DNA from: Oscillospiraceae bacterium
Lineage (GTDB): Bacteria > Bacillota > Clostridia > Oscillospirales > Oscillospiraceae
Assembly: GCA_017887695.1 (NCBI GenBank)
Contig: JAGHHM010000071.1
Location: 1-51,185 of the forward strand
Reading direction: 5' to 3'
Length of the DNA stretch: 51,185 nt
The notes beneath the pieces were generated by a model. The model searched no databases and was not told where the DNA came from. It saw only the letters and a list, made by a program, of their open reading frames with translations. The translations under genes and the position numbers were made by a program. This document shows positions 1-51,185 of the stretch, piece by piece; within the stretch, counting starts at the first letter, position 1, and every line of letters begins with the position of its first letter.

Positions 1-24
1 AATTTTATTTAGGAGGATATGATT

Positions 25-399
25 ATGAACTTTCCCGCTGAGCTGAAGTATTCCAAGTCCCATGAGTGGGTCAAGATGATCGACGATACTACCGCCCTGG
101 TGGGCATTACCGACTATGCCCAGAGCGAACTGGGTGACTTGGTATTCATCAACCTGCCCGTGGTGGGCGACAGCGTTACCAAGGAAGAGCCCTTCTGTGA
201 TGTGGAGTCTGTCAAGGCCGTCTCCGACGTAGTCTCCCCCCTCACCGGTGTGGTGGCCGAAATCAACGAGGAACTGCTGGACGCCCCCCAGATGCTCAAC
301 GAGTCTCCCTATGAGGCCTGGATCGCCAAGGTAGAGGATATCACCAACACCGAGGAACTGATGGACGCCGCCGCTTACGAGGCCTTTATCCAGCAGTGA
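25..399 (+). CDS. gcvH: glycine cleavage system protein H (lipoyl carrier)
   Basis: ORF track 19..399. AGGAGG at 11-16 favours the ATG at 25 (8-nt spacing) over 19. Lipoyl-lysine motif VESVKAVSD. Followed by gcvPA/gcvPB. Confidence 0.93.
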
Positions 400-470
400 T
401 CTGATCTGCCCTGGGGAGAAGGTACCCTTTGCCTCCCCGGGGCGCACCACACAGAAAGGAAGGAACCACT

Positions 471-1778
471 ATGGGAAGCTATATCCCCAATACCGATGCC
501 CAGCGCCGGGAAATGCTCCATGCTGTGGGGGTGGACACCATCGACGCCCTCTTTGAAAGCGTTCCTCGGGATATGCTTGTGGGTGACGGGCTCAAACTTC
601 CCGCCGGCCTCAGCGAGCTGGAGGTCCGCCGGGCTGTTACCGCCATGGCAGAGAAAAACCGGATCTATCCCACCGTCCTCCGGGGAGCCGGTGCATATCG
701 TCACTTTATTCCCGCAGTCGTCAAAAGCGTGGTGAACCGTGAGGAGCTTGTCACCGCCTATACTCCTTATCAGGCAGAGATCAGCCAGGGTATTCTCCAG
801 TCCATCTTTGAGTTCCAGACCATGATCTGCTCTCTCACCGGCATGGATGTGGCAAATGCCTCCGTTTACGACGGCGGTACCGCCGCCGCCGAGTCCATCG
901 CCATGTGCAAGGACCGCAAGCGGACCCGAGCCTATGTGTCCGCCTGCGCTCATCCCCACGTGATTGAGACCATGCGCACTTACTGCTTTGGTTCCGGCAC
1001 AGAACTAATCGTTGTTCCGGAAAAGGATGGCCGTACTGATACGGATGCCCTCAAGGACATGCTGGGCGCTGATGCCGCCTGCTTCTATCTCCAGCAGCCC
1101 AACTACTATGGAAACGTGGAGGATGCTGCCGCCATTGGCGAGATTGTCCATGCCGCCGGCGCCAAGTATGTCATGGGCGTCAATCCCATCGCCTGCGCCA
1201 TCATGGAGACCCCCGCTGCCTGTGGGGCGGACATCGCCGTAGGCGAAGGTCAGCCCCTTGGTCTGGACATTGCTTTTGGCGGCCCGTACCTGGGCTTTAT
1301 GGCCGCCACCAAGACCATGTTCCGCAAGCTCCCAGGCCGCATCGTGGGGCAGACCCACGACGTGGAAGGCAATGTGGGCTATGTCCTTACCCTTACCGCC
1401 CGTGAGCAGCATATCCGCCGTGAGAAGGCCTCCTCCAACATCTGCTCCAACCAGGCCCTTTGCGCCCTCACTGCTGGTGTCTACCTTACGGCTATGGGTG
1501 ACGAAGGCCTTCGTCAGGCAGCCCGGCTCTCCCTTTCCAAGGCTCACTATCTGGCTGCTGAGCTGGAGAAGATCGGCCTCAAGCGTGTTCACAGCGGAGA
1601 GTTCTTCCACGAGTTCGTTACCACCTGCGGTAATACCGACGCTGTTCTGGAGGCTCTGGACAAGGCAGGCATCCTGGGCGGTTTGCCGGTGAAGGACGGC
1701 ATCCTCTGGTGCGTCACCGAGATGGTGAGCCGGGAGGAACTGGACAAGGCCGCAGCTATTATCAAGGAGGTGTGCTGA
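471..1778 (+). CDS. gcvPA: glycine dehydrogenase (aminomethyl-transferring) subunit 1
   Basis: Frame of ORF 429..1778. The track start is a TTG; the internal ATG at 471 follows GGAAGGA. The N-terminus MGSYIPNTDAQRREML is typical of GcvPA. Sits between gcvH and gcvPB. Confidence 0.92.
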   Translation: MGSYIPNTDAQRREMLHAVGVDTIDALFESVPRDMLVGDGLKLPAGLSELEVRRAVTAMAEKNRIYPTVLRGAGAYRHFIPAVVKSVVNREELVTAYTPYQAEISQGILQSIFEFQTMICSLTGMDVANASVYDGGTAAAESIAMCKDRKRTRAYVSACAHPHVIETMRTYCFGSGTELIVVPEKDGRTDTDALKDMLGADAACFYLQQPNYYGNVEDAAAIGEIVHAAGAKYVMGVNPIACAIMETPAACGADIAVGEGQPLGLDIAFGGPYLGFMAATKTMFRKLPGRIVGQTHDVEGNVGYVLTLTAREQHIRREKASSNICSNQALCALTAGVYLTAMGDEGLRQAARLSLSKAHYLAAELEKIGLKRVHSGEFFHEFVTTCGNTDAVLEALDKAGILGGLPVKDGILWCVTEMVSREELDKAAAIIKEVC

Positions 1779-1779
1779 T

Positions 1780-3213
1780 ATGAAGCTGATATTTGAAAAA
1801 GGCGCTCCCGGTCAGCATCTGGACCTTCTTCCCTCCTGCGATGTGCCGGAGGTATCCCTCACCCATGAGCGGCAGCCGGAACTGGGACTGCCCCATGTGT
1901 CTGAAACGGAACTGACCCGCCATTACACTGCTCTCGCCAAGCGGGTTCACGGCGTCAATGACGGCTTCTACCCCCTGGGATCCTGCACCATGAAGTACAA
2001 TCCCAAGATCAACGAGGACATGGCGGCCCTCCCTGGATTCACTCAGATCCATCCTCTCCAGCCTGAGAGTACCGTTCAGGGCTGTATGGAGGTGTACGCC
2101 ACAGCGGAAGCGCTTCTGGGCGAGATCACCGGCATGGACGCCATGACCTTCCAGCCTGCCGCCGGTGCTCATGGTGAGTTCACTGGTCTTTTCCTCATTA
2201 AGGCCTATCACCAGCACCGGGGCGACAGCGAGCGCACCAAGATCATCGTTCCCGACTCCGCCCACGGTACCAACCCTGCCTCGGCGGTGATGGCCGGCTA
2301 CACGGTGGTGAACATTCCCTCCGGTCCGGACGGCTGCGTAGACGTGGAGGCGCTCCGCTCTGCTGTTGGCCCTGACACCGCCGGTCTTATGCTCACCAAC
2401 CCCAATACCGTAGGTATCTTTGACAAAAATATTCTGGAGATCACCAGGATCGTCCATGATGCCGGCGGCCTGTGCTACTACGACGGCGCCAACCTCAACG
2501 CTGTTATGGGTGTGGTTCGGCCTGGCGACATGGGCTTTGACGTGATCCACCTGAACCTCCACAAGACTTTCTCCACTCCCCACGGCGGAGGCGGCCCCGG
2601 CTCCGGCGCGGTGGGCTGCAAGGAGATCCTCCGTCCCTTCCTCCCCGGCCCCGTGGTAGTGCGGGAAGGCGACGGTTTCCGGTTTGCTCAGCCTGAGCAC
2701 TCCATCGGCCGTGTGAAGGATTTCTATGGTAACTTCACCGTGGTAGTGAAAGCCCTGACCTACATCCTGACTTTGGGTAAGGAGGGCATTCCCGATGCGG
2801 CCAAGAACGCTGTCCTCAACGCCAATTACATGATGAAGCGCCTGAAAGAAAAGTACCATATGGCCTATGATGTGACCTGTATGCATGAGTTTGTCATGTC
2901 CCTGGAGGATCTGCTCCATGAGACCGGCGTTTCCGCCATGGACATCGCCAAGGGTCTCTTGGACAACGGTATTCATCCCCCCACGATGTACTTCCCCCTC
3001 ATTGTTCACGAGGCACTGATGATTGAGCCCACGGAAACAGAGAGCAAGGAGACACTGGATGAGGCCTGTGATGTATTTTTGAAACTGTGGGATCTGGCCC
3101 ACAGTGATCCTCAGGCCCTTCATGACGCTCCCAAGACCACCCCTGTCCGCCGTCTGGATGAGGTGGGCGCTGCCCGCAACCCGGTGCTGCGCTACCAGGG
3201 AGAGAATCAATGA
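1780..3213 (+). CDS. gcvPB: glycine dehydrogenase (aminomethyl-transferring) subunit 2
   Basis: ORF 1780..3213. PLP-lysine region HLNLHKTFSTPHGGGGPG. Starts 2 nt after the gcvPA stop. Confidence 0.94.
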   Translation: MKLIFEKGAPGQHLDLLPSCDVPEVSLTHERQPELGLPHVSETELTRHYTALAKRVHGVNDGFYPLGSCTMKYNPKINEDMAALPGFTQIHPLQPESTVQGCMEVYATAEALLGEITGMDAMTFQPAAGAHGEFTGLFLIKAYHQHRGDSERTKIIVPDSAHGTNPASAVMAGYTVVNIPSGPDGCVDVEALRSAVGPDTAGLMLTNPNTVGIFDKNILEITRIVHDAGGLCYYDGANLNAVMGVVRPGDMGFDVIHLNLHKTFSTPHGGGGPGSGAVGCKEILRPFLPGPVVVREGDGFRFAQPEHSIGRVKDFYGNFTVVVKALTYILTLGKEGIPDAAKNAVLNANYMMKRLKEKYHMAYDVTCMHEFVMSLEDLLHETGVSAMDIAKGLLDNGIHPPTMYFPLIVHEALMIEPTETESKETLDEACDVFLKLWDLAHSDPQALHDAPKTTPVRRLDEVGAARNPVLRYQGENQ

Positions 3214-4196
3214 TCTCCCGCTTGTGCGTCCTGCGGACCGATACCACGGATCCCCACTACAACCTGGCTCTGGAAGAGATGCTCCTCAACACCGTGGATG
3301 AAGATACCTGTATCCTCTACCTCTGGCAGAACCGGCATACTGTGGTGATCGGCCGCAATCAGAACCCGTGGCTGGAGTGCCGTACCCAGCAGTTGGAAGA
3401 GGACGGCGGGTTTCTTGCCCGCCGCCTCTCCGGCGGCGGTGCGGTATACCACGACCTGGGAAACCTGAATTTTACCTTTCTTGTGCGCAAAGAGAACTAC
3501 GACCTGCCCCGGCAGCTTTCAGTAATTGCCAGGGCCTGTCAAAACCTGGGGATTCCGGCGGAGATTTCCGGAAGAAATGATCTTACTGCTGATGGCCGGA
3601 AATTTTCCGGCAACGCCTTTTACGAGCACCAGGGCCATGCCTATCACCACGGTACCCTTCTGGTAAACGTGGATATGGAGCAGATGGGCCGCTACCTCAG
3701 CCCCTCCCCTGCCAAACTCCAGGCCAAAGGCGTCACCTCCGTTCGTTCCCGGGTGGTCAACCTCAAGGAACTGCAGCCGGAGCTGACCATCCCGGAGATG
3801 ACGGCGGCCATGGAGGATGCCTTTTCCCAGGTGTACGGCCTGCCCGCGGAGCCTATGGATGCATCCGGCCTTAATGGGGATCAGTTATATACTCTTTACC
3901 GAAAAAATGCCAGCTGGGAATGGCTCTATGGCCGCAAGCTTCCCTTTACCTTCCAATGTGCGGGAAAATATTCCTGGGGCGAGGTCACCATACAGCTGAA
4001 AGCAGAGGAGGGTGTTGTCCGGGAAGCGGCAGTCTATACCGACGCTATGGATGGAGGCTTTGCTTCCCTGCTGGAGAATGCCTTTGCCGGCTGTCCCTTC
4101 CATACAGAGGCACTTTGCCGGGCGGCAGCGTCTCTTGCCTGGGACAAAACGGTCCGGGAGGACCTTTGCACCTTGTTGAAAGAGCAAAACCTCTAA
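3210..4196 (+). CDS. lplA: lipoate--protein ligase
   Basis: ORF 3210..4196. ATGA overlap with the gcvPB stop. Conserved RRLSGGGAVYHDLGNLNF lipoyl-AMP binding motif. Confidence 0.9.
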   Translation: MISRLCVLRTDTTDPHYNLALEEMLLNTVDEDTCILYLWQNRHTVVIGRNQNPWLECRTQQLEEDGGFLARRLSGGGAVYHDLGNLNFTFLVRKENYDLPRQLSVIARACQNLGIPAEISGRNDLTADGRKFSGNAFYEHQGHAYHHGTLLVNVDMEQMGRYLSPSPAKLQAKGVTSVRSRVVNLKELQPELTIPEMTAAMEDAFSQVYGLPAEPMDASGLNGDQLYTLYRKNASWEWLYGRKLPFTFQCAGKYSWGEVTIQLKAEEGVVREAAVYTDAMDGGFASLLENAFAGCPFHTEALCRAAASLAWDKTVREDLCTLLKEQNL

Positions 4197-4255
4197 GAAA
4201 GACAAGTATCCTCTGCCGGAATCTGGCAGAGGACATCAAAAGGAGCGATACAACC

Positions 4256-5629
4256 ATGAGCGACTACCAACTGCTGGTCATCGGCGCGGGTCCCGGTGGC
4301 TATGTGGCTGCCCTGCGGGCGGCAAAGCTGGGCTTGAAAACCGCCATCGTGGAGAACCGCCAGGTAGGCGGCACCTGCCTTAACCGGGGCTGTATTCCCA
4401 CCAAGGCCCTGCTCCACACCGCTGAAGTATATACCCAGGCCAAGGAGGGAGCTTTCCTGGGCGTCAATGCCGGGGATATCTCCGTGGACTTTGCCGCCGC
4501 CCGCCGCCGGAAGGCGGAGGTGACGGATAAGCTGCGGGCCGGCATCGAGGGCCTCTTCAAGCAGAAAAAAGTGGATCTCCTCCGGGGCACCGGCACCATT
4601 GTCGCCCCGGGCCAGGTGTCTGTGGACGGGACAACCTATACCGCCGACCACATCCTCATCGCCACAGGCTCCGTACCCGCCCGGCCGCCTATTCCGGGGC
4701 TGGAGCATGCTCTCACCTCCGACGATCTGCTGGAGGGCGGCGAGCAGCGGCTCTTTTCTTCCCTGGTCATCATCGGCGGCGGTGTCATTGGCGTGGAGTT
4801 GGCTTCGGTATACAGCGCCCTGGGATGCCATGTGACGATCCTGGAGGCCATGGATCGGATCCTGCCTAACATGGATCGTGAAATCTGTCAGAATCTGACC
4901 ATGATTCTGAAAAAGCGTGGCGTGGAGGTCTACCCTTCTTCTATGGTCAGCGCCGTGGAAAAAACGGAAGACGGTACCCTCTCTGTCCACTACACCAATA
5001 AAGGCGAGGAAAAGGCAGCGCAAGGCGAGGCGGTCCTCTGCGCTATCGGCCGTCGTCCCAACACCGCCGGTCTCTTCGGTGAGGGTTTCACCGTGGAGAT
5101 GGAGCGGGGGCGGATCCTGACAGACGAGAATTTCCAGACCAGCGTCCCTGGCATTTATGCCGTCGGCGACGTGGCCGCCCGGATCCAGCTAGCCCATGTG
5201 GCCTCTGCCCAGGGCACTGCCTGCGTGGAAAAGTTGGCCGGTAAGACCTCCCCTGCCAACCTGGCACTGATCCCCTCCTGCATCTACACCAGCCCGGAGA
5301 TCGCCTGCATCGGTATCACCGCCGATGAGGCCAAGGCTGCCGGCCGGGCGGTCAAGGTAGGCAAATTTGTCATGTTTGCCAACGGAAAAACCGTAATCGC
5401 GGGCGGAGAGCGCGGCTTTATCAAGATCGTGGCCGACGCGGAAACCGGCGCCGTGCTAGGCGCACAGTTGATGTGCGAGCGGGCTACTGATATGATTTCC
5501 CAGCTTACTGTTGCCGTAGCCAACGGGCTGACTGCAGAGCAGCTGCTGGCTGCCGTGCGCCCCCATCCCACCTTTGAGGAAGGTGTGGGTGAGGCACTGG
5601 ATGATCTTGCTGACAAGCTGATTGGTTGA
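4256..5629 (+). CDS. lpdA: dihydrolipoyl dehydrogenase (E3/L protein)
   Basis: Frame of ORF 3920..5629. The real start is probably the ATG at 4256 after AAAGGAG, giving MSDYQLLVIGAGPGGY (FAD fold). Redox disulfide GGTCLNRGCIPTK. Confidence 0.93.
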   Translation: MSDYQLLVIGAGPGGYVAALRAAKLGLKTAIVENRQVGGTCLNRGCIPTKALLHTAEVYTQAKEGAFLGVNAGDISVDFAAARRRKAEVTDKLRAGIEGLFKQKKVDLLRGTGTIVAPGQVSVDGTTYTADHILIATGSVPARPPIPGLEHALTSDDLLEGGEQRLFSSLVIIGGGVIGVELASVYSALGCHVTILEAMDRILPNMDREICQNLTMILKKRGVEVYPSSMVSAVEKTEDGTLSVHYTNKGEEKAAQGEAVLCAIGRRPNTAGLFGEGFTVEMERGRILTDENFQTSVPGIYAVGDVAARIQLAHVASAQGTACVEKLAGKTSPANLALIPSCIYTSPEIACIGITADEAKAAGRAVKVGKFVMFANGKTVIAGGERGFIKIVADAETGAVLGAQLMCERATDMISQLTVAVANGLTAEQLLAAVRPHPTFEEGVGEALDDLADKLIG

Positions 5630-5663
5630 CGGAGAAGACCTGAGGCTTGCGGAAAAACGATAC

Positions 5664-5696
5664 GGCGCGCTGCAGAGTTCTCTTCTGCAGCGCGCC
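5664..5696. terminator. bidirectional intrinsic terminator hairpin between lpd and the convergent small genes
   Basis: 13-bp perfect stem GGCGCGCTGCAGA / TCTGCAGCGCGCC with a 7-nt loop, lying between convergent gene ends. Confidence 0.7.
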
Positions 5697-5726
5697 ACAC
5701 TGTCTGTTTCCTTTGTTTTCTGTGTC

Positions 5727-5822
5727 TCAGCCTACCAGCGGCAGGATCAAGCCAGCCACCATGGACAGCACCAAGAGGGCGATGATAACCCGGGAAACAA
5801 TTTTCACCCATTTTGTACTCAT
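5727..5822 (-). CDS. 31-aa hydrophobic micropeptide (MSTKWVKIVSRVIIALLVLSMVAGLILPLVG)
   Basis: Not in the ORF track (below 60 aa). Its ATG overlaps the DUF951 stop (ATGA) and is preceded by GAGGAGGAAAG. One predicted TM helix. Followed by the terminator at 5664-5696. Confidence 0.5.
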   Translation of the reverse strand: MSTKWVKIVSRVIIALLVLSMVAGLILPLVG

Positions 5823-6010
5823 TTGCTTTCCTCCTCGCTCAGGATTTTTTTGATCGCCTTTTCGGCCTTACTCCGGGGCAGCATCAGCTCATGCCCGCAG
5901 CCTTCACAGCGCAGCTTGATATCCATGCCTACCCGCAGAATTGTCCATACCTTGCTGCCGCAGGGATGGGACTTTTTCAGCTCTACCTTTTGATTTAGCT
6001 TCAGATCCAC
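5819..6010 (-). CDS. DUF951 family protein
   Basis: Frame of ORF 5819..6082. GTG at 6010 lies 6 nt after AAGGAGG. The 63-aa product has the HPCGS..W.ILRVGMDI.L.C..C motif typical of DUF951. Confidence 0.8.
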   Translation of the reverse strand: MDLKLNQKVELKKSHPCGSKVWTILRVGMDIKLRCEGCGHELMLPRSKAEKAIKKILSEEESK

Positions 6011-6221
6011 AGTCTGCCTCCTTCTTGTCCGATCCAAAATCCCTCCCTTTTTCGCAGGGGCGGGATTCATTTTCCGGATCAAGTAAGTTTTTATATGCTT
6101 TCCTTCCCAAATTCTTCAACGGTCAAGCCCTGCGCCGCATAGGATAGCCTTGAGCGCAGCAGGCACGGTACCGGACAGCCCCGGACCACACCTCTGCTCC
6201 AATCAGAAAAAGGGTGGTGTA

Positions 6222-7109
6222 TTGCTATTGCATAGAAATGAATTGCTTCCCGAGGGAGCCGGCCCTCTGTTTCCTGAAAACCAGCCCTTATCCGTTCTGC
6301 AGGACGCTATGGAACGGCAGACGGTGGTGACCGGCACCGCGCTGCGATGCAGCAGTCGTGGTGATCTGACGGTGCTTCTGGGCGGATATGAAGGCGTTAT
6401 TCCACGGGAAGACGGGGTTCACCCGCTGATCAGCGGCGCCCAGCGGGAAATATCCGTTCTTTCCCGCGTAGGACTTCCGGTTTCCTGCACAGTCACTGCG
6501 ATCAGCATTGACGGCGGAGGTCGTCCTCACCTCACGCTCTCCCGGCACTGTGCCCAAGCTCAGGCCATCGCCTGGCTGCTGGAAAATGCCCACCCCGGCG
6601 TGATCCTTCCCGCCCGGGTTACCCACCTGGAGCATTTTGGGGCTTTCGTGGATCTTGGCTGCGGCTTTATCTCTCTCATTCCTCTGGAGCGCATCTCCAC
6701 TGCCCGCATTTCCGATCCGGGGGATCGTTTTTCCATAGGCCAGGATATTCTGGTAACAGTTACTGATGTGGATCCGCAGCTGTGCCGCATCTACCTCAGC
6801 CACCGGGAACTGTTGGGCACCTGGCTGGAAAACGCCGCTCTTTTCGCGCCGGGAGATGCTGTTACCGGTATCGTCCGCAGTGTGCAGGAATACGGCGTAT
6901 TTATTGAACTCACGCCCAACCTCTCCGGCCTTGCCGACTGGCGAAGGGAGCTGGCACCAGGAGACGTGGTATCCGTATACATCAAGTCCATCCGCCCGGA
7001 AAACAGGAAGATCAAGCTGCAGGTAATCCGTAAGCTAGGCCGGGCTCAGAAGCCCTCCCCCTTCCGGTATTTTATGACGGACGGAACCACGGAAAACTGG
7101 ACGTATTGA
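6222..7109 (+). CDS. S1 RNA-binding domain protein
   Basis: Frame of ORF 6150..7109. S1-like repeats (VTHLEHFGAFVDLG.., GIVRSVQEYGVFIELT..). The start is uncertain: TTG at 6222 or 6228 after GGGTGG, or the track start at 6150. Confidence 0.75.
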   Translation: MLLHRNELLPEGAGPLFPENQPLSVLQDAMERQTVVTGTALRCSSRGDLTVLLGGYEGVIPREDGVHPLISGAQREISVLSRVGLPVSCTVTAISIDGGGRPHLTLSRHCAQAQAIAWLLENAHPGVILPARVTHLEHFGAFVDLGCGFISLIPLERISTARISDPGDRFSIGQDILVTVTDVDPQLCRIYLSHRELLGTWLENAALFAPGDAVTGIVRSVQEYGVFIELTPNLSGLADWRRELAPGDVVSVYIKSIRPENRKIKLQVIRKLGRAQKPSPFRYFMTDGTTENWTY

Positions 7110-7116
7110 AAAATGA

Positions 7117-8382
7117 CTATACTTTTCCCTTGATCTTCTCCCAATAAGCCCGAGCCGCTTGCTCTGTCTTATTGTCCCCCCACTGGTAATAGGTGGTTCC
7201 CACCAGTTCATCCGGCAGGTACTGCTGCTCCACCCAGCGGTTAGGATAAACATGAGGATACTTGTATTTTTCTACGGGACCTGTACCGGCAGAGTCGGCG
7301 TGTACGTTTTTCAAATGCCGAGGAATATCCCCTGTCTTCCCTTTTTTGACATCCTCCATGGCCGCAATAATAGCGTTATGCCCTGTATTGGATTTGGGAG
7401 CTGTGGCAAGAAGGATAGCTGCATCCCCCAGTGGAAGCCGGGCCTCCGGCAATCCCAGCTGCAAAGCGGAGTCCACGCAGGCTTTCACAATGGGAATGGC
7501 CATGGGATAAGCAAGGCCAATATCTTCTGCAGCGATGACCAGCAGCCGTCGACAGGGACTGAGCAGATCTCCCGCTTCCAGAAGCCGGGCCAGGTAATGG
7601 ACGGCGGCATCGGGGTCGCTGCCCCGAATGGATTTCTGGAGAGCGGAAAGCAGATCATAGTGGGCGTCTCCGTCCCGGTCGTAGCGCATGGCGCTGCGCT
7701 GGGCTACCTGCTCTGCGTCGGAAACAGTGAGAAGGAGTTCCCCTTTACAGGGAACTGCTGCTTCATACAGCAGTTCCACCGCATTCATCGCCTTACGTAC
7801 ATCGCCGCCGCAGGCATGGGCAATATAATCCGGCACACCTTCTTCCCAGGTGAGAGGAAGCTGGCTCTCCTGGCGGACAATGCCCAAAGCTCGTTCCACC
7901 GCCGGTCGTACTTCACTGGCAGTAACGGGCTTGAACTCAAATACTGTGCTCCGGCTGAGCAGTGCGCTGTATACATAGAAATAGGGGTTTTCCGTAGTAG
8001 AGGCAATAAGGGTAATCGCACCATTTTCCATAAACTCCAGCAGGGATTGCTGCTGCTTCTTATTGAAATACTGAATCTCATCCAGATACAGCAATACGCC
8101 GCCCGGAGCCATCATGGTTCCCACATCCGCCATAATATCTTTGATGTCCTGCAGTGATGCGGTAGTGGCGTTGAGCTTATAAAGGGTGCGGTGGGTCTGG
8201 GTAGCGATAATATTGGCAATGGTGGTCTTACCAGTTCCAGAGGGACCATAGAACACCAGGTTGGCATCGGTCCCTTTTTCGATGAAACGGCGCAGCAGGG
8301 CGTTGGGCCCCAGCAGATGGCGCTGGCCTACTACCTCGTCCAGTGTCTTGGGACGGATGCGGTCCGCCAAAGGTCTGTCCAT
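7117..8382 (-). CDS. rarA: replication-associated recombination protein A (AAA+ ATPase)
   Basis: Frame of ORF 7117..8412. ATG at 8382 follows AGGAAAGGAG. Walker A GPSGTGKTT and a MgsA-type C-terminal domain. Confidence 0.92.
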   Translation of the reverse strand: MDRPLADRIRPKTLDEVVGQRHLLGPNALLRRFIEKGTDANLVFYGPSGTGKTTIANIIATQTHRTLYKLNATTASLQDIKDIMADVGTMMAPGGVLLYLDEIQYFNKKQQQSLLEFMENGAITLIASTTENPYFYVYSALLSRSTVFEFKPVTASEVRPAVERALGIVRQESQLPLTWEEGVPDYIAHACGGDVRKAMNAVELLYEAAVPCKGELLLTVSDAEQVAQRSAMRYDRDGDAHYDLLSALQKSIRGSDPDAAVHYLARLLEAGDLLSPCRRLLVIAAEDIGLAYPMAIPIVKACVDSALQLGLPEARLPLGDAAILLATAPKSNTGHNAIIAAMEDVKKGKTGDIPRHLKNVHADSAGTGPVEKYKYPHVYPNRWVEQQYLPDELVGTTYYQWGDNKTEQAARAYWEKIKGKV

Positions 8383-8553
8383 ATCCCCTGCTCCTTTCCT
8401 GTTTGGCTGCATATATGCGGCAGAGTATATTTCATGGGGGTTCTTCCTTCACCGCCGCTGATTTTTAATTATAGCACACCTTTTTCCCTTTGCACAGATT
8501 TTTTCCTCGAAATTTGCCCCAGACTGTGGTATGATGGGGAACGAGGTGATCTG

Positions 8554-9207
8554 ATGAAGGACAAAAATGCGATTTCTGCTATTATTGAGGAGCTGAAGGT
8601 CCTCTATCCCGATGCAGTCTGCTCTCTGGACTACGATCCTGAAAAGGCCTATGAGCTTCTCTTTTCTGTTCGACTGGCCGCCCAATGCACCGATGCCCGG
8701 GTCAATCTGGTAACACCCGTGCTGTACGCCCGGTTTCCGACCCTGGAGTCTCTGGCGGCAGCCACAGAAGAGGAGGTGGGGGAAATCATCCACTCCACTG
8801 GCTTCTGGCGGGCCAAAGCCCGGGATATTGTGGCCGCCAGCCGGATGCTGCTGACAGAGTACGGCGGACGGGTCCCCGATACCATGGAAGAATTGCTGAA
8901 GCTGCCGGGTGTAGGCCGTAAGACTGCCAACCTGATTCTTGGGGATGTCTACGGCAAGGAAGGGTATGTCTGCGACACCCACTGTATCCGCATCACAGGG
9001 CTGCTGGGTATTACGGATGGCAGTAAGGATCCCCTGAAAGTGGAGATGCAGCTGCGCAAAGCCATTCCGCCGGAGGAAAGCAGCGACTTCTGCCACCGCA
9101 TGGTTCTCCATGGGCGGGCGGTGTGTGTCGCACGCCGACCGGATTGCGGCAACTGCACTCTGCGGCCCTGGTGCGACCACTTCATGAAGAATAATCAGCA
9201 ATCATAA
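8554..9207 (+). CDS. nth: endonuclease III (DNA glycosylase/AP lyase)
   Basis: Frame of ORF 8191..9207. ATG at 8554 follows GAGGTG. HhH motif LPGVGRKTANLIL and the 4Fe-4S cluster loop CVARRPDCGNCTLRPWC. Confidence 0.93.
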   Translation: MKDKNAISAIIEELKVLYPDAVCSLDYDPEKAYELLFSVRLAAQCTDARVNLVTPVLYARFPTLESLAAATEEEVGEIIHSTGFWRAKARDIVAASRMLLTEYGGRVPDTMEELLKLPGVGRKTANLILGDVYGKEGYVCDTHCIRITGLLGITDGSKDPLKVEMQLRKAIPPEESSDFCHRMVLHGRAVCVARRPDCGNCTLRPWCDHFMKNNQQS

Positions 9208-9254
9208 CCGTTGTCGGCGTCATATCAACCTGCTCCCGATGCCCTGGCTGTTTT

Positions 9255-9293
9255 TGCCCCCTCCTTTTCACAAAGGAGGGGGCACATTTTTCC
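9255..9293 (+). terminator. intrinsic terminator after nth
   Basis: Stem TGCCCCCTCCTT / AAGGAGGGGGCA followed by CATTTTTCC. Confidence 0.75.
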
Positions 9294-9338
9294 TCTTCCC
9301 TACATATACTGGAAAGACAAAGAAAGGGAGGTCCCGGC

Positions 9339-9599
9339 ATGAAACAGAATGACCCGTCTAAGCTTCAACAGCTGCTTAATGATAAAAAAACCATCGCTGC
9401 TCTGGCCAAATCTCCGGATGCCCAGGCCTTAGCCAAAATGCTATCCCAGAACAGGGATCCTGCCGCTCTGAAAAAAGCTGCTCAGGACGCCGCCAAAGGT
9501 GATACAGAGCAGCTTCGCCAGCTGATCAAATCCATCACTGCAAGCCCGGATGGGGCAGCCTTGCTCCAACGTTTGGACAAAACCATGGGTGGAAAATAA
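9339..9599 (+). CDS. hypothetical small helical protein (86 aa)
   Basis: ORF 9339..9599 after GGGAGG. Lys/Ala/Gln-rich and predicted helical. First of three adjacent small genes. Confidence 0.6.
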   Translation: MKQNDPSKLQQLLNDKKTIAALAKSPDAQALAKMLSQNRDPAALKKAAQDAAKGDTEQLRQLIKSITASPDGAALLQRLDKTMGGK

Positions 9600-9623
9600 G
9601 CATATCGGGAAGGGGGCGGGATT

Positions 9624-10049
9624 TTGAGCGACTTAGAAGAAAAACTGAATGCCATCCTGTCCGACCCCGACGCTATGGCCCAGGTAATGAACCTGGCTCA
9701 GTCCCTGAACCTGGGGGGTGCTCCGCAGGAAGATCGCCCTCCCACGTCGGAATCCCAAGCACACGATACCGGACAGGAGTCAGCCCCGACGGAAGGTACT
9801 TCCCCTTTCTCCGGCCTCAACGATCTGCTGGGGCAAATTGACCCATCCATGATCCAGCGCCTGCTGCCGCTGATTGGTGAGCTGCGAGGCGGCGAGGAGC
9901 AGGATCGCCGCCTCCAGCTTCTTAACGCCCTGCGCCCCTTCCTCAAGCCGGAACGGCAGGAAAAAGTGGAGCGGGCGGTGAAAGCCGCCAGACTTCTGCA
10001 CCTAGGTAAGAAATTCCTGGCGGCTATGGGGGATTCTTCCCATGTATAA
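9624..10049 (+). CDS. hypothetical protein (141 aa)
   Basis: ORF 9624..10049. TTG start after GGAAGGGGG. No domain recognised. Confidence 0.55.
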   Translation: MSDLEEKLNAILSDPDAMAQVMNLAQSLNLGGAPQEDRPPTSESQAHDTGQESAPTEGTSPFSGLNDLLGQIDPSMIQRLLPLIGELRGGEEQDRRLQLLNALRPFLKPERQEKVERAVKAARLLHLGKKFLAAMGDSSHV

Positions 10050-10311
10050 CCGTTATGTAAGAAATGACAGCGGCGTATATCAACGGGTTCCCACCGGCGA
10101 ACCGGAAACGGCAGCATATAACCAATCTTCCGCCCACGGGAAAAATGTCGGAACATCCCTCAACGGCTTTTTCTCACAGATCATGGAAAAACTAAAACTG
10201 GATGATCTGGACACGGGAGATCTGCTTCTGCTGGCTATCCTGTTCCTGCTGTTCCGGGACGGAGAGGATGAGGAGCTTCTCCTGGCTTTGGGACTGCTGC
10301 TGATCCTGTAA
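10042..10311 (+). CDS. hypothetical small membrane protein (89 aa)
   Basis: ORF 10042..10311. Its start overlaps the upstream stop by 8 nt. Leu-rich hydrophobic C-terminus interrupted by an acidic patch (LLLLAILFLLFRDGEDEELLLALGLLLIL). Confidence 0.55.
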   Translation: MYNRYVRNDSGVYQRVPTGEPETAAYNQSSAHGKNVGTSLNGFFSQIMEKLKLDDLDTGDLLLLAILFLLFRDGEDEELLLALGLLLIL

Positions 10312-10349
10312 ACGCACTGCTGCCAACATTGATGATTGCGTACATATTG

Positions 10350-10386
10350 AAAAGCCGCGGCACTCAGAAAAGTGCCGCGGCTTTTG
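10350..10386. terminator. bidirectional intrinsic terminator
   Basis: Stem AAAAGCCGCGGCACT / AGTGCCGCGGCTTTT with A- and T-runs on both sides, between convergent genes. Confidence 0.8.
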
Positions 10387-10421
10387 TGTTGATTTTACAG
10401 CTTTCCGATGGCAGTTCCCGT

Positions 10422-11171
10422 TCAGGACACGTCCCAAACACTCCCATCCGGCAGCAGGAACAGCTCCTCCTCAGGAGCTGCCAGGTTGGTGTCTTCCGCA
10501 GTGAAGCGATACACCAGTTCCCCGTTGCAGCGTCGTTCAGCCTGTTTCAGAAGTCCGCTGGAAACGCTGACCCAATAGCTGCTGGCATAACCATCTGCAT
10601 CTGCACACGTAGCCACGTAGATACAGTTTACCCCTTCAAGCTCCTGATAGTTTGCCTCTGCTATGTCAGACACCGGCAGATCCCGTACGGTTTCATAAGT
10701 CAGCATCCGTTGAGCAATATCCGCAGTGAACTGCTCCGCAGACAATACGGTCCATGTGGTCTCATCATCGTACCACACTGCTGCATTGCCACCAATCACC
10801 AGCATATGGCAAATACTGCCATCAGGAAGCGGGGTATCGATGCGGGTTCTGCCGCCGCTTACGGATACCTGGGAAACAGAAGTGCCGCCGCCACCACTCC
10901 AGAAAGTCTCCACACTCTGCGTTCTGGTGTAAGTAACAGGACGCGAAAGCGTGTTGATGGCAGGTTGTACCGTATCCGGCGTAATCTGCACCACGTCAAG
11001 CCCTTCCGAGGCACCAGTATCTTCGGCGTCCCCGGTATCCACCTGCTCCGCAGGAAGAACAATACCGCCGGATTCGTGGAGGCCACTCTGAGCTAAAACC
11101 AGAACCAGCAGCATCAGCACAATGCTGATGCCCACAATGGAGTAGCTCATTTTCCGCTTGCTCAACCGCAT
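10422..11171 (-). CDS. membrane-anchored hypothetical protein (249 aa)
   Basis: Frame of ORF 10422..11249. ATG at 11171 follows GGAGGAGG. N-terminal TM anchor (SIVGISIVLMLLVLVLA) followed by an extracytoplasmic domain. Last gene of the trpS-tagO-wecB operon. Confidence 0.65.
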   Translation of the reverse strand: MRLSKRKMSYSIVGISIVLMLLVLVLAQSGLHESGGIVLPAEQVDTGDAEDTGASEGLDVVQITPDTVQPAINTLSRPVTYTRTQSVETFWSGGGGTSVSQVSVSGGRTRIDTPLPDGSICHMLVIGGNAAVWYDDETTWTVLSAEQFTADIAQRMLTYETVRDLPVSDIAEANYQELEGVNCIYVATCADADGYASSYWVSVSSGLLKQAERRCNGELVYRFTAEDTNLAAPEEELFLLPDGSVWDVS

Positions 11172-11203
11172 CGCCTCCTCCCCGCCGGTATCCCCTGCAT
11201 TTG

Positions 11204-12349
11204 TCAGGCGTGGAAATCCTCCGGCTTTTCGCCCCGTCCAAAGTGCCACAGGATCGCATCCGCAATCCGGCGGCAGGCCTCTCCATCACCGTAGGGATTG
11301 ACCGCGTGGGCCATGGCAGCATAGGCCTGAGGATCCGTGATCAAACTATGGGCCATAGTCAGGATATCTTCCTTGGCTACCCCTGCCAGCTTAACCGTAC
11401 CTGCCTCTACCGCCTCAGGCCGCTCTGTTTCCCGGCGCAATACCAGCACCGGCTTACCCAGAGCAGGGGCCTCCTCCTGGAGACCGCCGGAATCCGTCAG
11501 CACCAGGTAGCAGCGGGCCATCAGATTGTGCATTTCATCTGCCGCCAACGGATCGATGAGATGTACGTTTTCAATCCCATCCAGATGCCGGTGGGCACAT
11601 TCCTGAACCACAGGGCTAAGATGCACAGGATACACCAGCTCCACATCCTCATGGGTGCGGGCAATTTCTGCCAGGGCGGACATGATGTCCTCCATGGGCT
11701 GGCCGTAGTTTTCCCGACGGTGGCAGGTAACAAGAAGAATCTTTTTGCTGTCATAGGGCAGCTGATTGAGAATTTCGGTTGTAAAGTGGTAATCCTTGCG
11801 TACCGTTGTTTTTAAAGCGTCAATCACCGTATTTCCGGTAATAAACACCTCACCGGATACATTTTCACGTTCCAGATTGCGGCGATTGTTCTCCGTGGGG
11901 CAGAAATAGAGGTCCGCAATAGCGGTGACCAATTTGCGGTTCATTTCCTCCGGGAAGGGGGAATACTTATCATAGGTCCGCAATCCCGCCTCCACGTGTC
12001 CTACGGGAACCTTATGATAAAACGCAGACAGAGCCCCGGCGAAGGTAGTTGAAGTATCCCCGTGAACCAATATCATATCCGGCTTCAGGGTATCAATGGC
12101 CTCATCCATACCAAGGAGACATTTGCTGGTAATGGTGCTGAGGGTCTGCCGGGGAGTCATGATATCCAGATCCCAGTCAGGCTTGAGATCAAAGACCTCC
12201 AGTACGCTGTCCAGCATCTCGCGGTGCTGGGCGGTAACGCAGCAAATAGAGGTTACACCCTCCCGGGAGGCCAGCTCTTTTACCAGGGGTGCCATCTTGA
12301 TTGCCTCAGGGCGAGTACCGAATACGCTCATGACACGCAGGTTATTCAT
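11204..12349 (-). CDS. wecB: UDP-N-acetylglucosamine 2-epimerase (non-hydrolysing)
   Basis: ORF 11204..12349. N-terminus MSVFGTRPEAIKMAPL and the family-typical HVEAGLRT and DSGGLQEEAP motifs. Confidence 0.92.
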   Translation of the reverse strand: MNNLRVMSVFGTRPEAIKMAPLVKELASREGVTSICCVTAQHREMLDSVLEVFDLKPDWDLDIMTPRQTLSTITSKCLLGMDEAIDTLKPDMILVHGDTSTTFAGALSAFYHKVPVGHVEAGLRTYDKYSPFPEEMNRKLVTAIADLYFCPTENNRRNLERENVSGEVFITGNTVIDALKTTVRKDYHFTTEILNQLPYDSKKILLVTCHRRENYGQPMEDIMSALAEIARTHEDVELVYPVHLSPVVQECAHRHLDGIENVHLIDPLAADEMHNLMARCYLVLTDSGGLQEEAPALGKPVLVLRRETERPEAVEAGTVKLAGVAKEDILTMAHSLITDPQAYAAMAHAVNPYGDGEACRRIADAILWHFGRGEKPEDFHA

Positions 12350-13500
12350 TATTTTCCTGCCTCCTTATGGTTGTCTTTGGGCGGTTCCGCAGCAGAAGGA
12401 CTGCTTTCTCCCTGCGCAGCATGATCTGCGCCGTGGCTGCACTCCTCTTTCTTGTGGTGATCGTGGGGATAGCGGGCAATTCTGGCTACTGTAATAGCCA
12501 CTCCCACCAAGGCGGCGATTGACAAAATCACCTTGATGTAGCCGCTGGTAACAATCATCACGGCACAAAGGCCCAGCACGCCTGCCACCATATACAGCGT
12601 GGCCACAGCCTGCTTCTGATTCATACCCATATCAATGAGCTTGTGATGGGTGTGACTGCGGTCTGCCTTCATGGGATTTTGCCCCTTCAGGATTCGCCGG
12701 GTAAAGGCAGAGGCTGTATCAAAAATGGGAAAGCCCAGGATAATGAAGGGAACAATAAAGGAAATCACCGCATAGAGCTTGAAAAGACCGATCACGGACA
12801 CCGTCGCCAGCATATACCCCAGGAAAGTGGACCCAGTATCCCCCATAAAGATCTTGGCGGGATTGCGGTTATAGGGAATAAAGCCCACACAGGCGCCCAC
12901 CAGGGCCGCCGTAATCACCGCAATCTCAAGATCCCCCATCATCAACGCAATGATCAGCATGGTAAGGGCCCCAATAGTGGACACGCCGTCAGCCAGGCCA
13001 TCCAGACCATCGATGAGGTTAACGCTGTTGGTCACTGCCACAATCCAGATTACTGTGATAGGAACAGCCCAGATCCCAAAGTTCCAGTAAGGAGTATCTG
13101 TAAAGAAGAGAGGGTTTGCAATGGTTTGGATAACGACACCATGCCACACGGCAATCAGAGCGGAAACAATCTGAAGAATAAACTTTACGCCGGCTCCCAG
13201 AGGATGGCCATCATCCACCACACCTACTGCCACAATAATGCAGGCACCGATGAGGATGCCCCGCAGAGAGCGGTCCACGTCGGCAAAGAGAAGAATGCTG
13301 ACCACACAGCCGATGAAAATAGCAAGGCCGCCCATTCGGGGGATGGGGTGGTCGTGCATACGGCGGTTATCCTTAGGCACGTCCACCGCACCCATTTTAT
13401 AGGCCAGCTTTTTGACCAGAGGCGTGGCAATAAAGCTGATGAGCATGGCCACACCCAGAGCCAGAATAACAGGAAGAATATCTTCACGTTCGAACATCAT
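12349..13500 (-). CDS. tagO: glycosyltransferase family 4 (WecA/TagO-type UDP-GlcNAc:undecaprenyl-phosphate GlcNAc-1-P transferase)
   Basis: ORF 12349..13500. Polytopic, with MraY/WecA motifs (NSVNLIDGLDGLA, IFMGDTGS). 1-nt stop/start overlap with wecB. Has a His- and charge-rich C-terminal tail. Confidence 0.88.
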   Translation of the reverse strand: MMFEREDILPVILALGVAMLISFIATPLVKKLAYKMGAVDVPKDNRRMHDHPIPRMGGLAIFIGCVVSILLFADVDRSLRGILIGACIIVAVGVVDDGHPLGAGVKFILQIVSALIAVWHGVVIQTIANPLFFTDTPYWNFGIWAVPITVIWIVAVTNSVNLIDGLDGLADGVSTIGALTMLIIALMMGDLEIAVITAALVGACVGFIPYNRNPAKIFMGDTGSTFLGYMLATVSVIGLFKLYAVISFIVPFIILGFPIFDTASAFTRRILKGQNPMKADRSHTHHKLIDMGMNQKQAVATLYMVAGVLGLCAVMIVTSGYIKVILSIAALVGVAITVARIARYPHDHHKKEECSHGADHAAQGESSPSAAEPPKDNHKEAGK

Positions 13501-13518
13501 GACACCCTTGCCTCCCTG

Positions 13519-14523
13519 TTACCGTGCGACAAAACCGATCTTCTTGTAGACCTTGCGCAGGGTCTTCTCCGCCACATAGGAGGCCCTTTCTGCGCCAGCG
13601 CGGTAGACGCTCTCCAGATAAGCCTTGTCCGACATGATGCGGGAGGCCTCCTCTCGGATGGGACGCAGAGTCTCCACCACAGCCTCGCCCACGGCGGGCT
13701 TGAATTTTCCGTAACCCTGACCGGCAAACTCCGCCTCGATCTCATCGAAGGACTTGCCGGTAACAGCGGCATAAATGGCCATGAGATTGGCCACGCCGGG
13801 CTTATTGACCGGATCATAGCGAACACAGTTTTCCGTGTCACTGTCAGTGACCGCCCGCTTGAACTTACGCTGAATATCCTCAGGCTTCTCCATAAGATAA
13901 ATGGAGCCGGCAGGATCCTTGTCCGACTTGGACATCTTGGAGAGCGGATCGCTCAGGCTCATGATCCGGGCTCCCACCTTGGGAATATAGGGTTCGGGCA
14001 CCTTGAACACATCGCCGTAAATGCCGTTGAACCGCTGGGCCACGTCCCGGGTCAGCTCGCAGTGCTGCTTCTGATCCTCTCCCACAGGAACATAGTCCGG
14101 CTGGTAGAGAAGAATATCCGCCGCCATAAGAGCGGGATAGGTGAAAAGGCCGCCGTTGATGTTGTCCTTATTCTTGGCAGACTTATCCTTAAACTGAGTC
14201 ATCCGGCTGAGTTCACCGAACATGGTGTAGCAGTTGAGGACCCAGCCCAACTCCGCATGCTGGTGGACATGGGATTGAATGAAGAGGGTGTTCTTTTCCG
14301 GATCCAGGCCACAGGCGATGTACTGAGCCAGCTGCTCCAGTGTCCGCCGACGCAGCGCCGCAGGGTCCTGACGGACAGTGATGGAGTGCATATCCGCCAT
14401 AAAATAGTAACAGTCAAACGACTCGGCCCGCTCCGCCCAGTTCTTGATGGCCCCCAGGTAGGAACCCAGGGTTAAATCACCGCTTGGCTGGATGCCGGAG
14501 AGCATGACCTTTTTCTCGTCCAT
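13519..14523 (-). CDS. trpS: tryptophan--tRNA ligase
   Basis: Frame of ORF 13519..14580. ATG at 14523 follows AAAGGAG. KMSKS motif (LSKMSKSD) and a TrpRS-like N-terminus GIQPSGDLTLGSYLGA. Confidence 0.93.
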   Translation of the reverse strand: MDEKKVMLSGIQPSGDLTLGSYLGAIKNWAERAESFDCYYFMADMHSITVRQDPAALRRRTLEQLAQYIACGLDPEKNTLFIQSHVHQHAELGWVLNCYTMFGELSRMTQFKDKSAKNKDNINGGLFTYPALMAADILLYQPDYVPVGEDQKQHCELTRDVAQRFNGIYGDVFKVPEPYIPKVGARIMSLSDPLSKMSKSDKDPAGSIYLMEKPEDIQRKFKRAVTDSDTENCVRYDPVNKPGVANLMAIYAAVTGKSFDEIEAEFAGQGYGKFKPAVGEAVVETLRPIREEASRIMSDKAYLESVYRAGAERASYVAEKTLRKVYKKIGFVAR

Positions 14524-14664
14524 ATTTCTCTTTGCTCCTTTGTTTATGATGATCGCTTTTGCGCAGCTATCCATTAGCAACCTATTGTACCATATGTCCC
14601 GCCAATTGACAACTGCATTCCCAAGATTTTAGACGGATTGATGGCAGGATTTGTTTCCTCGGCC

Positions 14665-14694
14665 TTGACCCTCCCCCCTGTCATTTGGTATAAT
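14665..14694 (+). promoter_or_regulatory. sigma-A type promoter for gltX
   Basis: TTGACC (14665-14670), 18-nt spacer, TGgTATAAT extended -10 (TATAAT at 14689-14694). Confidence 0.6.
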
Positions 14695-14735
14695 AAACCG
14701 ACATTTAGGAAACCAACATCATGGAGGATACTGAA

Positions 14736-16226
14736 ATGGCTCTTGATATGACATATTTTGCGGACATGGAGGCAAAAATCCCCCACGGCAAGGTCCGTAC
14801 CCGCTTTGCCCCCTCCCCCACCGGCTATATGCATGTGGGCAATCTCCGCACCGCCCTGTACACCTGGCTGATTGCCCGCAACGCCGGCGGCACCTTCATC
14901 CTGCGCATTGAGGATACCGACCAGGGCCGCCTGGTAGAAGGCGCTACCGATGTTATTTACCGCACTATGGCTGAGTGTGGCCTGGATCATGACGAAGGTC
15001 CTGATGTGGGCGGCCCCGTGGCCCCCTATATCCAGTCCCAGCGCCGGGATACCTATGGTCACTACGCCCGTTTGCTGGTAGAAAAGGGACATGCCTACTA
15101 CTGCTTCTGTGAAAAGACAGAGAGTGAGGAGGACAGCGGCGACTTTAACCGCGCCGCCGACCCCTGCCGGGAACTGGATCCCGCCGTCGCCCAGGCCCGA
15201 GTAGACGCCGGAGAACCCTATGTAATCCGCCAGAAGATTCCTGCCTGCGGCACCACCACCTTCCACGATGCCATTTTCGGCGATATTACCGTGGATAACG
15301 ACACCCTGGATGACCAGATCCTTATCAAGCGGGATGGCCTGCCCACCTACAACTTTGCCAACGTGATTGACGATCACCTTATGGGTATCACCCATGTCGT
15401 CCGTGGCAGTGAGTACCTCAGCAGCGCCCCCAAGTATAACCTCCTTTATGAGGCCTTTGGCTGGGAGGTTCCCACTTACGTCCACTGCTCCCCTGTTATG
15501 CGGGACGCCCACAACAAGATGTCCAAGCGCCATGGTGATCCCTCCTATGAGGATCTCAAGGCCCAGGGCTATCTTACGGAGGCAATTCTCAACTATGTAG
15601 CTCTTCTGGGTTGGAGTCCTCGGGGTGACAAGGCGGAGCAGGAGGTGTTCTCCCTGAAGGAACTGGCTGAGGTGTTCGATATCACCGGCATCTCCAAGTC
15701 TCCTGCCATTTTCGATATTGAAAAGCTTACCCATTTTAACGCCCTCTATCTGCGGGCTATGACGCCCGAGGCCTTTGCCGCCACCGCAGAGCCTTATATC
15801 CGTCAGACGGTGAAAAATCCCACGCTGGATACCGCCGCTATTGCCGCGCTTCTCCAGGCACGCTGTGAGCGGCTGACGGATATTCCTGAAAAAGTGGCCT
15901 TTTTCGAGACTCTTCCTGAATATGACAAAGACCTCTTTACCAACAAGAAGTCCAAGACCAATGACCAGGTAGCTCTGGCCATGCTGGAGGCTGCCATCCC
16001 TATGCTGGAAGCCCTGCCTGCGTGGACTACTGACGCCATTCACGACGGTCTTATCGCCCTGGCAGAAAGGCTGGAGGTGAAAAACGCCACCCTGATGTGG
16101 CCGGTGCGGATTGCCGCAGCCGGTCAGGCGGTCACTCCGGGCGGCGCGGTGGAGATCTGCGCCATCCTGGGCCGTGAGGAGTGCCTGCGCCGTCTTACCC
16201 TGGGCCTGGAGAAGCTGAAGGCATGA
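14736..16226 (+). CDS. gltX: glutamate--tRNA ligase
   Basis: Frame of ORF 14721..16226. ATG at 14736 lies 7 nt after GGAGGA. RFAPSPTGYMHVGNLRTAL (HIGH) and KMSKRHG (KMSKS) motifs. Confidence 0.93.
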   Translation: MALDMTYFADMEAKIPHGKVRTRFAPSPTGYMHVGNLRTALYTWLIARNAGGTFILRIEDTDQGRLVEGATDVIYRTMAECGLDHDEGPDVGGPVAPYIQSQRRDTYGHYARLLVEKGHAYYCFCEKTESEEDSGDFNRAADPCRELDPAVAQARVDAGEPYVIRQKIPACGTTTFHDAIFGDITVDNDTLDDQILIKRDGLPTYNFANVIDDHLMGITHVVRGSEYLSSAPKYNLLYEAFGWEVPTYVHCSPVMRDAHNKMSKRHGDPSYEDLKAQGYLTEAILNYVALLGWSPRGDKAEQEVFSLKELAEVFDITGISKSPAIFDIEKLTHFNALYLRAMTPEAFAATAEPYIRQTVKNPTLDTAAIAALLQARCERLTDIPEKVAFFETLPEYDKDLFTNKKSKTNDQVALAMLEAAIPMLEALPAWTTDAIHDGLIALAERLEVKNATLMWPVRIAAAGQAVTPGGAVEICAILGREECLRRLTLGLEKLKA

Positions 16227-16846
16227 ACGCGCTGAAAGAGCAGTTGTCCCTGTTGGGGCAATTCCTGCGGACAGATTTCCGCAAAGTCTTTATCGGCTGT
16301 CTTCTGGCCATGGCTCTTGCCATTGTTCTGGGCTTTGTTGTCGGCAGCCTCTCGCCGGAGACCGTGAACACAGTACTGGAGCAGTTCATGGCTATGGTGG
16401 AGGACGCAGGTATTATGGACAGCGACGGCAATATCTCCCCCTTTGGCCTTCTCACCAATAACTGGTCTGCCATGCTGCTGGCGGTGGTATACGGCTTTGT
16501 TCCCTTCCTGTTCCTCCCCGCCATCAGCATCGTATCCAACGGGTTGCTGATCGGCCTTCTGGCCGCGTGGTACCACGGTAACGGCATATCCATGGGGCTA
16601 TATCTGGCTGGGATCCTGCCCCACGGCATCTTTGAGCTTCCGGCGCTGGTAATTGCCGCAGCCTGCGGTGTATGCCTGTGCCGCAATATGAGCCGGATCG
16701 TTACCAGCAGCCCCCGGCGCGTCCCTATGGTGGAGCTACTTAGCAATCTGCTGCGGGTTCTCCTCTTCCTGGTCATGCCGATGACGGTAGTCGCCGCTTT
16801 CCTGGAGGCGTATGTGACCCCCATCGTTATGGCGCTGTTTCTGTGA
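16223..16846 (+). CDS. spoIIM: stage II sporulation protein M
   Basis: Frame of ORF 16181..16846. ATG at 16223 overlaps the gltX stop (ATGA). Polytopic, with the SpoIIM/DUF95 signature ILPHGIFELPA. Confidence 0.8.
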   Translation: MNALKEQLSLLGQFLRTDFRKVFIGCLLAMALAIVLGFVVGSLSPETVNTVLEQFMAMVEDAGIMDSDGNISPFGLLTNNWSAMLLAVVYGFVPFLFLPAISIVSNGLLIGLLAAWYHGNGISMGLYLAGILPHGIFELPALVIAAACGVCLCRNMSRIVTSSPRRVPMVELLSNLLRVLLFLVMPMTVVAAFLEAYVTPIVMALFL

Positions 16847-16857
16847 GGTCTGCCTTT

Positions 16858-18291
16858 ATGAAAAAAACCTATGTCACCACCATGCCGGATCATGTCGGCG
16901 CCTTTCTCAAAGCCAGCCGTGCCATGGCTGCCCTGGGGCTGAACATTACACGGGTAAGCTACAACAAAGCGATCGACACCCATACCTTATTTATTGAGGC
17001 GGATGGAGAGCCGGAACGGCTGGAGCTGGCCACGGAGGAGCTGCGAAAAATCGGATATCTTCAAAGCGGCGGAACGCACAGTGCGGTCCTTCTGGTGGAA
17101 TTCAAGCTGCGGGATATTCCCGGCGGCGTATCCGGTATTTTGGAGCTCATCGCCAAATACCATTTTAACATCTCCTATCTCAGTTCCCAGACAGACGGCA
17201 GCGGTTGGCAGATGTTCAAAATGGGCCTTTTCGTGGAAAAGCCGGAGCAGTTCTCTCATTTCCTCCACGCGGCTTCCCGGCTGTGTCCGGTCAGGGTTTT
17301 GGATTATGACAAAGGGGAAAAAATCCTGGACAACAGCATTTTCTATATTTCTTTTGCCAGTGAGCTGGCGGAGCAGATGGGACTGGGCCAGGAGAGCCGG
17401 ACAGATCTTATCATCAATGCCAACCTCATCATGCAGATGCTGGATGAGAGGAACAAGCCCTTTCACAAGACTTTTGACTATATCCGTGGTTTTGCAGAAG
17501 CCCTGGCTACCCATCGGGGCGCCGCATTTGCGCCCCGGATCACCGAGTATCCCATGGGAGATGATCTCCATATTACCCTGATTGAGCCTCCCTGCGGCAG
17601 TAATGTCTGTATTCTCCGCCATCAGGGCATGTATCTGTTTATCGATACCGGCTACGCCTGCTACCGGCAGGAGATGCTGTCGCTGCTACGCTCGCTGATT
17701 CCAGACTTTGACAGCTGCCGAAAGGCCGCTTTTGTCACCCATGCAGATGTGGACCACTGCGGTCTTCTGGATCTCTTTTCTACGGTTTATCTCAGCAAAA
17801 AAAGTCAGGATTCCCTGATTATGGAGCGTGAGGTCGGCGGCGGGTTCCGGGAACAGAACCCCCTTCATGCCCCATATATCCGCATCTGCAAAATTCTCAC
17901 TTCCTACCAGCCTCCTCGCCCTGAAATTCTGCAGGTCATCGGCGGAACCTCCGCGCGTTTGTCACAGCCCCTGGAACCCATTGGCAGCTGGTCCTTTGGG
18001 ACACTGGAGTTTGAGGTATACGAGGGACAGGGCGGCCACCTGCCTGGTGAATCGGTACTTGTGGAGCGTCAGCATCACCTGGCCTTTACCGGGGATATTT
18101 TTATCAATATTCACGGCATGACACAGGAGCAGACCTTCTATAACCATTACGCTCCCTATCTTATGACAAGCGTAGATACTGACAGTGCGCTGTGCGCTTT
18201 GGAGCGTCAGTCCCTGCCTGGAATTTTTGGCTCTGGGGATTGGCATGTATTTGGCGGTCACGGCCAGCTGAAAGAGCTCTCTCTCCCCTAA
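16858..18291 (+). CDS. ACT-domain / MBL-fold metallo-hydrolase fusion protein
   Basis: Frame of ORF 16843..18291, with ATG at 16858. The N-terminal ~150 aa look like tandem ACT-like folds. The C-terminal MBL fold has THADVDHCG (a variant of HxHxDH) and a distal GGHG. Confidence 0.7.
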   Translation: MKKTYVTTMPDHVGAFLKASRAMAALGLNITRVSYNKAIDTHTLFIEADGEPERLELATEELRKIGYLQSGGTHSAVLLVEFKLRDIPGGVSGILELIAKYHFNISYLSSQTDGSGWQMFKMGLFVEKPEQFSHFLHAASRLCPVRVLDYDKGEKILDNSIFYISFASELAEQMGLGQESRTDLIINANLIMQMLDERNKPFHKTFDYIRGFAEALATHRGAAFAPRITEYPMGDDLHITLIEPPCGSNVCILRHQGMYLFIDTGYACYRQEMLSLLRSLIPDFDSCRKAAFVTHADVDHCGLLDLFSTVYLSKKSQDSLIMEREVGGGFREQNPLHAPYIRICKILTSYQPPRPEILQVIGGTSARLSQPLEPIGSWSFGTLEFEVYEGQGGHLPGESVLVERQHHLAFTGDIFINIHGMTQEQTFYNHYAPYLMTSVDTDSALCALERQSLPGIFGSGDWHVFGGHGQLKELSLP

Positions 18292-18381
18292 TTTCTTTCT
18301 GCCTTCGATTTCCTAAGGGAACTTTTTTGTCACAGGTTGCGTCTTAAGGAATGAAAGCATTCCAGAAGCGAGGTAGCATAT

Positions 18382-18468
18382 ATGACAAAGAAAGATTCCG
18401 TTCTCCTTGCCAAAGAGGTACTGTCTGTTCTGCTGGCAGCTGCTATGCTGCTGGCTTCTCAGATTTGA
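18382..18468 (+). CDS. candidate 28-aa hydrophobic peptide (MTKKDSVLLAKEVLSVLLAAAMLLASQI)
   Basis: Below the ORF-track cut-off. ATG lies 7 nt after GAGGT (18370-18374). Followed about 50 nt later by the hairpin at 18518-18547. Confidence 0.3.
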   Translation: MTKKDSVLLAKEVLSVLLAAAMLLASQI

Positions 18469-18517
18469 ATTCCCTTTGTCGTCATCAGGAAATCTATTTC
18501 AACAGAATCAATATAAA

Positions 18518-18547
18518 AGCGTGCCAGACCATGTTGTCTGGCACGCT
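18518..18547. terminator. bidirectional intrinsic terminator
   Basis: 12-bp stem AGCGTGCCAGAC / GTCTGGCACGCT, flanked by ATATAAA upstream and TTTCTTTG downstream. Lies 25 nt beyond the stop of the minus-strand GGDEF/EAL gene. Confidence 0.75.
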
Positions 18548-18571
18548 TTCTTTGTCAGCCTCCCATTTCTC

Positions 18572-20491
18572 CTATGAATTTTTTTCCATAAAGCGAATAA
18601 AGGCATCCTCAGGCATGGGACGAGCATAGTAAAATCCCTGGAGAAAATCAACGCCCAGGTCAGCGAGCTTTTGTGCCTGTTCCCCGGTTTCTATTCCTTC
18701 CGCCACGACCTCAAACCCAGTACGGTGAAACATATCGATCAGCATTTCTACTGACGTCCGATGCTTCTGATCTGTGTCCAGGTCCTGTATCAGGCTCTTA
18801 TCCAGCTTGATAGTTGTAAAGGGAAAGTGCAGTACACCTGAGAAATTGGAGTATCCTGTTCCAAAGTCATCCAGGAAAAATTGAAAATTCCCTTTGGACA
18901 GCTGCTCAAAATTCTCTCGTACAGAAAGGTCCTCGCTGATGAGCATCCGCTCGGTAATTTCCAGCAGCAAATGCTCCACAGGAATGTTCTTCTGCTTCAG
19001 CAAATCGGAAAGCTCTTGGGCAAAACGAGGATCACTGAGCTGGTTCATGGACAAGTTGATCGATACTCCCTGTAAAGTTCCAGGAAGACCTTTTTCCAAA
19101 AAGCTGCACACCTTCTCCATGACCTGGTGGTTGATTCCATCAATCAGTCCGCTCTCCTCGGAAAGAGGAACAAATTCCATAGGAGAAATGAACGTTCCAT
19201 CTTTCTCCTGCAAGCGGACCAGAGCTTCAGCGGAACAGAATTTCTGAGTTCGAACGCAAAAAACCGGTTGGTACCACACCTGGAATTGCTCTTCTGCGAT
19301 GGCTCTCTGAATAAAATCAGTCAAATACCGTCTCCGCCTCAGCTGCGCGGCTGCGGCGCGATCAAAACGAAAATACCTCTTTTGCCCCTGCTTGAGCAAT
19401 ACCTGACCATACTCCAGGCATTCCACCACCCAGGGTGTCGTCCAACTTTCGCCGTTGGTAATAAGGTCAAGCACCCTTGCTTCTACCGTACACAATCTCC
19501 CTCCCACCTGCCAAGGCTGTGAGAGCTGCTGCTGAATGACGGCAATATTGCACTCCGCCTCTTCATTCCCTTGATAAGGCAATGCCAGGAGAAATGTTAC
19601 CGGCCCAAAACGAAACACCTGTCCTTTGCGGCCAAAATTTCGCTCCAGACACCTGGCAATGTGATACAGGATTTCGTCTCCTCTTTGATAGCCATATGCG
19701 AGATTGATTGCACTGAAATGACACAATGAAACCAAAACAATCTGTACAGAATGTTTTTTTGCCATCACTTCTTCCAAGCCTGCCAGAAAGCTTCTGCGGT
19801 TATGCAGCCCGGTAAGAGGATCCATATCAATTTTCTCACTTTGAAAATTTAAAAAAAGCAAAATGGCCAGGCATACGCCGATAGTCCCGTTCAGCAGAAT
19901 ATGGGGATAGATCTGCTGAAATGTGATCAGAGCAAGCACCATAGGGACGCCCAGCCGCATTACTCGCCGCATCCCTTTATCAACGGTTCTGCGATTGCGG
20001 CAATAGCATACAAGCAAAAGCAGAATAGCTATTATCGCTTGCAGATATCCCACCCCATTTAATATTCCCCGGCAGTAGTGCATCTCTTCGTCAAAAAAGA
20101 AGAGAACGCCAGTAGGAATATTTATGAAGAGAAGCGCGAACAATGCTCCATACAGAATGCGGATGAAATAGCGGGCTCGGGTAAGGCACAAAGGCGTATC
20201 AGTATGGGCCATCAGCTTTTCCAAAAGGTAAAGGCTGAAAAGCTCGCACATCAGAAAGCTCGCTGCAAAATAAAGCGTATTCAGCAGCATGTTTATCCAT
20301 AAGGGTATCTCACTGCTGTACGGAAGAGTCAAAACGCACAGGCCGTTGAGCACCATGGACGCACCCGTTACTATCAGACACTGCCAGTACCGTCGGCCAA
20401 ACGGCGATTGGATGCGGAGTGGGTCATAATAGTGAACTATCAGCAGGACCAGCAGGATGAGAGAAAGAAATTCTGCCGCATAAGAAAACAT
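18572..20491 (-). CDS. membrane protein with degenerate GGDEF and intact EAL domain (putative c-di-GMP phosphodiesterase)
   Basis: ORF 18572..20491. About 6 N-terminal TM helices. The GGDEF position reads RFGPVTF and DxDxF reads SLCHFS (degenerate). EAL motifs are intact: EALVRL, EITE, DDFGTGYSN, AEGIE, QGFYYARP. Confidence 0.88.
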   Translation of the reverse strand: MFSYAAEFLSLILLVLLIVHYYDPLRIQSPFGRRYWQCLIVTGASMVLNGLCVLTLPYSSEIPLWINMLLNTLYFAASFLMCELFSLYLLEKLMAHTDTPLCLTRARYFIRILYGALFALLFINIPTGVLFFFDEEMHYCRGILNGVGYLQAIIAILLLLVCYCRNRRTVDKGMRRVMRLGVPMVLALITFQQIYPHILLNGTIGVCLAILLFLNFQSEKIDMDPLTGLHNRRSFLAGLEEVMAKKHSVQIVLVSLCHFSAINLAYGYQRGDEILYHIARCLERNFGRKGQVFRFGPVTFLLALPYQGNEEAECNIAVIQQQLSQPWQVGGRLCTVEARVLDLITNGESWTTPWVVECLEYGQVLLKQGQKRYFRFDRAAAAQLRRRRYLTDFIQRAIAEEQFQVWYQPVFCVRTQKFCSAEALVRLQEKDGTFISPMEFVPLSEESGLIDGINHQVMEKVCSFLEKGLPGTLQGVSINLSMNQLSDPRFAQELSDLLKQKNIPVEHLLLEITERMLISEDLSVRENFEQLSKGNFQFFLDDFGTGYSNFSGVLHFPFTTIKLDKSLIQDLDTDQKHRTSVEMLIDMFHRTGFEVVAEGIETGEQAQKLADLGVDFLQGFYYARPMPEDAFIRFMEKNS

Positions 20492-20524
20492 GCTTCTCTC
20501 GTTCCTTTCCGTGAATCAAAACTC

Positions 20525-20551
20525 ATGTTGGTTACAGCATGTAACCAACAT
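20525..20551. promoter_or_regulatory. perfect 12-bp inverted repeat (operator or 5'-terminal mRNA hairpin) upstream of the GGDEF/EAL gene
   Basis: ATGTTGGTTACA-gca-TGTAACCAACAT, 34-60 nt upstream of the start codon and immediately downstream of the candidate -10. Confidence 0.55.
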
Positions 20552-20558
20552 ATTCCCT

Positions 20559-20587
20559 AGTTTACGTTACACCTCCTCATTATTCAA
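20559..20587 (-). promoter_or_regulatory. candidate sigma-A promoter of the GGDEF/EAL gene
   Basis: On the minus strand: TTGAAT (20587-20582), 17-nt spacer, TAAACT (20564-20559). Confidence 0.45.
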
Positions 20588-20647
20588 CTACTTTTTTCAT
20601 TCTTAACGACAAAAATATATGTAAACTCGAGCATCATTAACTTGTTC

Positions 20648-20676
20648 TTGCTCCGGTTCATACCGCATGCTACAAT
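20648..20676 (+). promoter_or_regulatory. candidate sigma-A promoter of the thioesterase gene
   Basis: TTGCTC (20648-20653), 17-nt spacer, TGcTACAAT (TACAAT at 20671-20676). Confidence 0.5.
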
Positions 20677-20734
20677 ATACTCGATATAAATTTGTTTCGC
20701 CAAACAAATCCTTACAGAAAGGAGTCCCTGTCCT

Positions 20735-21133
20735 ATGCCTACATTGGACGAACTCAATCAGCGTTTCCGGCACGACTGCTTTGCCACTGCCGTTGTCGGC
20801 GCAAGTATCCTGGAAGCAGAACCGAGCCATGCTGTATGTCTGCTGCCGCTTCGCCCCGCTCACATGAATGCTAATAACACCCCTATGGGCGGCGCTATCT
20901 TTACTTTGGCCGATTTTGCGTTTGCCGTAGCCGCTAACGGCTTTAGCGAACGAGTCACTGTAAGCCAACACGCCTCCATTACCTTCCTGGCTCCCCCAAA
21001 AGGCACACAGCTGCGAGCGGAAGCAGCCTGCCTGAAGGCAGGACGTACCCTGTGCCTGTATGAGGTGAGAATTACTGACGATCTGGGCACACAGGTGGCC
21101 CATGTTACAGTCAACGGCTTTACCATGGGATGA
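20735..21133 (+). CDS. PaaI-family hotdog-fold acyl-CoA thioesterase
   Basis: ORF 20735..21133. The 132-aa size and the region NANNTPMGGAIFTLADFAFAVA are typical of PaaI/YdiI-type thioesterases. Confidence 0.8.
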   Translation: MPTLDELNQRFRHDCFATAVVGASILEAEPSHAVCLLPLRPAHMNANNTPMGGAIFTLADFAFAVAANGFSERVTVSQHASITFLAPPKGTQLRAEAACLKAGRTLCLYEVRITDDLGTQVAHVTVNGFTMG

Positions 21134-21159
21134 CGCCCTTCTTCGCAAGCCAACGGAAA

Positions 21160-21190
21160 GGCCGGCCCTATTAGGGCCGGCCCTATTTCT
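21160..21190 (+). terminator. intrinsic terminator after the thioesterase gene
   Basis: Stem GGCCGGCCCT / AGGGCCGGCC with a 3-nt loop, followed by CTATTTCTT. Confidence 0.7.
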
Positions 21191-21489
21191 TGCGGCTTAC
21201 CAAATAATGGTATCCATAATATCATGACTTTTACATACGACTTTTTCTGTAAAGCTTTTCCCCTTTTCTGTTTCTGTGCCGCAATCACTTATAGCCATGA
21301 TTGTTAGTGTCAGCAATATGCTCGCCGCTGCTTTCGTAATGACGCCCTTCCTTTGAGTGCTTTGCAATAAAGGTATCTCCGGGGCCCCTTAAATATCGGA
21401 ACAGCCCAGCATACAGGTCAATCTACACTTCCAAAGATCATCTCACTAAGAAGGCCCTAAAATTTTTCATTATTTTTTGAAAATTTCTG

Positions 21490-21518
21490 TTGACTTTAGT
21501 TGTTAAAAGTGGTAAAGT
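21490..21518 (+). promoter_or_regulatory. sigma-A promoter of T-box leader 1
   Basis: TTGACT (21490-21495), 17-nt spacer, TGgTAAAGT (TAAAGT at 21513-21518). Same architecture as the promoter at 25112-25140. Confidence 0.65.
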
Positions 21519-21524
21519 TCTCGC

Positions 21525-21809
21525 TGTAATCATGTTACCAATGCGATGAGGAAAACCAGTAGGTTCCCTTCCACCCCTTCAGAGAGCCGCCGGGTGGTGC
21601 AAGGCGGCGGGGCCGGGATCTGAATACCTTTCCGAGCAGCGGACCGAACCCGGGGGCCACTGGCCTGCCGTTGTAGTAGGCTCCGCCGGGTGCGCCCGAT
21701 ACAGCGCGGGAGCATGTCAGTGCTCCGCGAGGCCGCAAAAGCGGTAAATTGAGGTGGTACCACGGGAAATTCTCGTCCTCTGTGCAGTAAATGCGCAGAG
21801 GATTTTTTT
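21525..21809 (+). promoter_or_regulatory. T-box riboswitch leader 1, specifier read as UAC (Tyr)
   Basis: Stem I K-turn GCGAUGAG...CCGAGC, AGUA S-turn, AGAGAG bay, distal loop GGUGCAA. Specifier loop GAA-UAC-C (UAC at 21625-21627). T-box AAAUUGAGGUGGUACCACGGG (21746-21766). Terminator stem 21776-21786/21792-21802 plus U7, overlapping the 3' strand of the antiterminator. Confidence 0.88.
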
Positions 21810-21844
21810 GTGGCCCAATGAAGCAATACAGGAGGATGTACGGT

Positions 21845-23482
21845 ATGGTCATTACAGAATTATTGGAAAGAAACGCCAGGCTCTACAGCTCTGACACCGC
21901 CCTGGTGGAAATCAATCCCTCGGAGGAACGTGACAAGGCAGTTACTTGGCGTGAAGCTAGCCTTATTGAAAGCGCCCAGCCGGACGCACCTTACCGCCGT
22001 GAAATCAGTTGGCGTGATTTTGATCGACGGGCCAACCGCTTTGCTAACCTTCTTCTCAGCCGCAGCCTGGAGCGGGGTACTAAGGTAGGAATTCTGCTGA
22101 TGAACTGCCTGGAGTGGCTGCCCATCTATTTTGGCATCCTCAAAGCGGGCTGTGTGGCGGTGCCTCTGAATTTCCGCTACTCCAGCGATGAAATCAAATA
22201 CTGCCTGGAACTGGCAGACGTGGAAGTACTGGTGTTCGGGCCGGAGTTTGTGGGGCGGATGGACACAATTGCCCATAACCTGCCCCAGGTTAAGCAGATG
22301 TTCTTTGTAGGCCGGGATAAGCCTGCCTACGCCGAGGATTGCTGCAAGCTCATGGGCTTTTGCTCCTCCAGCGCACCGCCGGTAGCCCTGGAGGAAACCG
22401 ACTATGCCGCCATCTACTTCTCCTCCGGCACCACCGGCTTCCCCAAGGCTATTCTGCACAACCACTGTGCCCTCATCAACTCCTGCCGCACAGAACAGAA
22501 ACACCACGGCCAGACTCGGGAGGATGTATTCCTCTGTATTCCTCCCCTCTATCACACCGGCGCCAAGATGCACTGGTTCGGAAGCCTGATCTCCGGCAGC
22601 AAGGCGGTACTGCTGCGGGGCGTGAAGCCGGAGTGGATCCTCCGGGCCGTCACCGAAGAAAAGTGTACCATCGTATGGCTGCTGGTGCCCTGGGCTCAAG
22701 ATCTGCTGGATGCCATTGAGGCAGGCAAGGTTGATCTCAACAACTACCTTCTTGACCAGTGGCGCCTGATGCATATCGGCGCCCAGCCCGTACCCCCCAG
22801 CCTGATCCATCGTTGGCAGAAGCTCTTCCCCCACCATGCCTACGACACCAACTACGGCCTGAGCGAATCCATTGGTCCCGGCTGTGTACACCTGGGCGTG
22901 GAAAATATCCGCAAGGTCGGGGCCATCGGCAAGCCTGGTTACCTTTGGCAAGCCCGGATTGTCGACGACAAGGGCCGTGAAGTGCCTCAGGGCGATATCG
23001 GTGAGCTGATCGTCAGCGGCCCCGGTGTTATGCTCTGCTACTATAAGAATCCGGAGGCCACCGCGGAGATCCTGAAAAATGGTTGGCTCTACACCGGCGA
23101 TATGGCCCGGATGGACGAGGAAGGCTTTATCTATCTGGTAGACCGGAAGAAAGACGTGGTCATCTCCGGCGGCGAGAACCTCTATCCTGTCCAGATCGAG
23201 GACTTCCTGCGCAAGTACGACAAGATCAAGGATGTGGCCGTCATTGGCCTTCCCGACCCCCGGCTGGGCGAAATTGCCGCAGCCATTATCGAAATCAAAG
23301 ACGGCCTAACCTGTACTGCCGAAGAGATCAACCAGTTCTGTAAAGAGCTGCCCCGGTATAAGCGGCCCCGGAAGATCATCTTCGACAAGGTGCCTCGCAA
23401 TCCCACCGGTAAAATTGAAAAGCCGGTGCTGCGGGAGAAATACTGCCACGGCCGGCTGGTGGAAGCCCAGATCAACAGCTGA
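21845..23482 (+). CDS. AMP-dependent acyl-CoA synthetase/ligase (class I adenylate-forming enzyme)
   Basis: Frame of ORF 21791..23482. ATG at 21845 lies 9 nt after AGGAGG. Motifs SSGTTGFPKAILHNH, YGLSES, YTGDMARMDEEGFIYLVDRKKD and PTGKIEK. Substrate unknown. Confidence 0.88.
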   Translation: MVITELLERNARLYSSDTALVEINPSEERDKAVTWREASLIESAQPDAPYRREISWRDFDRRANRFANLLLSRSLERGTKVGILLMNCLEWLPIYFGILKAGCVAVPLNFRYSSDEIKYCLELADVEVLVFGPEFVGRMDTIAHNLPQVKQMFFVGRDKPAYAEDCCKLMGFCSSSAPPVALEETDYAAIYFSSGTTGFPKAILHNHCALINSCRTEQKHHGQTREDVFLCIPPLYHTGAKMHWFGSLISGSKAVLLRGVKPEWILRAVTEEKCTIVWLLVPWAQDLLDAIEAGKVDLNNYLLDQWRLMHIGAQPVPPSLIHRWQKLFPHHAYDTNYGLSESIGPGCVHLGVENIRKVGAIGKPGYLWQARIVDDKGREVPQGDIGELIVSGPGVMLCYYKNPEATAEILKNGWLYTGDMARMDEEGFIYLVDRKKDVVISGGENLYPVQIEDFLRKYDKIKDVAVIGLPDPRLGEIAAAIIEIKDGLTCTAEEINQFCKELPRYKRPRKIIFDKVPRNPTGKIEKPVLREKYCHGRLVEAQINS

Positions 23483-23517
23483 CGGTTTCCACGATTCTAC
23501 TGCTAAGGAGTTTTTTC

Positions 23518-25101
23518 ATGGGTGATATGACCATCAAGCTCGTAATGCTGTTTTTATTCTTTGCCGTTATGGTGGGCATTGGGCTCTATTGCCGCCGCCA
23601 TGCCTCCGACGTTACCGGGTTTGTGCTGGGCGGGCGGTCTGTTGGCCCCTGGCTCACTGCCTTTGCCTACGGCACCAGCTATTTTTCCGCCGTAGTCTTT
23701 GTGGGCTACGCCGGACAGTTTGGCTGGAAATACGGCATTGCGGCTACATGGGCCGGTATCGGCAATGCCCTTTTGGGTTCTCTGCTGGCCTGGGCGGTAC
23801 TGGGCCGCCGGACCCGGGTTATGACCCAGCATCTGGACAGCGCCACCATGCCGGAATTTTTCGGTCGGCGCTTCAACAGCCGCGCATTGAAGCTTACCGC
23901 CTCCGTTATTATTTTTATTTTTCTCATCCCCTACACTGCCTCTCTTTACAACGGCCTTTCCCGGCTCTTTGCCATGGCCTTTGACATCGACTACGCTATC
24001 TGCGTCATCGTTATGGCGGTGCTCACCGGAGTGTATGTTATCGCTGGCGGCTACATGGCCACCGCCATCAACGATTTTATCCAGGGTATTATCATGATCG
24101 TTGGCATCATCGCAGTGATCGGCGCAGTACTGGCTAACCACGGCGGCTTCCTCAGCGCTCTGGAAGGGCTGGCGCGAATCGAGGACGAGACAGTCTCTTC
24201 CGCCCCCGGCGTGTTTGCCTCCTTCTTTGGCCCGGATCCCCTGGGCCTTCTGGGGGTGGTGCTGCTGACCAGCCTGGGCACCTGGGGCCTTCCCCAGATG
24301 GTGCAAAAGTTCTACGCCATCAAAAGCGAAAAATCCATCAACACCGGTATGGTGATTTCCACCCTTTTTGCGGCTGTTGTGGCAGGCGGCTGCTACTTTT
24401 TGGGCGGCTTTGGAAGGCTCTATACCGGAAAGGTGGATGTAGTTGCCGAAGGGTATGACGCCATCATTCCCACTATGCTCTCAGATCTCTCCTCTTTCCT
24501 CATCGCGGTAGTGGTGATCCTGGTGCTGTCCGCCTCCATGTCTACCCTCAGCTCCCTGGTGCTGGCCTCCAGCTCCACCCTAACCCTTGATTTCATCAAG
24601 GACAATATGATCCGGGACATGGATGAAAAGCGGCAGGTTCGCTGGATCCGAGGTCTTGTGGTAGTCTTTATCGCTATCTCCGTAGTGCTGGCCATTATCC
24701 AGTACCGCTCCAGCGTCACCTTTATCGCCCAGCTCATGGGCATCAGCTGGGGCGCCCTGGCTGGCGCTTTCCTGGCGCCCTTCCTGTACGGCCTGTACTG
24801 GAAGCGTACGACCAAGGCCGCCTGCTGGGTCAGCTTCCTTTTCTCCACGATTGTTATGCTTTCCAATATTTTTGCCGGAGAATACTTCCCTTCCCTGCTG
24901 CGCTCCCCTATCAATGCAGGCGCTTTCTGTATGCTGGCAGGCCTGGTGATCGTACCGCTGGTGAGCCTTATAACAAAAGCTCCGGCGGCAGATCATGTGG
25001 ATCAAATTTTCTCCTGCTATGAACGCACTATCACAGTCACCGTAAAAGATTCCATCGGCAATCCGGAGAAACGCCCCCGGGCCTCCGGCAAGAAAAAATG
25101 A
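23518..25101 (+). CDS. sodium:solute symporter (SSS) family transporter
   Basis: ORF 23518..25101 after AAGGAG. About 13 TM helices. The N-terminal region GFVLGGRSVGPWLTAFAYGTSYFSAV is typical of PanF/PutP-like SSS proteins. Confidence 0.85.
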   Translation: MGDMTIKLVMLFLFFAVMVGIGLYCRRHASDVTGFVLGGRSVGPWLTAFAYGTSYFSAVVFVGYAGQFGWKYGIAATWAGIGNALLGSLLAWAVLGRRTRVMTQHLDSATMPEFFGRRFNSRALKLTASVIIFIFLIPYTASLYNGLSRLFAMAFDIDYAICVIVMAVLTGVYVIAGGYMATAINDFIQGIIMIVGIIAVIGAVLANHGGFLSALEGLARIEDETVSSAPGVFASFFGPDPLGLLGVVLLTSLGTWGLPQMVQKFYAIKSEKSINTGMVISTLFAAVVAGGCYFLGGFGRLYTGKVDVVAEGYDAIIPTMLSDLSSFLIAVVVILVLSASMSTLSSLVLASSSTLTLDFIKDNMIRDMDEKRQVRWIRGLVVVFIAISVVLAIIQYRSSVTFIAQLMGISWGALAGAFLAPFLYGLYWKRTTKAACWVSFLFSTIVMLSNIFAGEYFPSLLRSPINAGAFCMLAGLVIVPLVSLITKAPAADHVDQIFSCYERTITVTVKDSIGNPEKRPRASGKKK

Positions 25102-25111
25102 GAATTACCCA

Positions 25112-25140
25112 TTGACGGCAGCGGATAAAAGTGATAAAGT
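25112..25140 (+). promoter_or_regulatory. sigma-A promoter of T-box leader 2
   Basis: TTGACG (25112-25117), 17-nt spacer, TGaTAAAGT (TAAAGT at 25135-25140). Starts only 11 nt after the symporter stop, with no terminator in between. Confidence 0.65.
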
Positions 25141-25146
25141 GATTCC

Positions 25147-25416
25147 ATTGTGGATACCTGAAACGCAATGACGGAACCAAGTAGCGTGCCAATTGCTCCC
25201 TTCAGAGACCTGCCGGGCGGTGCGAGGCAGGAGAAGCAAGGCCCGTGAATTCCTTCCTGAGCGGCCTGCCGAACTCCAGTAAGCAGCGACGGGAGACGCC
25301 CGATACAGCGTCAGGGATATGTTCGTATCCCATGAGGCCGCATACGCGGTAAATTGAGGTGGTACCACGGGAAATTCCCCGTCCTCTGCAAGCTTTATTG
25401 CAGAGGACGGTTTTTT
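25147..25416 (+). promoter_or_regulatory. T-box riboswitch leader 2, specifier read as UUC (Phe)
   Basis: Stem I GCAAUGAC...CUGAGC, AGUA, AGAGA bay, distal loop GGUGCGA. Specifier loop GAA-UUC-C (UUC at 25250-25252). Same T-box sequence as leader 1, AAAUUGAGGUGGUACCACGGG (25351-25371). Terminator stem 25379-25390/25398-25410 plus U6. Confidence 0.88.
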
Positions 25417-25486
25417 ATTTTCCAAGGCTGTCAAAACAAAAGAAATCACCACCGTTTCCGGACGGTATGGATAAGGAGGATACCCT

Positions 25487-27229
25487 ATGAAAACCCTGAT
25501 GCTTGGCAACGAAGCAGTTGCCAGAGGCCTCTATGAGGCCGGCTGCTCCTTCGTCTCCAGCTACCCCGGCACCCCCAGCACGGAGATTACCGAGTGCGCC
25601 GCCAAATATCCTGAGATCTACGCCGAATGGGCCCCCAACGAGAAGGTGGCTATGGAGGCCGCCTTTGGCGCATGCCTTGCCGGCAAGCGCAGCTTCTGCG
25701 GCATGAAGCATGTGGGCCTTAATGTGGCCGCTGATCCCCTTTTCACCATCTCCTATACCGGCGTCAACGCCGGCATGATCATCGCTGTGGCAGATGACGC
25801 GGGCATGCACAGCTCCCAGAACGAGCAGGACTCCCGCCATTATGCCATGGCTGCCAAGATCCCCATGCTGGAGCCTGCCGACAGCGCAGAAGGCCTTCAG
25901 TTTGCCAAACTTGCTTATGAGCTCTCTGAAAAATTTGATACCCCGGTGCTGCTGAAGATGTGCACCCGGGTGGCCCACTCCCAGAGCGTGGTGGAGCCCG
26001 GAGAGCGGGTGGAGAGCCCTGCCAAGCCCTATGAGAAGAACGGTCCCAAGTACATCATGATGCCCGGCAACGCCAAGCGCCGCCACCCCGTAGTGGAGGA
26101 GCGCACCAACGCCCTCATCGCCTATGCGGAGACCACTCCCCTCAACCGGGTGGAAGATGGCTCCGACCATAAAATCGGCATTATTACCTCTTCCACCAGC
26201 TACCAGTACGTCAAGGAGGTCTGCGGCGACCGCTTCCCGGTGCTGAAGCTGGGCATGATCTGGCCCATGCCGGAAAAGCTCATCCGTGACTTTGCTGCCA
26301 AGGTGGATCTCCTGGTGGTGGTAGAGGAGCTGGACGGCTTCATCGAGGCCCACTGTCGAAACCTGGGCCTGGCCGTCAGCGGCAAGGACTACTTCTCCTG
26401 CATCGACGAACTGAGTCAGAACATCGTGGCAGAGAAGCTGGGGATCTCCCATGAGAACGGCACTGCCCTTCAGGAGAACATCCCCGCCCGGCCCCCGGTC
26501 ATGTGCGCCGGGTGCCCCCACCGTGGTCTCTTCTACACCTTGGCCAAGAACAAGCTCACCGTTCTGGGAGACATTGGCTGCTATACTCTGGGCGCTGTGC
26601 CCCCCCTGGCAGCCATCGACACCACCATCTGCATGGGTGCCTCTGTCTCCGGCCTTCACGGCTTCAACAAGGCTAGCGGTGGTGAAACTGAGGGCCGGTC
26701 TGTGGCAGTGATCGGCGACTCCACCTTCATGCATTCCGGCGTCACCGGCCTCATCAACATTGCCTACAACGAGTCCAATTCCACGGTCATTATCCTGGAC
26801 AACTCTATCACCGGCATGACCGGCCACCAGCAGAACCCCACCACCGGCTTCAACCTCAAGGGCGATCCTTGCACCAAGATCGACCTGGAGAGCCTGTGCC
26901 GCAGCGTGGGCATCAAGCGTGTCCGGGTGGTGGATCCCTACAACCTGGCGGAGTGCGACCAGGCGGTAAAGGAGGAGCTGGCGGCAGCGGAGCCTTCCGT
27001 GATCATCTCCCGCCGGCCCTGCGCCCTTCTCAAATATGTTAAGCACAAGGCGCCTCTGGTGGCCAACCATGACAAGTGTGTAGGCTGCAAGTCCTGCATG
27101 CGCATCGGCTGCCCCGCCATCTCCATTGTGGATGGTAAGGCGGTCATCGACAATACCCTGTGCGTGGGCTGCGGCGTATGTCAGCAGCTGTGCAAGTTCG
27201 ACGCTCTGGAAAGCGGCAAGGAGGCCTGA
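25487..27229 (+). CDS. iorA: indolepyruvate (arylpyruvate):ferredoxin oxidoreductase, alpha subunit
   Basis: ORF 25487..27229 after AAGGAGG. IorA-type N-terminus MLGNEAVARGLYEAG..SSYPGTPSTEI, a TPP-binding region, and two C-terminal ferredoxin-type clusters (CVGCKSCMRIGCP, CVGCGVCQQLC). Confidence 0.92.
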   Translation: MKTLMLGNEAVARGLYEAGCSFVSSYPGTPSTEITECAAKYPEIYAEWAPNEKVAMEAAFGACLAGKRSFCGMKHVGLNVAADPLFTISYTGVNAGMIIAVADDAGMHSSQNEQDSRHYAMAAKIPMLEPADSAEGLQFAKLAYELSEKFDTPVLLKMCTRVAHSQSVVEPGERVESPAKPYEKNGPKYIMMPGNAKRRHPVVEERTNALIAYAETTPLNRVEDGSDHKIGIITSSTSYQYVKEVCGDRFPVLKLGMIWPMPEKLIRDFAAKVDLLVVVEELDGFIEAHCRNLGLAVSGKDYFSCIDELSQNIVAEKLGISHENGTALQENIPARPPVMCAGCPHRGLFYTLAKNKLTVLGDIGCYTLGAVPPLAAIDTTICMGASVSGLHGFNKASGGETEGRSVAVIGDSTFMHSGVTGLINIAYNESNSTVIILDNSITGMTGHQQNPTTGFNLKGDPCTKIDLESLCRSVGIKRVRVVDPYNLAECDQAVKEELAAAEPSVIISRRPCALLKYVKHKAPLVANHDKCVGCKSCMRIGCPAISIVDGKAVIDNTLCVGCGVCQQLCKFDALESGKEA

Positions 27230-27234
27230 GAGAT

Positions 27235-27807
27235 ATGGAAACGAAGAACATTATGATCGTCGGCGTAGGCGGCCAAGGCACCCTCCTGGCCAGTAAGCTC
27301 CTGGGCCGTCTGCTGCTGGGCAAGGGCTATGACGTAAAGGTCAGCGAAGTCCATGGCATGAGTCAGCGGGGCGGCAGCGTGGTCACCTATGTCCGCTACG
27401 GCAGCAAGGTCTACTCCCCCATTATTGATAAGGGGGAGGCCGATATCATCCTCTCCTTTGAGCTGCTGGAAGCTGCCCGGTGGACGGAGTACCTCAAGCC
27501 CGGCGGAAAGATCATCACCAACACCCAGCAGGTCAACCCCATGCCCGTTATTACCGGCGCAGCCCAGTACCCCGACGGCCTGGTGGAGAAAATGCACTCC
27601 GCAGGCATGGATGTAGATGCCATTGACGCCCTCTCCCTGGCGGAGAAGGCAGGTTCCGCCAAGGCGGTAAACCTGGTGCTGATGGGCCGTCTCGCCAAAT
27701 GGTTTGATTTCTCTGACGAGGAATGGATGGCCGCTATCGAGCAGAGCGTCCCTGCCAAGTTCCTGGAGATGAACAAAAAGGCCTTTGCCCTGGGCCGGGA
27801 GGCATAA
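27235..27807 (+). CDS. iorB: indolepyruvate:ferredoxin oxidoreductase, beta subunit
   Basis: Frame of ORF 27160..27807. ATG at 27235 lies 5 nt after the iorA stop. IMIVGVGGQGTLLASK motif. 190 aa. Confidence 0.9.
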   Translation: METKNIMIVGVGGQGTLLASKLLGRLLLGKGYDVKVSEVHGMSQRGGSVVTYVRYGSKVYSPIIDKGEADIILSFELLEAARWTEYLKPGGKIITNTQQVNPMPVITGAAQYPDGLVEKMHSAGMDVDAIDALSLAEKAGSAKAVNLVLMGRLAKWFDFSDEEWMAAIEQSVPAKFLEMNKKAFALGREA

Positions 27808-27808
27808 C

Positions 27809-28174
27809 ATGTCCGGCTTTCTGCCTGTGGCCTTTGGGGGCGCTGTGGGGGCCTGCGGCCGCTACGCGGTGAGCCTTCTCCCATGGACCGGAAGTTTCCC
27901 TCTGGCCACCTTGTTTACCAATTTTCTGGGCGCGCTTCTCATCGGCTTTATCGCCGGACTCTCCGGGCGCCTGCCGGAGCAGTGGACCTTGTTCTGGAAA
28001 ACCGGAGTTTGCGGCGGCTTTACCACTTTTTCAACTTTCTCCCTGGAAAGCATGACCCTTCTGCGGGATGGACGATATGCTGCAGGAGCATTATACATCC
28101 TCCTCAGCGTTCTCCTCTGCCTTGGAGGCGTTTTTCTGGGACAGCGCATGAGTCAAATGATTCCCCGCACCTGA
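27809..28174 (+). CDS. crcB: fluoride ion channel CrcB/FluC
   Basis: Frame of ORF 27785..28174. ATG at 27809 lies 1 nt after the iorB stop. Motifs GGAVGACGRY, TNFLGALLIGF and GVCGGFTTFSTFS. Confidence 0.88.
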   Translation: MSGFLPVAFGGAVGACGRYAVSLLPWTGSFPLATLFTNFLGALLIGFIAGLSGRLPEQWTLFWKTGVCGGFTTFSTFSLESMTLLRDGRYAAGALYILLSVLLCLGGVFLGQRMSQMIPRT

Positions 28175-28202
28175 TTGGCGGGATGAAAGGAACATACAAC
28201 CT

Positions 28203-29501
28203 ATGGAACGTTACTACCAGCCTGAAATTGAGTGCGCCAGCCGGGAACAGATCCTGGCCTGGCAGAACGAGCGCCTCGTTAAGCAGGTGCAGCATGTGTG
28301 GGACTCCGTCCCCTACTACCGCAAGAAAATGGAAGAGAAGGGCGTCACTCCTGCTGACATCCAAAGCGTGGCCGACCTCCACAAGCTGCCCTTCCTTACG
28401 AAGGACGATCTGCGGGAGGCCTACCCCTACGGCCTGCTGGCCAAGCCCCTGAAGGACTGCGTCCGAATCCAGTCTACCTCCGGTACTACCGGACGGCGGG
28501 TGGTGGCTTTTTACACCCAGCACGACATTGACCTGTGGGAGGACTGCTGCGCCCGTGCCATTATGGCTGCCGGCGGCACCAATGAGGATGTGTGTCACGT
28601 TTCCTATGGCTACGGCCTCTTCACTGGTGGCCCCGGCCTTAACGGCGGCAGCCACAAGGTGGGGTGCCTGACCCTGCCTATGTCCTCCGGCAACACCGAC
28701 CGGCAGCTGCAATTCATGGTGGATCTGGGTTCCACTATTCTTTGCTGCACCCCCTCTTACGCCGCCTACCTGGCGGAAAGCATCCATGAGAGAGGCCTCC
28801 GGGACAAAATTAAGCTCAAGGCCGGCATCTTCGGCGCTGAAGCCTGGAGTGAGGAAATGCGCCGGGACATCGAAGCAAAGCTGGGCATCAAGGCCTATGA
28901 TATCTACGGTCTTACGGAAACCAGCGGTCCGGGCGTGGCCTTTGAATGCAGCGAACAGACCGGTATGCACATCAATGAGGACCACTTCATTGCTGAGATC
29001 ATCGACCCTGACACCGGCGAGGTCCTGCCGGAAGGCAGCAAGGGCGAACTGGTATTTACCTCCATTACCAAGGAGGCCTTCCCTCTCCTGCGCTACCGGA
29101 CCCGGGATATCTGCATTCTCTCCCGTAAAAAGTGTTCCTGCGGCCGCACTTTCGTAAAGATGTGCAAGCCTATGGGCCGTAGCGATGATATGCTCATCGT
29201 CAAGGGTGTGAACGTGTTCCCCTCCCAGATCGAAACCGTTCTTCTGGAGCAGGGCTATCCCGCCAACTATCAGATCATCGTTGACCGCGTCAACAACAGC
29301 GATACCCTGGAGGTCATGGTGGAAATGACCCCGGAGAACTTCTCCGACTCCCTGGCCAAGATCACCGATATGGAGAAATCCCTGGTGGCTGCATTGAAGG
29401 CCATGCTGGGCATCTATGCCAAGGTCCGCCTGGTGGCCCCCAAGTCCATTGCCCGCAGCGAAGGCAAGGCCGTGCGTGTTATCGACAAGCGCAAGATTTG
29501 A
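28203..29501 (+). CDS. paaK: phenylacetate--CoA ligase family protein
   Basis: ORF 28203..29501. PaaK-type N-terminus (YYQPEIECASREQILAWQNERL), the STSGTTGRRV motif, and a size of 432 aa. Confidence 0.9.
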   Translation: MERYYQPEIECASREQILAWQNERLVKQVQHVWDSVPYYRKKMEEKGVTPADIQSVADLHKLPFLTKDDLREAYPYGLLAKPLKDCVRIQSTSGTTGRRVVAFYTQHDIDLWEDCCARAIMAAGGTNEDVCHVSYGYGLFTGGPGLNGGSHKVGCLTLPMSSGNTDRQLQFMVDLGSTILCCTPSYAAYLAESIHERGLRDKIKLKAGIFGAEAWSEEMRRDIEAKLGIKAYDIYGLTETSGPGVAFECSEQTGMHINEDHFIAEIIDPDTGEVLPEGSKGELVFTSITKEAFPLLRYRTRDICILSRKKCSCGRTFVKMCKPMGRSDDMLIVKGVNVFPSQIETVLLEQGYPANYQIIVDRVNNSDTLEVMVEMTPENFSDSLAKITDMEKSLVAALKAMLGIYAKVRLVAPKSIARSEGKAVRVIDKRKI

Positions 29502-29518
29502 GAAGGGAGCGAACTGAC

Positions 29519-29950
29519 ATGACCATTCATCAGATCTCTGTATTTCTGGAAAACCGGGCTGGCCAGCTGGCCGAGATCACCGGTATCCTGGCCCAGAAGG
29601 GAATTGACCTTCGTGCCATTAACATCGCTGAGACCAGCGACTACGGCGTTCTCCGCCTGATCGCTGACAAGCCCCAAGAGGCGGCCGCTACCCTACTGGA
29701 GCACGGCTTCATCCTGTCCATGACCCCGGTGGTGGCGGTGAGTGTTCCCGACGTACCCGGCGGCCTGGCCAAGGTGCTGGACGTGCTGGCCAATGAGAAC
29801 ATCGACGTGGAGTATATGTACTCCGTATTCGGACAGGTAAATGGCCTGGCCCATATGGTGTTCCGTGTTGGGGACACAGAAAAGCTTCTTACCGTCCTGA
29901 AATCCAACGGTGTAGAGCCTATCTCCAGCGAGAACCTTGGCATCCGATAA
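29519..29950 (+). CDS. ACT domain-containing protein (tandem ACT, amino-acid binding)
   Basis: Frame of ORF 29498..29950. ATG at 29519 follows GAAGGGAG. ISVFLENRAGQLAEITGILAQKGIDLRAINI is a classic ACT fold. This type is commonly found next to paaK. Confidence 0.85.
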   Translation: MTIHQISVFLENRAGQLAEITGILAQKGIDLRAINIAETSDYGVLRLIADKPQEAAATLLEHGFILSMTPVVAVSVPDVPGGLAKVLDVLANENIDVEYMYSVFGQVNGLAHMVFRVGDTEKLLTVLKSNGVEPISSENLGIR

Positions 29951-30010
29951 GCAGCAGGAAATATCCATTCTTTATAGAAGCCAAGCGCTCCGTTAAAGGG
30001 GGAAACCGAC

Positions 30011-30172
30011 ATGCTCATCATAGCAGCCGCCATTTGCTCCTGTGTCGCCTATTTAACCGGCGCAGCGATCGAAAATGAGCCGGGCGTCAATTTGCCTGGC
30101 TTCGGGATCGCCCTGACCATCATTACAATGGGGATATTCATTATGGTTCAGATCAGGATGAGCAAAAAGTGA
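30011..30172 (+). CDS. candidate 53-aa two-TM small membrane protein
   Basis: Below the ORF-track cut-off. ATG at 30011 follows AAAGGGGGA. Sequence MLIIAAAICSCVAYLTGAAIENEPGVNLPGFGIALTIITMGIFIMVQIRMSKK. Confidence 0.4.
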   Translation: MLIIAAAICSCVAYLTGAAIENEPGVNLPGFGIALTIITMGIFIMVQIRMSKK

Positions 30173-30243
30173 CAAATCCAACGGCCTCCCCATCTATGCT
30201 TACCCTGACCTTGAGAAGACTATCAATCGTATTGTCATCTCCA

Positions 30244-30276
30244 ACGCAAAACACCGTTTTGCGTAAAAGTTCTTTT
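30244..30276 (+). terminator. weak terminator-like hairpin after the ior-paaK operon
   Basis: 9-bp stem ACGCAAAAC / GTTTTGCGT. The T-run is displaced (AAAAGTTCTTTTT). Confidence 0.4.
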
Positions 30277-30332
30277 TGATTCTTTTTCTTTCAAGAAAAA
30301 GAATGAATACCCATGAGAAAGGACAAATCACC

Positions 30333-31499
30333 ATGCAGGAAATGAGCAGAAAGAACAAAATGTTCACTGATTCCGTTATTCGCCGCATGACCCGCATCGC
30401 CATTGACTGCGGCGCCATCAACCTGGCCCAGGGCTTCCCTGATTTTGATCCCCCCAAGGCCATGCTGGATCGGTTGGCGGAAGTGAGCTATGAGGGACCT
30501 CACCAGTATCCCATCACCATGGGCGCCCCCAATTTCCGGGAGGCCCTGGCCCGTAAGTGCGGCCGTTTCATGGGCCGCAAGCTGGATCCCAACACGGAAA
30601 TGGTGGTGACCATCGGCTCCACAGAGGCTATGGTGGATACTATCTTTGCCCTTACCAATCCCGGCGACAAAATCATCATGTTCTCCCCCTACTTTGAGAA
30701 CTACCGGGCCCAGGCCATCATGGCCGATTGCGAGCCCATCTTCGTTCCCCTGGTACCCCCCACCTTTAACTTTGACCCCAACGTCCTGGAGGACGCCTTC
30801 AAGCAGGGCGCCAAGGCTATCCTTATTTGCAACCCCTCCAATCCCAGCGGCAAAGTGTTCACCTATGACGAGCTCAAACTCATTGCTGACCTGTGCATCA
30901 AGTACGACGTCTATGCCATCATGGACGAGGTCTATGAGCACATCATCTACGACGGCCACAAGCACGTCTATATGAACAGCCTGCCTGGTATGTGGGAGCG
31001 TACCGTCAGCTGCTCCAGCCTCTCCAAGACCTATTCCATCACTGGCTGGCGTTTGGGTTATGCCATTGCCCCCCAGCCCATCATGGAGCGTATCAAGCAG
31101 TACCACGACTTCAACACCGTGGGTGCCCCTGCTCCTTTGATGGAGGCCGCCGTGGTAGGCCTGGATATGCCTGACAGCTACTACGAGGAGTTTGGCGCCC
31201 ACTACGCCCACATGAAGAAAATCTTTACCGACGGCCTAAAGAGCATCGGTATCCCCTTCACTGATCCTCAGGGCGCCTACTTCGTCCTGGCCAACATCGG
31301 GCCTTACATGAAACCCGGCCAGAGCGACGTCCAATTCTGTGAGGAATTGGCCCACAAGGTCGGCGTAGCCTGTGTGCCTGGCACCTCCTTCTTCATGGAA
31401 AATGTCAACGACATTGTCCGCGTCCACTTTGCCAAGAAGGACGAGACTCTCTACGAGGCCCTCAACCGTCTGGCGGACATTAAGAAGAAAATGGCGTAA
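30333..31499 (+). CDS. class I/II PLP-dependent aminotransferase
   Basis: Frame of ORF 30276..31499. ATG at 30333 follows GAAAGGA (alternative ATG at 30303). MFTDSVIRRMTRIA..INLAQGFPDFDPP is typical of YbdL/kynurenine-type aminotransferases. SLSKTYSITGWRLGY contains the PLP lysine. Confidence 0.88.
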   Translation: MQEMSRKNKMFTDSVIRRMTRIAIDCGAINLAQGFPDFDPPKAMLDRLAEVSYEGPHQYPITMGAPNFREALARKCGRFMGRKLDPNTEMVVTIGSTEAMVDTIFALTNPGDKIIMFSPYFENYRAQAIMADCEPIFVPLVPPTFNFDPNVLEDAFKQGAKAILICNPSNPSGKVFTYDELKLIADLCIKYDVYAIMDEVYEHIIYDGHKHVYMNSLPGMWERTVSCSSLSKTYSITGWRLGYAIAPQPIMERIKQYHDFNTVGAPAPLMEAAVVGLDMPDSYYEEFGAHYAHMKKIFTDGLKSIGIPFTDPQGAYFVLANIGPYMKPGQSDVQFCEELAHKVGVACVPGTSFFMENVNDIVRVHFAKKDETLYEALNRLADIKKKMA

Positions 31500-31527
31500 A
31501 GGTGTCACTAACATCGCTAAATATCAA

Positions 31528-31556
31528 AAGCCGGGCTGGCATTGCCAGCCCGGCTT
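31528..31556. terminator. bidirectional intrinsic terminator
   Basis: 13-bp stem AAGCCGGGCTGGC / GCCAGCCCGGCTT with a 3-nt loop, between convergent genes. Confidence 0.8.
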
Positions 31557-31567
31557 CCCTTTTACTG

Positions 31568-32149
31568 TCATATCGCCTCTCCAGGGTGGACGATCCGCTT
31601 TACCCACTCCCGGCGGATCTCCCAGAGATTTCCGCAGACATTGAAAATTCCCCAATGATCGATGGTAAATACCCGCTTCCAGCTCTCCCGGATTCGCTGC
31701 GTCTCCTCGGGATATTTCCCGGCATAGCGGCCCTGAAAAAATTGGAAACCATCACTGAAGCCCTTCTTTTGCAGATCTGCCTTGTAGGCAGCAGCATCTT
31801 CAGGCCCCTCCGGCAGGTAGATCCGGTTGAGAACATAGTCCCATTTGGCTTCATCAAAGTAAATCACTTGCTCCTGGGGTACCTCCAGCACATAGACTAC
31901 CGTTCCCTCAATGGGTTTCAAGCAATTCTCACGGCTGATAGAGCACCAGATGGGTAACTCTACATCCGCTGGCCGAGGAACCCGCTTGGCTGCCTCTGCC
32001 GCAAACCAATCATAGCTTTCCAGGAATAAATCTGCACAGTCCCCAAAATGGAGGCGGACAAACAGCCTCCGGTTAATGATTCGCCCATCCCGTTCCAACT
32101 GGGCCAGCGTTTTATCATTCTGTCGGGTATACAGTGTTACTTGCGCCAT
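31568..32149 (-). CDS. DUF3841 domain protein
   Basis: Frame of ORF 31568..32212. ATG at 32149 follows AAGGAAGGGGG. The DUF3841 call is from memory of the family (about 190 aa, VTLYTRQ.. start, W-rich C-terminus). Confidence 0.6.
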   Translation of the reverse strand: MAQVTLYTRQNDKTLAQLERDGRIINRRLFVRLHFGDCADLFLESYDWFAAEAAKRVPRPADVELPIWCSISRENCLKPIEGTVVYVLEVPQEQVIYFDEAKWDYVLNRIYLPEGPEDAAAYKADLQKKGFSDGFQFFQGRYAGKYPEETQRIRESWKRVFTIDHWGIFNVCGNLWEIRREWVKRIVHPGEAI

Positions 32150-32353
32150 TTTTCCATCGCCCCCTTCCTTGTTTCTTATTTTTATCATACCTGATAGGCC
32201 GAAAAAGGTCAACCATGCGCTCTGGAAAGAAATTCTTGAAGAAGGCGGCAGTATTGTGGTACAATAACCTCCATCCTACTGTCATATCGGCCGTCCTATG
32301 GGGCGGCTGCTTTCGCCGGAGTAGCTCCCGGCCTCTATAAAGGAGTGCAGCTT

Positions 32354-34099
32354 ATGAATCTCTCTACCGCCAGCCGGACCTATCAACTCCTGACCCGTAT
32401 TTTTGATGTGCGAAATGCCACAGAACCATTTCTTCCTCCCAGGGCCGAGAAAGCTTCTCTGCCTCTTCGTGATCCGCAGCAGCCTTTTCCCAGAGTCACC
32501 CCCGAATCTCAGGGCATCTCTTCTGACCATATCCGTAAATTTCTGGAGGAATTGGGGCGAGGCGGCGATCTTTTCATGCAGGATGTGTTGGTCCTTCGCC
32601 GTGGGCAGCTGCTGTGTGCTGCCAGCTATGGCAGCCAAGTGATTACTGCCCCCAAGCACACCTTTTCTGCCTGCAAAAGCATTACCTCCCTGGCGATCGG
32701 GCTTCTGGTAGATGACGGCCTTCTGCATCTGGATGACAAGGTAGCGGATCTTTTTGAGGATTTGGCTACTGCCACTGTACGCCGCCGACTGAAAAATATG
32801 TCGGTGGAGGATCTTCTCACCATGCGCGCCGGGGTCATCTTTGGAGAAGCAGAAGCCCTGTCAGAGCAGGACTGGGTGCGTGCTTTTCTTAACTCTTCCC
32901 TGAAAGGCGAGCCGGGGACGGAATTTTACTACAACAGCCTCAATACCTACATGCTCTCTGCCATCGTCCTGCGCAAAACCGGAAAAAAACTCACGGATTT
33001 CCTCCAGGAGCGGTTCTTTGGCCCTATGGGGATCACTGACATACTTTGGGAGACTTGCCCCGCCGGCATTGAAAAGGGCGGCTGGGGCCTCTATATCCGT
33101 CCGGAGGACATTGCCAAGCTGGGCCAGCTGGTGATGGACGAGGGGATGTGGCATGGCCAACAGCTGATCTCTGCGGAATATATCCGCGCCGCTACTTCTG
33201 CTCATGCCAGTCCCCCGCTGGAACTGGGAGATTTTGACTACGGTTACCAGATCTGGGTGGGCCGGAAATCCCCTGCGTTCCTCTTCAACGGTATGCTGGG
33301 ACAAAATGTTCTGGGATTCCGAAACAGCGGTATCCTGTTAGTCACCAATGCAGGAGCGGATACAGACTACCAAGAAAGCCGGTACTTTGAAATTGTAGAT
33401 CGTTATTTTGGCGGGGATTTCCCTGATTTTCTGCCAGAGGATCCTGATGCATATGCCCAGCTGCAAAATACTGTTACCAAACTTTCTTCCTATCACAGCG
33501 CCCCCCTGCCTCTGGATCAAAAGGCAGAGCCTTTCCTGGACCAGAGCTTCGATGCCAATGATCCAAAGGCTGCCTCCGTCGGCATTCTGCCCGTGGCACT
33601 CCAGGCGCTTCACAACAACTATGCTTCAGGCCTCACATCGATTGCCGTCAGCGTTCGGGGAGGACAACCGGAATTGATCTATCGTGAGAAGGACGCTACT
33701 CACAGACTGCCGGTGGGGCTGGGCCGCCCTGAAATCAGCCAGCTTAATTTCCATGGGAATGTATTTCAGGTTGCGGCCTCCGGGCGGTTTACACACGACG
33801 AGGAAGAGCGCCCTGTATTCTATATCCAACTGGCTTTCCTGGAAACGCCCAGTGTCCGGACCATCAAACTGATCCGGACACCGGAGGGGTTGCTGCTGCG
33901 GCAAACAGAAACTCCCGGCGTACCCTACATTTACAAAAAGCTGCGCAAAGCCGCCGATGCAACTCTCTACAAGCCTCTGCTGCTTTTGGCGCTGGGAGGC
34001 ACAGAGGATGACTATCTTCGTTATAAGGCCATCCAACTGATCTCTCCGGAAATTTCTCTACGCCCGAACTGTAAAGCGTTTTCACTTTATATGTATTGA
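32354..34099 (+). CDS. serine hydrolase, beta-lactamase (class C/PBP-like) family with C-terminal extension
   Basis: Frame of ORF 32345..34099. ATG at 32354 lies 9 nt after AAGGAG. S-x-x-K motif SACKSITS and a YNS (YxN) motif. Confidence 0.8.
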   Translation: MNLSTASRTYQLLTRIFDVRNATEPFLPPRAEKASLPLRDPQQPFPRVTPESQGISSDHIRKFLEELGRGGDLFMQDVLVLRRGQLLCAASYGSQVITAPKHTFSACKSITSLAIGLLVDDGLLHLDDKVADLFEDLATATVRRRLKNMSVEDLLTMRAGVIFGEAEALSEQDWVRAFLNSSLKGEPGTEFYYNSLNTYMLSAIVLRKTGKKLTDFLQERFFGPMGITDILWETCPAGIEKGGWGLYIRPEDIAKLGQLVMDEGMWHGQQLISAEYIRAATSAHASPPLELGDFDYGYQIWVGRKSPAFLFNGMLGQNVLGFRNSGILLVTNAGADTDYQESRYFEIVDRYFGGDFPDFLPEDPDAYAQLQNTVTKLSSYHSAPLPLDQKAEPFLDQSFDANDPKAASVGILPVALQALHNNYASGLTSIAVSVRGGQPELIYREKDATHRLPVGLGRPEISQLNFHGNVFQVAASGRFTHDEEERPVFYIQLAFLETPSVRTIKLIRTPEGLLLRQTETPGVPYIYKKLRKAADATLYKPLLLLALGGTEDDYLRYKAIQLISPEISLRPNCKAFSLYMY

Positions 34100-34113
34100 T
34101 TTATAAGAAATTT

Positions 34114-34157
34114 AAGCACAGGCTTCAGGATATTTCCATGTCCTGAAGCCTGTGCTT
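34114..34157. terminator. bidirectional intrinsic terminator
   Basis: 17-bp perfect stem AAGCACAGGCTTCAGGA / TCCTGAAGCCTGTGCTT with a 10-nt loop, flanked by A/T runs, between convergent genes. Confidence 0.85.
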
Positions 34158-34171
34158 ATTTATCGGAGAGT

Positions 34172-36541
34172 TTATGAGCCTCCCTTTTCCCATTCAGACT
34201 TCTTGCCAGTCTTACCGGAAGCTTTTCCGTTTGCTATCCGCACCAGACAGTCCGCAAGGGCTTCCGGCAATCGGCCGCCGCTGTTAATGACGATATGGCG
34301 CACAGGAGCATTCACCGCACAGGAAAGCAACATTTTGTATTCCGGAGAGTCTTTGTCACCGCCACACTGCCTGGATACCACTTTCTCCGTAATCACATAG
34401 GCCAAGGCAAACAATCTGGATGCTACCCGCATTTCCATCAGAGTAGAATTACGCCCAAAGTCGCCCTTCTTGGGTTCAGGTTCCACCCCAATCGTCCTGC
34501 CCATAAGCGCCTCCCACTCTTCTCTGGCAGGGACACCCCGCAGCGTCTTATACCAAGAGCCTTTCTGCCATACGGGAACCTCCAGATTCTCTCCGGGAAT
34601 TTCCCGTTCTGCTGCCAGACGAATATCCCTGCAAGATGCCCCTATCAGCAGCCGGTACCGCCCTCCTGCAATTTGCCAGCCCTTCTGCCAGATAGAAAAA
34701 TCTCTCTGATTCAGAGAAAAAGTCACAGTTTTTTGTTCTCCGGGCTCCAAATAAATCTTTTTAAAGCCCCGCAGCTCCTTGGCCGGACGATAGGGACCAT
34801 CCTCCGGCGGTGCAAGATAGAGCTGTACTACCTCTGCCCCAGCCTGATTACCGATATTCGTAACTGTGGCGGAAACCCGCAGGTCTGTTCCCTCTCCCTC
34901 TACCTGGAGATTACTGTATGCGAAATCCGTGTAGGTAAGGCCGAATCCAAAGGGAAACCGCACCGGCACTCCGGCGCTCTCATAATAGCGATACCCCACA
35001 TAGACGCCTTCCCGATACTCCGCAGCCTTTTTTCCGAAGGTATCCCGGCAGATCACGTCAGAAAGGGAGAAAGGCCAGCTTTCCGCCAACCTGCCCGAAG
35101 GCGCCGCCTCTCCAGTGAGAAGGCGGGCTGCGGCCTCTCCGCCAGCTTGCCCGGGAAGGCCCATATACAAAATCGCAGCCACTTTGTCCTGCCAGGGAAG
35201 CTCCATCACACCGCCGCCCAGAAGTACAACCACCGTTCTGGGATTAGCTGCTGCTACTGCCTCGATCATTCGATTGTGACCCTCGGGCAATGCCAGGTTC
35301 TCCCGATCAAAGCCCTCAGACTCATAGGAAGCAGGAAGACCTGCCACTACTACCGCCACCCGCACTGCTTTGGCAGCCCGAACCGCCTGTGCCAGCCCTT
35401 CCTCTGTTACCGTCCCATCCGCTCCGCAGCAAGGTATCCAGGGTACTTGAGGCAAAGCATCTGTAAGCTGTGTCAATCGAGTGGGATTGATGTGGCTGCT
35501 GCCAGCCCCCTGGTATCGCATATCCCCTGCCATATGGCCGATAAGAACCATGTCCTCCCCTTTGCATGGAAGAATGCCATCCCGATTTTGGAGCAGCACC
35601 GCCCCAGCCTCCGCTATTTCCCGGGCCAGTCGATGGTGGGCCTCCGTGTTAAAGGCACCGTGCCTGCGGATACGGCTGGACTCCAGCACCAGTGTCAATA
35701 TTCTGTCCACAGATTGATCTATATCAAGTTCCGACAAGGTCCCTTCCTTTATAGCTCGAAGCACTGCCTTTTCCATATAGGTACTGCCGCCAGGCATATT
35801 CAGATCGCAGCCGGCCCGGAATGCAGCTACCCGGTCATTCATGGCTCCCCAGTCGGTCATTACCAGGCCGTCAAATCCCCATTCTTCCCGCAGTACCTTG
35901 GTCAACAGCCAATGGTTATCACTGCAAAACACACCGTTAAGGCGGGGGTAAGCACACATTACGGTTCGGGGATTTCCTTCCTTCACAGCAATCTCAAAGC
36001 TCCTGAGATAGATTTCCCGCAAAGTTCGCTCATCTGCCAGGCTATTGCCGTTGTCCCGGAAAGCCTCCTGGTTATTGGCAGCAAAGTGCTTGAGACTGCA
36101 CGCCACGCCTTCCGCCTGTTCTCCCCGGATCCAGGCAGCGGCCAGTTTGCCGGAAAGCAGCGGATCTTCAGAAAAGTACTCAAAATTCCGGCCGCACCGT
36201 GGATCCCGCTTGATATTGGCTCCGGGTCCCAGAACCGCTGAGAGGCCCAGGGCGGCCCCCTCCTCCCCGATAGCTCTTCCCTCCTGCTCCAGAAGGCATG
36301 GATCCCATGTGGCTGCGGCAGTTACTGCTGTTGGAAAGCAGGTTGATGGCAGAGAATTGTTCAGTCCCAGCATATCCCCCCGTCCCGCCTGGCAGCGCAC
36401 ACCGTGAGGGCCATCCGAAACCTTTACCGCCGGGATCCCCTGCCGGGACAGCTCCCGTGTATGCCAAAAATCTCCTCCGGTACACAGGCGAATCTTCTCT
36501 TTCAGAGTCAATTTCTGGATCAGACCATTATGTCGCAGCAT
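34172..36541 (-). CDS. bglX: glycoside hydrolase family 3 beta-glucosidase
   Basis: ORF 34172..36541. GH3 N-terminal motifs (KVSDGPHGVR, GLVMTDWGA with the nucleophile Asp), a GH3 C-terminal domain and an Fn3-like domain. Confidence 0.9.
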   Translation of the reverse strand: MLRHNGLIQKLTLKEKIRLCTGGDFWHTRELSRQGIPAVKVSDGPHGVRCQAGRGDMLGLNNSLPSTCFPTAVTAAATWDPCLLEQEGRAIGEEGAALGLSAVLGPGANIKRDPRCGRNFEYFSEDPLLSGKLAAAWIRGEQAEGVACSLKHFAANNQEAFRDNGNSLADERTLREIYLRSFEIAVKEGNPRTVMCAYPRLNGVFCSDNHWLLTKVLREEWGFDGLVMTDWGAMNDRVAAFRAGCDLNMPGGSTYMEKAVLRAIKEGTLSELDIDQSVDRILTLVLESSRIRRHGAFNTEAHHRLAREIAEAGAVLLQNRDGILPCKGEDMVLIGHMAGDMRYQGAGSSHINPTRLTQLTDALPQVPWIPCCGADGTVTEEGLAQAVRAAKAVRVAVVVAGLPASYESEGFDRENLALPEGHNRMIEAVAAANPRTVVVLLGGGVMELPWQDKVAAILYMGLPGQAGGEAAARLLTGEAAPSGRLAESWPFSLSDVICRDTFGKKAAEYREGVYVGYRYYESAGVPVRFPFGFGLTYTDFAYSNLQVEGEGTDLRVSATVTNIGNQAGAEVVQLYLAPPEDGPYRPAKELRGFKKIYLEPGEQKTVTFSLNQRDFSIWQKGWQIAGGRYRLLIGASCRDIRLAAEREIPGENLEVPVWQKGSWYKTLRGVPAREEWEALMGRTIGVEPEPKKGDFGRNSTLMEMRVASRLFALAYVITEKVVSRQCGGDKDSPEYKMLLSCAVNAPVRHIVINSGGRLPEALADCLVRIANGKASGKTGKKSEWEKGGS

Positions 36542-36565
36542 GTCAATTCATCTCCTTTGCAAACA

Positions 36566-36596
36566 GTCCGCCGCGGAGAAATGCTCCGCGGCGGGC
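36566..36596 (-). terminator. hairpin after nrdD (terminator or attenuator directly upstream of the bglX RBS)
   Basis: 13-bp GC-rich stem (GCCCGCCGCGGAG / CTCCGCGGCGGAC on the minus strand), followed by only UGUUUGC and then the AAGGAG of bglX. Confidence 0.55.
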
Positions 36597-36635
36597 TGCC
36601 GGTTATACGCAATATACGCAATAATGAGGTATGCA

Positions 36636-39032
36636 TTACATGGCTGTATGGGCTTCCGCATAGGCCCGGATGTCCGAGGCGTTTACCACCTTCTCTACCT
36701 GGTCGCCATGGCGGACTACCAGAGTGGGAGCCTGGAGCACCTTGTATTTGCGGACCAGATCCATATGGCTGCTGACATCTACCGTCTGGTAGATGACCCC
36801 AGCCTTGTCCAGTGCATCCTTGGCAATGGGGCAATTGGGACAGGTGGCAGTGGTAAAGAGATAAAGTTCCTCCGGCTCACCGGAAACAACATCGCTTGTC
36901 TCACAGGGAGCTTCATTTCCCGCAGCCTCCCGGTCACAAAGGCGCTTGCCTTCAATATGGGAATTGGCCACATCATAGAGCTTGCGGTCCTTAAACTCCT
37001 GGGTTTTACCATCATTCCAGTTCTGCACCGGACGGTAGTAACCGGTAATCCGGCTATACACTTCCGCATTTTTGCCGCAGATGGGGCAAGTAAAATGCTC
37101 GCCGGTAATGTAGCCATGCTCGGGGCAGATGGAGTAGGTAGGCGATATGGTATAATAGGGCAATTTGAAATTCTCCGCGATCTTCCGTACCAGGTTGGCC
37201 GCGGCCTTCCAGTCCGGCAGCTTCTCCCCCAGGAAGGCATGGAATACCGTACCGGAGGTATACAGCGTCTGGAGTTCATCCTGGATAGCCAGTGCGGAGA
37301 AAATATCCTCCGTATAGCCTACCGGCAGATGGGAGCTGTTGGTATAGTATGGCGTATCGCCAGTCTTGGCAGCGGTAATGATATCAGGATACCGGGCCAC
37401 ATCATGCTTGGCCAGGCGATAGGTAGTAGACTCCGCAGGCGTCGCCTCCAGGTTGTACAGGTCGCCGTACAGCTCCTGATAGTCACTCAGACGCTCCCGC
37501 ATATGGTTGAGGACATCTTTTGCAAAGGCCTGGGTCTCCGGGTGGGTCAGATCCTGGCGCAGCCACTTGGCATTGAGACCAACCTCATTCATACCGATAA
37601 GGCCAATGGTGGAGAAGTGGTTATCAAAGGTTCCCAAATACCGCTTGGTGTAGGGATATAGCCCTGCTTCCAAAAGCTTGGTAATGACTGTGCGCTTGGT
37701 CTTAAGGCTCCGGGCGGACACATCCATGATGTGATCCAGCCGCTCATAGAACTCGTCCGGAGTCTCGGAGAGATAGGCAATCCGGGGCAGGTTTATAGTC
37801 ACCACACCCACAGAGCCGGTGGACTCACCGGAGCCGAAGAAGCCGCCGGACTTTTTGCGCAGCTCCCGGAGATCCAGGCGCAGTCGGCAGCACATGGAAC
37901 GCACATCGGAGGGCTCCATATCGCTGTTAATATAGTTGGAGAAATACGGCGTACCATACTTGGCAGTCATTTCAAAGAGGAGCTTGTTGTTTTCTGTGTC
38001 GCTCCAGTCAAAGTCACGGGTAATGGAATAGGTGGGGATAGGATACTGGAATCCACGTCCATTGGCATCGCCCTCAATCATGATCTCGATGAAGGCTTTG
38101 TTCACCATATCCATCTCTTTCTTGCAGTCGCCATATGTAAAGGGCATTTCCTTGCCGCCAACGATGGCAGGCAGGTTTTCCAGATCCTTGGGCACTGTCC
38201 AGTCCAAGGTAATGTTGGAGAAAGGCGCCTGGGTGCCCCAACGGCTGGGTGTATTGACGCCATAGACGAAAGACTGGATGCACTGCTTGACTTCCCGCTG
38301 GGTCAGGTTGTCCACTTTGACAAAGGGAGCCAGATAGGTATCAAAGGAAGAGAACGCCTGAGCACCCGCCCACTCGTTCTGCATGATGCCCAGGAAGTTC
38401 ACCATCTGGTTGCAGAGGGTGGAGAGGTGGCTGGCGGGAGAGGAGGTGATCTTCCCCGGAATACCGCCCAAGCCTTCCTGGATCAGCTGCTTGAGGCTCC
38501 AGCCGGCGCAGTCGCCGGTGAGCCTGCTCAGGTCATGGAGATGGATGTCTCCGTTCTTATGGGCGCTGGCGATCTCATCGTCATAGATCTCGCTGAGCCA
38601 GTAGTTGGCGGTAATGGCGCCGGAGTTGGACAGGATCAGGCCACCCACAGAGTATGTGACGGTGGAATTCTCCTTTACCCGCCAGTCGTTGATCTGGAGG
38701 TAGTTGTCCACCAGATCCTTATAGTCCAGCATGGTGGTATTGAGGTTGCGGATCTTCTCCCGCTGACGGCGGTAAAGAATATAGGCCTTGGCCACATCGT
38801 CGTAGCCCGCCTTACCCAAAACGCTCTCCACGCTGTCCTGGATATCCTCCACCGCAATTCTTCCATCACGGATTTTTTCCTGATAATCAGCGGTCACCCG
38901 CAACGCCAACAGATCAATAATATCCTGGTTATATGCCGTTTGGGTCGCCTCAAAGGCCTTGGTAATCGCCACACTGATCTTGGAAAGCTGAAACTCTGTG
39001 ACCTTACCATCCCGCTTTACTACCTGATACAT
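36636..39032 (-). CDS. nrdD: anaerobic ribonucleoside-triphosphate reductase (class III) with C-terminal thioredoxin-fold domain
   Basis: Frame of ORF 36636..39035 (the track start is a TTG; ATG at 39032). N-terminal ATP-cone, Zn ribbon CPEHGYITGEHFTCPICG and glycyl-radical motif SRITGYY. An extra 112 aa beyond the usual end contains LFTTATCPNCPIAK. Confidence 0.92.
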   Translation of the reverse strand: MYQVVKRDGKVTEFQLSKISVAITKAFEATQTAYNQDIIDLLALRVTADYQEKIRDGRIAVEDIQDSVESVLGKAGYDDVAKAYILYRRQREKIRNLNTTMLDYKDLVDNYLQINDWRVKENSTVTYSVGGLILSNSGAITANYWLSEIYDDEIASAHKNGDIHLHDLSRLTGDCAGWSLKQLIQEGLGGIPGKITSSPASHLSTLCNQMVNFLGIMQNEWAGAQAFSSFDTYLAPFVKVDNLTQREVKQCIQSFVYGVNTPSRWGTQAPFSNITLDWTVPKDLENLPAIVGGKEMPFTYGDCKKEMDMVNKAFIEIMIEGDANGRGFQYPIPTYSITRDFDWSDTENNKLLFEMTAKYGTPYFSNYINSDMEPSDVRSMCCRLRLDLRELRKKSGGFFGSGESTGSVGVVTINLPRIAYLSETPDEFYERLDHIMDVSARSLKTKRTVITKLLEAGLYPYTKRYLGTFDNHFSTIGLIGMNEVGLNAKWLRQDLTHPETQAFAKDVLNHMRERLSDYQELYGDLYNLEATPAESTTYRLAKHDVARYPDIITAAKTGDTPYYTNSSHLPVGYTEDIFSALAIQDELQTLYTSGTVFHAFLGEKLPDWKAAANLVRKIAENFKLPYYTISPTYSICPEHGYITGEHFTCPICGKNAEVYSRITGYYRPVQNWNDGKTQEFKDRKLYDVANSHIEGKRLCDREAAGNEAPCETSDVVSGEPEELYLFTTATCPNCPIAKDALDKAGVIYQTVDVSSHMDLVRKYKVLQAPTLVVRHGDQVEKVVNASDIRAYAEAHTAM

Positions 39033-39118
39033 CAAACCGCCCTGCTTTCTTTAGTAATAATATCATCCGGGGAACCCGGCGGCAGCCAAACTCCCTTCTA
39101 AGACTCGGAACGGTTTTT

Positions 39119-39147
39119 ATTATAGGCGCTATCTACTCTTGTGTCAA
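39119..39147 (-). promoter_or_regulatory. consensus sigma-A promoter for nrdD
   Basis: On the minus strand: TTGACA (39147-39142), 17-nt spacer, TATAAT (39124-39119). Confidence 0.65.
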
Positions 39148-39155
39148 TAGAAAGA

Positions 39156-39202
39156 ACACAATATATAGTATGGCAAGTTGTGCATGTCACAAAATATCGT
39201 TA
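39156..39202. promoter_or_regulatory. tandem NrdR-box candidates
   Basis: ACACAATATATAGTAT (39156-39171) matches the remembered consensus acaCwAtATaTwGtgt at 15 of 16 positions. TCACAAAATATCGTTA (39187-39202) matches at 11 of 16. The box centres are 31 bp apart. Confidence 0.55.
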
Positions 39203-39892
39203 TATGCCGCGAATTGCCACTGTTTTGAACCAAGGCCGGGCTTTCTCGGCCAATTCCTGCATTTCTGAGGGGGAAAAGGGGGCACACCCCTCCCCCACCA
39301 GGTTACCGGAATCCACAAAGGTTTGTAGAAAATACCGAGGCGCTCCGGAAAGCCACTGTCCAATTGCTTCCATATCCTCCGCAGTATGAAACGGCTTCAC
39401 GGCAGTGGTTCGAAATTCAAAGTCTACATCACTCTCCATCAGGAGCGCCGCGCTTTCCTTTACCGCGGTCATATCAAAGCCTGGGCATCCAACGGTCTCA
39501 GCGTATTTTTCCAAGCTGTTTTTGATATCCATTGCCACATAGTCCACCATCCCCCGCTCCAGCAGTTCCCGCAGCCTTCGGGGGTAGCAGCCGTTGGTAT
39601 CCAACTTGATGGCGTATCCCATGTCCCGAACCCGGGCCAGGAATTCCTCCACCCCCGGCTGGAGCAAAGGCTCGCCGCCGCTGAGGACCACGCCGTCCAA
39701 AAGCCCCTTCCGTCCTGCAAGGAAATCCAGGACTGCCTCCTCTGTCAGATCCTCTGCCTCCTCCGGCCGGGTAACCAGAGGTGCGTTATGGCAAAACGGG
39801 CAACGCAGATTACAGCCACTGGTAAATACCGTGGCCGCCACTTTTCCCGGGAAATCCACCATAGCCAGCTTCTGCAATCCACCAATCCGCAT
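39200..39892 (-). CDS. nrdG: anaerobic ribonucleoside-triphosphate reductase activating protein (radical SAM)
   Basis: ORF 39200..39892 after GGAGA. DFPGKVAATVFTSGCNLRCPFCHN contains the CxxxCxxC cluster motif. Confidence 0.92.
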   Translation of the reverse strand: MRIGGLQKLAMVDFPGKVAATVFTSGCNLRCPFCHNAPLVTRPEEAEDLTEEAVLDFLAGRKGLLDGVVLSGGEPLLQPGVEEFLARVRDMGYAIKLDTNGCYPRRLRELLERGMVDYVAMDIKNSLEKYAETVGCPGFDMTAVKESAALLMESDVDFEFRTTAVKPFHTAEDMEAIGQWLSGAPRYFLQTFVDSGNLVGEGCAPFSPSEMQELAEKARPWFKTVAIRGI

Positions 39893-40179
39893 GGTTTGTC
39901 TCCTATCTGATACACAATCATTCCGGCAGGCCGGGCAGGCAGCCGGTATATCCCATTGTACCGCGCCGACTGCGTCAGGACAAGAGGTGAGAAAGTATAT
40001 CTTTCCAGAGCAGCAAAAGGATTAAAAAATATCCCCCCCGGTAGCTTGTATCTGTTCCGGTCTTCCTTTATACTACACTGCGGACAAGGAACGGCGCCCC
40101 AGGATAGCTGTTTAGCCTGACATCATGATCAGGCCGCGGCATCCTTCCGGGCGCCGGGTTTACGAAAAGGAGCGTTCTT

Positions 40180-41301
40180 ATGAAAAAATGGAAACACTAC
40201 CCTGCCCTGCTGCTTTCGATGGCCCTGATTCTCATTCTGGCCGCCTGCGGAGGCAACACAGCAGATAACGCCGAAACAAATACCGACAACGGAAGCAGCC
40301 AGGCCAATACCCGCACCATTACCGACAGTGCTGGCCGTACCGTGGAGATCCCTGAAACAGTGGAGCGGATCGTCTGCGTCAATGTAGGCGCCCTGCGGTA
40401 TACCTGCTATATGCAGGCTCAGGATCTGGTGGTGGGCGTAGAGGACTACGAGCAGGAACCCACCATGTCCCGTCTCTATAACTACGTTAACTTTGACCAA
40501 TTCTCCAGCCTGCCCGTTGTCGGCAGCAACGGGGAACATTATCCCGAGGCCATTATTACCGCCGATCCTGACGTAATCATCATGACCGCTTCCGACGACA
40601 AGGATGCCAACAGCCTCCAGGACAAGACCGGCATTCCTGTGGTAGTGGTACCCGGCAGCGACACTACCCTGGATAAGGGCGCCTATGAAACCATCCGCAT
40701 TATGGGAGAGGTTTACGGCAAGGAGGAGCGTACGGAGGAACTGACCGCCTATCTGGACAGTGTCAAAGCTGACCTTGAGGAGCGCACCGCCTCCGTTGCC
40801 GATGCAGACAAGCCCACTGTGTATGTAGGCGGCGTATCCTTTAAGGGACATCACGGCTTTGAGGGGACAGAGGCAGGCTACGGTCCCTTTGTCCTGATCC
40901 ACGCCAACAACCTGGCGGATACCACCGGACAGACCGGCGCCTTTGATATTGACACTGAACAGGTACTGGCCTGGGACCCCGATGTAATCTTCCTGGATTT
41001 TAACGGTATGTCCCTCATTAACGAGGACTACGCGAAGAATCCCGACTACTATCAGGGGCTTACCGCTGTGCGGGAAGGCCGTATCTACTCCCAGATTTCC
41101 TTCCGTTCCAGCGCTTCCAACCTGGAAACCGCTCTGGCGGATGCTTATTATGCTGCCACCATCCTCTATCCGGAGCAGTTTGCCGACATTGACCCCGTGG
41201 AAAAAGCAGGCGAAATCTTTACCACTCTGCTGGGTGCCAATCCCTATGAAGATCTGAAGGAGGCCGGCTATGAATTCAGGCCCATCCAAATCGGGGAATA
41301 A
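40180..41301 (+). CDS. ABC transporter substrate-binding lipoprotein (FecB/BtuF-like, cluster A-II)
   Basis: ORF 40180..41301 after AAGGAG. Lipobox LILAAC. The fold class is inferred from the adjacent FecCD permease and from sequence character. Confidence 0.82.
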   Translation: MKKWKHYPALLLSMALILILAACGGNTADNAETNTDNGSSQANTRTITDSAGRTVEIPETVERIVCVNVGALRYTCYMQAQDLVVGVEDYEQEPTMSRLYNYVNFDQFSSLPVVGSNGEHYPEAIITADPDVIIMTASDDKDANSLQDKTGIPVVVVPGSDTTLDKGAYETIRIMGEVYGKEERTEELTAYLDSVKADLEERTASVADADKPTVYVGGVSFKGHHGFEGTEAGYGPFVLIHANNLADTTGQTGAFDIDTEQVLAWDPDVIFLDFNGMSLINEDYAKNPDYYQGLTAVREGRIYSQISFRSSASNLETALADAYYAATILYPEQFADIDPVEKAGEIFTTLLGANPYEDLKEAGYEFRPIQIGE

Positions 41302-42361
41302 TGCTCCCCATCAGCACAGCGTTATTGACCCGGCCTTTCACCGCAACCGGGTACGAAGCCTCACTTTCCTGGCGATTTTGGCCCTGGCACTGGTGGTGGC
41401 TATTCTTCTCTCTCTGCGGGCAGGCTCCTATGAAACTCCTGTCAGTGAACTGATTCGAGGGATTTTCGGTGCGGCACACGACGAAAACATCAACCGGATA
41501 GTCCTCAACAACCGCCTGCCCCGAATCTGCACCGCGCTCATCGCAGGAGCAGGCCTGGGAATCTCCGGCTGCGTGCTTCAGGCTATTCTCCGCAACCCTC
41601 TGGCTTCCGCTTCCACTCTGGGCGTGTCCCAAGGGGCCAGCTTTGGCGCCGCTTTTGCCATCATCGTCCTTAATGCCGGAACCGTCGGCGCCGCCGGCAC
41701 CGCCATGATCCCTGTCTGTGCCTTTGCCGGCAGCATGGCGGTGGCCCTGGTGATTTTTGGACTGTCCCGATTCCGGCAGATCTCCCCGGAGGGGATCGTT
41801 TTGGCAGGCGTTGCCATCAGCTCTATGTTTACCGGCGCCACTACTCTTATCCAGTATTTTGCCGATGAGATTGAACTGGCCAGCCTGGTGTTTTGGACCT
41901 TCGGCAGCCTGGGCAGCACAACCTGGTCTGACCTGCGGATCATGGGGATTGTAGTACTCCTGACCAGCGTTGTTTTTCTTCTTCATCGCTGGGACTATAA
42001 CGCTCTCCTCAGCGGCACCGAGACTGCGGTAAGTCTTGGCATCAATGTCCGGCGGCTGACCATGGTGGACATGATCCTCTGCTGCCTTACCGCCTCCACC
42101 ATCGTCTCCTACATCGGCCTTATCAACTTCATCGGTTTGGTAGCGCCCCACATCGTCCGGATGGTAGTAGGCAACAACCACGTCTACCTCCTCCCCGGCT
42201 CCATTCTGGCGGGTTCTACCCTGCTGCTGCTGGGAGATCTTTTCGCCCGGGTGGCTATCAGCCCCGTGATCCTGCCCATCGGCGCCATCACCTCTTTCCT
42301 GGGCGGACCGCTGTTCCTGTATCTTCTTTTCAAGGGAGGCCGCCGCAATGCTGAACGTTGA
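41270..42361 (+). CDS. FecCD-family ABC transporter permease
   Basis: ORF 41270..42361. ATG lies 6 nt after GGAGG and overlaps the SBP gene. Polytopic, with the typical FecCD C-terminus GAITSFLGGPLFLYLL. Confidence 0.88.
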   Translation: MNSGPSKSGNNAPHQHSVIDPAFHRNRVRSLTFLAILALALVVAILLSLRAGSYETPVSELIRGIFGAAHDENINRIVLNNRLPRICTALIAGAGLGISGCVLQAILRNPLASASTLGVSQGASFGAAFAIIVLNAGTVGAAGTAMIPVCAFAGSMAVALVIFGLSRFRQISPEGIVLAGVAISSMFTGATTLIQYFADEIELASLVFWTFGSLGSTTWSDLRIMGIVVLLTSVVFLLHRWDYNALLSGTETAVSLGINVRRLTMVDMILCCLTASTIVSYIGLINFIGLVAPHIVRMVVGNNHVYLLPGSILAGSTLLLLGDLFARVAISPVILPIGAITSFLGGPLFLYLLFKGGRRNAER

Positions 42362-43100
42362 AAATCTGAGTTTTCACTACCGCAGCGGCCCCGAGATCCT
42401 GCGTCAGATCAGCTTTTCCCTGGAGGAAGGGCAGTTCCTGGCTATTTTAGGCAATAACGGCGCCGGGAAGAGCACCATGCTCAAGTGTTTCAACCAGATC
42501 CTCCGGGTAAAAGGGGGCCACGTCTGGATGGACGGCGAGGACCTTCTCACCATGACCCATCGGGAAGTGGCCCGACGGGTAGCCTTTGTCTCCCAGACGA
42601 TCCCCAGCACCCAGATGACTGTCCACGACGTGGTGATGCTGGGCCGTCGTCCGTATATGCAATGGGGCTTCACTGAAGAAGATCACCGGATCGTCCACCA
42701 GGCCATGGACCGCCTGAACCTCTCCGCTATGCGGGGCCGCTTTCTTAATGAACTCAGCGGTGGTGAGCGGCAGAAAGTGATGCTGGCCCGGGCTCTGGCC
42801 CAGCAGCCCAAGGTGCTCCTGCTGGACGAACCAACCAGCAGCCTGGATATTCAGAACCAGTACCAGGTGCTGGATATTGTACGGGATATTTGCCGCACCT
42901 CCTCTATCACTGCTGTCATGGTGATTCATGACCTGAACCTGGCCCTTCGCTTCTGTGACCGCTTTCTCCTGCTCAAGGACGGACGTGTGTATCGTTCCGG
43001 GGACAGTTCCATTCTGGACCGCCAGGCTTTGCGGGATGTTTATGGTGTAGATGCCCATGTAGTGACCGTGGAAGGAAAATCCGTAGTTCTAGTGGACTGA
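42348..43100 (+). CDS. ABC transporter ATP-binding protein (FepC/FecE-like)
   Basis: ORF 42348..43100. Walker A GNNGAGKST, signature LSGGERQ, Walker B LLLLDEP. Confidence 0.9.
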   Translation: MLNVENLSFHYRSGPEILRQISFSLEEGQFLAILGNNGAGKSTMLKCFNQILRVKGGHVWMDGEDLLTMTHREVARRVAFVSQTIPSTQMTVHDVVMLGRRPYMQWGFTEEDHRIVHQAMDRLNLSAMRGRFLNELSGGERQKVMLARALAQQPKVLLLDEPTSSLDIQNQYQVLDIVRDICRTSSITAVMVIHDLNLALRFCDRFLLLKDGRVYRSGDSSILDRQALRDVYGVDAHVVTVEGKSVVLVD

Positions 43101-43132
43101 AGTAAAATCAAACCGGTAAGGAGTATAAAAAT

Positions 43133-43663
43133 ATGAACGAACGTGAGCTTTGGGAAAAATGCGCGGCCTTTCACGGCCATGAGTGCGGCGGCCTGACCAT
43201 CGGCTACAAGGCTGCCCTGTATGCCATTGAACTGCTGGATCTCCACTTTTCCGATGATGAGCAGGTGGTGTGCGTGACGGAGAACGATGCCTGCGGCGTG
43301 GATGCCATTCAGGTTATCCTTGGCTGCAGCGTGGGTAAGGGCAACCTTCTCTTCCACCTGCGGGGCAAGCAGGCCTTTTCCTTCTACAACCGCACCACCG
43401 GCCGCTCTGTCCGCCTGGTCCTGAAGGATCGCCCTCAGGGCATGAGCCGTGCGGAATCCTTCGCCTACTATCAGTCCCTCTCCCCCCGGGATATGTTCGA
43501 TGTGAAGGAGACCACGGTTCAGCTGCCGGAAACTGCCCGGCTGTTCCAGTCTGTCAAATGCGAGTGCTGCGGTGAAACCACAGCAGAAAATATGATCCGC
43601 CTGGAAAATGGCAAAAAGCTTTGCCTGGACTGTGCCAATGCGTACAGCCGCTTTGACGTGTAA
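43133..43663 (+). CDS. FmdE/FwdE-family protein with C-terminal zinc ribbon
   Basis: ORF 43133..43663 after AAGGAG. FHGHECGGLTIGYKA and ENDACGVDAIQV are the FmdE-domain metal-site motifs. C-terminal CECCGE..CLDC. Confidence 0.8.
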   Translation: MNERELWEKCAAFHGHECGGLTIGYKAALYAIELLDLHFSDDEQVVCVTENDACGVDAIQVILGCSVGKGNLLFHLRGKQAFSFYNRTTGRSVRLVLKDRPQGMSRAESFAYYQSLSPRDMFDVKETTVQLPETARLFQSVKCECCGETTAENMIRLENGKKLCLDCANAYSRFDV

Positions 43664-43673
43664 CCCAAAAGGA

Positions 43674-43709
43674 AACGCCCGTCTGGAATACTTCTTCCAG
43701 ACGGGCGTT
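43674..43709. terminator. bidirectional intrinsic terminator
   Basis: 15-bp stem AACGCCCGTCTGGAA / TTCCAGACGGGCGTT, followed by GTTTTAT on the plus strand and TTTCCTTTT on the minus strand. Confidence 0.85.
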
Positions 43710-43717
43710 GTTTTATA

Positions 43718-44968
43718 TTATGCGGTGGCTTCTGCGGTCTCATCCATTTTTCGAACTTCTGCTTCCAGTACCCGGTGGCCATCGGTTTTCGTCACTGTTA
43801 CCTTCAGATCCTCCCAAAGGAACGTATCGCCCTGGACAGGGATCCGGCCCAGCTGTTCAGCCACCCATCCTCCCAAAGTGGAGTTGTCATCGCCGGCATC
43901 TGCATGGAACAGCTCCTTAAGAATCTCAGGACTTTCTGCGCAAGAGATAAGGTAAGCCCCCTCCCCGGTCTGGCGGACAGGCTCCTCCACTTCATCATGC
44001 TCGTCCCAGATCTCACCTACCAGCTCCTCCAGGATGTCCTCCATAGTAACGATACCCAGGGTGCCGCCAAATTCATCGCTGATAATCGCCACATGGGACT
44101 TACTCCGCTGAAGCTGCCGGAGCAGGGCGCTGATCTTCACCGTGGGCGGGACAAAGAGAGGCGCAGTCATGATGTCGCTCAGCTTAGTGCTCTCTCCAGC
44201 TTCACAAAAATCTTTGAGATGTACCACGCCCCGGATATCATCCAAATCCTCACCATAAACCAGCAGCCGGGAATAACGGGATTCCCGGAATACCCGGGAT
44301 ACCTCTTCCCGGGAGGCGGAAATAGGCACCGCCTCCAGATCCACCCGGTGGGTCAGGATGTCTCCTGCCTCCTGGTCCGGGAACTCAATGGCGCTGCGCA
44401 GCAGCTCGCCCTCATCCCGGTCAATGCCGCCCTCCTGCTCGACTTCATCCACCAGCACCAGCAGCTCCTGCTGGGTCAGCTTCCGGTCATCCTTCACCCG
44501 GAAGATCAGCGTAAGCAGACGTTTCCACTGGGTAAAAAGGAAGTTCAGTGGCGCCAGCACCCACATAAGTACCCGCAGCAGCGGAGCCGACAGCATGGCA
44601 AACCGCTCGGGGCTGTCCTTAGCCAGACTCTTGGGGGATATCTCGCCGAAAATCAACACGACGATGGTAATGACAACCGTGGAAATCGTGGCTCCCAGGT
44701 CGCCGTAATAACGTACAAACATCACAGTACCAATCGAGGCCACGGCAATATTCACAATATTGTTGCCGATCAGCAGCGTGGACAGCAGCCGGTCATACTG
44801 CTCTGCCAGCGCCAGAGTGCGTTCTGCCCGCTTGTCGCCCTGCTCAGCCATAGCCTTCATCCTGGCCCTGTTAAGAGAGGAAAACGCCGTTTCTGACGCG
44901 GAAAAATAGGCAGAAAAAGCGATACATATTGCCATCGCCAACAATTCACTTATTAATTGGGTCTCCAT
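43718..44968 (-). CDS. CNNM/CorC-family protein (DUF21 TM domain + CBS pair + CorC_HlyC)
   Basis: Frame of ORF 43718..45001 (the track start is a TTG; ATG at 44968). SASETAFSSLNRARM is the DUF21 signature. CBS pair and C-terminal transporter-associated domain. Confidence 0.88.
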   Translation of the reverse strand: METQLISELLAMAICIAFSAYFSASETAFSSLNRARMKAMAEQGDKRAERTLALAEQYDRLLSTLLIGNNIVNIAVASIGTVMFVRYYGDLGATISTVVITIVVLIFGEISPKSLAKDSPERFAMLSAPLLRVLMWVLAPLNFLFTQWKRLLTLIFRVKDDRKLTQQELLVLVDEVEQEGGIDRDEGELLRSAIEFPDQEAGDILTHRVDLEAVPISASREEVSRVFRESRYSRLLVYGEDLDDIRGVVHLKDFCEAGESTKLSDIMTAPLFVPPTVKISALLRQLQRSKSHVAIISDEFGGTLGIVTMEDILEELVGEIWDEHDEVEEPVRQTGEGAYLISCAESPEILKELFHADAGDDNSTLGGWVAEQLGRIPVQGDTFLWEDLKVTVTKTDGHRVLEAEVRKMDETAEATA

Positions 44969-45207
44969 AAAGTAAAAATCCTCCTGTTTATTCCTATCCA
45001 AACCTTGTTCCCATCCCCCGCAGGCGCGGGGCCCAGGCCAGCATTACTGCAGCAGGCGGCCAAGGCGCAAAAAGGCACGCCTGTCCCACTGACCGCGGAG
45101 CAGACATGCCCGATATAATAAACAGGATTGTGTGAAATCAATACTGTGGTAATCGCCTTCGTCACTGTCCATGTGGTCTATCGTCCTCCCTTCTGAATAA
45201 TTTTATT

Positions 45208-45236
45208 AGTATACAGAATGGAAAGGGGAACGTCAA
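45208..45236 (-). promoter_or_regulatory. sigma-A promoter giving a ~230-nt leader for the CNNM gene
   Basis: On the minus strand: TTGACG (45236-45231), 17-nt spacer, TATACT (45213-45208). Confidence 0.55.
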
Positions 45237-45286
45237 TACCCGTTGCAGGACATTAACAGCATCTTAACGCCCACAGCCATTACCAC

Positions 45287-45790
45287 TCAGTAAGAACTGA
45301 TGGCCATGGAAGCATCGTCCTCACCTTTCTCTATGGCACGGATCACCACAAAATACTTCAGGTCGTCTCTGACGGTAACCTGGACCCGATCCCCTACCTG
45401 ATGTCCCAGCACCGCTTTGCCAACCGGCGACTCCTTGCTGATAAGACCTTTCAGCGCATCCTGCCGGAGAGTCGTAACGAGCTGGATCGTCATTTCCTTA
45501 TTCAGCATCTCATTAAAGATGGTAACCTTGTCAAAAAGCCCCACCTCTGCTTCATCAGAGGAGGCCGAAATCACCTTGGCCGTACGGATCATCCGCTCCA
45601 GATAGCGGATGCGGCTCTCATTACGGTTTTTCTCCTGCTTGGCGCACTTGTATTCGAAGTTTTCACTGAGATCCCCAAACCCCCTGGCAATCTGAACGTC
45701 CTCAATCAGCTTGGGCCGCAGGACCCGGACCCGGTAGTCCACCTCTTCCTTCATTTTCTGAATATCTACTTCCGTCAGTTCATCGTACAT
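45287..45790 (-). CDS. greA: transcription elongation factor GreA
   Basis: Frame of ORF 45287..45817. ATG at 45790 follows AAGGAG. The coiled-coil finger has the acidic tip motif GDLSENFEY. C-terminal globular domain. Confidence 0.9.
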   Translation of the reverse strand: MYDELTEVDIQKMKEEVDYRVRVLRPKLIEDVQIARGFGDLSENFEYKCAKQEKNRNESRIRYLERMIRTAKVISASSDEAEVGLFDKVTIFNEMLNKEMTIQLVTTLRQDALKGLISKESPVGKAVLGHQVGDRVQVTVRDDLKYFVVIRAIEKGEDDASMAISSY

Positions 45791-45890
45791 TTTCCCTGCG
45801 CTCCTTCCCTGCCGCACGGATCTGCATGATCAGGCGACGCTTCATCAGTCATTTACTTATTAACAAATTGTTAAATCCGCATAAAAGCCG

Positions 45891-45919
45891 TTGACATTTC
45901 TATTGATCTATTGTATATT
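45891..45919 (+). promoter_or_regulatory. near-consensus sigma-A promoter of the orphan RNA candidate
   Basis: TTGACA (45891-45896), 17-nt spacer, TATATT (45914-45919). Confidence 0.6.
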
Positions 45920-45925
45920 TTAATC

Positions 45926-46303
45926 ACAGGAAGACAAAGTCAAAAAGTAAGGACTCAGCAAAGAAGATCCCTGGCAAGTGTCCTTAGTCATGTCCCTGCA
46001 AATCTACCAAGGAGGTACGGTCCAATGTACAACGTAGCCTGATCCGCAAGGATGCTTAAGTTGTTCAGCGGATCAAACAAATCCAGTTTCCCAAGCAAGC
46101 GGAACCTTTTCGCACACGAAAGCAGCCATGGATGACCGTATCCAGAGAAGAGTTCGACTCTCAAGAAGCACTGTCTAACCGTACGGCAAAAGCGACAATC
46201 CGCGCAAGGGAACCCACGAAAGGTGGACACAACATTTGACAACCGAATACGTGCAGTAGCCCCACAGTCGCAAGTGTGATTGTGGGGCTGCTGCTATGTT
46301 TCC
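45926..46303 (+). ncRNA. candidate structured non-coding RNA of unknown family (~370 nt)
   Basis: Runs from its own promoter to a 14-bp terminator-like stem (46253-46266/46281-46294). No sense ORF of 60 aa or more. Local hairpins at 45948-45986, 46041-46074, 46107-46122, 46129-46144 and 46149-46161. ATCC-GCAA-GGAT tetraloop hairpin and a T-loop-like GTTCGAC. Confidence 0.45.
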
Positions 46304-46368
46304 CTCTTCACGCCTTTAAGTGTACCACCTTTCCCTGCTTCTCTTCAAGAGGCAACATTCCGAAAATC

Positions 46369-46400
46369 ACCCCGCCCCGGGGCCAAAACCGGGGCGGGGT
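46369..46400. terminator. bidirectional intrinsic terminator (sleC-like gene / plus-strand RNA)
   Basis: 12-bp GC stem ACCCCGCCCCGG / CCGGGGCGGGGT, followed by TTTCTTT on the plus strand and GATTTTCGG on the minus strand. Lies 5 nt beyond the sleC-like stop. Confidence 0.8.
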
Positions 46401-46404
46401 TTCT

Positions 46405-47640
46405 TTATGCCGCCAGTTTGGCGACCGCCACATAAATATTGGAAATACTGTACCAGGTGGCAAAATCCACTTCCCCGGTCTGAGGCATATGGAAAATGCT
46501 CTGGAAAGTCCGTACCGCCTCTTCTGTTTCCTCGCCGTAGACACCATCCGCCCGGACAGCCGGCAGTGCCGGGAAATTCTCACGGATCCGGTTGAGCTGG
46601 AGCTGGATAGTGCGCACATCCTCTCCGGCGGAACCAAGAGACAGGGTCGTGCCCCCAAACGACATGGGAACGCCTTCCACCTTTTCTGCCGGAGCCAGAT
46701 AGATATCGGAACCATAGTAGCGCCGCAGAATGCTGATCGCATCCCAGCCCTGCTCCCCCAAAGCCTGAGAGCCCCATTGGGACAGGCCGTCGCATTGGGT
46801 CCGACGTCCATCACAATATTGGGTCAGCAACGGCTGGCCCGCCCCTTCCCGGGTAATGTAGGTATTGAACAGATCATCCACTACAACGGAAATCTGCTCA
46901 AAAATGGTTCTCCCAGGCACAAAAGACTGATCATAGGCTGTGGAATTAGTAATTGTAAAGTCATATCCCTTGCCACGATACCACTCGGTATATACCCGGT
47001 TCAGCGTAAAGGAAATAATAGCCAACACATTGGCTTTGATGGTTTCTGTGGCCCAGGTGGCATAAATCTCACTGCATGCCACATTCTTGATATAGTCCCG
47101 GAACAGTACCCATTCATTGGGTGCTCCTTCATCATCCGGTTTTCCCAGATGGACGATGATATACTCCGGGATTACCGGTTCCGGCAAAACTACCAAGCCG
47201 CCGGGATCCGGCAAAGGTTTAACATCCGCCTCCGGAATCTTGGGCGGAAAATCTCCCCAAAGAGTGTGGGGTGCTATGTACAAATTGCGTACATTAAACC
47301 CGCCGGATCTGGCAGGACTCAGCGCCGCCGGCTGTACCGCCAACCCATCCGGCAACAGCTGTACACCTCCGATATGGAGCGTCTCAAACCCCTCTGCCAA
47401 AACCGTCACTGAATAGGACGCATAGGGCTTGCTGTCCCCTTTGTTGATGGAATCGGCAGCAGGTGGTGTCGGTAACTCTACCGCCTGTGTCTGGCCGGAA
47501 GAATCTGTGGTGAGCTCCAGGCGCACCGATGCGTCAGCGGGATCACTGATCCGTACGGTTGCCCCGCTGATGGGCACCACCCGGCTCTCCGTAGTCACCG
47601 TTACCTGTAAACGCCCCTGTCCTGTATAAGCTGGATTCAT
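46405..47640 (-). CDS. SleC-like spore cortex-lytic enzyme (SpoIID/LytB-like domain + PG_binding_1)
   Basis: ORF 46405..47640 after AAGGAGG. Central SpoIID-like region (YIKNVACSEIYATWATETIKANVLAIISFTLNRV). C-terminal peptidoglycan-binding repeat (GEDVRTIQLQLNRI..DGVYGEETEEAVRTFQ). Divergent from the csp subtilase genes. Confidence 0.7.
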   Translation of the reverse strand: MNPAYTGQGRLQVTVTTESRVVPISGATVRISDPADASVRLELTTDSSGQTQAVELPTPPAADSINKGDSKPYASYSVTVLAEGFETLHIGGVQLLPDGLAVQPAALSPARSGGFNVRNLYIAPHTLWGDFPPKIPEADVKPLPDPGGLVVLPEPVIPEYIIVHLGKPDDEGAPNEWVLFRDYIKNVACSEIYATWATETIKANVLAIISFTLNRVYTEWYRGKGYDFTITNSTAYDQSFVPGRTIFEQISVVVDDLFNTYITREGAGQPLLTQYCDGRRTQCDGLSQWGSQALGEQGWDAISILRRYYGSDIYLAPAEKVEGVPMSFGGTTLSLGSAGEDVRTIQLQLNRIRENFPALPAVRADGVYGEETEEAVRTFQSIFHMPQTGEVDFATWYSISNIYVAVAKLAA

Positions 47641-47725
47641 AAGGGCAGCCCTCCTTTCCGTATACTATTCTATGCGGCGCGGGTCCTATGGCTTCCGTCG
47701 TGAAATCCAGATGTGGAGTCGTCAT

Positions 47726-49294
47726 ATGGAATTCATTGTCAAATATAACGGAGATATCCTGGCGCTGGGCTATCCTACTGAGCTGCTGGGACATCAGTAT
47801 GCTATTCTGGAGCTAACCCCAGAAGAAGCTGCCAGCCTTCCCCAATACCCTCAGGTGGAGTACCTGGAGCCCTCAGAAGGCCTGTCCCCGTTTCTGCGTT
47901 CCGGGCTGGACAGCGCCTGCATTACTCCGGTTCTCCGGGATGATGTGCTGGGGCTTACCGGCAAAGGCGTCATCATAGGGTTTATCGATTCCGGCATCGA
48001 CCTTACCCATCCCGAGTTTCTGACGGAAAGCGGAGCCACCCGTGTACTAAAACTCTGGGATATGACCCTTTCCGGTACGCCTCCGACTGGATTCCGCAAG
48101 GGTGCTGTTTTTTCTTCCGGGGAAATCGATGCAGGAATTGTCCCCAGCAGGGATCTCTCAGGCCATGGTACAGCTGCTGCCGGCATTGCCGCAGGCAGCA
48201 GCGGAATCGCTCCTGAAGCGGCTATTGTCGCAGTGAAGATGGGAAGCGGCAGCGCTACCTCCACCGATGTCATGCGCGGTATCAAATTCATTTTTGACTG
48301 TGCTGCGGAAGCTGCCATGCCTTGTGTCGTCAATCTCAGCTATGGCACCAACAATGGTTCCCACCAGGGACAGTCCCTATTTGAGACCTATATGGATGCC
48401 ATGGCACAACAGGGAAAAAGCGTTATTGTCTGTGCTTCGGGCAACGAAGGCGACAGCGGCCACCATTTTCAGGGACAGCTGCCGGAAGGCAGCTTCTTGG
48501 ACGTGGAATTTACTGTATCCACGCCCCGGGAACGCATCTTTCTCACTCTTTGGAAAAGCTTTGCCGACATAGCCCGGTTTGAGATGATCCTGCCATCCGG
48601 CGCTTCCACCGGCCCCCTCTCCCCTGGCGCCGTACGGCGCTTCACGTTCGGTGGTATCAGCCTGGCCGCTGCCTTCAACGGTCCTACCCATTTTTCTACC
48701 GCACAAGAGGTTTATTTCGAGCTTTCTGCTCCCTCCGGAGGTCTCAATGGGCTCTGGATCCTCCGCTGTTATGGGGATAGAATTGTGGAAGGGCGCTTTG
48801 ACATTTGGCTGCCCACGGTGGAAGAAGTAGGCCGGGAGACTGCTTTCCTGCTTCCGGACCCTAATCTTACCATTACCCTGCCTGCTACCGCCAGGCTCCC
48901 CATCGCCGTAGGCGGCTATCGCTCCGGCACCGGTACCGCCAGCCCCTTCTCTGGACGAGGAGCCGCACCCTGTTTGGGCAACGCACTGCTGGATCTCTGC
49001 GCCCCCGCGGAACAGGTTTATACGGCCAAAGCCGGAGGAGGATATGATACCTATACCGGCACCAGTATGGCGGCGCCTTTCGTCTCAGGGTGTGGAGCGC
49101 TATTGATGGAGTGGGGCATTGTGCAGGGCTACGATCCTTTCCTCTTTGGTCAGCGGATCAAAGCCTTTCTCTGCGCCAATGCCGCCAGAAGCCCTTTTAT
49201 CCAATATCCGGATCCTGTTTGGGGGTACGGTAAGCTGAATCTTTGTCAAACGCTGGCAGATCTGGTCCGCCAGTGGGAAAGGGGGACGCTGTGA
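47726..49294 (+). CDS. S8 subtilisin-like serine protease, Csp (germination-specific protease) type
   Basis: Frame of ORF 47672..49294. ATG at 47726 lies 8 nt after GTGGAG. Catalytic triad contexts are intact: GFIDSGID (Asp), SGHGTAAAG (His), GTSMAAPFVSG (Ser). Confidence 0.8.
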   Translation: MEFIVKYNGDILALGYPTELLGHQYAILELTPEEAASLPQYPQVEYLEPSEGLSPFLRSGLDSACITPVLRDDVLGLTGKGVIIGFIDSGIDLTHPEFLTESGATRVLKLWDMTLSGTPPTGFRKGAVFSSGEIDAGIVPSRDLSGHGTAAAGIAAGSSGIAPEAAIVAVKMGSGSATSTDVMRGIKFIFDCAAEAAMPCVVNLSYGTNNGSHQGQSLFETYMDAMAQQGKSVIVCASGNEGDSGHHFQGQLPEGSFLDVEFTVSTPRERIFLTLWKSFADIARFEMILPSGASTGPLSPGAVRRFTFGGISLAAAFNGPTHFSTAQEVYFELSAPSGGLNGLWILRCYGDRIVEGRFDIWLPTVEEVGRETAFLLPDPNLTITLPATARLPIAVGGYRSGTGTASPFSGRGAAPCLGNALLDLCAPAEQVYTAKAGGGYDTYTGTSMAAPFVSGCGALLMEWGIVQGYDPFLFGQRIKAFLCANAARSPFIQYPDPVWGYGKLNLCQTLADLVRQWERGTL

Positions 49295-50994
49295 AGCTTC
49301 CGGAAGAAATGCAAGACTTTATTAATGCGCCGGACACCGTGGATTTTGTTACCCGTGCCACCGATGCTTTCTTCAATTTTGTCCGGGACAGCGGCGAGGT
49401 AATCGTAGGGCAAATTCTCTCCGGCCGTTATGTTCTGGGATACATTAAAGAAAAAAATTTCCCCCATCTGGAGGAAGCTCTTGGCGCCGGATTTGTCAGT
49501 TCTCTCTCTGTAATCCTTGGGCCTCTGGACCGCCCCGCCCTGGAGGCAGCCGGTATTATTCAGGTGCAGAATCAGCCCTATCTGAGCCTGAAAGGGCGAG
49601 GTGTTCTGTTGGGCTTTGTAGATACCGGTATTGACTATACCCTTCCCGTCTTTCGCTATGATGACGGGACCACTAAGATACAGTACCTGTATGATCAAAC
49701 TGCAGAGGGGACACCGCCAAAAGGGTTTTCCACTGGTGCGGAATACACCGCTGCGGATATCGACCAGGCCCTTGCTTCTGATGATCCCTATTCGGTGGTT
49801 CCCTCAAAAGATGAAAATGGCCATGGCACGTTTCTGGCCTCTGTGGCAGCTGGACTGCCGGTAGAAGATTTTATTGGCGCGGCTCCCGATGCAGAAATTA
49901 TTGCGGTAAAAATGCGGAAAGCTCGTCCCTTCTACCGACAGAAATACTGCGTCCCTCCCTGGCAAAATGAGGCATACGAATCCAGTGCCGTGATGGTGGG
50001 TGTGGAGTATATTCTGAAAAAAGCCCAGGCCCTGGGAAGGCCGGTAGTAATCTGCCTTGGCATGGGCACCAATTTTGGCAGCCATGATGGCTTCAGCGTT
50101 TTTGAAGAATATCTGGAGGGCGTGTCCATTCAGAAAGGCGTATGCCTCTGCGCCGCCGCAGGTAACGAAAGTCAGGCCCGCCACCATTGCCAAGGCACTC
50201 TTCTTGCCGGCGAAACCGCTGCCATTGACATAAAGGTAGGCGAGCAAGCAGGTGACATTTACCTTGCCATCTGGAACACCATTTCCGACCGCTTTTCCGC
50301 ATCTGTCCGCTCCCCTTCCGGTGAATTGGTAGGGAGAGTTCCGGCAAGAAGCGGAAATATGACAGAAGTGAAGCTGATTCTGGAACGGACAAAGGTCCAG
50401 ATAGAGTACCATTTCCCAGTAGAGGGCAGCGGCGGCCAATTGACCATAATTCGTATTCTGGATGCTACTCCAGGTATATGGACAATCACCCTATATGGGG
50501 ATATTGTACTCAATGGAGGATATCATGCCTGGCTGCCTATGACTGGCTTTGTGTCCCCTACGGTAGAATTTTTATATGCCTCCCCGGATTACACCATTAC
50601 CGTCCCCGCTACCACCACTGGCCTCATCTGCTGCGGCGCTTACAACAGTGCTAATCAGAGCATTTATCCCCGTTCTTCCCGCGGGCCCTCCCGACTGGGG
50701 CAGATTCTCCCGGATCTTGTTGCGCCCGGAGTCTCAGTGGGCGGTTACTACCCTTTTGGTTATGGCATAATGACTGGTACCAGCGCCGCAGCAGCGGTAC
50801 TGGCAGGAGCCTGTGCCCTACTGCTCCAATGGGGTATTATTGAAGAAAACGACCCCGCTATGAGTACTTATCAGATTCGGGCGTACTTGATCCGGGGTTG
50901 CCTCCGGAGTCCCGCTATGACGTATCCTAACGTACAATGGGGCTACGGGGCTATCCAGCTCATGCAGACATTTCACCTGATGCGGGAGCTTTAA
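49291..50994 (+). CDS. S8 subtilisin-like serine protease, second Csp paralogue
   Basis: Frame of ORF 49243..50994. GTG at 49291 overlaps the upstream stop (GTGA) and follows GAAAGGGGGA. Triad contexts GFVDTGID, NGHGTFLAS and GTSAAAAVLAG are intact. Confidence 0.78.
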   Translation: MKLPEEMQDFINAPDTVDFVTRATDAFFNFVRDSGEVIVGQILSGRYVLGYIKEKNFPHLEEALGAGFVSSLSVILGPLDRPALEAAGIIQVQNQPYLSLKGRGVLLGFVDTGIDYTLPVFRYDDGTTKIQYLYDQTAEGTPPKGFSTGAEYTAADIDQALASDDPYSVVPSKDENGHGTFLASVAAGLPVEDFIGAAPDAEIIAVKMRKARPFYRQKYCVPPWQNEAYESSAVMVGVEYILKKAQALGRPVVICLGMGTNFGSHDGFSVFEEYLEGVSIQKGVCLCAAAGNESQARHHCQGTLLAGETAAIDIKVGEQAGDIYLAIWNTISDRFSASVRSPSGELVGRVPARSGNMTEVKLILERTKVQIEYHFPVEGSGGQLTIIRILDATPGIWTITLYGDIVLNGGYHAWLPMTGFVSPTVEFLYASPDYTITVPATTTGLICCGAYNSANQSIYPRSSRGPSRLGQILPDLVAPGVSVGGYYPFGYGIMTGTSAAAAVLAGACALLLQWGIIEENDPAMSTYQIRAYLIRGCLRSPAMTYPNVQWGYGAIQLMQTFHLMREL

Positions 50995-51082
50995 AAACGG
51001 CGAAACACTAGGATCTCTGCCGCTGGCGGTATCGCACAGGCACGGTACCGCCAGTAACAGAGGTGGTCAGGTAATCTTTTAC

Positions 51083-51111
51083 TTGACAGAATGCATTTCT
51101 GACACTATAAT
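51083..51111 (+). promoter_or_regulatory. consensus sigma-A promoter of the tRNA gene
   Basis: TTGACA (51083-51088), 17-nt spacer, TATAAT (51106-51111), 11 nt upstream of the tRNA 5' end. Confidence 0.7.
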
Positions 51112-51122
51112 GATAAAGCCAT

Positions 51123-51185
51123 CCGGGTGTAGCGCAGTTGGTAGCGCGCATGGTTCGGGTCCATGAGGCCGTGGGTTCAAATCCC
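51123..51185 (+). tRNA. tRNA-Pro (anticodon CGG), 3' end truncated by the window edge
   Basis: Manual cloverleaf. Acceptor CCGGGTG, U8/A9, D-arm GCGC-AGTTGGTA-GCGC. Anticodon arm CATGG-TTCGGGT-CCATG with U33 and G37. T-arm GTGGG-TTCAAAT-CCC... continues past the end of the window. Confidence 0.85.

Follow-up and report, generated by a model that had tools for sequence, protein, structure and literature searches.

Tyrosine- and phenylalanine-type T-box leaders precede a candidate aryl-acid assimilation cluster in an Oscillospiraceae bacterium

Gene content and organization of the locus

The window is a 51,185-nucleotide stretch of an Oscillospiraceae genome (assembly GCA_017887695.1, contig JAGHHM010000071.1, positions 1 to 51,185). 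Within it, a thioesterase gene is followed by two units, each headed by a promoter and a T-box leader. Gene families were judged by Pfam domains together with curated NCBIfam/TIGR cut-offs.

20735–21133, + strand: hotdog-fold thioesterase, PaaI-like (PF03061 and TIGR00369 above cut-offs)
21160–21182, + strand: intrinsic terminator after the thioesterase (10-bp stem, 9 GC pairs, T-rich tail)
21845–23482, + strand: AMP-forming acyl-CoA ligase, 545 aa (PF00501 and PF13193)
23518–25101, + strand: sodium:solute symporter (SSF), PutP/PanF-like (PF00474)
25487–27229, + strand: iorA, indolepyruvate/arylpyruvate:ferredoxin oxidoreductase (IOR) alpha subunit (TIGR03336, 695 vs 650.9 bits)
27235–27807, + strand: iorB, IOR beta subunit (NF005325, 282 vs 230 bits)
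27809–28174, + strand: crcB fluoride-channel homologue (TIGR00494, 89.7 vs 80.45 bits)
28203–29501, + strand: PaaK-type arylacetate-CoA ligase, AMP-forming (TIGR02155, 493.8 bits, under the 646.3 cut-off)
29519–29950, + strand: ACT-domain-pair protein, 143 aa (PF19571; E = 8e-30 to PDB 2F06)
30011–30172, + strand: 53-aa hydrophobic ORF with a Shine-Dalgarno site, lineage-specific
30333–31499, + strand: class I/II aminotransferase, KAT/YbdL/aromatic type (PF00155)
31528–31556, + strand: strong intrinsic terminator closing the second unit (13-bp stem, 10 GC pairs)

The gene block named in the original prediction was largely recovered. IorA, IorB and CrcB were confirmed, as were the ligase, symporter, ACT protein and aminotransferase by Pfam; the PaaK-type assignment was upheld by solved structures (E = 1e-120 to PDB 2Y27 and 1e-118 to 4R1L) while scoring under the TIGR02155 cut-off. 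Relative to the first reading, starts were revised for iorB (27235), crcB (27809), ACT (29519) and the aminotransferase (30333). Independent gene calls on other contigs yield proteins of identical length for every gene between the ligase and the small ORF, both included; the aminotransferase lay outside those loci. For comparison, we fetched 80 Oscillospirales-type relatives at species level (L001–L080), which share the gene order ligase-(SSF)-IorA-IorB-PaaK-ACT-(aminotransferase).

The thioesterase had been put forward as a PaaI-type member of a T-box-gated island. A hotdog thioesterase does adjoin the cluster, and its gene also precedes the cluster in L001, L002, L006, L008, L017, L018, L034 and L036. 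PaaI identity was rejected at 67.7 bits to the TIGR02286 equivalog (cut-off 118.9), and T-box gating fell as well because the gene's own terminator places it outside the gated units.

The first ligase gives only generic FadD-like matches in NCBIfam and the PDB. It adjoins ior in most of the 80 relatives, its length of 545 aa recurs in the gene call on other contigs, and it is a candidate arylacetate-CoA ligase. Its start is ATG 21845, preceded by an AGGAGG Shine-Dalgarno site; ATG 21791 was discarded as a start, that position falling within a terminator. The symporter, found between ligase and iorA in about 25 relatives, scores under every NCBIfam equivalog cut-off, with PutP/PanF proline/pantothenate carriers the closest, and is a candidate aryl-acid importer.

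Within the second unit, crcB is inserted between iorB and paaK, as in L012 and L071; it is missing from that place in L001 and L002, and an Rfam scan of the window found no fluoride riboswitch. The ACT gene comes after paaK in nearly all relatives, and its product may act as an amino-acid-binding regulator or feedback sensor. The 53-aa ORF had no homologue among L001–L080. It is probably a real gene because most within-species polymorphisms hit the third base of a codon (6/8, 5/6 and 2/3 among strain variants), and it probably belongs to the Phe-gated unit. The aminotransferase, whose PDB matches include kynurenine aminotransferases, YbdL and the Pyrococcus aromatic aminotransferase 1DJU, is probably the last gene of that unit and co-transcribed with it. 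It is co-operonic in many species, following ACT in L001–L006, L011, L020, L035, L050, L053, L057 and L059 and lying directly after iorB in L021 and L055.

Two T-box leaders with different specifiers

Both leaders in the original prediction were accepted by the T-box covariance model (Rfam RF00230, threshold 93 bits). The predicted promoter and T-box ahead of both the ligase and iorA likewise held, with an extended −10 promoter and an antiterminator/terminator switch at each.

21490–21518, + strand: promoter P1 (TTGACT, 17-nt spacer, TG-extended TAAAGT; promoter scan)
21537–21783, + strand: T-box leader 1, full-length (115.5 bits, model positions 1–219)
21775–21810, + strand: T-box 1 terminator (hairpin 21775–21803 plus T7 run; terminator scan)
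25112–25140, + strand: promoter P2 (TTGACG, 17-nt spacer, TG-extended TAAAGT)
25159–25389, + strand: T-box leader 2, full-length (100.7 bits)
25379–25416, + strand: T-box 2 terminator (hairpin 25379–25410 plus T6 run; terminator scan)

In the covariance-model alignment, the canonical specifier slot holds UAC (Tyr) at 21625–21627 in leader 1, within GAA-UAC-C at 21622–21628, and UUC (Phe) at 25250–25252 in leader 2, within GAA-UUC-C at 25247–25253. The antiterminators carry a 7-nt bulge, UGGUACC, and the T-box 1 terminator shares sequence with the antiterminator 3′ arm. Folding favors the terminator over the bulged antiterminator in leader 1 (−25.8 vs −8.6 kcal/mol) and in leader 2 (−28.7 vs −11.2 kcal/mol). 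No terminator separates P2 from the symporter gene, whose stop codon lies 11 nt before it.

Conservation among related clusters

Other Oscillospirales carry leaders in the same place, so that this comparison, which had been proposed as a check of the original prediction, came out in its favor. Among the 38 informative loci of the 80 relatives, a T-box precedes the ligase of the same cluster in 17 (10 UAC, 7 UUC). All 22 leaders preceding the conserved ligase or iorA have a Phe or Tyr specifier. P1, including its spacer, recurs ahead of the cluster in 22 related loci. Tyr leaders orthologous to leader 1 occur in L001, L002, L006, L019, L020, L033, L035, L044, L050 and L057. L001 and L002 have iorA-proximal Phe leaders orthologous to leader 2, and these two genomes share the dual Tyr/Phe layout of the window. 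Leader 2 groups with the leaders that precede the ligase in the same genomes, pointing to local duplication. In L048, L066 and L071, a TrpR-like gene and iorA are preceded by a divergent Phe T-box, with just 47–52% identity to the window's two leaders. Separately, L022 has an Ile-type (AUC) T-box ahead of a different ligase fusion adjoining iorA.

The specifier assignments are echoed in the pheST, tyrS and trpE T-boxes of the same lineages, where the aligned position reads UUC, UAC and UGG. Below the specifier, the stem shows in-register compensatory changes (GAAA/UUUC, GGAA/UUCC, GAAG/CUUC and GAAC/GUUC). Of two sister leaders, one can carry UAC and the other UUC, which is the pattern an operon serving both amino acids should show. 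In most leaders of the clade, the base 3′ of the specifier is C, not the usual purine.

T-box gating is optional for the cluster, given that 21 of the 38 informative clusters, including that of Pseudoflavonifractor capillosus ATCC 29799, lack a T-box or other Rfam element. In L021, L026, L009, L003 and L004 the T-box body has been lost and the promoter kept, sometimes with a terminator hairpin.

Comparison with known systems

The leaders resemble the class I transcriptional T-boxes of tyrS, pheS and other aminoacyl-tRNA synthetase genes (Bacillus subtilis type, RF00230) in their K-turn, Stem I, S-turn specifier loop, distal AGAGA/GGUG platform, Stem II and IIA/B region, T-box sequence with UGGN bulge and competing terminator, and their UAC and UUC specifier codons recur in tyrS and pheST leaders from related genomes. 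Unlike synthetase T-boxes, they precede a ligase/transporter pair and an ior-paaK operon, have C after the codon instead of a purine (as in most of the clade), and stand in series within one cluster with different specificities.

In Firmicutes, T-boxes control aromatic supply genes including the trp operon, tyrosine biosynthesis and phenylalanine hydroxylase in the Bacillus cereus group, and NSS/NhaC transporters (Wels 2008, PMC2494555). The logic there is alike: genes that increase the supply of an aromatic amino acid are induced when its tRNA is uncharged. In the window, by contrast, the amino acids would be made by reductively carboxylating scavenged arylacetates, and not obtained through the shikimate pathway, by hydroxylation or by import; the survey lists neither ior nor paaK nor SSF.

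The proposed chemistry, from aryl acid to aryl-CoA, then arylpyruvate by IOR in reverse, then amino acid, parallels the IOR-dependent route shown in Methanococcus maripaludis (Porat 2004, as cited in PMC4162585) and the classical synthesis of Phe from phenylacetate in rumen bacteria (PMC7356843). Unlike those pathways, the Firmicute locus, known from its sequence, brings together two AMP-forming ligases, a symporter, an ACT protein and an aminotransferase under riboswitch control. Bacteroides iorAB-paaK(-ACT) clusters share IorA, IorB, a PaaK-type ligase (PDB 4R1L) and an ACT-pair protein (PDB 2F06), to which the window adds a second ligase, the symporter and the aminotransferase. A biosynthetic role has already been proposed for Bacteroides IOR on the grounds that it is paired with an AMP-forming ligase (PMC13285125); that description, the basis of our comparison, mentions no T-box or RNA leader. 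Clostridium scatologenes HpdDEFG-HpdJ-HpdK also applies a 2-oxoacid:ferredoxin oxidoreductase to arylpyruvate/arylacetyl-CoA, through a VOR-type four-subunit enzyme, with ATP gained by phosphotransacylase and kinase and with induction by tyrosine (PMC13285125). The window instead encodes an IOR-type enzyme and ATP-spending ligases, with induction expected upon lack of Tyr or Phe.

Proposed mechanism and alternative readings

We consider it likely that the locus is a set of operons for aryl-acid assimilation, induced when aromatic amino acids run short and controlled by two T-box riboswitches that act through transcription attenuation. Read-through upon starvation is expected of both leaders as a property of the T-box class. 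Each leader would be transcribed from its own extended −10 promoter, and while the cognate tRNA is mostly charged, the stable terminator would halt transcription before the genes. Uncharged tRNA-Tyr (leader 1) or tRNA-Phe (leader 2) would pair through its anticodon with the specifier, and its free 3′ NCCA end would bind the bulged UGGU in the weak antiterminator, preventing terminator formation and allowing polymerase to read through. Leader 1 would thereby turn on the acyl-CoA ligase and the Na+/solute symporter, and leader 2 would turn on iorAB, crcB, the PaaK-type ligase, the ACT-pair protein, the small membrane protein and the aminotransferase. Arylacetates (phenylacetate, 4-hydroxyphenylacetate) would be imported, converted to CoA thioesters by the two ligases at the expense of ATP to AMP, reductively carboxylated by IorAB with reduced ferredoxin and CO2 to phenylpyruvate or 4-hydroxyphenylpyruvate, and transaminated to Phe or Tyr.

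The dual layout is awkward for this scheme in one respect. Tyr-leader transcripts still run into the Phe terminator, so Tyr-only starvation would raise the ligase and symporter, not IorAB, which fits poorly unless basal IOR suffices. An alternative that accommodates this confines aryl-acid salvage to iorAB-paaK-ACT-aminotransferase and treats the Tyr-gated pair as an ordinary T-box transporter operon for tyrosine or another Tyr precursor, such as 4-hydroxyphenylpyruvate, with the ligase acting on a different acid. Cognate amino-acid transporters are commonly T-box-controlled (Wels 2008), the symporter matches PutP and PanF models best rather than monocarboxylate carriers, and the ligase is generic. 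However, in 17 species a single T-box governs one unit with the ligase directly upstream of iorA, in some without the symporter; across related clusters the ligase is nearly universal and the symporter optional. Nor does Wels 2008 list SSF among the amino-acid transporter families linked to T-boxes, and the single leader is Phe as often as Tyr, which argues against a Tyr-only carrier. We regard this division of function as improbable.

The direction of flux bears on a second alternative. The IOR reaction is reversible and runs catabolically in Pyrococcus. IorAB might mainly oxidize arylpyruvates to arylacetyl-CoA, as usually annotated, with the T-boxes tuning, for example, CoA-ester recycling or the arylpyruvate pool. 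IOR has been tied to phenylacetate production in B. thetaiotaomicron (as cited in PMC13285125), and the adjoining hotdog thioesterase could release arylacetate. Yet that gene stands behind its own terminator, degrading Phe/Tyr precursors while tRNA-Phe or tRNA-Tyr is uncharged would deepen starvation, and known T-box regulons increase amino-acid supply (Wels 2008). Pfam/NCBIfam annotation of the cluster gave no ATP-yielding phosphotransacylase/kinase or ADP-forming ligase, the partners in the oxidative pathway (PMC13285125), and instead two ATP-consuming AMP-forming ligases, a gene content that fits synthesis. A mainly catabolic or bidirectional role is therefore quite improbable.

Finally, it is very improbable that the leaders are decaying relics, terminating constitutively or simply read through, with control at a conserved promoter/operator: relatives that kept the promoter without a T-box body, unusually high promoter spacer conservation and the C after the specifier would suit such decay, but both leaders exceed the stringent Rfam threshold with all conserved elements intact, leaders persist in ~20 species with compensatory stem changes and Phe/Tyr specifiers only, and the second leader (309 nt) has at most one substitution across four strain-level contigs vs 39–254 over the 7.7-kb locus (a small sample, with the L084 total inflated by a 1-nt indel).

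That IOR paired with an AMP-forming ligase serves biosynthesis is not a new idea: it was put forward earlier for Bacteroides (PMC13285125) and demonstrated in M. maripaludis. What appear new are the T-box link to ior and the dual-specifier layout; we found no paper in the literature that ties T-boxes to ior. The Phe/Tyr T-boxes, the two AMP-forming ligases and the co-operonic aminotransferase together support the biosynthetic interpretation first offered, in which starvation would induce conversion of arylacetates to Phe and Tyr by reductive carboxylation, with flux direction and substrates read from gene content and regulation. This suggests that this gut-Clostridia cluster serves to regenerate Phe and Tyr from arylacetates that the cell scavenges, not to degrade the two amino acids.

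Two T-box leaders within the ior/paaK cluster

Searched in full against Rfam with gathering thresholds, the window gave exactly two cis-regulatory matches, both of them T-boxes. Each aligns with model positions 1–219 of RF00230 on the + strand, leader 1 with 115.5 bits and leader 2 with 100.7 bits against a gathering threshold of 93 bits. The features of the locus are as follows.

Features of the locus in the window
21160–21182: terminator of the thioesterase gene
21490–21518: promoter 1, TG-extended TTGACT-17-TAAAGT, before leader 1
21537–21783, + strand: T-box leader 1, specifier UAC (Tyr) at 21625–21627, read as GAA-UAC-C
21775–21803: terminator hairpin and T-run of leader 1
21845–23482: FadD-like AMP-forming ligase
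23518–25101: SSF symporter
25112–25140: promoter 2, TG-extended TTGACG-17-TAAAGT, before leader 2
25159–25389, + strand: T-box leader 2, specifier UUC (Phe) at 25250–25252, read as GAA-UUC-C
25379–25410: terminator hairpin and T-run of leader 2
27235, 27809 and 29519: corrected starts of iorB, crcB and the ACT gene
30011–30172: open reading frame (ORF) of 53 aa
30333: corrected start of the aminotransferase gene
31528–31556: strong terminator ending the block, 3′ of the aminotransferase gene

The original prediction of two T-box leaders with UAC and UUC specifiers is borne out, as the covariance model accepts both and its alignment sets these codons in the specifier slot. In both leaders the slot comprises the three bases 3′ of the S-turn GAA and ends one base short of the lower Stem I helix; the specifier loop carries the S-turn (AGUA...GAA), with the codon in the canonical position over the lower stem. 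The T-box sequence AAAUUGAGGUGGUACCACG is common to both, the antiterminator has a UGGN bulge (7 nt, UGGUACC), and each terminator overlaps the 3′ arm of its antiterminator. Folding gave −25.8 (terminator) versus −8.6 kcal/mol (antiterminator) for leader 1 and −28.7 versus −11.2 kcal/mol for leader 2, making the terminators 17 kcal/mol more stable. With an antiterminator this weak, the tRNA 3′ end would be needed for it to win, which is the textbook T-box arrangement. Judged by sequence and predicted fold, the two leaders are ordinary RF00230 members. T-boxes usually show a conserved purine immediately 3′ of the specifier codon; here, this base is C (21628 and 25253), as it is in the same column of 19 of 22 leaders from related loci, with A found in L033 and the group of L066 (two of the related loci described below).

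No terminator lies between the symporter stop (25101) and promoter 2. The promoter TTGACTTTAGCGATTAAAAGTGnTAAAGT, including its spacer TTGACTTTAGCGATTAAAAGTG, is kept before the cluster in 22 loci whether a T-box is present or absent (e.g., L001 at 7587, L005 at 8244, L009 at 8228, L034 at 6068, and L036 at 6230), and is nearly missing elsewhere in the 1.3 Mb of fetched sequence. The conserved spacer may hold a putative operator, ACTTT-N8-AAAGT, for a protein regulator. The closest relatives lack a counterpart of two intergenic stretches, namely the ~300 nt from the thioesterase terminator to promoter 1 (21183–21489) and the 382 nt between the ACT and aminotransferase genes (29951–30332); the matching gaps in relatives measure ~35–70 nt.

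Gene content of the cluster

Gene families were assigned with Pfam and NCBIfam, applying curated equivalog cut-offs. These assignments confirm the gene list of the original prediction with amendments. Besides the corrected starts of iorB, crcB, the ACT gene, and the aminotransferase gene, the proposed PaaI is by score a generic hotdog thioesterase, and the start of the first ligase moves to ATG 21845, 3′ of an AGGAGG site. The start at ATG 21791, called by the ORF tool and in the original prediction, was rejected because it falls within the terminator of leader 1. From the first ligase to the small ORF, protein lengths agree with independent gene calls on four metagenome contigs bearing an identical IorA, whose loci do not reach the aminotransferase.

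IorA (TIGR03336, 695 against a cut-off of 650.9) and IorB (NF005325, 282 against 230) both score above their cut-offs; the direction of their predicted arylpyruvate/arylacetyl-CoA activity is read solely from the regulation and the partner enzymes. The PaaK-type ligase falls under the TIGR02155 cut-off (493.8 versus 646.3 bits), yet this is its best family match, and it aligns with PaaK structures 2Y27 and 4R1L at E values of ~1e-120. It is filed as a putative PaaK-type arylacetate ligase rather than an enzyme of the aerobic Paa pathway. The thioesterase does not reach the PaaI equivalog cut-off (TIGR02286, 67.7 versus 118.9 bits), and only the general hotdog domain TIGR00369 is above its cut-off (49 versus 36.6); because the gene has its own terminator, it lies outside the T-box-gated units. 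The first ligase is a generic FadD-like AMP-forming enzyme whose relatives in PDB and NCBIfam are all of a generic kind (FadD, feruloyl, or malonyl-CoA synthetases) and point to no substrate. The symporter scores closer to PutP/PanF than to monocarboxylate carriers, the aminotransferase falls in the KAT/YbdL group, of which an archaeal aromatic aminotransferase is also a member, and the ACT protein is closely related to PDB 2F06.

Inside the Phe-gated operon, between iorB and paaK, lies a crcB fluoride-channel gene (TIGR00494, 89.7 against a cut-off of 80.45); no fluoride riboswitch (RF01734) was matched anywhere in the window. The crcB insertion point (27809–28174 in the window) is common to L012 (~12378–12680) and L071 (~12375–12680) at 71–73% DNA identity, and crcB is absent between iorB and paaK in the nearest relatives, L001 and L002. 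Upstream of the locus lie two further ORFs: one encodes a protein of 482 aa that has an ACT domain and weakly matches metallo-beta-lactamase (16843–18291), and the other, of 610 aa, has no Pfam match (12643–14475).

Contigs with an identical IorA come from 66 blocks of the assembly collection. Four strain contigs differ from the window at 39–254 positions over 7.7 kb, the highest count (L084) being inflated by a 1-nt indel. The 309-nt second leader shows 0–1 differences in these contigs, a near-invariance consistent with constraint, in a sample too small for proof. The 53-aa ORF encodes two hydrophobic segments behind a Shine-Dalgarno site and has no homologue among 80 related loci. Its dismissal as spurious on that ground was overturned by the third-position bias of strain polymorphism: 6/8, 5/6, and 2/3 of the differences fall at third codon positions, leaving the protein nearly unchanged. 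The ORF is thus probably a real, lineage-specific gene for a small membrane protein.

Conservation of Phe and Tyr specifiers across species

An IorA query against one genome per GTDB species retrieved 80 loci (L001–L080) at 75–87% identity. Most carry Oscillospiraceae, Acutalibacteraceae, or unclassified Clostridia labels and some carry Lachnospiraceae-type ones; those closest to the window are from Pseudoflavonifractor. Gene order is widely kept as ligase-(SSF)-IorA-IorB-PaaK-ACT-(aminotransferase). Related leaders were found by nhmmer profile, Rfam, and alignment; a strict regular expression for the T-box sequence misses L015, L031, L037, and L043, which the profile recovers. Conservation of leaders in orthologous clusters, put forward earlier as a check on the two in the window, was observed, with a Phe or Tyr specifier in every leader before the conserved ligase or iorA.

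T-box leaders before the conserved ligase or iorA in related loci (placement; loci; specifier)
Before a ligase read in the same direction; 17 of the 38 informative loci; UAC (Tyr) in 10, UUC (Phe) in 7
Additional leader close to iorA (the dual layout of the window); L001 and L002; UUC (Phe)
Divergent, before a TrpR-like YerC/YecD gene and iorA; L048, L066, and L071; UUC-A (Phe)

Counting the window's own two leaders with these 22, the specifier is Phe or Tyr in 24 of 24 and Trp in none. All 22 related leaders carry it in the same alignment column, and in the helix beneath, compensatory changes keep the register (GAAA/UUUC, GGAA/UUCC, GAAG/CUUC, GAAC/GUUC), which fixes the codon position independently of the covariance model. 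At the aligned position, pheST, tyrS, and trpE T-boxes of the same lineages read UUC, UAC, and UGG. The divergent leaders share only 47–52% identity with the two in the window.

Neighbor joining clusters the Phe leaders next to iorA (window, L001, and L002) with the Tyr leaders next to the ligase in those same genomes and with L035, indicating that a local duplication, which took the promoter along with the leader, gave rise to the second one. Elsewhere, the only difference between sister leaders is Tyr versus Phe (L011 versus L020; L057 versus L053). One A/U change is therefore enough to redirect the sensor, and evidently either target is tolerated, as would be expected were the operon to supply Phe and Tyr alike.

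Several neighborhood features accompany these leaders. In 17 of the 80 loci (L066 9654–9965, L071 9657–10004, L048 ~5460–5771, and 14 more), iorA is immediately preceded by a TrpR-family gene (YerC/YecD-like, PF01371); many of these loci have the FadD-like ligase upstream on the opposite strand, and a Phe T-box precedes three. As a second and protein-based clue, the gene hints at a tie of the cluster to aromatic amino-acid status. Other T-box-controlled aromatic genes lie directly 3′ of the ior cluster in L034 (tyrS with a UAC leader, 14275–14614) and L080 (a trp operon with a UGG leader, 14041–14533), which shows that aromatic-supply functions cluster locally. Weak T-box matches near other ior loci were assigned to neighboring tyrS, trpE, thrS, and pheST rather than to the cluster. 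The sole exception to the Phe or Tyr specifiers near iorA is the L022 T-box (6938–7174, 97.8 bits), whose specifier is AUC-A (Ile); it precedes a 755-aa HTH-cupin-AMP-ligase fusion (ORF 7217–9484) located 78 nt upstream of iorA (start 9562). This may be a parallel T-box-gated branched-chain acid activation or merely a neighboring unit.

The T-box is optional for the cluster, being absent from 21 of the 38 informative loci, including that of the cultured Pseudoflavonifractor capillosus ATCC 29799. In these T-box-less relatives, searches for another riboswitch returned nothing relevant (nine loci at the Rfam gathering score; L003 7000–10100 at E ≤ 1), and inspection of the leaders revealed none encoding a peptide with many Phe or Tyr codons. 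Some keep the promoter and a T-box-type terminator hairpin (GTCCTCTGC...GCAGAGG plus a T-run) and have lost the tRNA-binding body (L021 8187–8298, L026 ~5080–5182, L009 8228–8350, L003 9847–9974, L004 1911–2036); these look like decayed T-boxes.

Direction of the pathway

Genes for activation, IOR, and transamination occur together in one cluster (two AMP-forming ligases, IorAB, and an aminotransferase). Arylacetates would be imported, activated to CoA esters by the ligases, reductively carboxylated to arylpyruvates by IorAB with reduced ferredoxin, and converted to Phe or Tyr by the aminotransferase. We consider this route the most likely one.

In the T-box class, read-through by RNA polymerase requires the cognate tRNA to be uncharged. 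The regulons known for this class increase the supply of the matching amino acid (Wels 2008). Given that a T-box cannot sensibly induce loss of the very amino acid that is starved, the leaders provide independent regulatory evidence for the direction toward Phe and Tyr in these Oscillospirales. Enzyme content points the same way. Characterized oxidative arylpyruvate pathways pair the oxidoreductase with a phosphotransacylase/kinase or an ADP-forming ligase and so gain ATP (PMC13285125), whereas the window cluster has only ATP-spending AMP-forming ligases; these, together with an aminotransferase that is co-operonic in many species, argue for synthesis. Such chemistry has long been known: rumen bacteria make Phe from phenylacetate (PMC7356843), and Methanococcus maripaludis has an IOR-dependent aryl-acid route (PMC4162585).

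Transcripts freed by the Tyr leader still run into the Phe terminator in the dual layout. Starvation for Tyr alone should therefore raise the ligase and symporter and not IorAB, so that basal IOR would have to suffice. This logic is awkward, and it speaks for the main rival, in which the first unit has a partly separate role; we rate that as improbable. The reversibility of IOR, the nearness of the symporter to PutP/PanF, and the optional T-box also fit the proposed route less well. Returning to synthesis from arylacetates, a broader joint reading is that ior/paaK, in a fairly large set of Oscillospirales from gut and rumen, mainly consumes cross-fed arylacetates and would be their principal route to Phe and Tyr, induced by starvation. 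Where both leaders occur, 4-hydroxyphenylacetate would fall to the Tyr-gated ligase and symporter and phenylacetate to the Phe-gated PaaK, with the shikimate pathway absent or secondary. Taken whole, this reading is possible, if on balance doubtful.

Implications for arylacetate metabolism

The iorAB-paaK-ACT core is a known cluster, and a biosynthetic direction was already suggested for Bacteroides by the ligase argument (PMC13285125). What appears to be new is the T-box link, with its evidence on direction, and the serial Tyr/Phe dual-leader layout. Our search of the full-text literature for T-boxes combined with indolepyruvate, phenylacetate, or ferredoxin oxidoreductase found no relevant paper, with earlier mention possible in tabulations (Vitreschak 2008, RegPrecise, TBDB), and the T-box survey of Wels 2008 does not name ior/paaK cluster genes. 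T-box control of an ior cluster is no new mechanism. The T-box regulon would gain a salvage pathway and two serial leaders of different specificity, and sister species, in which UAC and UUC are often exchanged, illustrate how one base change retargets a sensor.

Reductive-carboxylation physiology was described in rumen bacteria in the 1960s. T-box control ties these genes to that physiology and makes an old open question testable, and the two leaders, with specifiers one base apart, offer a simple experimental handle. Host-relevant metabolites, phenylacetylglutamine and p-cresol among them, are fed by the phenylacetate, 4-hydroxyphenylacetate, and indoleacetate that gut bacteria make, and ior genes are generally counted as producers of arylacetates. 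The T-box link may reverse the way in which gut metagenomics reads the ior genes of these taxa. If the joint reading is true, ior counts from metagenomes would get the direction of their phenylacetate flux wrong.

Follow-up and report, generated by a model that had tools for sequence, protein, structure and literature searches.

The Locus

The gap between greA (45287-45790) and a sleC-like gene (46405-47640) in the window, by which we mean the whole analysed stretch of 51,185 nucleotides from an Oscillospiraceae bacterium, harbours a self-contained gene that encodes an abundant structured RNA, with its own strong promoter and its own intrinsic terminator (Table 1). As a preliminary description of this DNA had it, both flanking genes lie on the minus strand and a near-consensus promoter, TTGACA-17-TATATT, points into the gap; the same promoter precedes the RNA in nearly all relatives. 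Equally in accordance with that description, no plus-strand reading frame of 60 amino acids or more is found between 45891 and 46275, and the lone long plus-strand frame, which begins at 46276, is a shadow of sleC. The segment is also richer in AT than its surroundings, as had been claimed, with a GC fraction of 0.415-0.48 against 0.50-0.61 in the flanks, and the plus strand of the RNA gene is A-rich. The gene occurs in a single copy in its own genome.

Compared with shuffled sequences, the plus strand folds with a z-score of -4.1 and the minus strand with one of -2.6. The tetranucleotide GCAA, whose recurrence on this strand had been pointed out, occurs eight times on the plus strand and never on the minus strand (shuffles 2.4 +/- 1.5), while the similar claim for GAAA fails, this tetranucleotide not being enriched.

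The RNA is about 300-370 nt long, with about 370 nt in the window and a conserved core of about 290 nt. The promoter-to-terminator unit of about 370 nt that had been proposed stands as a whole, but only the core, from about 46004, is conserved, and the first 80 nt or so are specific to the lineage. The second GC-rich hairpin that had been placed downstream exists; it lies outside the conserved RNA and probably serves both the RNA and sleC as a two-way terminator.

Table 1. Features of the RNA gene and its surroundings, in window coordinates
Feature	Position	Strand	Description
Promoter, sigma-A type	45891-45919	+	TTGACA-17-TATATT; 11 of 12 consensus matches
Lineage-specific 5' leader	45926-46007	+	Restricted to the window and its four closest relatives; covered by RNA contigs
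Putative 5' ribosome start module	46009-46031	+	AAGGAGGUACGGUCCAAUGUACA; near-invariant, spacer included, in 21 aligned members
Mini-ORF 1 (MYNVA)	AUG 46025 to UGA 46042	+	5 codons
Hairpin H2	46040-46047 with 46068-46075	+	UGAUCCGC with GCGGAUCA; 5 of 8 pairs changed on both sides; 89.5% of cells paired
Long-range helix P2	46088-46092 with 46208-46212	+	UUCCC with GGGAA; 3 of 4 pairs changed on both sides
Candidate anti-SD	46104-46110	+	CU-rich patch ACCUUUU; inferred only
Junction stem inside P2	46123-46125 with 46171-46173	+	CAG with CUG; 1 of 3 pairs changed on both sides
Hairpin P3 inside P2	46129-46144	+	4 of 5 pairs changed on both sides
Hairpin P4 inside P2	46149-46161	+	4 of 4 pairs changed on both sides
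SD2	46218-46227	+	GAAAGGUGGA; purine tract; conserved
Mini-ORF 2 (MTTEYVQ)	UUG 46236 to UAG 46259	+	7 codons; 8 nt past SD2
Intrinsic terminator	46253-46304	+	19-bp stem 46253-46294, 11 G-C pairs, GCAA loop, U-rich tail
Second GC hairpin	46369-46400		4 nt past the sleC stop (46405)

Expression

A transcript of about the predicted size is seen in metatranscriptome contigs. The stretch is present in six metatranscriptome runs from four studies, and the DNA runs that contain it are chicken-gut or gut metagenomes. One RNA contig spans 45934-46363 (430 nt, 100% identical, depth 111) and others span 45908-46245 and 45935-46248. This evidence consists of assembled contigs, which are strandless, have inexact ends and give rough levels, and summed depths include close relatives; read with these limits, the summed k-mer depth in a fourth run is 7.7e3-1.5e5 over 45932-46236, when that of greA is 5.8 and that of sleC 2.5-129. 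The contrast between the RNA and its flanking genes is thus very large despite the limits of the contigs: in chicken-gut metatranscriptomes the k-mer depth of the RNA lies two to four orders of magnitude above that of its neighbours, and yet no described family fits it.

In two studies the contigs start at 45934 or 45935, some 15 nt past the -10 box, and at the terminator the depth drops about 100-fold, with one contig extending beyond it to 46363. Over the 5' leader the summed depth is about 10-fold below that over the core. The promoter, the terminator and the frequent G-U pairs in the helices together assign the RNA to the plus strand.

Conservation and Distribution

A search of related genomes finds the RNA conserved. 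BLAST against 24 genomes of the genus gives 17 hits, every one of which covers 46001-46300 of the window, and conservation defines a core at 46004-46300. R1, a covariance model which describes the core only (252 positions and 30 pairs, with most of the terminator omitted), recovers the RNA from 26 of the 49 species that make up the genus; among high-quality genomes the count is 13 of 27. Three further genera of the family give weaker matches, with scores of 74 and 39 bits, of 30 bits, and of 19.5 bits. The 30-bit match is a short RNA of a tandem type, similar to the class B described below, and not a full member; in the other two of these genera the RNA is present in a diverged form. The named records are all Oscillospiraceae or 'Clostridiales' metagenome-assembled genomes (MAGs), several of them labelled Candidatus Pelethomonas, and to judge from these matches the family is found only in part of the Oscillospiraceae.

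Most relatives do without the leader stretch of about 80 nt (45927-46007), in which AAGGAC (45949-45954) pairs with GUCCUU (45980-45985) to form a hairpin in the window, and their promoter stands 12-20 nt before CAAGGAGGUACGG. Two species of the genus, G019 and G050, lack both the 5' module and hairpin H2 and keep the rest. The copy in G010 carries a 540-nt insertion, for which there is neither an Rfam match nor an excess of folding.

When the mini-ORF 2 (ORF2) pattern with its stop at the edge of the terminator stem is searched for in 185,579 species genomes, 29 loci are found, 25 of them in Oscillospiraceae or Clostridia. Among these loci are Papillibacter and a clade of rabbit-gut MAGs, whose RNAs have a different and shorter body (about 240 nt), together with the same type of promoter, the 5' module with its Shine-Dalgarno (SD) sequence and AUG, and the ORF2-terminator end. 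Since G019, G050 and the RNAs of the other genera all keep the ORF2 end, it follows that ORF2 with the terminator is the most widely kept part of the RNA.

Exclusion of Known Families

At gathering thresholds Rfam 15 has no match within 45891-46400, and at E values up to 10 it yields only junk matches of 15-23 bits, driven by the two terminators; Rfam matches are likewise absent for the copies in relatives and for the class B loci. The scan covered all of Rfam, and the window RNA belongs to none of raiA, ROOL, GOLLD, OLE, HEARO, the riboswitches or the T-box, nor to tmRNA, RNase P, SRP or 6S RNA, whose hallmarks had already been judged by eye to be missing.

RNase P and tmRNA deserve separate mention, for neither was detected in the own genome (a MAG of 201 contigs, 93% complete), where SRP RNA is present. 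In all five of the examined relatives that carry the RNA, RNase P type A matches elsewhere, in four of them above the cut-off of the family, and in four of the five tmRNA is found on other contigs. Because these carriers have canonical copies elsewhere, the RNA is neither a divergent RNase P nor a divergent tmRNA. Literature searches gave no description of it, and the RNA family is absent both from Rfam and from the literature searched.

Structure

Covariation was evaluated in two alignments, one of 21 sequences made with MAFFT and one of 28 sequences aligned to the model. Five helices and the terminator covary across relatives, and the RNA is folded. In the first alignment 91% of the cells pair, compared with 32-45% when the 3' partners are slid, and 28 of 50 pairs change on both sides. 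In the second, which is biased in favour of the model, double-sided changes are seen in 17 of the 30 core pairs and 90% of cells are paired, compared with 31-45% for slid partners. In the terminator both partners have changed in 15 of the 19 pairs, with 95% of cells paired, and the frequent G-U pairs assign also this element to the plus strand. A terminal stem at 46253-46294 had been described earlier with 14 bp; the stem is there, with 19 pairs scored.

Other early structural proposals do not survive the comparison with relatives. A long-range pairing of GTACGGT with ACCGTAC is contradicted by close relatives that have AGCGTAT, the 5' partner being invariant, and a pairing of GTCAAA with TTTGAC would have its 5' arm in the stretch (45927-46007) that most relatives lack. 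The supposed T-loop GAGTTCGACTC is the covarying hairpin P4, the sequence of which is variable, and the local hairpin ATCC-GCAA-GGAT is supplanted, in the fold that covariation supports, by the longer stem H2. A further long-range helix, P1, in which AUGUACAA would pair with UUGACA, is unsupported, since it shows no compensatory change, since its 3' strand is still conserved in G019 and G050, which have no 5' strand, and since the loci L143 and L150 carry AUG ACC UAC UGA instead.

Every member has a pyrimidine patch that could pair with SD2 over 4-6 bp; the patch of the window could also pair over 7 bp with the SD of the 5' module (SD1). The register of this candidate pairing, CCUUU with AAAGG, shifts between members, so that there is no clean covariation and the pairing is not demonstrable. 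Base-pair probabilities and thermodynamic folds give no consistent partner or masking for either SD.

Two Putative Ribosome Start Sites

What is new here is that the RNA appears to carry two ribosome start sites, above all a 3' site that consists of SD2 and the UUG-started ORF2. The 5' site has the order AAGGAGGU, 8 nt, AUG UAC. The preliminary description had placed it exactly, with a perfect AGGAGG at 46010-46015, 9 nt before an ATG at 46025 that opens MYNVA (46025-46042). In relatives the frame of this site, ORF1, has 3-5 codons (MYR, MYK, MYNEA and others), and its UAC is the major Tyr codon of the genome. In most relatives AAGGAGGU follows 12-20 nt after the inferred start of the RNA and thereby shares one feature of a STAB-SD, namely an SD that is complementary to the 3' end of 16S rRNA and close to where the transcript begins; the window is different, with about 84 nt between the 5' end and this SD. 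A longer frame from the ATG at 46129 (MDDRIQ...) was discarded, because it varies among members in both length and frame and runs across the covarying hairpins P3 and P4.

At the 3' site, the spacer between SD2 and UUG varies from 8 to 10 nt across members, while the SD is conserved and the UUG invariant. The consensus of ORF2 is UUG ACA AYN GAA YAN NNN NNN stop, and its in-frame stop codon, which may be UAG, UAA or UGA, abuts the CCCC of the terminator in 26 of 27 distinct members and in all 11 loci of a second set. The exception, G002, stops one codon earlier, at UAA CAG CCCC, which is 3 nt from CCCC and amounts to a compensated shift; in G008 there is an in-frame insertion of 3 nt. In codons 2-5, column entropy peaks at the third codon position in four out of four, and the replacements are conservative: Thr or Ile, Glu as GAA or GAG, and Asp once. 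Codons 6-8 lie in the terminator stem, so that their pattern is also constrained by pairing.

Two features of ORF2 speak against selection for a peptide. Codon 2 is almost always ACA, the rarest Thr codon of the genome (10%), and GAA is almost fixed in spite of being the minor Glu codon (33%). The near-fixation of ACA fits a constraint at the nucleotide level better than selection for a peptide.

Ordinary genes of Ligaoa zhengdingensis and of one Clostridiales MAG also open with the string SD-UUG-ACA-AYN-GAA. These matches were rejected as homologues, being ordinary gene starts, but for the same reason they imply that the string is a workable start site. The idea that the ORF2 start imitates the start of a real gene in the own genome was rejected, as no convincing second copy turned up there.

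From the sequence we infer that both ends of the RNA are ribosome start sites, and for ORF2 we think it probable that ribosomes read it. The earlier alternative of a very short leader-peptide unit with no gene downstream of it is compatible with this; the second and better conserved mini-ORF at the 3' end had been missed.

Genomic Context

The RNA is not the leader of any gene. In nearly all of 24 loci the next gene downstream is convergent, according to crude ORF calls, and it is of unrelated kinds; it often ends only 2-17 nt from the terminator of the RNA. As no same-strand gene follows in the loci examined, a leader or attenuator of a downstream gene was rejected, and the earlier remark that no gene of riboswitch type lies downstream holds in the relatives too, where the downstream genes are convergent and differ between species. 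On the other side, roughly 60% of the loci have a divergent greA within about 110-200 nt; in G003 and in the G001/G018 group it lies 1.3-1.8 kb away, and it is not seen in the available flanks of G005, G008, G011, G013, G015, G045, G048 and G212. The neighbours in relatives are housekeeping genes, and those in the window are greA and sleC/csp germination genes. The lack of a Rfam match, the covarying helices, the transcript and the varied convergent neighbours all support the overall reading of the preliminary description, that of a stand-alone structured RNA.

Possible Functions

The explanation that we find best is a riboregulator coupled to translation, whose 5' end a ribosome would protect and whose terminal mini-frame would force ribosomes into the terminator hairpin. 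As a proposal read from sequence, it may equally well prove right or wrong. Consider a ribosome that is held at the 5' site. It would shield the RNA from 5'-to-3' decay, as in the STAB-SD or hbs leaders discussed below. Consider then a ribosome that reads the 3' frame. With the ORF2 stop in the 5' arm of the stem, this ribosome would have to melt the terminator hairpin. The fold and the lifetime of the RNA would thereby report the translational state of the cell. Such a function would agree with the retention of ORF2 and terminator across genera in which the body has changed, and with an invariant UUG combined with an in-frame stop that is kept at the stem edge by means of three stop codons. 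It agrees less well with the existence of two species, G019 and G050, that have no 5' module, with an SD in the window that stands well inside the RNA and does not adjoin its 5' end, and with folds that offer neither SD a consistent partner; the near-fixed rare ACA and the stem-bound codons 6-8, moreover, muddy the coding signal of ORF2.

The same two species, which manage without the 5' module, fit a second explanation, in which the RNA is purely non-coding, the SD-like tracts and the string UUGACAAYNGAAYA bind a protein or other RNAs (C-rich sRNAs, for example), and the mini-frames are never read. Covarying helices together with unpaired conserved segments are what such an RNA would show; the spacer of the 5' module is conserved by nucleotide, which a plain start site does not need, and the minor codons ACA and GAA of ORF2 hardly vary. 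What this explanation leaves unaccounted for is the reading frame: an in-frame stop preserved through three different stop codons, the compensated stop shift and the 3-nt insertion, a conserved SD with a variable spacer and an invariant UUG, which is the pattern of a start site, and a variability that is highest at the third position in four of four codons. We consider it the main rival, though clearly less probable than the riboregulator.

If the frame is read, its product could itself be what matters. The RNA would then be a small mRNA for a heptapeptide, fMet-Thr-Thr/Ile-Glu-x-x-x, and perhaps for a tri- to pentapeptide at the 5' end, with a body that serves only stability or translational control. 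The features of ORF2, the conservative replacements in it and the very high level of the transcript are as this would predict. Seven residues, of which two or three are free, nevertheless leave scant room for a specific function; the terminator stem dictates what the last three codons can be, the frame draws on minor codons, and no gene for export, modification or a receptor is linked to the RNA, the neighbours of which vary. We therefore find a peptide message improbable.

Reading of the mini-frames could, alternatively, tie up a component of translation, either a tRNA in the form of peptidyl-tRNA or an initiating 30S subunit. Precedents are the CreT toxins of CreTA modules and the bar minigenes of phage lambda, in which a small RNA combines a strong SD with a frame only a few codons long and a stem-loop behind it (PMC8501985, PMC2490762). 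The window RNA is like them in its maximal SD, its very short frames and the rarest Thr codon, ACA, directly after the start of ORF2, and its very high abundance would suit sequestration. It differs in that there is no CRISPR-Cas or CreA-like partner among its neighbours, which are greA and sleC, in that the rare codon is single, with no tandem of rare codons and with the major Tyr codon in ORF1, and in that a large folded body separates the two frames. Its abundance in natural samples is, finally, unexpected for a toxin that arrests growth and makes toxicity unlikely. Sequestration of this kind we rate as distinctly improbable.

A cis-acting element, be it a leader or attenuator, an antisense of the convergent gene made by read-through or a partner of greA in promoter interference, is very unlikely. 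The divergent greA close by in roughly 60% of loci and the RNA contig that passes the terminator speak for it, and so does the similarity to the attenuators trpL, pyrL and ermCL, where a ribosome on a tiny frame would likewise cover part of a terminator hairpin. Unlike in these attenuators, no gene on the same strand follows in any locus examined, and the terminator is the end of the unit; the downstream genes are convergent and unrelated, greA is non-adjacent in at least eight species, and the depth collapses at the terminator. A sponge for CsrA of the CsrB/RsmZ type, suggested by four or five A(N)GGA motifs (GGA at 46009, 46047, 46127, 46205 and 46220), one of them (CAAGGAUG) in the H2 loop, is rejected as most improbable, because a search for CsrA (PF02599) came up empty in 12 of 26 carriers (the own genome and 11 others, six of those 94-98% complete), and members do not keep the GGA motifs of H2 and P3 as loop motifs.

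On a broader view, the window RNA would be one member of a wide, undescribed class of RNAs in gut Clostridia, which might be called bookend mini-ORF RNAs: abundant folded RNAs whose only universal parts would be two ribosome start sites, with a 3' frame that always ends in the terminator hairpin. They would act by way of the ribosome and not by base-pairing with targets: they would sense or buffer either translational capacity or one particular tRNA, or else produce a conserved formyl-heptapeptide. This broader view is speculative and less likely than not.

Comparison with Known Systems

The layout of the RNA, in which a folded body lies between a maximal start site with a frame of 3-5 codons and a UUG-started frame of 7 codons that ends in the terminator stem, is unlike that of any characterised bacterial RNA class that we found. 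The raiA motif RNA is an orphan, stand-alone structured RNA of Firmicutes, and SR1 of B. subtilis and RNAIII of S. aureus are dual-function sRNAs with a small ORF. The RNA described here resembles them in having its own promoter and terminator, a length of a few hundred nucleotides, covarying helices, high abundance and an ORF within what would be a regulatory RNA. It differs from them in that it matches no Rfam 15 model, and in that its frames have only 3-7 codons and are placed at both extremities, the 3' one ending in the terminator.

For the 5' end there is a precedent in the STAB-SD of cryIIIA in B. thuringiensis and in the strong-SD leader of hbs in B. subtilis, both of which protect against decay from the 5' side (PMC4113751, PMC5737220). 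By analogy, the maximal SD AAGGAGGU near the 5' end could hold a ribosome and block 5'-to-3' decay. STAB-SD and hbs precede real genes, whereas the SD here opens a frame of 3-5 codons, and in the lineage of the window it is placed behind an added hairpin.

Another likeness is found in other Oscillospiraceae, in the tandem mini-gene RNAs that we call class B. These have the 5' module without the body of the RNA family described here (class A), in 2-5 units with a period of 107-112 nt. Each unit has a frame of 9-10 codons (MKLDFKxxxK and variants) and an MYS- or MNS-type frame, and the array closes with a frame of 7-10 codons that stops at the terminator stem (MEIEELK or MVLDFKSEQK, for example). 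Class B and the window RNA thus have in common a start module of about 22 nt, GGAGGUACRGUCCNAUG, and a final frame whose stop codon falls at the terminator stem. In class B the module is repeated and each copy is preceded by a frame of 9-10 codons; the own genome of the window RNA has no such array.

The Oscillospiraceae are major, mostly uncultured gut bacteria whose regulatory RNAs are almost unstudied, and for the present family a covariance model now exists. If ribosomes engage both ends, it would be a natural example of an RNA in which the translation of minimal frames reads out activity or stability, and a chromosomal, non-toxic counterpart to the CreT or bar minigenes.

Divergent Copies of the RNA

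In the copy of Ca. Pelethomonas intestinigallinarum (G010) an insertion of ~540 nt stands in place of hairpin P4 (see table), and the same replacement is seen at locus L059. The G010 insertion has no match in Rfam, and its folding is no better than that of shuffled sequences (z = +1.2). In G019 and G050, two species of the genus with larger genomes, the copies have neither hairpin H2 nor the SD/mini-ORF module at the 5' end. The internal SD of these copies matches GGAGG perfectly or nearly so.

Coordinates of RNA copies, tandem arrays and flanking elements
Feature	Location	Strand	Remarks
Insertion replacing P4	L019:1640-2200 (G010)		~540 nt
RNA copies without 5' module	L098:1500-1780 (G019), L100:1460-1750 (G050)		adjoining greA
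Promoter-like site TTGTCT-16-TACAAT	within window 45905-45940 (both strands)	-	weak, 9/12
GC-rich hairpin, 12 bp	window 46369-46400		U-runs on both strands; 4 nt beyond sleC stop
Tandem arrays	L064:3476-3950, L039, L029, L025, L043:3500-4030, L021:400-690		other Oscillospiraceae MAGs

Flanks and Strain Variation in the Window

The minus-strand promoter-like site lies back to back with the -10 box of the RNA's own promoter and overlaps it; if this site serves greA, then greA and the RNA gene would share overlapping divergent promoters. At the other end, the sequence of the GC-rich hairpin looks like that of a two-way terminator, which would also stop read-through from the RNA gene.

In one metatranscriptome, about one-fifth of the summed depth at window position 46126 lacks one C (GCAGCCAUGG to GCAGCAUGG). 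Since the closest relatives have GCAGCAUGG, the run contains several RNA-carrying strains or species.

Housekeeping RNAs and CsrA

Neither RNase P RNA (RF00010, RF00011) nor tmRNA (RF00023, ARAGORN) was detected in the window's genome, a 93%-complete MAG of 201 contigs. Relatives have both, and the missing genes probably reflect an assembly gap. The top 6S match in this genome reaches just 33 bits (contig C76). Genus-wide, CsrA-domain matches range from 0 to 7 per genome, several copies occurring mostly in the larger genomes (3-4 Mb).

Tandem Arrays with the Same Start Module

The tandem arrays, for which Rfam has no match, contain 2-5 units that repeat every 107-112 nt. In each unit, a CU-rich tract and a small hairpin accompany a stem, GUGUUAU/AUAACAC, that encloses a frame of 9-10 codons (MKLDFKxxxK, MIGNRATIK, MRFANRSAIK). 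The last frame of an array has 7-10 codons, and its stop abuts a terminator stem. Every unit also carries the SD-spacer-AUG module of the window RNA.
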